Virus record (IMG/VR): IMGVR_UViG_3300049436_000016
From: a virus
Length of the DNA stretch: 37,408 bases
Direction: 5' to 3' (one strand)
Within the stretch, counting starts at the first letter, position 1, and each line of letters starts with the position of its first letter. This document shows positions 1 through 37,408 of this stretch, piece by piece. The notes beneath the pieces are model-generated. The model made no database searches and was not told where the DNA came from. It saw only the letters and a program-made list of their open reading frames with translations. The position numbers and the translations under genes are program-made.

Positions 1-127
1 TGGGCAAGCTGTCGCTCGATAGCCTTCTCGTTCCAGCCGTGTTCGTGCAGGTAGGTCGATGCTGTCGACCTGAAGCCGTGGCCGGAGAATTCCCCACCGT
101 ACCCCATGCGCTCGATAGCCCGGTTGA
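1..127. repeat. Left copy of exact 127-bp terminal direct repeat (= 37282..37408); circular-closure overlap
   Basis: Read directly: bases 1-127 (tgggcaagctgtcgctcgat...gctcgatagcccggttga) are identical to 37282-37408. The repeat lies inside the integrase reading frame. Confidence 0.95.
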
Positions 128-1088
128 TAGCCGTCCTGGACATGCAGGTTTTGGGGTTTCTAGTATTCGGAAACAGGTGGGATCGGTTACCGGTTAGTTC
201 GCGCAGGTCGCGCAACAGAGCAAGCGCCTGACGGGACAGCGGGACAATATGAACCTCGCCCGGAAGCATGTACTTCGCGCCCTTCATGTGTTCCGCTGGC
301 ACCCGCCATTCAGCGGCATCGAAATCAATCTCTGTCCACTCGCCCATTCTAAGTTCCTGCGTCCGCAGGAACGTCAGCAGCATCAGCCGCATGGCGATTC
401 GCATGGCCGGCCATCCGCCGTTCACCTCGATCTTGCCCAAGAATTTCGGGATGTCGTCTTTGGTCAGCGGCGGGTTATGCCTGACCGCCTTGCGCTTGAT
501 TGCGCCCTTCAGCGCCACCGATGGATCGCCGGACGCCCTTGATGTCAGTATTGCGTACCGGAAGACCTGACCAGACCACTGGCGCACCAGAAGTGCCACC
601 GACGAAGCCCCGCGCTTCTCAATTGAGCGAATGACGCTCAATAGCTGTGGAGCCTCCACAGACTTGATCGGCTGCTTGCCGATCCTCGGAAATACATCGC
701 CATCGAATGTCGTTTCGATGAGCCGCCTGTATTGCTCCGACCATCCCTCCTTGTTTTGTTCAATCCATTCACGCGCTACCAGTTCAAAGGTTGTCGCGTG
801 TTCGTTCATCCTTGCCAACTTCTCGGCTTCCTTCGCCCTGGTTGGATTTATCCCGAGCTTGGCCTGCTCTCGCGCCCATTCTCGAGCCTTTCGCGCCTCG
901 GACAAAGTGACGCCTGGATAGTCGCCAATGGTGAATATTCCGTCCTTGCCATCGATCCAGTATCGGTAACGCCACGTTTTTACCCCGCTGGTCCGTACCT
1001 CAAGGTATAGCCCTTGGCCGTCCTGCAGCTTGTAGGTCTTGGCCCCTGGCTTAGCGTTGCGGGCTTTTGTGTCGGTCAGTGTGGCCAT
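1..1088 (-). CDS. int: Tyrosine integrase, P4-like (5' 1088 nt; ORF runs off the left edge and continues at 37281..37107 on the circle, 420 aa in total)
   Basis: Hand translation from ATG (complement of 1086-1088): MATLTDTKARNAKPGAKTYKLQDGQGLYLEVRTSGVKTWRYRYWIDGKDG... (N-terminal arm-binding domain typical of P4-family integrases) ...LLTFLRTQELR...HIVPLSRQA... It is open to base 1 and in the same frame as ORF 37107..37388 (HGFRST...). It is missing from the ORF track because it has no stop before the window edge. 1088+175 nt = 421 codons. Confidence 0.93.
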   Translation of the reverse strand, partial: MATLTDTKARNAKPGAKTYKLQDGQGLYLEVRTSGVKTWRYRYWIDGKDGIFTIGDYPGVTLSEARKAREWAREQAKLGINPTRAKEAEKLARMNEHATTFELVAREWIEQNKEGWSEQYRRLIETTFDGDVFPRIGKQPIKSVEAPQLLSVIRSIEKRGASSVALLVRQWSGQVFRYAILTSRASGDPSVALKGAIKRKAVRHNPPLTKDDIPKFLGKIEVNGGWPAMRIAMRLMLLTFLRTQELRMGEWTEIDFDAAEWRVPAEHMKGAKYMLPGEVHIVPLSRQALALLRDLRELTGNRSHLFPNTRNPKTCMSRTAINRAIERMGYGGEFSGHGFRSTASTYLHEHGWNEKAIERQLA

Positions 1089-1105
1089 GCCGGTCCAATA
1101 ATTCC

Positions 1106-1413
1106 ATCTCCGGTTGGTTATCCGGTTTCGTCGTGGATGTTCGCGGAATCAGGCGAACAAAATTGGACGAAGTATAGACGCAAGACAGGCCGGGTCGCTA
1201 GGGTCGGCGGGCGATTCGTGGAGTTGTGCGGAATAGTGCGGAATGTACCGGAATCGGCGGGGCTCTAATTACGGATTAGCGCCACATCATCGCCAACCCA
1301 TTGATTCAACTACTGCGCGACGCCTTCCATGCTCAATTTTATCCGGGTGTATATCCGGTTTGCTCGGCGCTGCCCGGTTTTTGATACCCCTGGCCTTGGC
1401 TTGCCCGGTTCTG
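1106..1413. promoter_or_regulatory. Candidate attP region with clustered short direct repeats (putative integrase arm-type / accessory sites)
   Basis: Non-coding 1089-1441 next to int. Tandem 10-bp units GTGCGGAATA/GTGCGGAATG/TACCGGAATC at 1226-1255 plus CGCGGAATC at 1142-1150. CCGGTT occurs at 1110, 1122, 1355, 1374 and 1405. The crossover core cannot be identified without attB. Confidence 0.45.
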
Positions 1414-1441
1414 AATTATGCATTATTCCACGGACAGCCAG

Positions 1442-1468
1442 AAACGAAAAAGGGGCCGACTGGCCCCC
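1442..1468 (-). terminator. Rho-independent terminator ending the leftward accessory operon
   Basis: Minus strand reads GGGGCC-AGTC-GGCCCC followed by TTTTT-CG-TTT, 17 nt after the stop of ORF 1485..1916. Confidence 0.8.
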
Positions 1469-1484
1469 CAGGCTGATTTTCATT

Positions 1485-1916
1485 TTATTGACATCCGCAC
1501 ACTTCACGGTAGCGGGATAGGGCTTCTGGAACTTTGTTCAGTCTGTCACGTTTGATCGACAGCATCTTGAACCGAAGCTCTTTGCTATCAACAGCAACTC
1601 GATCAAAGTCAGCAACGTAGCATCGCGCCCACGCTTCCCCATAGTCTTCGGCGTTCTTCATTGCTAGCTCAAGCGCCTCCGCCATCTCCTTCGCCAGTTT
1701 CTCAAGGGCGGATATGCGCTCCATGTGTTCCTTGCACTGGCCAAATGATGAGATATATTGCAGGGCTTGCTCTTTCACCTCGGACTCTAGGGCTTCGATT
1801 CTTGCTGCTCGTTCGATAGCCAGCTTCTCGGCTTCTGAGCATGCTTTCACGACATCATCAAGCATGGTACTTTTGGCTGCATTCGCGCCGTCGATCAATT
1901 GGTCGATGCTGCTCAT
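1485..1916 (-). CDS. Hypothetical coiled-coil protein (143 aa)
   Basis: ORF track. Heptad-like, E/K/A-rich sequence. Its ATG overlaps the stop of the upstream 48-aa ORF. Lies in the lower-GC region. Confidence 0.75.
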   Translation of the reverse strand: MSSIDQLIDGANAAKSTMLDDVVKACSEAEKLAIERAARIEALESEVKEQALQYISSFGQCKEHMERISALEKLAKEMAEALELAMKNAEDYGEAWARCYVADFDRVAVDSKELRFKMLSIKRDRLNKVPEALSRYREVCGCQ

Positions 1917-2059
1917 TTCATAACCTCGCCGGTTAGCGTTTCAATCGCTGCTGAAAGTTGCTCGTACAGGTAATCCGGCATACGGCGGTTATCTGCAAAG
2001 CTCCATGATTCGACAGCGGATAGCAGCTTGATAATGTCCAGTGCTTCTTGCTTGGTCAT
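1913..2059 (-). CDS. Hypothetical small protein (48 aa; below the ORF-track cutoff)
   Basis: Hand translation: MTKQEALDIIKLLSAVESWSFADNRRMPDYLYEQLSAAIETLTGEVMK. ATGA start/stop overlaps with both neighbours (2056-2059 and 1913-1916). Confidence 0.6.
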   Translation of the reverse strand: MTKQEALDIIKLLSAVESWSFADNRRMPDYLYEQLSAAIETLTGEVMK

Positions 2060-2697
2060 TCCCCGTTCTCCTTATCTGATCTGGCGCGGATTGCAGCGGC
2101 GTTGCTGCGAATATCATCCGCACTAGCGCCGGCCTCAAAATCATCTGCGGCATCGAATAGAGCTTGCGCTCTGGCCTCTTTCACCTTCTCCGCCACATAA
2201 GCGTCTAGGGCTTCGGTTGATGGCTGGATGGCGAGTGCAGAGCGACAAATTTTTGTTATTTCTGGACTTATGTGGTCTTTAGAATTAAAGATGCCAATTT
2301 CGTCTATGCAAGTTCGCATCTGCTGGATGACCAACTGCTGCGCGGCCAAGTCCTGCATAGCTGCATTGAAGTGATCAACGCAATCTATATTTGCTTTTCG
2401 GACATTATGAACCTCTTCCCGCGCAGCATCCTTCACTTCTTGCGGCGTGGGCTGTGGGTGCAGGTAGAGGGGAATACGCCCTCTAAGAAAATTTTTATAC
2501 ACAGTCCCACAAGAACTCGCCTTGAATGCTCTGCTTATTTCCGGATATACGTACCCGAAAGGCTCCTGCTGCTTCGTCAATTCTGCGACGAGTCGGCGGG
2601 AAAATTCGATTGCTGTTGTTTCTCCTATTTCCCCGCCATCGGCATTGATTTCATCCGCTACCCGCAGCGCAATTTGTTCTGGCGTTTCCACGATCAA
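2056..2697 (-). CDS. Hypothetical protein (213 aa); N-terminus paralogous to the upstream 77-aa protein
   Basis: ORF track. VETPEQIALRVADE...AIEFSRRLVAEL aligns with ETLEQIAWNAAS...LAEFSISLLAKL of 2694..2927. Overlaps its neighbours by 4 nt. Confidence 0.75.
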   Translation of the reverse strand: MIVETPEQIALRVADEINADGGEIGETTAIEFSRRLVAELTKQQEPFGYVYPEISRAFKASSCGTVYKNFLRGRIPLYLHPQPTPQEVKDAAREEVHNVRKANIDCVDHFNAAMQDLAAQQLVIQQMRTCIDEIGIFNSKDHISPEITKICRSALAIQPSTEALDAYVAEKVKEARAQALFDAADDFEAGASADDIRSNAAAIRARSDKENGE

Positions 2698-2927
2698 GCT
2701 CCGGTAATTACATCATAGATAAATTGGCTATTTTTCATCGCATCATCAGCAATCAGTGTCGGATGTACATCTTCATAGCCTTCCGGAATGCGAATGCTGA
2801 TAAGCACGCCGTTATTTGACAACTTAGCTAACAGGCTGATAGAAAACTCTGCAAGTTCTTCTGGTGAGTTGTTATTGCGAATATTTACGCTAGCAGCGTT
2901 CCACGCGATCTGTTCCAGTGTTTCCAT
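2694..2927 (-). CDS. Hypothetical protein (77 aa from ATG at 2927; the ORF is open from a GTG at 2960)
   Basis: ORF track 2694..2960. The internal ATG (METLEQIAW...) is preceded by ACGGAG about 9 nt upstream. The GTG at 2960 lies inside hairpin 2954-2975. Confidence 0.7.
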   Translation of the reverse strand: METLEQIAWNAASVNIRNNNSPEELAEFSISLLAKLSNNGVLISIRIPEGYEDVHPTLIADDAMKNSQFIYDVITGA

Positions 2928-2953
2928 GGTGTAAAACTCCGTTTTTATCGATG

Positions 2954-2985
2954 TAGGCACCTGTTTTGGTGCCTAATTGGCGTTA
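2954..2985 (-). promoter_or_regulatory. Intercistronic element E1: TAACGCC box + 8-bp hairpin
   Basis: Minus strand: cTAACGCC-aat-TAGGCACC-aaaaca-GGTGCCTA, just upstream of the RBS of 2694..2927. Confidence 0.5.
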
Positions 2986-3062
2986 GAAGTCATGGCCTTG
3001 CACATGCGTTATCGGCCATCGCTCTGCACTCAACGGAGCGCGGCCCATCAAACCGACCACAA

Positions 3063-3272
3063 TCAGGGGGGGGTGCAATTCCTCAGGCCAAGAGGGTCAG
3101 GAAGTGCATTCGCCTGCACTCCGTTCGCGGCATCCGGGTTCGCCCCTGCTTGCAGGTTGCACTCGCCGGGTTTTAGCGAGCAGAACTCACCGCCAACAAT
3201 CACATATCCGCACATTGCACGGCCTCCGCGCAAAGACCCTCGCACAGTGCATTTCAGTTTTTCGTTTTCCAT
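3063..3272 (-). CDS. Hypothetical Cys-containing small protein (69 aa); the 3' end abuts a C8 homopolymer
   Basis: ORF track. GGAGAA lies 6 nt upstream of the ATG. Four Cys residues (C8, C21, C31, C38). The last codons ACC CCC CCC TGA are formed by the G8 run at 3066-3073. Confidence 0.6.
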   Translation of the reverse strand: MENEKLKCTVRGSLRGGRAMCGYVIVGGEFCSLKPGECNLQAGANPDAANGVQANALPDPLGLRNCTPP

Positions 3273-3314
3273 CGTTTTCTCCAGTTGACCGTAACAGCCG
3301 TTCTAACTATTCAA

Positions 3315-3359
3315 TCAACCCGACCGGCCTGACGGCCGTCGGGTTATCTCAGGCGTTAT
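3315..3359 (-). terminator. Intercistronic element E2: ATAACGCC box + GC hairpin (terminator-like, weak T tract)
   Basis: Minus strand: aTAACGCC-tgagataa-CCCGACGGCC-gtca-GGCCGGTCGGG-TTGATTG. It overlaps the stop of 3349..3597. Confidence 0.55.
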
Positions 3360-3597
3360 ACGAGGCGTCTTTTGCCCGTTTCGCAGCCTTCCGTGCCCGT
3401 TTGGCTTCGGCCTTTGCCAGCGCCGCCGCATTCTTTTCTGCCCGTCGTCCGGTGTTCACCGTATCGGGCGTTATCGGACCCTCTCTCATTTCCGGCGCCC
3501 GCCTCCGCGTCCGTACTTCAAAATCGGCCAGTGCCGGCGCAGTCATGGTGCTCATTGCCAGCGCCGCCATCAGCAATCCAGTATTTCTGCCTCGCAT
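3349..3597 (-). CDS. Small secreted basic protein (82 aa) with a predicted signal peptide
   Basis: ORF track. N-terminus MRGRNTGLLMAALAMSTMTAPALA|DFE looks like a Sec signal with an AxA cleavage site. C-terminus is K/R/A-rich. AAGGA RBS upstream. Confidence 0.7.
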   Translation of the reverse strand: MRGRNTGLLMAALAMSTMTAPALADFEVRTRRRAPEMREGPITPDTVNTGRRAEKNAAALAKAEAKRARKAAKRAKDASYNA

Positions 3598-3624
3598 ATC
3601 TCGTCCTTTCGTATAACTGTGCCT

Positions 3625-3882
3625 TCAACCCGGACGCTTCGCCTGCGGCTCAGCTCCGGTTAAGGCGGCGTTGGGCGTCAGAAACCGGATGCGCTCAGCC
3701 CTCGGAGTCTCTATGTGTCCGTCAGGAAACTCTACGATGGCTATCGGGTAGTTTCCCGGCCCGCTTTCGTATTCTTCGTGGTCAGTGCCAAACCCGTGAA
3801 ACACGGCCTCGCCTTTATCGACCTCAACCCACTGTTTTGTTCCTGGTGCGTTTTCGTACGAAGTCACCATTACTTTTCGCAT
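3625..3882 (-). CDS. Hypothetical protein (85 aa)
   Basis: ORF track. AGGAA lies 5 nt upstream of the ATG. Globular-looking composition. Confidence 0.7.
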   Translation of the reverse strand: MRKVMVTSYENAPGTKQWVEVDKGEAVFHGFGTDHEEYESGPGNYPIAIVEFPDGHIETPRAERIRFLTPNAALTGAEPQAKRPG

Positions 3883-3919
3883 TTCAGTTCCTTTCCGGGC
3901 GTCAGCCGCCCAACATTGT

Positions 3920-3967
3920 GGTCAACGCGACCTTCGCTACGCTCAGTCGCGTTACCGCCAGCGTTAT
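3920..3967 (-). promoter_or_regulatory. Intercistronic element E3: ATAACGCT box + 8-bp hairpin
   Basis: Minus strand: aTAACGCT-ggcggt-AACGCGAC-(14 nt)-GTCGCGTT-GACC, in the 88-nt gap after the stop of 3971..4429. Confidence 0.5.
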
Positions 3968-3970
3968 GCC

Positions 3971-4429
3971 TCACCCAACCCATCGCCACTTGCCCCCTAC
4001 GAGGTCGTTTCCAACGGGCTGTGCGCTGCGTCCTTCGCGGCTGTGCCACATTGCCGCACTCCCGCCCGCATCTTCCTTGTCGAGCCGAAAACCAGCGGCC
4101 CGCAAACTGGCCCCGCCTTCTTCCGGCAGGGTGTAGGTAAAAACCGGGTCATGCCCAAGCGCCCGCGCTGCCTTCCGAGCCGCCCCGTAGAGCATCGAGC
4201 AGGCGTTCCTTGCGCCATCGGTGCAAAGGCGCGTTATCTCTGCCGCTGTGCCGTCGTCAAGCCTTGGCGCTACCGGCCTGCCAACAATCGCAACGCCGCG
4301 CAGGGTTCCAGTTTCGTCTTCCACGCCTACCGCAAATTTGTAGCCCACCACCGGGCGGCTGTGCCGGTGCAGTCGGCGCACAAACTCATTCGCGGTTTTC
4401 AGGTCGGTCGGCACAATGCGCAGTTTCAT
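3971..4429 (-). CDS. Prophage-associated small protein resembling the 'XF1762 family' / GNAT-fold-like proteins (152 aa from the ATG at 4429)
   Basis: ORF track 3971..4450. MKLRIVPTDLKTANEFVRRLHRHSRPVVGYKFAVGVED...AEITRLCTDG matches my memory of this prophage family. GGAGAA lies 5 nt upstream of the internal ATG. Confidence 0.6.
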   Translation of the reverse strand: MKLRIVPTDLKTANEFVRRLHRHSRPVVGYKFAVGVEDETGTLRGVAIVGRPVAPRLDDGTAAEITRLCTDGARNACSMLYGAARKAARALGHDPVFTYTLPEEGGASLRAAGFRLDKEDAGGSAAMWHSREGRSAQPVGNDLVGGKWRWVG

Positions 4430-4442
4430 GGTTTCTCCAAGG

Positions 4443-4787
4443 TCAGGCATAACCCGTCGCTCCAGCGGGACCGGGCGAAGAGCCGCCCGGCCCCTGAGCT
4501 AGTGCGTTAGAAGGCGTCGTCTTCGTGGTTACAACTCGCCAGTCGCCGATTTCAATTTCGCCGCGTGTCAGCCCATCAATTTCAAACACCGACTCGGTTG
4601 CGTTGCCGTGGTGCGCGTCAAGGCACAGCATCAGCGCGGCGGCAAATGTCGTTGCCTGGTCAAGCTGTGCGGCCACTCCGGTGATGAGCGCAATCTTGCG
4701 TTTCACCAGCTTGCCTAGCGCCGCATCGTCAAGGTCGCTCCAAAGCGCCGCGGCCTTCTCTTCGTCAGTCAAAATCAGTTCTGCCAC
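4443..4787 (-). CDS. Hypothetical protein (114 aa; GTG start)
   Basis: ORF track. AAGGAG lies 6 nt upstream of the GTG at 4787. The Gly/Pro/Ser-rich C-terminal tail is encoded by the E6 hairpin element. Confidence 0.7.
   Translation of the reverse strand: MAELILTDEEKAAALWSDLDDAALGKLVKRKIALITGVAAQLDQATTFAAALMLCLDAHHGNATESVFEIDGLTRGEIEIGDWRVVTTKTTPSNALAQGPGGSSPGPAGATGYA
4467..4509 (-). promoter_or_regulatory. Element E6: TAACGCA box + 11-bp hairpin embedded in the 3' end of 4443..4787
   Basis: Minus strand: TAACGCA-ctagctca-GGGGCCGGGCG-gctctt-CGCCCGGTCCC (one mismatch), just upstream of the RBS of 3971..4429. Confidence 0.45.
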
Positions 4788-4826
4788 TTCCGTCTCCTTA
4801 TCAACCAGCCTTCTAACACTACGTTC

Positions 4827-4868
4827 TAGCGGAACGGCGCAAGCGCCGCCCGCTAACCTTTGGCGTTA
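4827..4868 (-). promoter_or_regulatory. Element E4: TAACGCC box + compound hairpin
   Basis: Minus strand: cTAACGCC-aaaggt-TAGCGG-gc-GGCGC-tt-GCGCC-gtt-CCGCTA, between the plus-strand cassette promoter and the RBS of 4443..4787. Confidence 0.5.
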
Positions 4869-4889
4869 GAGCGCTTCAGTGCGCCCGGT

Positions 4890-4938
4890 GAAAATAATTT
4901 CAAAAAGTTATTGACACTAGGCCCAATGGGCCTATAAT
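4890..4938 (+). promoter_or_regulatory. Near-consensus sigma70 promoter with an AT-rich UP-like tract and a palindromic operator in the spacer
   Basis: TTGACA (4911-4916), 16-nt spacer, TATAAT (4933-4938). Upstream sequence is aaaataatttcaaaaagtta. The inverted repeat TAGGCCC-aat-GGGCCTA (4918-4934) fills the spacer. AGGAGA RBS, then ATG at 4991. Confidence 0.8.
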
Positions 4939-4990
4939 AGAACACATGGGAAGGCGATTGGCGCCGGCCCGAACAGCCAGGAGAAACCTG

Positions 4991-5191
4991 ATGACCACTC
5001 AAGACATCGAAGCCAAAGTAGCAGCCGGCGAACTTACCAAGCTCCATACCTCCTACGTCCGTACCTACGTTTCCCGCAAGAGCGGCGAAATTGTCCGCCC
5101 GTACAAGGGCAAATTCGGCGAAGGTTTCGCGCTTCTCAGCCCGAACTGGGATAGCACCCGCTACAGCTTCATCACCTACTACGTTTCCTAA
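4991..5191 (+). CDS. Hypothetical small protein (66 aa), first gene of the counter-oriented cassette
   Basis: ORF track 4946..5191. The internal ATG at 4991 (MTTQDIEAKVAAGEL...) has AGGAGA 6 nt upstream and lies downstream of the predicted transcription start. Confidence 0.7.
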   Translation: MTTQDIEAKVAAGELTKLHTSYVRTYVSRKSGEIVRPYKGKFGEGFALLSPNWDSTRYSFITYYVS

Positions 5192-5200
5192 TCGCAGCGC

Positions 5201-5229
5201 TCCCCGCTTCGGCGGGGAATTCCTTGTTT
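5201..5229 (+). terminator. Intercistronic UUCG-tetraloop hairpin (partial terminator / attenuator)
   Basis: TCCCCGC-TTCG-GCGGGGA followed by attccttgttt, between the two cassette genes. Confidence 0.5.
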
Positions 5230-5239
5230 GGAGAAAATC

Positions 5240-5650
5240 ATGGAAAAAATTTGCTCTGTTTGTGGCGAGCCGGCTCACCAGTCCATGGGCGGCGTATTGT
5301 TGTGCACGATGCACGCGTCCATCATCCGGGATCAGGTCGATAGCATCCGCGCTGCCGGCGGTCAGGTTGATGTTGCTCGTATCGCCTATGGCATGCGGGA
5401 GCCGGAAACCCCGGCGCAGTACGCCCCGTCTGCCGGCGCCGTACGAGAGTTTTTGAAAAACAACGACATCACTGGTGGTGATGCGGCGCGCATGATGTAC
5501 CTGAGCGGATCGAGGCAAGTCAGAAAATACACAGGTGGCGAAAGTCCGCGTCAGATGGATGGTGCTCGCTGGTTTTGTCTGCATGCTCATGTGATTCTGT
5601 CTCCCGATCAAATCCGAGTGATTGAGGCTGCCATGGAGGCGGCGCTCTAA
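5240..5650 (+). CDS. Putative DNA-binding regulator: N-terminal Cys/His zinc-ribbon-like motif + C-terminal XRE-like HTH (136 aa)
   Basis: ORF track 5228..5650 (TTG). The ATG at 5240 has GGAGAA 4 nt upstream. CSVCGEPAH...LLCTMH, then REFLKNNDITGGDAARMMYLSGSRQVRKYTGGES, which reads like an HTH. Confidence 0.65.
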   Translation: MEKICSVCGEPAHQSMGGVLLCTMHASIIRDQVDSIRAAGGQVDVARIAYGMREPETPAQYAPSAGAVREFLKNNDITGGDAARMMYLSGSRQVRKYTGGESPRQMDGARWFCLHAHVILSPDQIRVIEAAMEAAL

Positions 5651-5656
5651 CACGGC

Positions 5657-5702
5657 GGTCAAGCCGACGGCCCTGACGGGCCTCGGCTTACCTCAGCGTT
5701 AT
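5657..5702. terminator. Element E5: ATAACGCT box + 12-bp hairpin; bidirectional terminator between convergent genes
   Basis: Minus strand: aTAACGCT-gaggt-AAGCCGAGGCCC-gtca-GGGCCGTCGGCTT-GACC. It sits between the stop of 5240..5650 (+) and the stop of 5705..5920 (-). Confidence 0.6.
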
Positions 5703-5704
5703 GT

Positions 5705-5920
5705 TCATGCCGCCTCCCGATGCTCATCGTTCGCCGGAATCCCGGCCTGTTTCCGAATCCAGCCCTGAACAGCAGACTCAAGCCAGCCGTTGGCATGTGG
5801 CCCCAGCTTGATCGGAGCCGGGAAGTCACCCTCTTTCACCTTCTTGTAGATGGCCGACTTCTTTAGGCCGACAGTGTTCATCACCTCGGGAAGACGGATG
5901 AATCGTTCGATTGTGCTCAT
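5705..5920 (-). CDS. AlpA-family HTH protein (likely excisionase / regulator), 71 aa
   Basis: MSTIERFIRLPEVMNTVGLKKSAIYKKVKEGDFPAPIKLGPHANGWLESAVQGWI matches the AlpA/Xis-type pattern. GGGAGG RBS. ATGA overlap with the upstream gene. The ORF track gives a longer 5705..5962. Confidence 0.8.
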   Translation of the reverse strand: MSTIERFIRLPEVMNTVGLKKSAIYKKVKEGDFPAPIKLGPHANGWLESAVQGWIRKQAGIPANDEHREAA

Positions 5921-6267
5921 GCTGCCTCCCGCTTCTTGATTGGCATATAAATCCACGGCCATACATCCTTATTCAGCCGCACCTTGCCTTCTTCGATCAG
6001 CGTTCGCGTCAGGTTGTGAATCGCTGTCCTGGATAGCTTCGTGCGCTCGACAAGATCGGTCGATGTGCTTGGCTTCCGCTTTATTTCGGAAAACACTTTG
6101 GAGCGGTTGATTCGCTCGGCCTGAATCATGCTGTGTTCCGGATTGACGTAGACTTTTTCCTCGCGCTTTTTCTTTGGGCGGTCGCGGTACTCTTCAGCGA
6201 GAAATATCGTAGCGTGACCGGTGATGGTGGGCTTTTGTCCGGTCAGGATTGTGGCGATCATGCTCAT
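5917..6267 (-). CDS. Winged-helix DNA-binding protein (116 aa)
   Basis: ORF track. STDLVERTKLSRTAIHNLTRTLIEEGKV resembles a MarR/wHTH recognition unit. Confidence 0.65.
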   Translation of the reverse strand: MSMIATILTGQKPTITGHATIFLAEEYRDRPKKKREEKVYVNPEHSMIQAERINRSKVFSEIKRKPSTSTDLVERTKLSRTAIHNLTRTLIEEGKVRLNKDVWPWIYMPIKKREAA

Positions 6268-6803
6268 GGCTGAACCTCTTCACCGAGGCTGCCAGCCGGA
6301 TAGAACACGATGGCCGGGGCGGTGGTTTCAACCATATCGAGCGGTTGCTCGGAATGGTTCCCTTTAACGCTGGCGATAGCGTTGTCCATATAGTCGAACA
6401 GCGTTTCTGCACGGCCATACCAGATAGTGTCGACAATTGGCCCGTCGCCCATCTCGTTCGCGCTTTCGAGACAATTGCGAGCATTAACGAGCGCCGCCAG
6501 TAGTTCGTCGCGTTGTTTTGCAATAAACTCGACGTTCGATTTCGCGCCGGCGATTTCGAGATACAGGTGCGAGATGTTCCCGCGAAGATTGCTCTCTGTT
6601 TCTGCAAGCCGGTTACGCTCGTTGAAGATGCGAACGAATGTCGGCTCGTCGCACTCAAGTTGCACGTTTGGAATGCCTTTGCAGGCATTGACGCAGGCGA
6701 CGATGCGAACCATCTGCTCAGGGGTCGCATCAACCTCGTCAATCAGCAACGGGTATCCGTATTGAACCCGTATCCGTTCCCACGGTTCGTTGAAATTGCT
6801 CAT
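6264..6803 (-). CDS. Hypothetical protein (179 aa)
   Basis: ORF track. 4-nt overlaps with both neighbours. No recognisable motif. Confidence 0.75.
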
Positions 6804-7240
6804 GACGCCAACCCTGTAGACCCAAACCCTCCAGCCCCGCGCTCGGTATCCACAAGCGCACCAGACTGCACCAGTTCAACGCGAACAAACGGCGCAATCA
6901 CCATCTGCGCGATGCGGTCGTTCGGGGTGATCTTGAAAGCCTCGTCGCCTTGGTTGATCATGATCACGCCGACCTCGCCGCGATAGTCGCTGTCGATAGT
7001 GCCGGGAGAGTTCAAAACCGTGACGCCATACTTGTGCGCCAATCCAGAGCGGGGCCGAATCTGAGCCTCGAAACCTTCCGGCAGTTCAACCGCAATGCCG
7101 GTCGGTATCGTCACGCGAACGCCAGGCTGAAGATAGATTTCGAACGGTATGCGGGCGCACAGGTCAAGGCCGGCAGAACCCGGCGTCGCATAGGCCGGGA
7201 TGATGGCTTCGGGGTGCAGTTTGCGAAAATTGAGTTTCAT
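6800..7240 (-). CDS. dut: dUTP diphosphatase (trimeric dUTPase)
   Basis: Motifs [24 protein letters not shown] and GGFGSTG are present in the 146-aa translation. Confidence 0.93.
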
Positions 7241-7255
7241 GTTTTGTCCTTGAAT

Positions 7256-7651
7256 TCAGATAATTTCAATGCCAAGTTCTGTTGCCGCGTAGGATTCAAT
7301 GCGGGTCATGTATTCGGCGAACTGCGAAACGTCTAGCGAGGTGGTCGAGATTCCAATCAGCCGACCATCTGGCGTTTCCTCGAATCCGATGAATTTCCCT
7401 TTGAAGTACTCAGCCCATGATTCAGCGCTAAAGCGTTTTCCTGCCACATAGCCGTTCTCTGCAATCTCGTTGAGGATCAGCCAGTAGCGTTTGTTTTGCT
7501 CGATGCTCCGCTTCGTCTTGTGCGGCGTGACGGTGACGGCCAGAGGCTTGCCATCCGTCGCCATTGGCTTCCAGTTGTTCTTCAGGAAAGCCCAAAGCGC
7601 AGCGGCGTTCATGTCGTCGCGCAATACGAAGGTGCGGAGCATCGCGGCCAT
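7256..7651 (-). CDS. ninB: NinB/Orf-family recombination mediator
   Basis: KRSIEQNKRYWLILNEIA...SAESWAEYFKGKF...STTSLDVSQFAEYM parallels lambda NinB (RSLDQNRKLWA...ESWK...STS...F.E). Confidence 0.8.
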   Translation of the reverse strand: MAAMLRTFVLRDDMNAAALWAFLKNNWKPMATDGKPLAVTVTPHKTKRSIEQNKRYWLILNEIAENGYVAGKRFSAESWAEYFKGKFIGFEETPDGRLIGISTTSLDVSQFAEYMTRIESYAATELGIEII

Positions 7652-7654
7652 TGG

Positions 7655-8149
7655 TTATTTGATCCTCAGACTTGTTCCGCGTGAAAGGTGAGCGCCTGGA
7701 ACCGCGTAACCATCCTTAATCGCCTGCTTCAAGAGCGCCTTATCGAGATGGAACGTTGCAGGGATTTCCTTAAAGTAATCACGCGGGATCAGTGATTCAT
7801 CATCTACGGTGACGGCTTCCGGGTTCTGTGCCAGCGTGATAACGAACCACGGACATTCAATCTTCTGAATGCCAGCGATTTCCATGTTCGTCTTCAGGTA
7901 TTGCTTGAGCGATTCGGCGCGTTTCTCGTAAGCCTTGCGGCGCTCGGCGAGTTGCTGCTCGGCTTCCTTGATCTGCTTTGCGTCAGATTCAAGATTGCGG
8001 AACACGGCTGCAACGTTCTTTCCCTTTTCGATTAGGTCAGTGCTTTCGCTTTCAAGCGTGTCCATGATGGTCTGGTCATCAAGATCAAGATCGTGCAGCT
8101 TGTCAGACAGGGCGCGATGCTCTGCGGCTAGTTGGAATAATGCGGTCAT
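7655..8149 (-). CDS. Siphovirus Gp157-like protein (164 aa from the ATG at 8149)
   Basis: ORF track 7655..8176. The central coiled coil plus the C-terminal IPRDYFKEIP...LDKALLKQAIKDG fit the Gp157 family as I recall it. GGAGAA RBS before the internal ATG. Confidence 0.7.
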   Translation of the reverse strand: MTALFQLAAEHRALSDKLHDLDLDDQTIMDTLESESTDLIEKGKNVAAVFRNLESDAKQIKEAEQQLAERRKAYEKRAESLKQYLKTNMEIAGIQKIECPWFVITLAQNPEAVTVDDESLIPRDYFKEIPATFHLDKALLKQAIKDGYAVPGAHLSRGTSLRIK

Positions 8150-8197
8150 GGTGTTCTCCGTAACCTGCCAGCACACGCCAGCTGGTTTGATTGATGA

Positions 8198-8593
8198 TCA
8201 GAAATGAATGTCGTCGCCAAGGTCGTCAAATTGCGGTTTTTTCGCATCGCTTTGTTGCTGCGTTTCATGGCTTCCGGCTTCGTCTTTCTTGCCGCCAAGC
8301 AAGGTTAGGTCGTTCACGCGAACCTCAAGCGAATAGCGTTTCTGACCTTCCCTGTCCGTGTATTCGCGGTTTGCGAGTTCGCCAGAGATGGCAACCTGAG
8401 TTTTGTCTTTCAGGTACGGTAAAACGCTTTCTCCTTTCTTTCCCCATACGTTGAACTTGATCCACGAGGTTGTTTTGTTCTGTCCGTAGCCAGCATCGAC
8501 AGCGCCCTTGAAGCTGACGATTGAATCGCCGCCTTGGGTGAATCGCTGCTCGGCGTCTTTGTAAAGTCGGGTGGTGCAGGTGAAAACGTTCAT
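8198..8593 (-). CDS. ssb: Single-stranded DNA-binding protein
   Basis: OB-fold-like N-terminus (TSWIKFNVWGKKGE...) and an acidic tail DDLGDDIHF typical of SSB C-termini. Confidence 0.88.
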   Translation of the reverse strand: MNVFTCTTRLYKDAEQRFTQGGDSIVSFKGAVDAGYGQNKTTSWIKFNVWGKKGESVLPYLKDKTQVAISGELANREYTDREGQKRYSLEVRVNDLTLLGGKKDEAGSHETQQQSDAKKPQFDDLGDDIHF

Positions 8594-8601
8594 GGTTATT
8601 C

Positions 8602-9186
8602 CTATGCTTGAGAGGCTGTAGAAGCGGCAAGTGCTTTGGCCTTCTTAGCGTTGAATGCTTCGATGAACCGTCCAAGCGCAGCGGAATCATTTGCTGCCGC
8701 TTCTTCTGCCTTGGCGTATGCGTCCTTCAGTTCCTTGCCGTTCTTGGCGTCGTTGATTGCTGTGATGTGATCAACAATCGAAGATTCTGGAAGCCCTTTG
8801 TTTGATGGCCGGTGGGCGCTTGCGGCGTTGCCGTCGTCGTCTTCTGCCGCGATTCCACATGACGCCATAAGCGAATAACGGCGGGCGTAGCTGAGGGCGC
8901 TTCCGTAGCCCTGCGGGTCTTGTTTGCTTGCCGGAACGTGTAGCTTTCCACAGCGCAGAACTTCACCTGATTCATGAAGAAATACGGTTTCAACAGTGAC
9001 GCCCGTTTGATCGTCAAATGTCTCTTGGATCATCGCTATGCCATTCGCCAGAAGTGCTTCATCGACCGCTTCAAGGCATGCGGCCAAATCGGCGTACTTG
9101 CTCTTGAATGCTGGATTTGTCTTGCACTTCAATGCCGGGCCAAATGCTTTTTTTGCCTTCACAAATGCTGTTGCAATATTGTTCAT
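8602..9186 (-). CDS. erf: ERF-family single-strand annealing recombinase
   Basis: FKSKYADLAACLEAVDEALLANGIAMIQ and GSALSYARRYSLMASCGIAAEDDDGN match the conserved blocks of P22 Erf-type proteins. Confidence 0.88.
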   Translation of the reverse strand: MNNIATAFVKAKKAFGPALKCKTNPAFKSKYADLAACLEAVDEALLANGIAMIQETFDDQTGVTVETVFLHESGEVLRCGKLHVPASKQDPQGYGSALSYARRYSLMASCGIAAEDDDGNAASAHRPSNKGLPESSIVDHITAINDAKNGKELKDAYAKAEEAAANDSAALGRFIEAFNAKKAKALAASTASQA

Positions 9187-9359
9187 GCTGCTAACCTCGC
9201 CTGTTCGTTAAACATGTCGGCTTCTTCCGATCCGTAGAACTCGGAAATAGGAATGCCGCAGTGATGTGCCAGCAGTGAAAGCTCGTCGCAAGTCAGGTCT
9301 GAATCGACCAGCTTGGTAAGAATCTCGACCAGCAAGCGCCTTTGTTCTTCTTGGCTCAT
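9183..9359 (-). CDS. Hypothetical small protein (58 aa; below the ORF-track cutoff)
   Basis: Hand translation: MSQEEQRRLLVEILTKLVDSDLTCDELSLLAHHCGIPISEFYGSEEADMFNEQARLAA. ATGA overlaps at both ends (9356-9359 and 9183-9186). Confidence 0.6.
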   Translation of the reverse strand: MSQEEQRRLLVEILTKLVDSDLTCDELSLLAHHCGIPISEFYGSEEADMFNEQARLAA

Positions 9360-9577
9360 TGCTTTACCTCTTGGACTTTGGTTACTGCGAAATTCTTGAA
9401 GCCTTCAGCGGCGGCAAGGTCGCGGGCGATCTGTGCGGCTGCATCGCGGTTTGCTGCGGTCAGCGGATAGACAAGCTCCGAACAAAGGTGCTTGACTATG
9501 CTGGACATTCCGACCGGCTTCAATGTGACTTCGAAGCGGATGGGCGCTTTCACCATGTTGGTCATGTTGAGAGCCAT
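9356..9577 (-). CDS. Hypothetical protein (73 aa from ATG; the ORF is open from a GTG at 9583)
   Basis: ORF track 9356..9583. Globular-looking sequence. Confidence 0.7.
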   Translation of the reverse strand: MALNMTNMVKAPIRFEVTLKPVGMSSIVKHLCSELVYPLTAANRDAAAQIARDLAAAEGFKNFAVTKVQEVKQ

Positions 9578-9579
9578 GA

Positions 9580-9747
9580 TCACAGCCCCAAGAAGCCAAC
9601 AAAGAGAACGACAGTGGCGATTGCCAGGACAGCCCAGCCGATGGCCTCAACGGCGCTCGGTACGACTTCGAACTCTTCTGCCGTGAATGGCACCCGCTTG
9701 AGTTCTGCCGGCTGGGTGCGCTCGAAACGTGCGTCTGCGTATTGCAT
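9580..9747 (-). CDS. Small membrane-anchored protein (55 aa; below the ORF-track cutoff)
   Basis: Hand translation: MQYADARFERTQPAELKRVPFTAEEFEVVPSAVEAIGWAVLAIATVVLFVGFLGL, with a C-terminal TM helix. AGGGGA lies upstream of the ATG at 9747. The stop abuts the next start. Confidence 0.55.
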   Translation of the reverse strand: MQYADARFERTQPAELKRVPFTAEEFEVVPSAVEAIGWAVLAIATVVLFVGFLGL

Positions 9748-9966
9748 GATTCATCCCCTGAAAATCCCCGCTGGCCCTGAAGGTATGCTCCGGTACTCAG
9801 CCTGTGGCCTGTTCTCGTAACTCCGAACTGCCAGCGGGGTGTTGCCCTCGCGGATTTCCGTGTCCGCTTGCCTTTGCGCTGTGCTGTCACCGTCGATCCT
9901 GTTCTGTCTCTGGTCGCTGGCGCATTGGCCGGTTTCTCTGTAGCGGTGTTTTGCTTCAGTGACTCC

Positions 9967-10008
9967 ATTAAACAACGCGTTTAAACAGAAGTCAAACACT
10001 TTGTTTAA
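9967..10008 (-). promoter_or_regulatory. PL-like early-left promoter with two operators (OL)
   Basis: Minus strand: TTGACT (9995-9990), 17 nt, TTTAAT (9972-9967). Operators are TTAAAC-aacgc-GTTTAA (9968-9984, over -10) and TCAAAC-acttt-GTTTAA (9992-10008, over -35). Confidence 0.75.
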
Positions 10009-10037
10009 TATTTTTTAGCCTGTGTAATTTTTGGGCG

Positions 10038-10061
10038 AAAAAAAACCGCCCGTAGGCGGTT
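10038..10061 (-). terminator. Strong rho-independent terminator ending the cI-lipoprotein operon (insulates PL)
   Basis: Minus strand: ACCGCC-TACG-GGCGGT followed by T8. It lies 19 nt after the lipoprotein stop. Confidence 0.88.
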
Positions 10062-10079
10062 CTGATGATCAGGATTAGG

Positions 10080-10289
10080 TCAGTTTTCTTTTTCGTATCC
10101 CTTGGACAGCATGCAGCGTTCGTAAAGCCTCATTTGCTCTATTACCGTTCCCCGAATGTTTCGCGCATCGCGTTCGCATTCGTAATCGTCGCGGTCAAAC
10201 TGCTTCGCGTCCGGCCCCTGCTTGAACTCTGCGGCAGACAGCGTGCAGCCAGAGGCAATGATTGATAGTGCAATGATCAGCTTTTTCAT
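10080..10289 (-). CDS. Small lipoprotein (69 aa) translationally coupled to the repressor gene
   Basis: MKKLIIALSIIASG|C is a classic lipobox. ATGA overlap with the cI stop (10286-10289). The mature part carries three further Cys residues. Confidence 0.85.
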   Translation of the reverse strand: MKKLIIALSIIASGCTLSAAEFKQGPDAKQFDRDDYECERDARNIRGTVIEQMRLYERCMLSKGYEKEN

Positions 10290-11086
10290 ATCCGCTCACT
10301 TTGTTTATAGACCACGCGCCCGATGATCTTCACATCTTCAGTGCAACGCTTTGGCGCGAATCGGCGTTGATCTGCATTGTCACTGGTCGCCCACCATTCC
10401 CCCGCGTCACGGCGCAGGCGCTTAATGACAAGCTCGCCCTCATAGTTCATGGCGAAGGCGTCACCATCATGCGGCGATGTGTCGGCGGTATTGATCACGA
10501 CCAGATCGCCATCCCATAAAGCAGGCTCCATGCTGGCCCCCGAGACGCGAACGGAAAACAATAGCTCTGGCCGGAATCCGTTTGTCTCAAACCAGTCTTG
10601 GCGAAAGAAAACCGGCTTCCCGTTGCCGTTTTCCGGCTCGATGGCGTACCCACTGACGCCAGCAGATAGTTTGAATTTAACGCGAGGCACTTCCTGAAGG
10701 TCTGGATGCTCTGACAAGTCTTGAAGTTGCGGCGCACTCGGCTCCATTGCCAGCAGCGCGCTTGATGTCTTTCCTGATCCTGTGGCGTACATCAGCAAAC
10801 CACGCGCCCCGCGCATGCTTCCAACACCCGTTCGAAGCCAGTGCGCAGATACGCCGATGCGCTCTTCGGCAATGAGCATGCCTTCCTTTGACATGCCGCG
10901 CGCTTCCCAGTTGTTCACCTTCTGAGGTGAAGCGTTCAACAGGTTTGCAACGGCGGTTTGGCCTTCGGTTTCGGCCAGTTCCTTCGCTGCCAGGTAGAGG
11001 CGTTCCATTGTTTCGTGCATGCCGTCGATTTTCTCAGCACTAAACAAATCGGTGTTAAACGCAGCGTTTGACTTATTTTTAAACAT
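10286..11086 (-). CDS. cI: CI-type repressor: N-terminal HTH + C-terminal S24 (LexA-like) autopeptidase
   Basis: QTAVANLLNASPQKVNNWEARG reads as an HTH; GASMEP...VIKRL is the Ser/Lys dyad. The first 22 codons overlap PR and both OR operators, so the real start may be M23 (ATG at 11020). Confidence 0.9.
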   Translation of the reverse strand: MFKNKSNAAFNTDLFSAEKIDGMHETMERLYLAAKELAETEGQTAVANLLNASPQKVNNWEARGMSKEGMLIAEERIGVSAHWLRTGVGSMRGARGLLMYATGSGKTSSALLAMEPSAPQLQDLSEHPDLQEVPRVKFKLSAGVSGYAIEPENGNGKPVFFRQDWFETNGFRPELLFSVRVSGASMEPALWDGDLVVINTADTSPHDGDAFAMNYEGELVIKRLRRDAGEWWATSDNADQRRFAPKRCTEDVKIIGRVVYKQSERI

Positions 11087-11096
11087 AGCGTTTAAT
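11055..11096 (+). promoter_or_regulatory. PR-like early-right promoter with two operators (OR)
   Basis: TTGACT (11068-11073), 17 nt, TTTAAT (11091-11096). Operators are TTAAAC-gcagc-GTTTGA (11055-11071) and TTAAAC-atagc-GTTTAA (11079-11095). This is the mirror image of PL/OL. Confidence 0.75.
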
Positions 11097-11127
11097 GTGG
11101 CCTATGGAAACAAATCAGAGAGCAACC

Positions 11128-11298
11128 ATGAACGATTCCGAAACCATCAAGCGACTTGGCGGGCCTGCTGTTCTGGCTAAACGCCTTGGCTACAAGAACG
11201 GCGGAACGCAACGAGTTTTCAACTGGACGAAGCGCGGCATTCCTGCCCAGGTGAAGGTTGATTTCCCGAAGTTGTTCCTCGGTAAAAAGGCTGTTTGA
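11128..11298 (+). CDS. cro: Cro-like HTH regulator (56 aa)
   Basis: ORF track 11095..11298. The ATG at 11128 lies downstream of PR. IKRLGGPAVLAKRLGYKNGGTQRVFNWTKRGIPA matches the Cro/YdaS-type pattern. Divergent from cI. Confidence 0.8.
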   Translation: MNDSETIKRLGGPAVLAKRLGYKNGGTQRVFNWTKRGIPAQVKVDFPKLFLGKKAV

Positions 11299-11339
11299 CA
11301 TGTTTGATCCTTTGAACATGTCGACCAGCTTATTTTTTT
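11297..11339 (+). terminator. tR1-like hairpin + T7 tract immediately after cro
   Basis: GACATGTT...AACATGTC (8 bp, extendable with G-U pairs), then gaccagctta-TTTTTTT. The T tract starts 10 nt after the stem, so it is non-canonical. Confidence 0.4.
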
Positions 11340-11391
11340 GTCTGAAGCGTGTCTTTACGAACGCTTACGAATGAATCGGAAGGGGTAGTAA

Positions 11392-11790
11392 ATGCAAACC
11401 GAACTACCGTTCTACGAAGGCCCGGAAGACGCTCTCAGAGCAGCCATTCAGGCGCTTGGCGGGGCCAAGAAAGTCGGCCCGATGATGTGGCCAGACAAAG
11501 GCGTTGACGCATCTTCCCGCCTTCTTCTTGACTGCATCAATCCAAGCCGCGCCGAGAAACTGGACATGTCGCAACTGATGCGCGTGTTTGCTCTTGCGAA
11601 GGAAGCCGGATGCCATGGCCCGTTCGCCTGGTTCGCCGGAGAAATCGGTTACGACACGAAGCCGATCACCAAGGCCGAAGAAGTCGACCGCCTGACTACC
11701 GTCATTGAGCAATCAGCCAAAACGCTGGCCGCTGCCATGTCTGCAATGGAGCGTATCCAGAACACGGCAAACATCCGGAGGGCAGCATGA
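11392..11790 (+). CDS. Hypothetical early protein (132 aa; CII-position)
   Basis: ORF track. GGAAGGGG RBS. No motif recognised. Confidence 0.75.
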   Translation: MQTELPFYEGPEDALRAAIQALGGAKKVGPMMWPDKGVDASSRLLLDCINPSRAEKLDMSQLMRVFALAKEAGCHGPFAWFAGEIGYDTKPITKAEEVDRLTTVIEQSAKTLAAAMSAMERIQNTANIRRAA

Positions 11791-11921
11791 ACCACGTTCA
11801 AGAAATCGCCGCAATCGTTGCGGCAATCGCTCTAGTCGCTCTCGTTGCATCAGTCGGAATCAGCGCATTGCTGAAGCCCGTGGGTAGCGTACTGAGCGAC
11901 TGGAAGAGGTTCACGCAATGA
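11787..11921 (+). CDS. Small single-pass membrane protein (44 aa; below the ORF-track cutoff)
   Basis: Hand translation: MNHVQEIAAIVAAIALVALVASVGISALLKPVGSVLSDWKRFTQ. ATGA overlaps at both ends (11787-11790 and 11918-11921). Confidence 0.6.
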   Translation: MNHVQEIAAIVAAIALVALVASVGISALLKPVGSVLSDWKRFTQ

Positions 11922-12124
11922 GCCAGTGTGAACGCCTTCTTGATCGCCTTCAGGTCGCTCCGATCACGCCGCTAGAAGCATGGAGCGAACTAGGCGTGGA
12001 AAGACTCGCTGCGAGAGTTTTTGACTTACGTGAATCCGGTCACCACATCACAAAAGAAACCGTCATTGTCGCCAATCGCTTCGGCGAAGCGTGCCATGTG
12101 GCGCGTTATCGGCTGGTGAAGTAA
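11918..12124 (+). CDS. Winged-helix DNA-binding protein (HTH_39-like)
   Basis: ITPLEAWSELGVERLAARVFDLRESGHHI matches the 'helical domain + RLAARI.ELR..G' signature of that family. Confidence 0.7.
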   Translation: MSQCERLLDRLQVAPITPLEAWSELGVERLAARVFDLRESGHHITKETVIVANRFGEACHVARYRLVK

Positions 12125-12212
12125 TGCAACCGTCTAGCCAAGGACAAAAAAATTGCCCCACGTTGGCGACCTTGCAGGGTCCGTGGGGCTTGAATCATCT
12201 GGAGCAAGTGTA

Positions 12213-12878
12213 ATGGCTAGGATCAGAACAATCAAGCCCGAATTCTTCACATCGGAGGACATCGTTGAGCTTGAACCGTTGGCCCGTCTTTTGTACATCG
12301 CCCTATGGTGCGAAGCAGACAAAGAGGGTCGTTTTTCTTGGAAGCAGAAGACTTTCAAGATGCGTTATTTCCCAGGCGACGATTGCAACATTGACGCGTT
12401 ATGTGACGCGTTAGTGACGCGTGGCCTTGTGTGTTTGTACGGTGAAAACCTCGCGTTTATACCGTCATTCAGCGAACACCAGCACATAAATCCTCGCGAA
12501 AAAGAATCAACAATTCCCGGTCCTGATGAATATTTAGACCCACGCGTCAGTGACGCGTCAGTGACGGATGCAGCACGCGCAGGGAGGAAGGAAGGGAAGG
12601 AAGGGAAGGGAAAGGTAGTCGCGTCAAAACGCGAAACGCTAATCCCTGACGACTTCGCGATTTCTGAAAACGTCCAGAAGTGGGCAGATGAAAACGGTCA
12701 CACGGACCTCGATGCTCACTTGGCAAACTTTACCGACTCCTGCAAGGCCAAGGGGTACAAGTACATCGATTGGGACGCGGCGTTTCGAAATGCGATTTCG
12801 AAGAATTGGGCCAAGGTCACGCCGAAGCCGAAGCAAGCGCCTGGTGCGCTGCCTGACTTCATGAAGGGCGCGCTATGA
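12213..12878 (+). CDS. Replication initiator/organiser protein containing the ori iterons (221 aa)
   Basis: ORF track 12153..12878. The ATG at 12213 has a GGAG RBS. The MARIRTIKPEFFTSEDI...RLLYIALWCEADKEGR N-domain is common in phage replication proteins. The C-terminal ...DWDAAFRNAISKNWAKV is DnaT/O-like. Internal iterons are present (see the repeat feature). Confidence 0.7.
   Translation: MARIRTIKPEFFTSEDIVELEPLARLLYIALWCEADKEGRFSWKQKTFKMRYFPGDDCNIDALCDALVTRGLVCLYGENLAFIPSFSEHQHINPREKESTIPGPDEYLDPRVSDASVTDAARAGRKEGKEGKGKVVASKRETLIPDDFAISENVQKWADENGHTDLDAHLANFTDSCKAKGYKYIDWDAAFRNAISKNWAKVTPKPKQAPGALPDFMKGAL
12392..12615. repeat. Candidate origin of replication: iterons, AT-rich spacer and a 35-nt polypurine tract inside the initiator gene
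   Basis: TGACGCGT occurs three times at 12392, 12404 and 12415 (11-12 bp phase). The inverted copies ACGCGTCAGTG occur twice at 12542-12563 and include the palindrome TGACGCGTCA (12551-12560). A lower-GC stretch lies between them. An all-purine run spans 12581-12615. Confidence 0.65.
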
Positions 12879-13192
12879 AGGGGTTTGACTTCTTCATCGC
12901 CTGCTACCGGAACGGGGTTGATCTTCCGGTTCGAATCTTCGCCGACGACAAAGCTCCGATAAATTTCTACCGACCGCATGCCGTGTGCTTCATCAATCTC
13001 GAACTGGACGACGAGCAGAAGCCGGAACACATCGCCCTGATGAACGGGATGGACGTTTCAATCATCGCCGACGAACTCAGCGACAAGGTGCGCGAACTGA
13101 CGAAAGCAATCATCGCCATTCGCCCGAAGCATCTGGCGGTTTGTGCTGGCGAAAACCTGCTTTCGTGGGCTGCGCATAGGGGATGGAAATGA
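12875..13192 (+). CDS. Hypothetical protein (105 aa)
   Basis: ORF track. ATGA overlap with the upstream stop. Confidence 0.75.
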   Translation: MKGFDFFIACYRNGVDLPVRIFADDKAPINFYRPHAVCFINLELDDEQKPEHIALMNGMDVSIIADELSDKVRELTKAIIAIRPKHLAVCAGENLLSWAAHRGWK

Positions 13193-14130
13193 ACCTTATC
13201 GACGCCAATATCGACCTGTCACAGTTCTCCGAGCCTGAAAACGTTCATCAGGTTCGCTCCGCTGACCGATTCAAGAAGCGCACGCTTGACGTATTGGCCC
13301 ACAAGAACGCCGCAATCGGTTCGCCTATGCCGTGGCTCAAGACTCGCGATTTAATCGAACTGAGGGCCGGGGAGCTATCAATCTGGACGGGTTACAAGGG
13401 ACACGGGAAGTCGCAAATGCTGTCCCAAGTCATGCTGCACTGCATGCGCCTGAATCAGCGCGTGCTGATCATCTCGCCAGAATTCAAACCGGAAGAGGTT
13501 CTCGCCCGCAAGTGCCGCCAGGAATCAGGATCAAGCCGACCGCCTGAATCATTCGTCAATGACTGGTTCGAGTACGCGAAAACCCGCTTGTGGCTGTTTG
13601 ACCATCAAGGCGCTTTGAAGGCTGACAACGTTGTTTCGCTTTGCCGGTATGCCGTCGCGTCATTCGGTGTGAATCACATCGTGATTGATTCGCTGATGAA
13701 GTGCGGTATCGGCGTAGGGGCTGAAGACTACTCAAAGCAAAAGCACTTCGTCGACAAGCTGCAAAGCGTAGCGCATCAAGCCGGTCCTCATATCCATCTG
13801 GTGGCACACGCCCGCAAGGGATCATCCGACGAAGCGCCGCCAGGACTGCACGACGTTAAGGGAACCAGCGAAATCGGCGACATGGCAGAGAACGTTTTCA
13901 GCGTGTGGAGAAACAAGCCAAAGCACAAATCCATGAGCGCAGGCGACCAGAGCAAGAGCCATGAGCCTGACGCAATCCTTACCTGTGAATCTCAGCGCAA
14001 CGGTAGCGGCTGGAATGGTGCGCTTCAGTTCTGGTTCGATCCGCAATCAGGGCAGTTCCTTGAATCACTGAACGACAACCCGCGCTGCTACACGCCAGCC
14101 GGTGCATCCGAAGAAATCGTGGAGTTCTGA
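13183..14130 (+). CDS. DnaB/Twinkle-like replicative helicase (RecA-fold ATPase domain only)
   Basis: Walker A is TGYKGHGKS and Walker B is HIVIDSLMK, followed by HLVAHARKG and QRNG motifs. The alternative ATG at 13189 overlaps the upstream stop. Confidence 0.8.
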   Translation: MEMNLIDANIDLSQFSEPENVHQVRSADRFKKRTLDVLAHKNAAIGSPMPWLKTRDLIELRAGELSIWTGYKGHGKSQMLSQVMLHCMRLNQRVLIISPEFKPEEVLARKCRQESGSSRPPESFVNDWFEYAKTRLWLFDHQGALKADNVVSLCRYAVASFGVNHIVIDSLMKCGIGVGAEDYSKQKHFVDKLQSVAHQAGPHIHLVAHARKGSSDEAPPGLHDVKGTSEIGDMAENVFSVWRNKPKHKSMSAGDQSKSHEPDAILTCESQRNGSGWNGALQFWFDPQSGQFLESLNDNPRCYTPAGASEEIVEF

Positions 14131-14131
14131 C

Positions 14132-14422
14132 ATGGCCGTGACAGTGACGAAACAGTTCAAAGAGGATTTCGACACATGGGCGGAATACAAGCTCAAGTGG
14201 GGTGATTTCTCGAAGGAGGAAATGGACGAACTGAAGGCCATGCTCCGCAAAGACTTAGCGCCCGGTGAAGACCAGTTGCGCCAAGGGCTGACGCTTATCA
14301 ATTCGGCTGGTGTGGAAGTGCCGGCCATGATCGACAACTACGAAGACCGCATCAAGTGCTGGACAAACTACTTCGCCGCTTGTGCGAAAGAAATCCGCGC
14401 CCGGTACAAGGTGGCCGCATGA
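14132..14422 (+). CDS. Hypothetical protein (96 aa)
   Basis: ORF track 14102..14422. The ATG at 14132 follows the helicase stop and has GGAG 8 nt upstream. Confidence 0.7.
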   Translation: MAVTVTKQFKEDFDTWAEYKLKWGDFSKEEMDELKAMLRKDLAPGEDQLRQGLTLINSAGVEVPAMIDNYEDRIKCWTNYFAACAKEIRARYKVAA

Positions 14423-14607
14423 AATGGAGCCGCATTAACGACTACGCCCAGCGCTGCGACCCCTGGACGATCTGCGCCATCGGCAACAGCGACGGCTACA
14501 CCTTCGAGCTATGGCACGACAAGCAGCCCGCAGCCGTTGGGCGGTTCAAGTCTCCGGCTCTGGCTAAGGCTGAAGCGATGCGGCAGGAATTTGAGGGGAG
14601 GGTATGA
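14419..14607 (+). CDS. Hypothetical protein (62 aa)
   Basis: ORF track 14356..14607. The internal ATG at 14419 forms an ATGA overlap with the upstream stop. Confidence 0.65.
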   Translation: MKWSRINDYAQRCDPWTICAIGNSDGYTFELWHDKQPAAVGRFKSPALAKAEAMRQEFEGRV

Positions 14608-15197
14608 GCATCCCAAAGAAACCCAGCCAGTGCCGCATCTGCAAGCAGTCATTCCAGCCCGTCAAGCCGCTGCAATCCGTCTGCTCGTTCGAGTGTGAAG
14701 TACAACGCGGAATCATTCTCGCCGAGAAGTCGAAGCTGAAGCGCGAACAGGCTGAACGAGTCGCAGACTTGGCAAGCCGGAAGATTCTGCGTGAAAGGCT
14801 GAAGACGGCCCGCGACTACATCAAGGAGGCACAAATTGCATTCAACGCCTACATCCGAGAGCGTGACAAAGACCAGCTTTGTATTTGTTGCAATCAACCG
14901 CTGCAATCTGGAACTGTCGGCGGGAACTACGACTGTGGTCATTACCGATCTGTCGGTTCTGCGCCTCATCTTCGTTTTGATCCTCGGAATGCTCACGCGC
15001 AGCGCAAGCAATGCAATCGATGGGGCGCGGGCAGGGCTGTTGATTATCGCCTGGGCCTTATCGCCCGCATTGGGATCGAGGCTGTTGAGTCGCTTGAGTC
15101 AGATCAAGGACAAGCTAAGTACTCAATCGAAGAACTAAAGGAAATCAAAGCCACATACAAAGCCAAGCTGAAGGCATTGAAACGTGGAGAGGGGTGA
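14604..15197 (+). CDS. ninG: NinG/Rap-family structure-specific (HNH-like) endonuclease
   Basis: AFNAYIRERDKDQLCICC...CGHYRSVGSAPHLRFDPRNAHAQRKQCN...IARIGIEAVESLE aligns block by block with lambda NinG as I remember it. Confidence 0.88.
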   Translation: MSIPKKPSQCRICKQSFQPVKPLQSVCSFECEVQRGIILAEKSKLKREQAERVADLASRKILRERLKTARDYIKEAQIAFNAYIRERDKDQLCICCNQPLQSGTVGGNYDCGHYRSVGSAPHLRFDPRNAHAQRKQCNRWGAGRAVDYRLGLIARIGIEAVESLESDQGQAKYSIEELKEIKATYKAKLKALKRGEG

Positions 15198-15471
15198 TCC
15201 TTTGCTGAACGAGTTCGCGCGCGCGCATTTGCAACCCACTCGCGAGCGCGTCGACTGGTTCCGCATCATCGTCGATCTTGAACGCCACGGTTATCGCCAT
15301 GCGGATATGTCGGCGGCCATCGATGTGGCGAAAAGTACGCTGGTTGGCTGGAAAGCGGGAAGCCGGCCGGCGTATGACGAAGGCGAAAGGCTTGTGCTTC
15401 TGTGGTGCATGGTGATGCGAAATGGTCGGGATTCCGTTCCGAAGGTTGACCGATATTCGCACCGTGCCTAA
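15184..15471 (+). CDS. HTH-containing small protein just upstream of the structural module (possible late regulator; start uncertain: GTG 15184 or TTG 15202)
   Basis: ORF track. GYRHADMSAAIDVAKSTLVGWKAG looks like an HTH. The GGAGAGGGG RBS favours the TTG at 15202. Confidence 0.6.
   Translation: MERGDPLLNEFARAHLQPTRERVDWFRIIVDLERHGYRHADMSAAIDVAKSTLVGWKAGSRPAYDEGERLVLLWCMVMRNGRDSVPKVDRYSHRA
15425..15440 (+). promoter_or_regulatory. Late-motif copy 1 (GTCGGGATTCCGTTCC)
   Basis: Exact 16-mer shared with 20473-20488. It lies 58 nt upstream of the first structural-module gene (15498) and is followed by GGTTGACC. Confidence 0.45.
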
Positions 15472-15497
15472 GCGCCAACCAACCTTCAGGAGTTTCC

Positions 15498-15836
15498 ATG
15501 CCACCTCGCACCCCTCGCATCCCCGGTGAAGTCATCGCCGAAGACCTCGTCACCGAAGCTATCGAAACGCAGTCGGAATCCGATTTGACCGGCGACAGCC
15601 AGAACGCCGAAGAAACCGTGACCGTCAGCAAGGCATCGCTTGATGCGCTGATGGCCCGTGTGCAAGCCCTCGAATCCGCCAAGCCTGTCGCCTCCTCGAA
15701 GGCCGCCAAGCAAACGACCGACCTACCGGACGCCGAAAAGGTTGATCCGGACAAGATCAAATCTGCCGTACTGACCAAGCAAGGTTGGGTTGTGCCGACT
15801 GGCTACGGCTCCAATCCTGCCGCCAAGGCGCTCTGA
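15498..15836 (+). CDS. Hypothetical structural-module protein (112 aa)
   Basis: ORF track. AGGAG RBS. Acidic N-terminus. Confidence 0.75.
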   Translation: MPPRTPRIPGEVIAEDLVTEAIETQSESDLTGDSQNAEETVTVSKASLDALMARVQALESAKPVASSKAAKQTTDLPDAEKVDPDKIKSAVLTKQGWVVPTGYGSNPAAKAL

Positions 15837-15838
15837 TC

Positions 15839-16048
15839 ATGTGCGGCGGGGGTGGTTCGAAAGTCGATGCGGCTGCCGAGCGTGAAGCAGCAGCCCGCGA
15901 GAAAGAAGCCGAGCGTTTGAAAGCTGAACAGGATGCAGCAGCCAAGGCTAATGCTGAAACCGTCATGGCTTCGCGCCGCAAGCGTACGCAAAAGGGCTTG
16001 ATGTCTGATCAGGCTACTACTTCTGTCATGGGATCGGGCGGGGCATGA
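15839..16048 (+). CDS. Hypothetical small protein starting MCGGGGSK (69 aa)
   Basis: ORF track 15785..16048. The ATG at 15839 lies 2 nt after the upstream stop. The ATGA overlap with the portal start suggests coupling. Confidence 0.65.
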   Translation: MCGGGGSKVDAAAEREAAAREKEAERLKAEQDAAAKANAETVMASRRKRTQKGLMSDQATTSVMGSGGA

Positions 16049-17658
16049 TCGATACCAAAGCCATCATTCGCCGCCATGCTTCGCTGAAGCAGGCCCGGCA
16101 ACCGCACGAATCAGGATGGAAGGAATGCTTTGACTTCTCCTTTCCGGAGCGTTCGCACGGCCTTGATGGCTCGACGGTATTGGCAAGCGATGTGCAATCC
16201 AAGAAATCTCGCATCCTTGACGATACTGCCTCCGATGCAGCCCGCACGCTAGGTTCTGCCATCGTGTCGGGAACGACGCCAGCCAGTTCGATCTGGTTCG
16301 GTCTTGGCGTTGGCGCTGATGATGACGACGACAACAACCACGCCGAAGGGCTTTGGTTAGACAACTGCGCCCGCACCATCTTCGACAATATCCACGGCTC
16401 GAACTTCGATGCCGTGTCATATGAATGCGCGATTGATCTGGTGCCTTCCGGCTGGTTCGTGATGTACATCGACGAAGCCGAGAACGGAGGTTACTACTTC
16501 GAGCAGTGGCCGATTGCTCAGTGTTACGTCAGTTCGTCGCGCCTCGGCGGCCTGGTCGATACGATTCACCGCGAAGTCGAGATGACCGTCGAACAGGTTG
16601 TCGCGTTGTACGGAATTGATGCTGTGTCCGAGAAGACGCGCAAAGCCTACGAAGACGACAAGCTCGATCAGAAAGTCAACGTCTTGCACGCGATCTATCC
16701 GCGCCGGCTGAGTGTGTCAGGCGCACGCATGGCGAAGAACCTGCCATTTGCGTCCATGCACATCGAACTCGGAAGCGCTGAGGGCCATCTGCTCAAGGAG
16801 TCTGGTTATCACGAATTCCCGTGCGTAGTCCCTCGTTGGATGCTGGTTCCAGGCACTGCTTACCCGACCGGCCCGATGTCGCAGGCGCTTGGTTCGATCC
16901 GCACCGTCAATGACATCAAGGCGATGGAATTGATGAACCTCGACATGGCGGCGGCTGGCATGTATGTCGCCGAGGATGACGGGGTGTTCAATCCGCGCTC
17001 AGTAAAGATTGGGCCGCGAAAGATTCTCGTTGCCAACAGTGTCGATAGCATCAAACCGCTGGCGCCTGCCGGTCAGTTCGATGTGACATTCACGGCCGAG
17101 GAACGGCTTCAATCATCGATCCGTAAGATTCTGCTGGCTGACCAGTTGCAGCCGCAGGATGGCCCGGCGATGACTGCGACCGAAGTGCATGTGCGCGTTC
17201 AATTGATTCGCCAGTTGCTTGGCCCGATCTATGGCCGTCTGCAAGCCGAATACCTGCAGCCGCTCATTGCTCGATGCTTCGGGTTGGCATATCGCGCTGG
17301 CGTGCTTGGTCAGGCTCCGGAATCGCTGCAGGGCGTATCGACCAACGTCAAGTACATCAGCCCGCTCGCACGTGCGCAGCGCCTGGAAGACGTCACCGCG
17401 ATGGACCGCTTCGAAAACACGCTGGCGATGGAAGCGCAGATCGATCAAGGCGTGCTTGATCTGTACGACTTCGAAGCTGCTGCACGATTCCGCGCTGACT
17501 TCCTTGGTGTTCCGAAGCCGACGATCCGATCACCTGAAGCCATCATCGAATTGCGCAAAACGCGCCAAGAAGCGCAAAAGCAGCAACAGCAACAATCCAT
17601 GCAGCAGCAGGCAGCACAAGACGCAGCCGGCGCAATGATCACCAAGGCTGCGGCCTAA
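16045..17658 (+). CDS. Portal (head-to-tail connector) protein, podovirus T7 gp8-like family
   Basis: Size is 537 aa. The N-terminal ...RHASLKQARQPHESGWKECFDFSFPERS signature is seen in podoviral connectors. The C-terminus is Q-rich. Its position is upstream of the scaffold and capsid genes. Confidence 0.85.
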   Translation: MIDTKAIIRRHASLKQARQPHESGWKECFDFSFPERSHGLDGSTVLASDVQSKKSRILDDTASDAARTLGSAIVSGTTPASSIWFGLGVGADDDDDNNHAEGLWLDNCARTIFDNIHGSNFDAVSYECAIDLVPSGWFVMYIDEAENGGYYFEQWPIAQCYVSSSRLGGLVDTIHREVEMTVEQVVALYGIDAVSEKTRKAYEDDKLDQKVNVLHAIYPRRLSVSGARMAKNLPFASMHIELGSAEGHLLKESGYHEFPCVVPRWMLVPGTAYPTGPMSQALGSIRTVNDIKAMELMNLDMAAAGMYVAEDDGVFNPRSVKIGPRKILVANSVDSIKPLAPAGQFDVTFTAEERLQSSIRKILLADQLQPQDGPAMTATEVHVRVQLIRQLLGPIYGRLQAEYLQPLIARCFGLAYRAGVLGQAPESLQGVSTNVKYISPLARAQRLEDVTAMDRFENTLAMEAQIDQGVLDLYDFEAAARFRADFLGVPKPTIRSPEAIIELRKTRQEAQKQQQQQSMQQQAAQDAAGAMITKAAA

Positions 17659-17675
17659 TCCTCGGAGTAAACAAA

Positions 17676-19301
17676 ATGGGACTTAATGCAACGCTAGGGC
17701 CGAATGGGTGGGAGGTTGATCCGATTACCGGGCAACCTGTGCTTGCGGAAATCAATCCTGTCACCGGGGGGATTGAATTATCGGCAGGGGCAAAACGCCC
17801 TCCCGGCATCCCGGCGATGAACGCGCTGCCTAAACTGCTTGTTTTCGGCTGCTCAATCGCTCAACAGTGCAATGCCTATCTGCACAGTGCAACAAGCACA
17901 ACGGCTGCGACAGACCTGAAAGCAGGCGCAACGGTCATTACTGTGGCTAACGGGGCGCTGTTCACTGGCGGCCAAAAGGTCACCGTTCCGCTCTATAACG
18001 GCCGCCTCTGGACGACGACGATCAGCAGTATTACCGGGAATGATCTGACGATTGCCGACAAAACTCCCGGACTGATTCGCGCCTCTTCATCCATTACGAT
18101 CACTACGACGCCGACCGTCCCGGCGCTCGATCAAGGCTATGGCGCTGTTAATGCTGCCGTGGCATTGCTCGGCGGCCCCGTTGAGGTTGTGCCGTCCTAT
18201 GGCTATGGTGGAGCTATTTATCGCCAAATGTATGCGGACCTTGAGCGCGATCTGCGTTATTACTCGCCGCACTACGTCGCCCTTCATATGTTTGAAAACG
18301 ACCTGACATCAACGGTTGCTGGTGGTGGCGCAACGATTGAGCAATTTAAGATGTGGGCGAGGCAGATGTCGAGGCTGTGCCTGAATTACGGGGCCATCCC
18401 GATTGTTTATAGCTCAATGCCGTATTACAACTCGGGAACTGGTGCTGGTGTACCTGCCTCGCGGGCCGCTGACTACGACGCGCTAGCTGTGTACGTTGGG
18501 TCTGGACAAAACGGGCAACTGTCTAAAGATGTTCCCGGCGCATGGGGCGACAACTCAGTTTCCTACGGCTGGCTCGACACGTCGAATCCTACTTGGCCTC
18601 GTGCACCGCTGGCCGGCTGGACCGATGGCGTTCACCCGGTTACAAGCAAGCGATTTGCAGTTGGCTTGATCGCCCTGCCAGTTTTGCGTGATTTGCTGCC
18701 ATCCTCACAGTCTCGCCTTGAGCAGATTGTCTCCCCGCTGGAAGTGACTCGTTGTGATGGTACTGGCGGCACCGCGAGTAACCTTGTCGGCGGCTCGATT
18801 GTTCCAAAGAGTCACACCGTCGCGGCATACGGAACGGCTGTCTGCACAACCTCGCGCAACGCTGACGGCACGCTCAAGATGATTGGATCATGGCCGGGTG
18901 CAGCTAACCGCTCAAACGACTACATCACCGATAAATACACGATGACATTCCCGACCGTTTGGGCCGGTGGAACTCAGCGTTTCCGGGTGTACATGCGCGT
19001 TCGGATCAATTCGATGATCGGCATTGCTCAACTATTCCCGGAAGTGACAATCGGTGCCACTGGGGAAAATCATACTGGGCAGACCGGAGTTGATATGTGC
19101 GAGTCGATCCCCGCTGATGGACGCATCATCACCCTTGAATCTCCCCACTTCGCCATCGGTATTGGCGCAACGACGATTCAGCCGGCACTGCTTATCAAGC
19201 CGGTGACGGCAGGAAGCCCGGCCAATGCTGTGATCGATATGGATGTGCTTGAGCTTGGCGTAGTTCCGGTAATCCCGGAAACGCCAGTCGGCTATCTGTA
19301 A
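17676..19301 (+). CDS. SGNH/GDSL-type hydrolase (esterase) with a C-terminal beta-rich domain (541 aa)
   Basis: All four SGNH blocks are present in order: FGCSIA (block I Ser), YGYGGA (II), FENDL (III) and DGVHP (V). About 200 additional C-terminal residues follow. Confidence 0.75.
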   Translation: MGLNATLGPNGWEVDPITGQPVLAEINPVTGGIELSAGAKRPPGIPAMNALPKLLVFGCSIAQQCNAYLHSATSTTAATDLKAGATVITVANGALFTGGQKVTVPLYNGRLWTTTISSITGNDLTIADKTPGLIRASSSITITTTPTVPALDQGYGAVNAAVALLGGPVEVVPSYGYGGAIYRQMYADLERDLRYYSPHYVALHMFENDLTSTVAGGGATIEQFKMWARQMSRLCLNYGAIPIVYSSMPYYNSGTGAGVPASRAADYDALAVYVGSGQNGQLSKDVPGAWGDNSVSYGWLDTSNPTWPRAPLAGWTDGVHPVTSKRFAVGLIALPVLRDLLPSSQSRLEQIVSPLEVTRCDGTGGTASNLVGGSIVPKSHTVAAYGTAVCTTSRNADGTLKMIGSWPGAANRSNDYITDKYTMTFPTVWAGGTQRFRVYMRVRINSMIGIAQLFPEVTIGATGENHTGQTGVDMCESIPADGRIITLESPHFAIGIGATTIQPALLIKPVTAGSPANAVIDMDVLELGVVPVIPETPVGYL

Positions 19302-19320
19302 ATCTAATCCCCTCTGCACA

Positions 19321-19563
19321 ATGATCGAACAAGAACGTCCGACCCCTCAGGACTATGCCGATTTGTTCGAGACCGACAGACGCGGCGCCCGCATCCTCGA
19401 AGACCTGATTCTTCGCTTCATCCGTCCGTCTGTGACGACAGGCGGGATTGATGCTGTCCTGCAAACCTATGAGCGCATGGGCCAGCGCAAGCCCCTGGAT
19501 TTCATCATGCAACAGATCAGCCGGGCTGCAGGTGCGCCCGACATTAACCAAGAAGGAGATTGA
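19321..19563 (+). CDS. Small head-module protein (80 aa), resembles Bbp19-like phage proteins
   Basis: ORF track. LFETDRRGARILEDLILRF... recalls the Bbp19-like domain of BPP-1-type podoviruses (from memory only). Confidence 0.6.
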   Translation: MIEQERPTPQDYADLFETDRRGARILEDLILRFIRPSVTTGGIDAVLQTYERMGQRKPLDFIMQQISRAAGAPDINQEGD

Positions 19564-19565
19564 CC

Positions 19566-20420
19566 ATGTACTGGAGGATTTTTCGGCATGTTTTCATGGA
19601 TGAAGCGAACGCTGGCGAAGGTGGCGGCACTGGTGGTGGCGGTGGCGAAGTCGGGAACGCACAAGAGTCGCAAGCCCCTGCAGGCACCGTCATGGGAGCC
19701 GGCGCAACCGAGCAAGTCGCAGCGCCCTCGATCCCGGAGAAATATCAAGTCAAGAAAGAAGACGGCACGCTCGACATCGAAGCAAGCAGCCTGAAGCTGG
19801 CAGAGGCTTACGGGCATCTTGAGAAGCGCATGGGGTCCGGTGATGCTCCGCCGAAGTCTGCCGCCGAATACAAGATCGAAATCCCAGAAGCGCTGAAGGA
19901 TACATGGAACCCTGCCGAGGACAAGCCGCTTCAGGACTTTCTGACTGCCGCGCACGCTAAGGGTTTTACCCAAGGCCAGATTGACTTGGCGCTTTCCACC
20001 TATCACGCTGTAGCGCCCGGTCTTCTGCAGGGTAATGCGCAACTGTCGGTTGAAGAATGCACGGCCGAATTGCGCAACACCTGGAAGACTGACGCCGAGT
20101 TCAAGGAAGGCGTCGATCTGTCCTACAAGGCCGCTGTTGCCTATGCCGGCGAAGATGCTGAGGCGCTGATGAACAAGTACGGCAATGATCCACTGTTGAT
20201 CAAGACGTTCGCCAGGGTCGGCAAGGAGCTTGGCGAAGATCGATCGATCAACCCAGGCAGCGAGTTGCCGGCTGGAACTTCGGTCGAAGCGCTTCAGTTG
20301 TCCGAGGCGTACAGCAATCCGAAGCACCCGGACCATGCGCGTGTTTCGAAACAGGTCGCCGATCACTACGCCAAGAAGGCAGAGATTGCCGCCAGGTCGG
20401 GGCATGTTCCGCTGATGTGA
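19566..20420 (+). CDS. Scaffolding protein (284 aa)
   Basis: ORF track 19560..20420 (TTG). The ATG at 19566 has AAGGAG 7 nt upstream. Gly-rich N-terminus, helical E/K/A-rich body, and a position between the portal and capsid genes. Confidence 0.7.
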   Translation: MYWRIFRHVFMDEANAGEGGGTGGGGGEVGNAQESQAPAGTVMGAGATEQVAAPSIPEKYQVKKEDGTLDIEASSLKLAEAYGHLEKRMGSGDAPPKSAAEYKIEIPEALKDTWNPAEDKPLQDFLTAAHAKGFTQGQIDLALSTYHAVAPGLLQGNAQLSVEECTAELRNTWKTDAEFKEGVDLSYKAAVAYAGEDAEALMNKYGNDPLLIKTFARVGKELGEDRSINPGSELPAGTSVEALQLSEAYSNPKHPDHARVSKQVADHYAKKAEIAARSGHVPLM

Positions 20421-20443
20421 TCCGCTCAAACGTTGCAACCAAG

Positions 20444-20470
20444 GCCCGCCGAGTGCGGGCTTTTTCTTTT
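20444..20470 (+). terminator. Rho-independent terminator after the scaffold gene
   Basis: GCCCGC-cgagt-GCGGGC followed by TTTTTCTTTTT. Confidence 0.85.
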
Positions 20471-20472
20471 TA

Positions 20473-20488
20473 GTCGGGATTCCGTTCC
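20473..20488 (+). promoter_or_regulatory. Late-motif copy 2 (TAGTCGGGATTCCGTTCC) at the start of the capsid-gene leader
   Basis: Identical 16-mer to 15425-15440 and identical 14-mer (TAGTCGGGATTCCG) to 34628-34641. It lies immediately after the terminator, 161 nt before the capsid ATG. Confidence 0.45.
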
Positions 20489-20648
20489 CCATGCGGTTCG
20501 ACAATCCATTGAACAGGCCCGAACTGGCAAGCGGACACCCTGAATCGCCCGAAGTCATGCTGAAGCCGAGCATGGCCGTACTGCAGGCCCGGATTCACCG
20601 GACACCCTGAAAGGCTTGAAGACCTATCAACCTTTTGGAGAACTGAAA

Positions 20649-21515
20649 ATGTCCAATACGATCACCGCAGCATTTGTGCAGCAGTGGGACGACTCGATCC
20701 GCCTGCAAGCGCAACAGAAAGAATCCCGCCTCGCCGTGGCCGTTACTGACCGCGGTCAGATTACCGGCGATGGATTCACCGTCAACAACCTCGACAAAGT
20801 CGAGATGGACGAAAACACCGTCCGTCACGGCGATACCGAATGGGGCGACGCCAACCACACGAACCGCCTGGCCGTGATGAAGGACTTTTACAAGGCCCTT
20901 CCGCTCGACCGCAACGACATTCCGAAGATGCTGGTCAATCCGGTTACCGGTGGCGACTACATGCAGCTGCTGATGGCCGCCAAGAACCGCAAGATCGACG
21001 ACGTGATTTACGACGCATTGCGCGGCGCGATCACTTCGAAGGATGGCGTTACCAGCTACGCCCTGCCGGCTGGTCAGAAGATTGCCCACGGCTCGACCGG
21101 CTTTACCAAGGCCAAGCTGATCCAGTGCCGCAAGATGTTCCGCGCCAACGAGTGCGACCAGCACAACGGCGAAGAACTGTTCATTGCCTACAACTCGACC
21201 ATGCTGGAAGACCTGCTCTCCGATACCACCCTGACCTCTGCCGATTTCATGGCGGTCAAGATGCTTCAGGAAGGTGACATTTCCGGCAAGTGGATGTCGT
21301 TCCGCTGGATTCCGTACGAAACATTGGATTACGCCGCTTCGACTTATTACGCGGTGGCATGGGCCAAGTCTGGCATCCACCTCGGTCGCGGCTACGAAGA
21401 AGGCAACGTCACCCGTCGCGGCGACAAAAAGGACTTGTGGCAGGTATCGATGGGCGCTTCTTACGGTGCCGGTCGTCAGGACGAAAACAAGGTCGTCGAG
21501 ATCGCATTCCAGTAA
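20649..21515 (+). CDS. Major capsid protein (288 aa)
   Basis: ORF track 20616..21515. The ATG at 20649 has GGAGAA 7 nt upstream. It follows the scaffold gene and is bracketed by terminator-type hairpins. The sequence style recalls BPP-1/epsilon15-type coat proteins (from memory only). Confidence 0.75.
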   Translation: MSNTITAAFVQQWDDSIRLQAQQKESRLAVAVTDRGQITGDGFTVNNLDKVEMDENTVRHGDTEWGDANHTNRLAVMKDFYKALPLDRNDIPKMLVNPVTGGDYMQLLMAAKNRKIDDVIYDALRGAITSKDGVTSYALPAGQKIAHGSTGFTKAKLIQCRKMFRANECDQHNGEELFIAYNSTMLEDLLSDTTLTSADFMAVKMLQEGDISGKWMSFRWIPYETLDYAASTYYAVAWAKSGIHLGRGYEEGNVTRRGDKKDLWQVSMGASYGAGRQDENKVVEIAFQ

Positions 21516-21521
21516 TTGGTG

Positions 21522-21543
21522 GGGGCTTCGGCCCCTCCTTTGA
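21522..21543 (+). terminator. UUCG-tetraloop hairpin after the capsid gene (partial terminator)
   Basis: GGGGC-TTCG-GCCCC followed by tcctttga. Confidence 0.5.
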
Positions 21544-21564
21544 ATAGTTTCAAGGAGAAACGAA

Positions 21565-22020
21565 ATGGCAGAAGTTAATTCCGCACAAGCCGTTGAAATC
21601 GCAGCCGGTCGCAAGCTCAAGCATTGCGACAAGGGCGAAGTTCGCCGCCTTGTCATCACCACGCCGGCTACCTTCGCGCAGCTGGCAATCAACGACACGA
21701 TGGCCTCCGGTCAGTATCTCCCCAAGGGCAGCCGCGTTTTGGCCGTCTGGAAGGGCCACGGCACCGGTACTGCATCCAGCACTTTCGACCTCGGCCTGCG
21801 CAAGCGCGACGGCACGGTGATCGACGCTGACGGTCTGGTTGCCGCATCGGCACTGACCACGGCAACGACTGTTGATCTGTCTGTTGGTACTGGCGCCCTG
21901 GTGGCCGCTGGCGTTGATTACGTCACCACCGATGACGCCGAGGTGTATCTGACCGCAACGGGCGCTGTCCTCGCTGCGAATCAGGATGTCCGCATCACCG
22001 TCGAATATATCGGCCCGTAA
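21565..22020 (+). CDS. Head decoration / cement-like protein (151 aa)
   Basis: ORF track. AAGGAGA RBS. It lies immediately after the capsid gene and before a strong terminator. Beta-rich, Ala/Thr/Val-rich sequence. Confidence 0.6.
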   Translation: MAEVNSAQAVEIAAGRKLKHCDKGEVRRLVITTPATFAQLAINDTMASGQYLPKGSRVLAVWKGHGTGTASSTFDLGLRKRDGTVIDADGLVAASALTTATTVDLSVGTGALVAAGVDYVTTDDAEVYLTATGAVLAANQDVRITVEYIGP

Positions 22021-22049
22021 CAATCTCCCCTGACCGTGCAAACGGTGCT

Positions 22050-22084
22050 GGCCCGGTGGCGTGTGTCGCCGGGCCTTTTTTCTT
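22050..22084 (+). terminator. Rho-independent terminator after the capsid/decoration genes (T-phi-like position)
   Basis: GGCCCGG(t)G...CGCCGGGCC stem followed by TTTTTTCTT. Confidence 0.85.
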
Positions 22085-22095
22085 AGAGGTAGCCC

Positions 22096-22665
22096 ATGTC
22101 GATCAGCGCCGTCTCGATCTGCTCCAATGCCCTGCTAATGCTGGGCGATGCCCCGATCAACAGCTTCGAGGAGAACAACGACCGCACGCGCCTGGTCGCC
22201 AACCTTTACGCCATGCGCCGGGATGCCGTGCTGCGGGCGCACCCGTGGAACTGCGCCATAAAGCGGGTAGTGCTTTCGCCTGATCTGAATGCGCCGTCTT
22301 TCGGCTGGTCTTACCAATTCACCTTGCCGAATGACTGGATTCGCACGCTGTCAGTCGGTGCTGATGGCATCGAAGAGGAATACAAGGAAGAGGGCCGCAA
22401 AATCCTGATGGATTCGAATGCCTGTTTGCTTCGGTACGTGTTCCGCAATGAAGTCGAAGCGACATGGGATTCGCTGCTGATCTACGCGATGACCGAAGTC
22501 ATGAAATCCACCCTGGCTTACGCAGTGACGAAATCCGCCAGCAAGGAAGAATTGACCGAAGCGATTGTGGCCCGTGTGGTCAAGCAAGCGCGCGCCATCG
22601 ATGGGCAGGAAGGCACGCCGGAAACGCTGGGCGACTTCCCGCTGCTCGCCAACCGGATGCGCTGA
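22096..22665 (+). CDS. Tail tubular protein A / gp11-like adaptor (189 aa)
   Basis: ICSNALLMLGDAPINSFEENNDRTRLVANLYAMRRDAVLRAHPWNCA is the characteristic N-terminal pattern of podoviral gp11-like proteins. Size and position both fit. Confidence 0.75.
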   Translation: MSISAVSICSNALLMLGDAPINSFEENNDRTRLVANLYAMRRDAVLRAHPWNCAIKRVVLSPDLNAPSFGWSYQFTLPNDWIRTLSVGADGIEEEYKEEGRKILMDSNACLLRYVFRNEVEATWDSLLIYAMTEVMKSTLAYAVTKSASKEELTEAIVARVVKQARAIDGQEGTPETLGDFPLLANRMR

Positions 22666-22666
22666 C

Positions 22667-24916
22667 ATGCCCAAGATCAAGGTCATCCAATCGAACTTCA
22701 GCGCCGGTGAACTCTCGCCGAGGGCCATGGGCCGCGTGGATATTTCCCGCTACCCGATCACCGCCAAGCGAATGAAGAACGTCATTTCTCGCACGCTGGG
22801 CGGCGCCGAGAAGCGGCCAGGTACTGAGTTCATAGAATCGACCAAGGACAGCACCAAGAAGTCGCGCCTGATCCCGTTCGTGCTGTCGCGTGACGCTTCC
22901 TATGTGTTGGAGTTCGGCGATCTGTACATGCGCGTATTCCTGCCCGATGGCACGCCGGTCATGGATGGACCGTCGCCTTATGAGGTGGTCACGCCCTACA
23001 ACACGGCCGCCGTTCAATTGATGGACTACGCACAATCAGAAGATGCGATGTACCTGTTCCATCAGGATGTGTTCCCGCATCGCGTTCGGACCTTCGCCGA
23101 TGATTATTGGGATTGCTCTCCGGCACCTTTCACTGCGGAACCGTTTGACGAGGTGGGCGACTATTTTGCGGTGGCATTGACGCTATCGGCAAACACGGTC
23201 GGAACCGGGCGCACGATCACTGCGGCATCTGCCGTTTTCCTCGCCGCTGATGTTGGCCGGGCCATTCTGCACAAGGCCGGCGTGGTAGTGATCACCGGCT
23301 TCACCGATAGCCAGCATGTGACCGTCGAGGTCAAGGTGGTTTTCGAATCAACCAGCATCCCTTCCGGTGAATGGAATCTCGACACCAGCCCACAGGCAAC
23401 GCTGACGCCATCGGCCAAAGACCCGATAGGCGCATCGATCACGCTGACCGCTGGGGCCAATGCTTTCCGAAATGGCGACGTTGGGAAGTTTGTCCGCATG
23501 AATTCCGGGCTGCTGAAGATCACCGGATACACCAGCGCAACGATTGTTACCGCAACGATCCTCACTGTTCTTTCTGCTGTCACTGCAGCGCCGGCAATGG
23601 CCTGGACACTTGAATCGTCGGTGTGGAACGCATCAAACGGTTACCCGCGCACCGGGACGATGTTCGAGCAGCGCCTTGTTACCGCAGGCAGTCGGCGCTA
23701 TCCGCAGACCGTTTGGGGTTCGCGTACCGGCGAAGAATTGGATTTCACCAAAGGGGTCGCTGATGACGATGCGTTCATCTTCACGGTGGCCAACGAAGCG
23801 AACCTGATCAACTTCCTCGTTTCGTCGCGCAATCTGCTGATGCTGACCTATGGCGGCGAATACTCGCTGAACTCTGGCTCAGAGAAGCCAATCACCCCGA
23901 CCAACGTGCAGATCAAGCCGCAGTCGCCCTATGGCTGCAGCACATCGCGCCCGGTTCGCGTCGGCAAGGAAACGCTGTTCGCGCAACGGGCCGGCAAGCG
24001 CATCCGCGCCATGGGCTACCGCTATGACGAGGACGGCTACAAGTCGCCCGACATCTCTACGCTGTCCGAGCATCTGGCTGAGACCGGTGTGGCTGGCATG
24101 TGCCTGCAGCAAGAACCCGATCCGATTGTGTGGGCATGGATGAACAACGGCATGCTGGTATCGATCACCATTGACCGTGATCTGGATGTGATTGCTGTGA
24201 CATGGCACGAAACGCAAGGGGCTGTCGAATCGGTGGCTGTCATCCCGGCATCGGACAGCGAGCAGGTATGGATGATCGTACGCCGCTCGGTCAATGGGTC
24301 CATCGTGCGCTACGTCGAGCGCATGCGCCCTGATTGGTATCCGGTCTATGGGACCGTGGCACCTGACACCAACATTTTCCCACCGCAGCCGCAGCCGTTT
24401 AGCTGGGGATTTCAGCTTGACTGCGCGGTGACCGATGACGACGCCACGGGCAAGGCTACATGGACCGGGCTGGATCATCTCGAGAGCGAAACGGTGCACT
24501 GCATCGCCGACGGTGTGCATATGGGTACGTTCGTTGTGACTTCCGGGGCGATCACCTTGCCCCGCGCCGCCAAGCGCGTCCTGATCGGCCTGCTGTTCCT
24601 GCCCGAGATTGTCACGCTGACGCCCGAGATTCAGGGCGCATCCGGAACGATTCAAGGCGATGCCATGAGTACCAATCGCGTCACGGTTCGCCTGTATCGG
24701 ACCATCGGGTGCACGGTCAATGGTCAGGAGGTCGCATCCGGCCGCGTCATTGGTCCGGACCAGCTGGACACCATCCCCGAAATATTCACCGGAGACAAGG
24801 ACGTTTCCACCATCGGCTGGAAGCGTGGTGTTTCAGAAATAACCGTTTCACAAGATTCCCCCCTGCCGTTTCACCTGCTCGCGGTCGTTCGCGAAATCAC
24901 CATCAATGGAGGCTGA
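22667..24916 (+). CDS. Tail tubular protein B / gp12-like nozzle (749 aa)
   Basis: ORF track 22565..24916. The ATG at 22667 lies 1 nt after the upstream stop. MPKIKVIQSNFSAGELSPRAMGRVDISRYPITAKRMKNVISRTLGGAEKRPGTEF is the typical N-terminus of this family. Confidence 0.8.
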   Translation: MPKIKVIQSNFSAGELSPRAMGRVDISRYPITAKRMKNVISRTLGGAEKRPGTEFIESTKDSTKKSRLIPFVLSRDASYVLEFGDLYMRVFLPDGTPVMDGPSPYEVVTPYNTAAVQLMDYAQSEDAMYLFHQDVFPHRVRTFADDYWDCSPAPFTAEPFDEVGDYFAVALTLSANTVGTGRTITAASAVFLAADVGRAILHKAGVVVITGFTDSQHVTVEVKVVFESTSIPSGEWNLDTSPQATLTPSAKDPIGASITLTAGANAFRNGDVGKFVRMNSGLLKITGYTSATIVTATILTVLSAVTAAPAMAWTLESSVWNASNGYPRTGTMFEQRLVTAGSRRYPQTVWGSRTGEELDFTKGVADDDAFIFTVANEANLINFLVSSRNLLMLTYGGEYSLNSGSEKPITPTNVQIKPQSPYGCSTSRPVRVGKETLFAQRAGKRIRAMGYRYDEDGYKSPDISTLSEHLAETGVAGMCLQQEPDPIVWAWMNNGMLVSITIDRDLDVIAVTWHETQGAVESVAVIPASDSEQVWMIVRRSVNGSIVRYVERMRPDWYPVYGTVAPDTNIFPPQPQPFSWGFQLDCAVTDDDATGKATWTGLDHLESETVHCIADGVHMGTFVVTSGAITLPRAAKRVLIGLLFLPEIVTLTPEIQGASGTIQGDAMSTNRVTVRLYRTIGCTVNGQEVASGRVIGPDQLDTIPEIFTGDKDVSTIGWKRGVSEITVSQDSPLPFHLLAVVREITINGG

Positions 24917-24917
24917 C

Positions 24918-25370
24918 ATGATCAGACCGGCAACCGTCGAAGACATCCCGCGCATTGTCGAACTCGGCAATATGCTGCATCAGGAATCGCGCTACGCAGC
25001 CATTTCGTTCAGCGAAGAAAAGGTGACGGCTCTGATGACGCACCTGATTACCATCGAAGGCGTGGTGTTTGTCGCCGAAGTTGATGGGGAAATCGTCGGC
25101 GGAATCGCTGGCAGCGTGACTGAGTTCTGGTTCTCGACCGAAAAGCAGGCTTTCGATTATTCGTTTTTCCTGGCACCGGAAGCCCGCCACGGCATGCAGG
25201 CGGTTCGCCTGATGGCGGCTTTCGAGAACTGGGCAAAGCTGCAAGGGGTGCGTCAGATCGACATGGGGATCACCACTGACATTCACGTCGACCAGTCTGC
25301 GCGGCTGTACAACGGCATGGGCTACAAGGATTGCGGCCGGCTGTTCGTCAAGGAGTTGCAATGCTCGTGA
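24918..25370 (+). CDS. GNAT-family N-acetyltransferase (150 aa)
   Basis: ORF track 24906..25370. GGAGG lies 5 nt before the ATG at 24918. GNAT layout: VFVAEVDGEIVGGIAG...FFLAPEARHGMQAVRLMAAFENWAK...ARLYNGMGY. Confidence 0.8.
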   Translation: MIRPATVEDIPRIVELGNMLHQESRYAAISFSEEKVTALMTHLITIEGVVFVAEVDGEIVGGIAGSVTEFWFSTEKQAFDYSFFLAPEARHGMQAVRLMAAFENWAKLQGVRQIDMGITTDIHVDQSARLYNGMGYKDCGRLFVKELQCS

Positions 25371-26293
25371 TCGAAAAATGCACCGTTGCCGATATTGAAA
25401 ACGCGCCGAACATAGCCGAGATTCTGGCCGAGTACGCCAAGGAATGCGCCACCGATGGTGCCGGCCTGTCATCTCCACAGTGGGACATTTACCGTGCCAT
25501 CGAAGCATCCGGGGCGCTGCAATCGTTTGGTGCGTTCGTCGATGGGGTGATGGTCGGGTTCATCACGGTGGCAGTGATGCGCCGGCCGCACTATGACCAG
25601 CCGATTGCCAGCTATGAATCGTATTTCGTGCTGGAACGTTTCCGCAAAACAGGGGCTGGAATTGCGTTGTTGCGGAAGGCCAAGGAATACGCGAAGGACA
25701 GCAGCGCACCTGGGCTGTTCGTTAATGCATCGGTCGGCAGTGATCTTGATCGAGTGCTATCCGGAATCGGAGCAAGGCACACGCATAACGTTCGATTCAT
25801 CCCGCTTACCAACCGGGCGGTCGCGAACAATCCACCTCGGTTTCAAGCGATGCCGGAATCCATTCGCGATCAGGTCGGAAAATTCCGTGATGCAATTGAA
25901 TCGGTTGGCGTCAAGTCAATGCACACCGACCACGTTCTGCACGCCGGAACCTACGCCAGAACGATGAAACTTGAAGCCGGTCACGTTTTGGTAGGCACCG
26001 TCGTTCAGGTCGACACCGTTGTGATCTTCCACGGCAAGGCAAAGGTATTCGTTGGTTATGGGTGGGTGTTGCTTGACGGGTATCACGTCATACCAGCCTC
26101 GGCGATGCGGCAACAGGTGTTTGAGTCGATTACTGATTGCTATATCACCGCCATTTTTGCGACCGATGCAACCACCGTCGAAGAAGCCGAGGCTCAGGCA
26201 ACCAGCACCCCGAACGCGCTTCTTTCGCGAGCCAAAGAAAGCTGCAACACGATTTTTAAATCAGGAGGTTCCCAATGTCTTACGCAGCCGTAG
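25361..26293 (+). CDS. GNAT acetyltransferase domain fused to a C-terminal beta-rich domain of unknown function (310 aa)
   Basis: ORF track 25331..26293. AAGGAG lies 6 nt before the ATG at 25361. Motif A is FRKTGAGIALLRKAKEYA (R-x-x-G-x-G). About 150 C-terminal residues (HVLHAGTYARTM...VLLDGYHVIPA...) look cupin/beta-barrel-like. Confidence 0.75.
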   Translation: MLVIEKCTVADIENAPNIAEILAEYAKECATDGAGLSSPQWDIYRAIEASGALQSFGAFVDGVMVGFITVAVMRRPHYDQPIASYESYFVLERFRKTGAGIALLRKAKEYAKDSSAPGLFVNASVGSDLDRVLSGIGARHTHNVRFIPLTNRAVANNPPRFQAMPESIRDQVGKFRDAIESVGVKSMHTDHVLHAGTYARTMKLEAGHVLVGTVVQVDTVVIFHGKAKVFVGYGWVLLDGYHVIPASAMRQQVFESITDCYITAIFATDATTVEEAEAQATSTPNALLSRAKESCNTIFKSGGSQCLTQP

Positions 26294-26751
26294 TTGCGGC
26301 AGTTGCGGCAGTTGCTGGGACGGCGACAAGCGTCTATTCCCAGCAGCAAGCCGCCAAGGCCCAGCAAGAGAACGCCAACGAGCAGGCCAAGATTGCCATT
26401 GATCAGGCTGCTGGTGAAGCAGATGCCCGCAAGGCGCAGGCCGAGAAGATTCGCAAGCTGGGCAATTTCCAGCGCGGTGAGGCCAAGGCAGCACTGGCCG
26501 CGTCCGGGGTGAAGCTCGGCGAAGGAACGGCGCTCGAAGTCGATAAGTCGATCATCAAGAATTCGGAAGACGATGCGTTGTCAGCCATCCTGAGCGGTGA
26601 TCGCATCGTCAAGTCAGCAGGCCGTGAGGCAGACAGCTTGATCAAGGCCGGCCAGAACGCCCGAAAGAACGCAAACATGCAATCGGCAGCGACCGTTCTT
26701 TCTTCGGCTGGTTCTATCGCATCGGGGTGGAAGACCCCGGCCAAGCAGTGA
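26275..26751 (+). CDS. Internal virion / ejection protein, gp14-like (158 aa; N-terminal hydrophobic helix)
   Basis: MSYAAVVAAVAAVAGTATSVY..., then A/K/Q-rich helical sequence. AGGAGG RBS. Its position is after the nozzle gene. Confidence 0.65.
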   Translation: MSYAAVVAAVAAVAGTATSVYSQQQAAKAQQENANEQAKIAIDQAAGEADARKAQAEKIRKLGNFQRGEAKAALAASGVKLGEGTALEVDKSIIKNSEDDALSAILSGDRIVKSAGREADSLIKAGQNARKNANMQSAATVLSSAGSIASGWKTPAKQ

Positions 26752-26758
26752 GGCACCC

Positions 26759-28789
26759 ATGAAAATACCTGTCGGTAACTTTGGCCTGCAAGTCGCCCAG
26801 CCAGGGCCGCGTCCTCGTCTTTCACCCGGAGAGTTCGACAACGGCGCAGAAGGCATGCAGCAAGCTGGCCGCGCGATTACGAATGCCGGTCTTTCGATGA
26901 TGGATGCGGTCAACAAGCAAGCCGAGGAAGAGAAGCGCCAGAATCAGGCGCTCGCCAAGGCTAAAGCAGCGAATGCCATCCTCGACCATGAAACCGCAAT
27001 CAGCGGGATCACTGAGGACATTAAGCTACGCTTGGCCGATGGCAGCCTGAAACATGGCGATGCGGCCAAGGAATACCAGAACCGCGTTGGCCAGATTAAA
27101 CCGAATACCATCGATGGAATTGATCCTGTCACACAGGAGAATTACGCCAAAGGCCTGAAGCGTGCCGAGTTCTCTGGCGAGAAGACGCTGAACGGCGCTA
27201 TCGCTGGTGCGAGGACGGCAGAATTCCGTGGTCAGGCTGATGGATTACTCGACAAGATCGGCAAGAGGGCCAGCCTGCCCGGCGCCAGCGTCGAACAGTT
27301 GAACGCCTATATCGACACACCGGACGCCGAGGCTATGGGACGCGCTGCCTATGGTGCAGCATGGGACAAGAAGAAGCAGGACTGGAAGGACAACAACTGG
27401 AACGCCAACCTGAACCAGCAGGCCATGGCGGCGCGCAACGATGTGAAGTCGATCGACTCGCTGATGCAGCGCATAACCTCCGGCGATATGTCCGACAAGC
27501 TGGATTCAGACAAGCGCAACACGCTGGTTGCCAAGCTTGACGGCTACAAGACATCACTGATTCAGCGGCAGGAGGCGGCAGCAGCACGCGCCGAACGTCA
27601 GGCCGAGCGCCACCTGAAGCAAGCCGAGGCTGAATTTAACACCTTCCAGGCCATGAGCGATAAGGGCTTGATGGTAGCACCTGAGTACATCGACCGCGTG
27701 ATGCAGAAGACTTCAGGCACGCCATATCAGCAAGGCATCACTGCACTGGTTGCAGCGGCCAAGGAAAACGGCGGCATTGCCTCGCAGCCCATCGTCCGGC
27801 AGCAGGCCACGCTCGACCAACTAGATGCGCAGATCGCCAGAACAGGCCGAACGCCAGAACTCGACAAGCGGCGCGAACAGGTTGCCAAGGTGCTGCAACA
27901 GAGCCAGTCCGACCTGCGGGAAAACGGATTGCGGGCTGGTCTGGAGCGCGGCGTGATCGATCAGATGGCTCCCATTGATGTCAGCACACCGGAAGCGTTC
28001 GGCGCATCGATTGGCAAGCGTCTGGAGCAGGCGCAGACGGTCGGCCAGTGGTCAGGCTCCAACGTTTCCCCGCTGGATGCTCGCGAGGCTGAACAGGTTC
28101 GCACCATGCTTGAGGCTCTACCGGCCAAGCAACGATCACAGGCCATCGCCACAGTATCGGCAGCGGTCGGCCCCAAGGCGGCGTCAGCTATTGCGCTGCA
28201 ACTAGATAAGCAGTCCAAGCCGCTGGCGCTTGCATTCGCTACGGCTACGCAACAGACAACGGCCGGGCGCTATACCTCTGAGTTGATCCTGAAGGGCGAT
28301 CAAGCCATTCGTGACGGCGCCGTGATGAAGGACGACAAGAAGGTGACCGGCTGGAAGGCCAACATCGCGCAGGAGGTCGATGGCGCGTTCGGCAATGAAC
28401 AAGTCACGCAATCGGTCAAGGACGCGGCCTATTACATCACTGCCGGGATTGCCGCAGAGAATGGCGGGAACGCCGGAACGTCAGACATCAAGCGGGCTGT
28501 TCGGCTGGCTGTTGGTGGCGACATCATCGAACGCAATGGCAAGAAGCTGCCGATTCCGGGCGGCATGGATGCGGCCGACTTTGAGCAGCGGCTGAAGACT
28601 GCCTCTGCAACGGTAGCCAGACAGGGAAGCGTTCGCGTCGGTGGCGTCGAAATGAGTGGCGAAGACTTTGCCGCAGTGCTACCCGGTCAGGAACTGATGC
28701 CGGTCGGGATGGGGCGGTATGCCGTGATCGTCAAGGGCCGCCCGGTGATGAATCAGGCCGGAAAGCCTGTCGTGATCGAGGTGAAGTAA
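26759..28789 (+). CDS. Internal virion / ejection protein, gp15-like (676 aa)
   Basis: ORF track. Long helical A/Q/K-rich protein in the core-protein position. Confidence 0.65.
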   Translation: MKIPVGNFGLQVAQPGPRPRLSPGEFDNGAEGMQQAGRAITNAGLSMMDAVNKQAEEEKRQNQALAKAKAANAILDHETAISGITEDIKLRLADGSLKHGDAAKEYQNRVGQIKPNTIDGIDPVTQENYAKGLKRAEFSGEKTLNGAIAGARTAEFRGQADGLLDKIGKRASLPGASVEQLNAYIDTPDAEAMGRAAYGAAWDKKKQDWKDNNWNANLNQQAMAARNDVKSIDSLMQRITSGDMSDKLDSDKRNTLVAKLDGYKTSLIQRQEAAAARAERQAERHLKQAEAEFNTFQAMSDKGLMVAPEYIDRVMQKTSGTPYQQGITALVAAAKENGGIASQPIVRQQATLDQLDAQIARTGRTPELDKRREQVAKVLQQSQSDLRENGLRAGLERGVIDQMAPIDVSTPEAFGASIGKRLEQAQTVGQWSGSNVSPLDAREAEQVRTMLEALPAKQRSQAIATVSAAVGPKAASAIALQLDKQSKPLALAFATATQQTTAGRYTSELILKGDQAIRDGAVMKDDKKVTGWKANIAQEVDGAFGNEQVTQSVKDAAYYITAGIAAENGGNAGTSDIKRAVRLAVGGDIIERNGKKLPIPGGMDAADFEQRLKTASATVARQGSVRVGGVEMSGEDFAAVLPGQELMPVGMGRYAVIVKGRPVMNQAGKPVVIEVK

Positions 28790-29991
28790 TGGGACTGCTC
28801 GACGCCTACGAAGACAGCGCCAACACTGCGCTTCGTGTCATGGATGCCCGCCCGGTTGAACTTGATAAACCAAAGCCGAAGCATTCCGCATGGTCTGCAC
28901 CAATTCGGGCAGTTGCTGCCGCTGGCGCTGAGGTATTGGGCAACGTGGTCGACACGGCCGCAGCAGCTGGGCAGGTGGCCGCATCGGTCGGAGGCATAAC
29001 GCCCGGTTTCGATGCACAGAACAACCGGCAGCAGTCGCTTGACGCGATGGACACGCTGAAGACTGAAGGAATCAACTGGCGCACCGATGAAGGGCAGCAG
29101 GCTTACCGGTTCGGCGCCGATCTTCGCCCTGATCCGCAAACGGCCGGCACTGCTGAAAACCTTGTGTTCTCGCTGACCAAAGGATTGACCAAAGCCATCG
29201 GCGCGGCAGCAACGCTTGGCCCGATAGCTGGCGCCGCAGCGTTCGGCGGGTCGGAAGGCATGACCGCATCGGAAGACCTTGCCGTGCAGGGCGTTGATCA
29301 GGAAACGCGCACCAAGGTCGGCTTGGTAACCGCTGGCTTCAATGCGGCCGGCGTTGCTCTGCCAGTGGCCGGGCAGACGCTGAAGCAGACGGCGGGGCTA
29401 GTTGTCACTGGCGGCCCGCTGTCGTTCATGGCCCAGCAGCAGGCGACGCGCTCCATTCTCGAGAATGCCGACTATGGCGAGATCGCCAAGCAATATGACC
29501 CGCTTGATCCGGTTGGTCTGACCGTTTCCACGCTGCTCCCGGCCGGCTTTGCTGCCTATGCCAAGCGCGGCGGGTTCGGTAAGCCGGCTGTTTCGCAGGA
29601 AGCGGTCGATGCGGCGATGGTGCAGAACCTGACGGCGGTTCGCGATCTGCACGAATCTGTTTTCCCAGGCGAGAAGCCAATCACCGACTTCGAACCGCCC
29701 AAGCAATCGGCCCCTGATCCAGCGGTCAAGGATTCCTTGACGACTCAGCAGGCAGCGAACACAGAAACACCTGACGCCTACGCTTCCCGCGTCGACCAGC
29801 TGCTGAAAGACCAGCCCGAAATCGTTGCCCGCCTGGACGATGCCGGTCAGCCGGTGAAGTTGGCCGACGAACTGGAAGTCATCAAGAAGCAGGCGCAAGA
29901 GGGAACGGATACCGAGTTTGGGGCGCTCGACGCACCGCTGCTGAAGGTAGCCGCCGAGTGCGCGCTGGCTATAGGAGCAGTAGGGCTATGA
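28789..29991 (+). CDS. Internal virion protein (400 aa)
   Basis: ORF track. TAATG start/stop overlap. Ala/Gly-rich hydrophobic central segment. Confidence 0.65.
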   Translation: MGLLDAYEDSANTALRVMDARPVELDKPKPKHSAWSAPIRAVAAAGAEVLGNVVDTAAAAGQVAASVGGITPGFDAQNNRQQSLDAMDTLKTEGINWRTDEGQQAYRFGADLRPDPQTAGTAENLVFSLTKGLTKAIGAAATLGPIAGAAAFGGSEGMTASEDLAVQGVDQETRTKVGLVTAGFNAAGVALPVAGQTLKQTAGLVVTGGPLSFMAQQQATRSILENADYGEIAKQYDPLDPVGLTVSTLLPAGFAAYAKRGGFGKPAVSQEAVDAAMVQNLTAVRDLHESVFPGEKPITDFEPPKQSAPDPAVKDSLTTQQAANTETPDAYASRVDQLLKDQPEIVARLDDAGQPVKLADELEVIKKQAQEGTDTEFGALDAPLLKVAAECALAIGAVGL

Positions 29992-30181
29992 CACAGCCGA
30001 TGAACACCATGCCGATATACACCCGGAACCAGCGACGCGAATACTCCCACGCCTGCCGCCAGTTTCCGAACGTGCAGACGCCTGCCAGCGGAACGACGGC
30101 AAACAAGATGCCGAACACCACTACCAGCCTAATCGGGTAGGGAAACCAGAGAAGGAAATCAAGCATGCACGCAGATTGCAT
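29969..30181 (-). CDS. Possible antisense two-TM membrane protein (70 aa) in the only sizeable gap of the ejection-protein block
   Basis: ORF track 29969..30184 (TTG). Translation ...LDFLLWFPYPIRLVVVFGILFAVVPLAGV...RRWFRVYIGMVFIGCVIALLLL gives two clean TM helices with a basic loop. There is no convincing RBS or promoter. A competing plus-strand 50-aa ORF (29988..30140, ATGA-coupled) shares aligned third codon positions. Confidence 0.35.
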   Translation of the reverse strand: MQSACMLDFLLWFPYPIRLVVVFGILFAVVPLAGVCTFGNWRQAWEYSRRWFRVYIGMVFIGCVIALLLL

Positions 30182-32693
30182 CAAGCAGGTTCAAGCCGCT
30201 GCCGGTGGTCGCAAACTCTCCGATTCAAAGATTCAAGCGATTGATGATGCCATATCCGGCAAGATGCGTGAACTCGCACGCCGCGACCCGCAGGGATGGC
30301 AGGCAAAGACCAAAGACCAGAGAGTAACCGAAGCGGCAATGGCGGCAATGGACGACATCACAGCCGCAGCACAGCGCAAGGAAATGCTTGCCGGAATGCA
30401 GGCTGTCAAGGTCGCGGAAACGCAATCGCGCATCGCTGACATGAAGAAGGCCAGCGCGATGAAGGTCACGCAGTCGCAAGCTGTGATCCGCGATATTCAG
30501 AACTCGCAGAACTACGTGCATGCCGTCCATGATGATGCAGTTTCCGGACTTGGCGACATGCTCGACGCAGCAGGAAACAAAGACGGAACAGGGCTTCTCC
30601 GAAATCTCGGCATGAAGATATTCAACCTTGACAACCCGGCGATGACTGCCGATGTCGTGCGCGAAGTGTTCAAGGGCGCTGATGGCCATACCGGCAACAA
30701 GGTCGCCAAGGCCGGCGCACAGGCATGGCTGGACACCATTGAAAAGATGCGTGTCCGGTTCAATGCGGCTGGCGGTGATGTTGGCCGGCTGGATTACGGT
30801 TACATCGGGCAGGCGCATGACACGGTGAAGATTCAGAGCGTCACCCCGGATGCATGGGCGGAAAAGGTTCTCCCGCTTGTCGACCGTCAGCGATACCTGA
30901 ATGAAGATGGTTCGATGATGAACACGGCGCAGGTCAAGCAAATGCTTGTTGCGGCGCATGCCACGCTCGCTAGCGAAGGCGCGAACAAGGTCGAACCTGG
31001 ACAGTTCAAAGGAACCGGCGCACGGGCAAACAGTGGCAGCCAGCATCGCGTTCTGCACTTCAAGGACGGCGATGCCTGGATGGAATACGTGAAGGATTTC
31101 GGCGAAGGTTCGCTGTATGACTCCATGCTTGGTCATGTCGGCGCGATGGCCCGCAATATCGGGCTGGTCGAACGCTACGGCCCGAACCCGGAGCAGACAT
31201 TCAGAGTTCAAGCAGACATCGCAGAACGGGCAGACGTTCGAGGATCGGCAAAGAATCGGTCATTCGGCAACGCGCCAGAGGCTTACTGGAACATTCTCAG
31301 CGGCAAGACCAGCAGCCCGGAAAACAATTTTGTGGGGCAGGTCGGGCAAGACGTTCGCAACCTTCAGACAGCGGCCAAGCTCGGAGGGGCGGTGATTACT
31401 TCGCTGACTGACGTGGGAACGATTGCGGCTACGCTCCACTATGACCGGCTTCCCTACTTCGACATGATGAAGAACCTCGGAAAGAATCTCGACAAGGATC
31501 ACAAGGAATTCTTGCGGGCGCATGGCGTCATTGCTGAATCGCTGACCAGCACCATGAACCGATGGACCGGAGACCATATGACCAATGGTTTGACCGGGCG
31601 CGTGGCGAACTCGGTGATGAAGATGTCTTTCATGAACGCATGGACGGACGGCCTTCGCTCGGCATTCTCCGCAACAATGATGCAGGGATTCGCCAAGAAG
31701 GTCGGCAAGTCATGGTCACAGCTTGACGAATGGGATCAGCACTTGATGACCCGCAAGGGCATCACCGAAGAAGATTGGAACATTATCAGCAAGGCCGATC
31801 CGACAGAGCGCAATGGTTCGAAGTACCTGACGCGTGATTCGATCCTGGAAACTGGCGACGGCGCAGAGGTTGCAGCAACCAAATGGATGGCCTTCGTTTC
31901 CGACGAAGCACAATTTGCAGTCATCAATCCGGACATGGCAACTCGCGCCATCGCAACAGGTGGCGGCATGCCAGCCGGTACGATCAAGGGCGAGGCAATG
32001 CGATCATTCATGCAGTTCAAGTCATTTCCGACTGCGATGATTACCCGCCATTGGGGCCGCATCTTCGATACGCCGCAAGGGCTTGAAGGTGCGCCAACTG
32101 GATTCGGTGCAAAGACGGAAAGCGGCGCAGCAATCAACCGCATGGCAGTCATGGCCGGGCTGAATGTTTCGCTGATGATGCTCGGCGCGATTGTCTTGCA
32201 AGAGAAGGCGATTCTCGGCGGGAAAGACCCCTACGACATGACACAGCCGAAGTTTTGGGCGAAGGCATTGGGGCAGGGCGGCGGCCTTGGCTATGTTGGC
32301 GACTTCATTACCAAAGACCCGACCGAACAGCGCGGCAGCAACTTCGAACAAGCTGGCGGCGTAGTGCTTGGCCCGGCCGGTGGTGCGGTGGCTGGTTTGG
32401 CCGGCGATCTGGTTCTGACTAACATGTGGGAAGCAGCCAAGGGCAAGGACACGCATGCGGCTGCTGAAGCGTTGCGCTGGACGAACTCACAGCTTCCATA
32501 TACCGGGCTTTGGCAAGTGCGCGGCGCGTGGGATCACTGGTTCATGCATAACGCACAAGAAGCGGTTAATCCCGGATACCTTGGCCGCATGCGTAGCCGG
32601 GCGATGAAGGACTGGAATCAGGATTACTTTTGGGCGCCGGGTGAAACCATGCCAGATCGGGCGCCGGACTTTTCAGCGATGGGAGGTAAGTGA
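30165..32693 (+). CDS. Large internal virion / ejection protein, gp16-position (842 aa)
   Basis: ORF track. Hydrophobic Gly/Ala-rich segments near the C-terminus. No lytic transglycosylase motif recognised. Confidence 0.7.
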   Translation: MHADCIKQVQAAAGGRKLSDSKIQAIDDAISGKMRELARRDPQGWQAKTKDQRVTEAAMAAMDDITAAAQRKEMLAGMQAVKVAETQSRIADMKKASAMKVTQSQAVIRDIQNSQNYVHAVHDDAVSGLGDMLDAAGNKDGTGLLRNLGMKIFNLDNPAMTADVVREVFKGADGHTGNKVAKAGAQAWLDTIEKMRVRFNAAGGDVGRLDYGYIGQAHDTVKIQSVTPDAWAEKVLPLVDRQRYLNEDGSMMNTAQVKQMLVAAHATLASEGANKVEPGQFKGTGARANSGSQHRVLHFKDGDAWMEYVKDFGEGSLYDSMLGHVGAMARNIGLVERYGPNPEQTFRVQADIAERADVRGSAKNRSFGNAPEAYWNILSGKTSSPENNFVGQVGQDVRNLQTAAKLGGAVITSLTDVGTIAATLHYDRLPYFDMMKNLGKNLDKDHKEFLRAHGVIAESLTSTMNRWTGDHMTNGLTGRVANSVMKMSFMNAWTDGLRSAFSATMMQGFAKKVGKSWSQLDEWDQHLMTRKGITEEDWNIISKADPTERNGSKYLTRDSILETGDGAEVAATKWMAFVSDEAQFAVINPDMATRAIATGGGMPAGTIKGEAMRSFMQFKSFPTAMITRHWGRIFDTPQGLEGAPTGFGAKTESGAAINRMAVMAGLNVSLMMLGAIVLQEKAILGGKDPYDMTQPKFWAKALGQGGGLGYVGDFITKDPTEQRGSNFEQAGGVVLGPAGGAVAGLAGDLVLTNMWEAAKGKDTHAAAEALRWTNSQLPYTGLWQVRGAWDHWFMHNAQEAVNPGYLGRMRSRAMKDWNQDYFWAPGETMPDRAPDFSAMGGK

Positions 32694-33016
32694 TGCGACA
32701 GGATCAAATCAGCCGTTTGCAAGACTTGGCCGAATCAGTCGGCGAAGTGTTTCTGGAAGAGGCCGACCCAAACAATTGGAACGGGGCCGGGCTTCCTCTA
32801 TCATCGCTGGATTCGGATACCCGAGGGAATCGCTATTGGGACAAGAAGAACGCCATTCAGACCGGTTCTTTGTTGGCGCGCATTCTCGACCTGAAGGACC
32901 GCGACAAGGGCCACGGCGCCCCGCCGACCCCGGAAGATGATGCAGACAAGGAAATCAAGCGTTTCGAGAAACAGGCAAAGGACTTGATCGGTGCAATCCA
33001 GCGCGGCGCGGGATAA
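32693..33016 (+). CDS. Probable small terminase subunit (107 aa)
   Basis: ORF track 32690..33016. GGGAGG lies 6 nt before the ATG at 32693. It lies directly upstream of, and overlaps, the large terminase gene. The call is positional only. Confidence 0.5.
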   Translation: MRQDQISRLQDLAESVGEVFLEEADPNNWNGAGLPLSSLDSDTRGNRYWDKKNAIQTGSLLARILDLKDRDKGHGAPPTPEDDADKEIKRFEKQAKDLIGAIQRGAG

Positions 33017-34646
33017 CGATCCGGGGATACGTTTCGTTGCCTTCTTCCTCGCATGGGCTAACCTCATGCGGTGGAAGGTTCCGAACATCCACATTCGCGC
33101 CTGTTACTGGCTGGCGACTCGCGGCGATCTGTCGGTGCTTCGGTGCTTCCGTGGCTTCGGTAAATCAACGCTGCTGGCCGTCTATAACGCCTGGCGGTAT
33201 TCGGAAAGCAAGGACTACCGGATTCTTCACCAAGGCGACCAAGACGGCACCGCATACAAGACCAGCCGCGACACCAAGCGGGTATTGATGCGTCACCCCT
33301 GGACGCGGCATCTTGTCGCGTTGCGTGGCGAATCTTCGTTCTGGTGGGTTCCCGGCGCTGACGATGAACGAAACCCGTCAATGCAGGCGGCCGGCATCAT
33401 GTCGAACATCACATCATCACGCGCTGACGAAGTGCAGAACGATGACGTCGAGGTTCCCCGCAATATCCGAACGCCAGAGGCGCGGGAAACGCTGCGCTAT
33501 CGGCTTGGCGAGCAGACGCACATTCTTGTCCCCGGTGGTCGCAAGCTCTACATCGGAACCCCGCACACGCACGATTCACTCTATGACGAGATGGAGTCTA
33601 TGGGCGCCGACTGCCTGACCATTCAAATGTTCGCCGACGAGTTCCGCGTCGAGAAGGCAACGGCCAAAGAATACCGCGTGCCGTTCAAGCCTGACTTTGT
33701 GTTTTCCGGGATCGGAAAGCAGTCGAAGCTATTGGCCGAAGGCGTTGATTTCACGCTGACCAAGAAGGGTATCAGGTTCGAAGAAGCCCCCGGTTGCCTG
33801 ATTGACTGCTATGCGGGAAGCGCATGGCCTGAACGATTCACCCGCGACGAGATGGAGAAGCGGCGCCGGGAGACACGCACGGTCAACGAGTGGGATTCGC
33901 AGTATCAACTCCACTCGAAACCAGTGTCGCAGATTCGCCTCGATCCGGATTGGATCATTCCGTATGACGTCGAACCGGTCATCAGGTACGCAAACCGCAC
34001 CGCGTCAATGTGGCTTGGGAAGGCGAAAATTGCCGGCATGTCGGCACGCTGGGACCCGGCGTCCGGGAAGATTCGCAGCGACGTTTCTGCATTTGCGCTG
34101 GTGCTGCAGGATGAATACGGCCGGCGCTACCTGCACCGTATGGAGCAATTGACTGGCGAAGTGGCGCAATTCACAGAGGACGGGAAGCGCATTATCGGCG
34201 GCCAAGTGTTCCAGATTTGCGAGCTTGTGCAGAAGTTCAGCATTCCGCGCATTACGGTCGAGACAAACGGCATCGGCGGATTCGCTCCGGCCGTCCTGAA
34301 GGCCGCACTGAAACAGAGAAAGCTAATCTGCGGGGTATCGGACGAACTCGCCATTGAGAACAAGAACAAGCGCATCCTTGAAGCCTACGAAGGCCCGATG
34401 TCATCAGGAATGATGTGGGGACATAGTTCAGTGCTGGACGGTCCGTTCAGGGGGCAGATGAAAGATTTCAATCCGGAAACCAAGAACAACGCCGACGATT
34501 ACCTTGACGCCGGCGCCGGGGCCATTACTGACACGCCAGAGCGCATCAATGTGCGCGTTGTGGAGGCAGAACGCGAGCCAGATCGGCACAACTGGCGCGG
34601 CAATTCCGGGGTGCATGAATACGAATTTAGTCGGGATTCCGCTTGA
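32991..34646 (+). CDS. terL: Terminase large subunit (T7 gp19-like)
   Basis: Walker A is FRGFGKSTLL; Walker B-like is ADEVQNDDVE; the nuclease-domain motif is DDYLDAGAGA. The GTG start at 32991 is uncertain. Confidence 0.88.
   Translation: MQSSAARDNDPGIRFVAFFLAWANLMRWKVPNIHIRACYWLATRGDLSVLRCFRGFGKSTLLAVYNAWRYSESKDYRILHQGDQDGTAYKTSRDTKRVLMRHPWTRHLVALRGESSFWWVPGADDERNPSMQAAGIMSNITSSRADEVQNDDVEVPRNIRTPEARETLRYRLGEQTHILVPGGRKLYIGTPHTHDSLYDEMESMGADCLTIQMFADEFRVEKATAKEYRVPFKPDFVFSGIGKQSKLLAEGVDFTLTKKGIRFEEAPGCLIDCYAGSAWPERFTRDEMEKRRRETRTVNEWDSQYQLHSKPVSQIRLDPDWIIPYDVEPVIRYANRTASMWLGKAKIAGMSARWDPASGKIRSDVSAFALVLQDEYGRRYLHRMEQLTGEVAQFTEDGKRIIGGQVFQICELVQKFSIPRITVETNGIGGFAPAVLKAALKQRKLICGVSDELAIENKNKRILEAYEGPMSSGMMWGHSSVLDGPFRGQMKDFNPETKNNADDYLDAGAGAITDTPERINVRVVEAEREPDRHNWRGNSGVHEYEFSRDSA
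34628..34641 (+). promoter_or_regulatory. Late-motif copy 3 (TAGTCGGGATTCCG)
   Basis: Identical 14-mer to 20471-20484. It lies in the last codons of terL, 50 nt upstream of the tail-fibre ATG. Confidence 0.45.
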
Positions 34647-34690
34647 TGCCATAAGGGACACTTTGGGCGTTCGAATTCGAGTTCCAGGCC

Positions 34691-36097
34691 ATGACCATCC
34701 CCGTTCAAGATGCAGTCACATCGTCGGTCGCCAATGGCGTCACGACGGTGTTTCCGTTCGGTTTCAAGATATTGTCCGAAGATGATCTTCAGGTTCTGCT
34801 TGATGACGTTGAGGCGACATCCGGTTTTACGGTTTCCGGCGTTGGCGAAGATACGGGCGGCAGTGTCACATTCTCAGTCGCTCCGGCTAATGGGGTAAAA
34901 GTCACACGGGCGCTGCAGCCAGAACTCAAGCGCGAAGTGGATTATCAGCAGTTTGGGGACTGGCTTTCTCCCGAAGTGAACAACGACTTCGACAGAATCT
35001 GGCTGGCCCTGCAGATGCTGAACCACAACGACAAGCGGTCGCTGCGTATCTCAATCGACAACATCGTCGACCAGACTATTCTGGAAACTCCCGCCGAACG
35101 CGCTGGGAAGATCATCGGCTTCGACGCTTCCGGCAATGTGATCCTGTACGCCGGCAATGATATTGATGTCGGTCTGGTCAGTGCAATGATTGCCAACTTC
35201 TTGGCAACGACTACCCAGCTTGATGCACGGAACATCATCGGTGCTGGTGACATGAAAATGTCAGAGGCGCAGGCGCAAACTGGCGTTGCATTCACTTCGG
35301 CGGGCAGCGCAGGAACTCTGACGGTGACGACATCCCCGGCCTATGGCGTGCTTGCTGCCGGGCAGAGAATGCGCCTGAAGTTCAATGTCGCCAGCACCGG
35401 GACGGACACGCTTAACCGTGACGCAACCGGCGCCAAGTCGCTGAAGCAATACGATTCGACAGGAGCCAAAGTAGCAGCGGCATTCGCGGCAAACCAATTG
35501 GCTGATGTCGTTTATGACGGAACCGATTACGTTGTTCTTGACCAGCTTCCAATATCGCCGCTGCCAAGTCAAACCGGCAATTCTGGAAAGGTTCTGACCA
35601 CAAATGGCGCCGTGGCATCATGGGGTAACGCGCTCCAATCTGGCACCGCTGTCGCAGCGACCTCTGGAACTGCGATTGATTTCACCGGAATTCCGACATG
35701 GGCGAAGCGGATCACTATCCTGTTCAATGGGCTGAGTGTCAGCGGAACAAATCCGATCCTTGTGCAGATAGGCTCTGGCGCAATCGTCAGCACTGGGTAC
35801 AGTTCAAACGCGGCTGGAGCAATTAACGGAACTGCTCAATCAATCGCATCTTCAACCGCTGGTTTCTTGTTGTTCAACGACAACGCAGCCGACGTTCGGT
35901 CGGGATCGATGACTATCGCCTTGGTTGGCTCAAACGCCTACGTTGAAAGCCATAACGCAGGCGGAACCGTTGGGCGGTCCATCGTGTTTTATGGCGGGGG
36001 AGCGATAACGCTGTCTGGAATTCTTGACCGCGTTCGAATCGCTGCGACTGGTGGTGATTCTTTTGATGCTGGTTCAATCAATATCCTGTACGAGTAA
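34691..36097 (+). CDS. Tail fibre protein with a T7 gp17-like N-terminal adaptor domain (468 aa)
   Basis: N-terminus ...VANGVTTVFPFGFKILSEDDLQVLLDDVE...VTFSVAPANGVKVTRAL...DYQQFGDWLSPEVNNDFDRIWLALQ follows the gp17 N-domain pattern. GNSGKVLTTNGAVASWG is a common fibre motif. Confidence 0.85.
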   Translation: MTIPVQDAVTSSVANGVTTVFPFGFKILSEDDLQVLLDDVEATSGFTVSGVGEDTGGSVTFSVAPANGVKVTRALQPELKREVDYQQFGDWLSPEVNNDFDRIWLALQMLNHNDKRSLRISIDNIVDQTILETPAERAGKIIGFDASGNVILYAGNDIDVGLVSAMIANFLATTTQLDARNIIGAGDMKMSEAQAQTGVAFTSAGSAGTLTVTTSPAYGVLAAGQRMRLKFNVASTGTDTLNRDATGAKSLKQYDSTGAKVAAAFAANQLADVVYDGTDYVVLDQLPISPLPSQTGNSGKVLTTNGAVASWGNALQSGTAVAATSGTAIDFTGIPTWAKRITILFNGLSVSGTNPILVQIGSGAIVSTGYSSNAAGAINGTAQSIASSTAGFLLFNDNAADVRSGSMTIALVGSNAYVESHNAGGTVGRSIVFYGGGAITLSGILDRVRIAATGGDSFDAGSINILYE

Positions 36098-36100
36098 ATC

Positions 36101-36433
36101 ATGCCAACGATCATTGAAGTCGATTTAAAAACGGGGGGTATATCCCAGCGCGAAATGACGCAGCAGGAAATTGACGCTATCCCGTCGGTCGTTGATTCAG
36201 CTCCGCAATCTATCGATGCCCTGCAAGGTTTGCTTGCACTCGACCGTGAAGGCATGGCCGGGTTCTACGAGACTTGGGCGAGCGCGCCGGATCGTACCTT
36301 TGCCCAGCGCGCCTTTATTGATAAGGCACTGACATGGAAGCGCAACGACCCGACTCTTAACGCGGCTGCGTCAGACCTTGGCCTTACATCAGCGCAGGTA
36401 GATTCATTGTTCCAACTGGCGGCGACACTATGA
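36101..36433 (+). CDS. Hypothetical protein downstream of the fibre gene (110 aa; possible fibre chaperone/assembly)
   Basis: ORF track. Positional inference only. Confidence 0.6.
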   Translation: MPTIIEVDLKTGGISQREMTQQEIDAIPSVVDSAPQSIDALQGLLALDREGMAGFYETWASAPDRTFAQRAFIDKALTWKRNDPTLNAAASDLGLTSAQVDSLFQLAATL

Positions 36434-36648
36434 GTGATCCAAAGACATCTATTGCAAGCTATGCGGCATCCGGTTCTCTGGTCATCTTCGGCATGTCGGC
36501 CAATGACTTTGCCGTGATGATCGGCCTCGTCCTGGCGGTCGCGACATTCCTGCTGAACTGGATTTACAAGCACCGCCACTTCAAGTTGATCGAGCGCCAA
36601 GTGAATGGCATGCCATTTCCTAAACTGGATATGACCGATGAAACGTAG
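36430..36648 (+). CDS. Holin (72 aa, two TM helices, charged C-terminus)
   Basis: SIASYAASGSLVIFGM and FAVMIGLVLAVATFLLNWIY are hydrophobic helices, followed by KHRHFKLIERQ. ATGA overlap with the upstream gene. Confidence 0.75.
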   Translation: MSDPKTSIASYAASGSLVIFGMSANDFAVMIGLVLAVATFLLNWIYKHRHFKLIERQVNGMPFPKLDMTDET

Positions 36649-36802
36649 CCTATCCGCCGCCGTCGCTTCGCTGCTGATTGTTATTGCGGGATGGCTGACG
36701 CAAGACTGTTCGGCGAGTGATCTTGAGTGTCATCTATCGAATTTCTACAAGTTCGCTGAGGCACTATCTGACGTAATCAATGCTACGCAGTATTTTCAAT
36801 GA
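36638..36802 (+). CDS. Small signal-anchor/secreted protein (54 aa; below the ORF-track cutoff), spanin-position
   Basis: Hand translation: MKRSLSAAVASLLIVIAGWLTQDCSASDLECHLSNFYKFAEALSDVINATQYFQ. It overlaps the holin end and forms an ATGA overlap with the next gene. There is no canonical lipobox. Confidence 0.5.
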   Translation: MKRSLSAAVASLLIVIAGWLTQDCSASDLECHLSNFYKFAEALSDVINATQYFQ

Positions 36803-37062
36803 TTGAGAATTGCTTGACCTATGCGCTGAGAACATGGCGCTATGGTCGAAAGACAGATCACCTGGACATCAGGTGCAGCCATTGGGGCTGGTTTCCCCAT
36901 TTTGCTGTGGTCTTTGAAATGGAAAACGGCGATCTCGAGAAGCGCGAATACGTTCCCCTATCCCCGCGAAAGCGCCTGCTTCCTCCGCTATTCTTCAAAG
37001 GCGTGGAGAAGATAACCTACTATCGAAAGGCATACGTCATCGATGGGCGCACAAATAATTAA
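36799..37062 (+). CDS. Hypothetical protein (87 aa) with an N-terminal NC..YA motif and conserved-looking His residues; last gene before int
   Basis: ORF track. MIENCLTYALRTWRYG...CSHWGWFPHF. Lower GC than the late operon. Confidence 0.65.
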   Translation: MIENCLTYALRTWRYGRKTDHLDIRCSHWGWFPHFAVVFEMENGDLEKREYVPLSPRKRLLPPLFFKGVEKITYYRKAYVIDGRTNN

Positions 37063-37106
37063 CCTTTCGCAGTGGAAAGCAGCGAATCCGCCGGCCCTGA
37101 TGCTGT

Positions 37107-37408
37107 TCAATCACAGCTTGGCGTGCGCTCTGGCGTGGCAGCGTCTGTGGCTGTCGATTGCTTTTCCTCGGCGCTCTTAACCAAGAAATAAATCCAATCG
37201 GCCCAGCCTTGCATCATTTCCCGACGCTCCGAAAGATACTCGGCGTGGTTGTACGACGCCTTGACCTTGTTGCGCTCGGCGTGGGCAAGCTGTCGCTCGA
37301 TAGCCTTCTCGTTCCAGCCGTGTTCGTGCAGGTAGGTCGATGCTGTCGACCTGAAGCCGTGGCCGGAGAATTCCCCACCGTACCCCATGCGCTCGATAGC
37401 CCGGTTGA
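37107..37408 (-). CDS. int: Integrase C-terminal segment (3' end of the gene whose 5' part is 1..1088)
   Basis: ORF track 37107..37388: ...GHGFRSTASTYLHEHGW...RQLAH...SYNHAEY contains the His-x-x-Arg and catalytic Tyr region of tyrosine recombinases. It is open to the right window edge. Confidence 0.93.
   Translation of the reverse strand, partial: NRAIERMGYGGEFSGHGFRSTASTYLHEHGWNEKAIERQLAHAERNKVKASYNHAEYLSERREMMQGWADWIYFLVKSAEEKQSTATDAATPERTPSCD
37282..37408. repeat. Right copy of the exact 127-bp terminal direct repeat
   Basis: Identical to 1-127. Confidence 0.95.

Follow-up and report, generated by a model that had tools for sequence, protein, structure and literature searches.

A GNAT-fold protein and a GNAT–cupin fusion at the T7 gene 13 position of a temperate podovirus

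Podoviruses cannot make infectious particles without their assembly factors of the gene 13 class, whose role has never been explained. In the viral DNA studied here (IMGVR_UViG_3300049436_000016, 37,408 nt; "the window" below means this whole stretch), two overlapping genes with acetyltransferase features lie at that position, among the genes for the tail nozzle and the internal proteins. An initial annotation, made from the sequence alone, proposed that their products might be packaged and ejected with the DNA to act on the host. What would acetyltransferases do at this site, and do they travel in the virion? The phage is a temperate podovirus related to epsilon15, BcepC6B and BPP-1. A megablast search with positions 22000-30000 against 50,697 phage records gave no match; the phage is thus without a close sequenced relative among those records.

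Examination of the locus shows that both open reading frames are real and are tightly coupled to their neighbours, as had been proposed (Table 1). The ATG of the first gene (GNAT1) lies at 24918, 1 nt past the nozzle stop, and is preceded by GGAGG at 24908-24912. The second gene runs from an ATG at 25361 to 26293 with AAGGAG at 25350-25355 and overlaps GNAT1 by 10 nt, and the gp14-like gene that follows begins with an ATG at 26275 behind AGGAGG at 26263-26268 and overlaps the second gene by 19 nt. The two genes therefore sit between the nozzle and gp14-like genes, the position of T7 gene 13, and are coupled to late structural genes on both sides. The three larger ejection protein genes downstream (676, 400 and 842 aa) have homologues in BcepC6B, YeP5 and YA3. 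Because no further long-stem terminator-like site was found between the hairpin 5′ of the tube A gene and ~32 kb, the tube A, nozzle, GNAT and ejection genes look like one transcription unit.

Table 1. Features of the window discussed in the text.
Feature	Position	Strand	Evidence
Mom-like / XF1762-family gene	3971-4450	-	phrog_1384 7.5e-33; NCBIfam 3.9e-50
Strong terminator-like hairpin 5′ of tube A gene	22050..22075	+	11-bp stem, 9 G-C pairs, T run; consensus match only
Tail nozzle gene (T7 gp12-like)	22667..24916	+	phrog_376 4.8e-192; Pfam Phage_nozzle
GNAT1, 150 aa	24918..25370	+	Pfam Acetyltransf_1 2e-8; phrog_1249 7e-33
GNAT2 domain of fused ORF 25361-26293, Bbp24-like	25361..25810	+	Pfam Acetyltransf_1 2.4e-8
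GNAT2 motif A, codons for R95-K-T-G-A-G100, predicted acetyl-CoA pyrophosphate-binding loop	25643..25660	+	sequence
Cupin-fold domain, Bbp23-like, one ORF with GNAT2	25811..26293	+	BPP-1 Bbp23 homology; structure model
Best-conserved cupin motif, codons for H191-V-L-H-A-G-T-Y-A-R-T201	25931..25963	+	homologue alignment
Internal virion protein B (IVP-B), T7 gp14-like	26275..26751	+	phrog_418 6.1e-25; weak Pfam T7_gp14 match
Other ejection/internal protein genes, 676 aa, 400 aa and 842 aa	26759..32693	+	phrog_992, phrog_1145, phrog_684

Profile searches uphold the assignment of both proteins to the GNAT fold. GNAT1 scores 34.9 bits and GNAT2, the N-terminal domain of the second protein, 34.7 bits against Pfam Acetyltransf_1, each above the curated gathering cut-off of 20.7 bits, and the 'acetyltransferase' profile phrog_1249 matches GNAT1 at 7.3e-33 (residues 1-147) and GNAT2 at 1.3e-8 (residues 12-124). 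The structure model of GNAT2, with pLDDT ~85-95 over most of the domain, has the GNAT alpha/beta fold; Foldseek pairs it with RimI (7n1l) and AAC(3) structures (E ~5e-7, target-normalised TM ~0.7), and its closest resemblance is to aminoglycoside/small-substrate acetyltransferases and also to RimI. A sequence search of solved structures returned weak AAC matches for GNAT2 and nothing for GNAT1 or for the C-terminal domain of the second protein. The possibility that the tandem GNATs are recent duplicates was rejected (BLASTP E 0.12). The third GNAT-like gene listed initially does belong to a GNAT-fold family, but this is the family of Mom-like DNA-modification enzymes and not of generic acetyltransferases, and the gene lies on the minus strand, opposite to that of the tandem GNATs.

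The two GNATs have different cofactor loops. The R-K-T-G-A-G reported in the second protein is present at residues 95-100, and across 61 homologues its R is conserved in 100%, and its G, A and G in 96%, 85% and 98%, respectively. GNAT1, in place of the canonical R/Q-x-x-G-x-G/A, has R-H-G-M-Q-A. Within its clade just the motif A arginine is invariant, position 6 being small (Gly, Ala or Ser), and RHGMQA departs even from the loops of its closest relatives (RGGTAG and similar).

Earlier work has already described a GNAT-fold gene at the site of T7 gene 13. T7 gp13 (IVP-A) gives HHpred matches to acetyltransferases, is needed for morphogenesis and infectious particles, and is absent from mature virions, and IVP-A homologues have been recognized in epsilon15 and P22 (PMC4819975); a cobavirus paper draws the same link between acetyltransferases and gp13 (PMC6775973). 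Because T7 gp13 is itself reported to be acetyltransferase-like, a GNAT here is the expected occupant of the slot and not an insertion. GNAT1 shares with T7 gp13 (PF11090 Phage_T7_Gp13, formerly DUF2833; phrog_308) its place between the tail tube B/nozzle gene and the gp14-like gene, and is of similar size (150 aa vs 138 aa). However, GNAT1 falls in the more canonical GNAT clade phrog_1249, and T7 has neither a second GNAT nor a cupin. Neither GNAT1 nor the second protein matched PF11090 (E up to 0.1) or phrog_308 (E up to 0.01); with BLASTP and a shallow hhalign comparison of the GNAT1 clade to T7 gp13 (E 0.12) also non-significant, we do not assign GNAT1 to PF11090. We nonetheless take GNAT1 to be the positional and probably the family equivalent of the acetyltransferase-fold protein of T7 gene 13, on the strength of synteny, the published HHpred statements and one bridging protein, BcepC6B gp13, which occupies the same slot and matches phrog_308 (1.4e-6), phrog_1249 (8.4e-6) and Pfam GNAT (8.4e-6).

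A survey of the gene 12-14 interval in related podoviruses, as the initial annotation had suggested, found GNATs in the slot of several other phages. Homologues of GNAT1 lie between nozzle and IVP-B in the Yersinia phage YeP5 (46% identity), SIO1 (gp26.2), Acinetobacter phage TPWB-05 and CRP-810, and just upstream of the portal gene in SP6-like UAB_Phi78 (gp35) and Vibrio phage VEN (gp31); phrog_1249 genes take one or the other of these two places in many podoviruses. Phages with phrog_1249 genes (YeP5, SIO1, TPWB-05, UAB_Phi78, VEN) mostly have one each, whereas the window has two GNATs.

The second gene resembles a gene pair of another phage. The N-terminal half of its product is 33% identical to Bbp24 (E 9e-23) and the C-terminal half 40% identical to Bbp23 (E 2e-32) of the Bordetella phage BPP-1, in the same gene order. 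In BPP-1, however, Bbp24 (a GNAT) and Bbp23 come from separate genes flanked by those for the large terminase and the portal, and no gene stands between nozzle and IVP-B, whereas here the corresponding parts share a single polypeptide, encoded in the IVP-A slot behind the gene for another GNAT. Judged by homology, the second gene joins in frame what is elsewhere a unit of two genes, one for a GNAT of the Bbp24 type and one for a cupin of the Bbp23 type. Four homologues from other samples (62-87% identity) are also fused, and we rejected a frameshift artefact. A literature search on Bbp23 returned unrelated papers only, and a paper on phiGT1 and a review of ejection proteins held nothing on acetyltransferases.

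The Bbp24-type GNAT plus Bbp23-type cupin unit is widespread in prophages and metagenomes, and its fused form is rare. A search profile spanning both domains (310 positions), with matches sorted into GNAT2 and cupin by phmmer, retrieved 164 proteins, 23 of which, besides the window protein, have GNAT2 fused to the cupin; in bacterial genomes the two are split at 27 of 28 loci. All 30 bacterial-genome loci found are in Proteobacteria, and wherever the locus could be mapped, the pair adjoins or sits within morphogenesis genes. In prophages, the gp13-like, GNAT2 and cupin parts recur beside a gp14-like ejection gene in varied states of fusion: at two loci (L017 and L018) the gp13-like part is fused to GNAT2 and a separate cupin gene follows, with a gp14-like gene next in L018, and at a third (L013) GNAT1, GNAT2 and cupin are three separate genes. 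Parts can also be absent, as in BPP-1, which lacks the slot gene, and in YeP5 and T7, which lack GNAT2 and cupin; in Cupriavidus prophages, the slot gene and the GNAT2/cupin parts lie ~9 kb apart. Because either part can be missing and the parts can be this far apart, an obligate complex between them is unlikely.

The unit is also found in elements that resemble satellites. One (L005) is a 10.9-kb repeating unit that encodes an integrase, AlpA, a DnaB helicase, a scaffold homologue (51% identity), GNAT2-cupin (64%) and IVP-B (78%), and has no capsid, portal or terminase gene. Two integrated elements (L016 and L024) contain only integrase, DnaB, GNAT, cupin and ejection genes. Inspection of the boundaries of the satellite-like elements revealed neither tRNA genes nor convincing att repeats.

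The extra beta-rich domain that had been noticed at the C-terminus of the second protein comprises ~160 aa, and structure prediction, which the initial annotation had proposed for it, yielded a confidently modelled cupin barrel, a double-stranded beta-helix (pLDDT 86.8, pTM 0.79). The best Foldseek matches are cupin-2 proteins and dioxygenases (residues ~185-270); cupins head the list of PDB entries (E 1e-4 to 8e-4, target-normalised TM up to 0.73). These matches are generic, at 9-18% identity and with no specific family; they include ectoine synthase and sugar isomerase-type cupins, and the structures that come nearest are those of uncharacterised phage proteins. The domain matched no Pfam family, including any Pfam cupin family, and in NCBIfam gave one chance-level match (E 0.009, far below the cut-off). 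A separate 147-aa cupin gene (P0008) was rejected as a gene call truncated by the end of its contig. The homologous families phrog_12032 and phrog_24280 are labelled tail fibre/adhesin in PHROG. Among the matches listed, most are cupins and the rest are other non-fibre proteins, with no fibre or adhesin; on the evidence of the model we regard this label as unsupported. This suggests that the RefSeq name of the cupin-fold protein Bbp23, 'short tail fiber protein', should be corrected.

Despite the match in fold to the cupin superfamily, the conserved motif here is T-x-H-x-L-H-x-G-x-Y-x-R-T and not the classical G-x5-H-x-H-x3,4-E. In place of the classical two-motif metal site (H-x-H ... E ... 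H), the domain has a conserved set made up of H191-x-x-H194, Y198, R200, R250 and E277, present in 92% (H191), 96% (H194), 99% (Y198), 100% (R200), 99% (R250) and 100% (E277) of 128 homologues. Together with the conserved R-x-x-G-A-G of GNAT2, these H, H, Y, R, R and E residues argue, at the sequence level, for a retained biochemical activity.

What kind of activity might this be? One idea is that the GNAT and the cupin make or modify a late metabolite, such as an acetylated polyamine, an amino sugar or a nucleotide-sugar. Such a pairing would parallel known GNAT-plus-cupin pairs such as EctA and EctC of ectoine synthesis, and the resemblance of GNAT2 to small-substrate enzymes, the ectoine synthase and isomerase matches of the cupin, and its invariant polar cluster, which looks like a ligand site, are all in keeping with it. 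However, the structural matches of the cupin are as generic as described above (E ~1e-4), the domain belongs to no Pfam or NCBIfam family and lacks the classical metal motif, and no other pathway genes lie nearby. Metabolism would also hardly explain why the unit is constantly linked to genes for head and ejection proteins or why fusion to a gp13-like part occurs, and we consider a small-molecule role improbable.

The proposal that at least one of the acetyltransferases enters the virion together with the internal proteins, is ejected with the DNA, and modifies host targets at the start of infection fares worse still. Enzymes are ejected by other podoviruses, an example being the transglycosylase domain of T7 gp16, and the translational coupling to the nozzle and ejection-protein genes would suit a packaged protein; protein analysis in the cryo-EM study of BPP-1 was limited to two gel bands. 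However, T7 gp13 is not retained in virions, and Hardies et al. called the gene of the T7 gene 13 slot nonstructural in phiRIO-1 relatives (PMC4819975). Likewise, the related phage YA3 encodes a gp13-like 'putative acetyltransferase' at this position, and the text of the YA3 paper does not name it among the 13 proteins identified by virion mass spectrometry. In BPP-1-like phages, the genes for GNAT2 and the cupin lie in the terminase-portal interval, well away from the ejection genes. Furthermore, the model of the fused protein consists of two compact globular domains, whereas ejection proteins are described as extensively alpha-helical (PMC4819975). The idea of an injected acetyltransferase is thus without present support, and we judge it very unlikely.

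A more plausible alternative, to which we still assign a distinctly minor share of the likelihood, is that one or both GNATs are made in the infected cell, remain unpackaged and acetylate a host protein involved in transcription, proteolysis or defence, the place in the operon merely setting the timing. The precedent is Rac (gp28) of phage LUZ19, a GNAT encoded by a gene that overlaps the first of the structural genes. Expressed inside the cell, Rac brings about cleavage of the alpha subunit of the host RNA polymerase, for which it needs its predicted acetyl-CoA pocket (PMC7552054). Like the window GNATs, Rac is a small podovirus GNAT at the edge of the structural genes; it matches phrog_1249 weakly (4.9e-4), and its gene order (GNAT, small virion protein, portal) is that of the phrog_1249 genes of SP6-like phages and VEN. 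GNAT2 keeps the canonical cofactor loop that such an enzyme would use. Unlike the window proteins, Rac belongs to phrog_3986, which they did not match at E up to 0.01, lies upstream of the portal, and has a demonstrated host effect. That effect is confined to one genus, and the LKA1 homologue at the same position causes no alpha cleavage (PMC7552054). In addition, in every mappable locus the module follows the morphogenesis genes and not early or host-takeover genes, and capsid-less satellite-like elements carry it beside IVP-B and a scaffold homologue, although carriage by satellites would also fit an anti-defence or interference role. By analogy with Rac, a distant relative, the window GNATs may have a host target.

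On balance, we lean towards the idea that this module of the IVP-A slot is a late assembly or modification factor that is not packaged. All three domains would be produced late, at the same time as the tail and ejection proteins, and would act in the cytoplasm during assembly of the procapsid and ejectosome. We predict that GNAT2 is the catalytic, acetyl-CoA-using subunit and that GNAT1, with its non-canonical cofactor loop, is its partner, an arrangement that would resemble tandem-GNAT enzymes with one inactive half. The cupin domain may bind the substrate or perform a second step. The likeliest substrate would be an ejection protein such as the gp14-like protein, and GNAT1 and GNAT2-cupin would themselves be left out of the virion. 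We know of no acetylated ejection protein.

A stronger form of this idea can be stated, which we put forward as speculation with the odds clearly against it: the gp13-like protein, the Bbp24-type GNAT and the Bbp23-type cupin may constitute an enzyme system that covalently acylates ejection proteins, with acetyl or another group, as a prerequisite for their loading into the procapsid or their insertion into the host envelope. The idea is testable, and the make-up of the slot points to it: up to three modules, variously fused, travel with the gp14-like protein even into capsid-less satellite-like elements. If true, modification of an ejection protein by a GNAT would be a new step in ejectosome assembly. 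It would account for the fact that podovirus satellites of a new class retain a copy of the system next to their own gp14-like and scaffold genes, and it would assign a chemical role to the T7 gp13 / P22 gp14 assembly factors, a class that has long gone unexplained.

New in this description are a second GNAT fused to a cupin, a three-part module with shifting fusions, and the carriage of that module by satellite-like elements; a GNAT in the T7 gene 13 slot is already known. The initial annotation had placed two GNAT genes in this slot, tightly coupled to their neighbors. The ORF table and the sequence agree with it: a 1-nt gap separates the nozzle stop from the ATG of the first gene (GNAT1) at 24918, GNAT1 overlaps the GNAT2-cupin ORF by 10 nt, and the latter overlaps the gp14-like gene by 19 nt. 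GGAGG lies 5 nt upstream of the GNAT1 ATG, and GNAT2-cupin starts 5 nt downstream of AAGGAG. Pfam and PHROG matches bear out the GNAT assignment of both proteins, and the R-K-T-G-A-G motif A ascribed to the second is present at its residues 95-100. In a consensus scan, only short-stem terminator-like matches occur from tube A (22096) to past the ejection genes, which fits one late transcription unit; two strong hairpins further upstream may act as attenuators for the tail and ejection genes.

Coordinates of features in the window
Feature	Coordinates	Strand	Evidence or remark
Mom-like / XF1762-family gene	3971-4450	-	phrog_1384 7.5e-33; NCBIfam NF045478 3.9e-50
541-aa ORF	17676-19301		no PHROG or NCBIfam match
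Strong terminator-like hairpin	20441-20463		consensus scan; directly after scaffold-like gene
Strong terminator-like hairpin	22050-22075		consensus scan; after 151-aa gene downstream of capsid gene
Tail nozzle gene	22667-24916	+	phrog_376 4.8e-192
GNAT1, 150 aa	24918-25370	+	Pfam GNAT gathering score passed; phrog_1249
GNAT2-cupin, 310 aa	25361-26293	+	Pfam GNAT gathering score passed; phrog_1249
gp14-like internal virion protein gene	starts 26275	+	phrog_418 6e-25
Large terminase gene	32991-34646		

[quoted passage not shown] GNAT1 is 46% identical to the same-slot gene of Yersinia phage YeP5 and has relatives in 229 phage records (tblastn). In SIO1, TPWB-05, and CRP-810 the relative follows the nozzle or a tail gene and precedes the internal proteins; in the SP6-like phage UAB_Phi78 and in VEN, a small gene and the portal lie downstream of it, and in UAB_Phi78 tube B adjoins the gp14-like gene (IVP-B) with no gene between. 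BcepC6B gp13 bridges phrog_308, the T7 gp13 family (1.4e-6), phrog_1249 (8.4e-6), and Pfam GNAT (8.4e-6). Although GNAT1 shares its slot with T7 gp13, it does not match the T7 gp13 profiles; we therefore file it under phrog_1249 and not in PF11090, and regard it as equivalent to gp13 by position. The motif A of GNAT1, RHGMQA, departs from the canonical form; across the GNAT1 clade the Arg alone is invariant, and position 6 is occupied by a small residue.

The fused protein aligns with two proteins of Bordetella phage BPP-1: residues 3-146 with Bbp24 (33%, E 9e-23) and residues 153-302 with Bbp23 (40%, E 2e-32). In BPP-1 the two are encoded side by side, between terminase and portal, whereas in the window they form one fused gene. 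Within the full-length model (pLDDT 79.9), the GNAT domain, GNAT2, matches RimI and AAC(3) structures. The initial annotation had also noted an extra C-terminal domain; modeled alone (pLDDT 86.8, pTM 0.79), this is predicted to be a cupin barrel. It has no Pfam family match and only a chance-level NCBIfam match; in the PDB it is most like cupin-2 proteins and the cupin domains of dioxygenases, and its best viral structure matches are uncharacterized phage proteins, one of them named SET-domain containing. Conservation reaches 100% at R95, 96% at G98, 85% at A99, and 98% at G100 of GNAT2, and 92-100% at H191, H194, Y198, R200, R250, and E277 of the cupin. The RefSeq and PHROG labels of the Bbp23 family, 'short tail fiber protein' and 'tail fiber adhesin' (carried by bbp23 in the BPP-1 locus, L001 9450-9908, and by PHROGs 12032 and 24280), are unsupported by this fold. 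The barrel model is confident and the gene always lies beside a GNAT; the label is probably wrong.

Fusion of GNAT2 to the cupin is a minority state. A word-indexed search returned only seven fused relatives, together with stand-alone cupins at 42-52% identity; an exhaustive search with a profile spanning both domains matched 5464 proteins at E <=1e-3 and 433 at E <=1e-30. Architecture counts rest on 164 retrieved sequences: 99 are the cupin alone, 30 GNAT2 alone, and 23 the fusion, while an N-terminal extension is joined to GNAT2 in seven and to the cupin in five. This extension resembles YA3 ORF13, annotated as DUF2833, putative acetyltransferase, in five of the seven GNAT2 proteins (BLASTP 1e-12 to 1e-22); its likeness to T7 gp13 is weaker (Pfam PF11090 E 0.0033; hhalign 78%, E 1.8e-5). 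At one locus (L017) the gp13-like~GNAT2 gene is followed by a cupin gene whose product shares 44% identity with the cupin of the window, and at another (L018) by a 161-aa gene, a putative cupin from its position, and then a gp14-like gene. In a scan that took a single genome from each bacterial species, 30 loci came up, every one in Proteobacteria, and we mapped their arrangement with tblastn. About 12 have the BPP-1-like order (terminase, GNAT2, cupin, portal), about 11 run nozzle, gp13-like, GNAT2, cupin, IVP-B, two have the window-like order, one (L024) is satellite-like, and the remainder are partial or unclassified. Within the BPP-1-like group, two Cupriavidus prophages retain a gp13-like gene as well, located between nozzle and IVP-B. 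In 27 of 28 bacterial-genome loci, GNAT2 and cupin are encoded by separate ORFs.

One contig (L005; ENA ERZ26695388 ctg150468) repeats a unit of about 10.9 kb (e.g., 4491-15414) and is a circular or concatemeric element. The unit encodes an integrase, AlpA, an HTH_36 protein, a DnaB helicase, a scaffold homologue (51% identical to that of the window), GNAT2-cupin (64%), and the gp14-like IVP-B (78%), and has no capsid, portal, or terminase gene; a 91-aa ORF matches the scaffold C-terminus only. Its three retained morphogenetic genes are contiguous, whereas in the phage they are 5 kb apart, which argues for selection of the set and not for capture of one block. By its predicted gene content, this element looks like a satellite of the window's podovirus group, and it may redirect capsid assembly. 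Two integrated elements in Rhodocyclaceae MAGs (L016 3993-18053 and L024 3529-18502, provisional limits) adjoin host genes and encode an integrase, regulators, DnaB, one or more GNATs, a cupin, IVP-B, and three large ejection-protein homologues, with no head, tail, or terminase genes; by predicted gene content both are satellite-like and carry a whole ejection-protein block of their own. Both also have a rep-like HTH gene, and iteron-like repeats lie at L024 8083-8220.

The window itself is a temperate podovirus. Its left arm, on the minus strand, carries the Mom-like gene, dUTPase, Gam, Erf, and a CI-like repressor; there follow replication genes, portal, the 541-aa ORF, a scaffold-like gene, major capsid, tube A, nozzle, the two GNAT genes, ejection genes, large terminase, and a fiber gene. 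The 842-aa ejection protein is 30-36% identical to counterparts in BcepC6B, YeP5, YA3, and the phiV10 / SPN1S group, and the most similar gene order is that of Herminiimonas and Pseudoduganella prophages (L031, L043). Instead of preceding the portal, the large terminase gene comes after the ejection genes and just before the fiber gene, an order that both prophages share. No small terminase gene was identified in the window. A third GNAT-fold-like gene, in the early left arm, had been proposed on the plus strand; the fold guess was a sensible one; the ORF, which is Mom-like, is located on the minus strand. The Mom protein of phage Mu modifies DNA and has a GNAT fold (PMC7261163), and a 2026 paper describes tRNA-dependent chemistry for Mom (PMC13219725). 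In contrast to a generic acetyltransferase, the predicted function is DNA modification, and the gene suggests adenine hypermodification of the phage DNA, as a protection against restriction.

Everything described here, the proposed function of the module included, rests on computation. We propose that it would act late, in the cytoplasm, tied to ejection-protein and procapsid assembly, with GNAT2 providing catalysis, GNAT1 or a gp13-like protein acting as its partner, and the cupin binding substrate or serving as a second catalytic domain; that these parts are linked, physically or functionally, is proposed mainly because of the gp13-like~GNAT2 and GNAT2~cupin fusions. For the earlier suggestion that the acetyltransferases are injected with the DNA we found no evidence. 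T7 gp13 is not kept in the finished particle (PMC4819975), and YA3 ORF13 is not among the seven named proteins of the 13 found in the YA3 virion (the other six are 'hypothetical'); from these we infer that GNAT1 and GNAT2-cupin are not packaged. A possible alternative is a host-directed role of the slot GNATs, as for Rac of LUZ19, a GNAT encoded where the structural genes begin, which triggers RNA polymerase alpha cleavage (PMC7552054) and is distantly related to phrog_1249. As for the cupin of the proposed assembly-linked module, the SET-named protein (BFVD A0A6J5PTS6; uncultured Caudovirales phage, 263 aa) is a very close match to its model (rmsd 1.4 over 118 columns, 22% identity). Should that name be correct, another phage has this cupin joined to a lysine methyltransferase, which would hint at protein-modifying enzymes as partners of the cupin.
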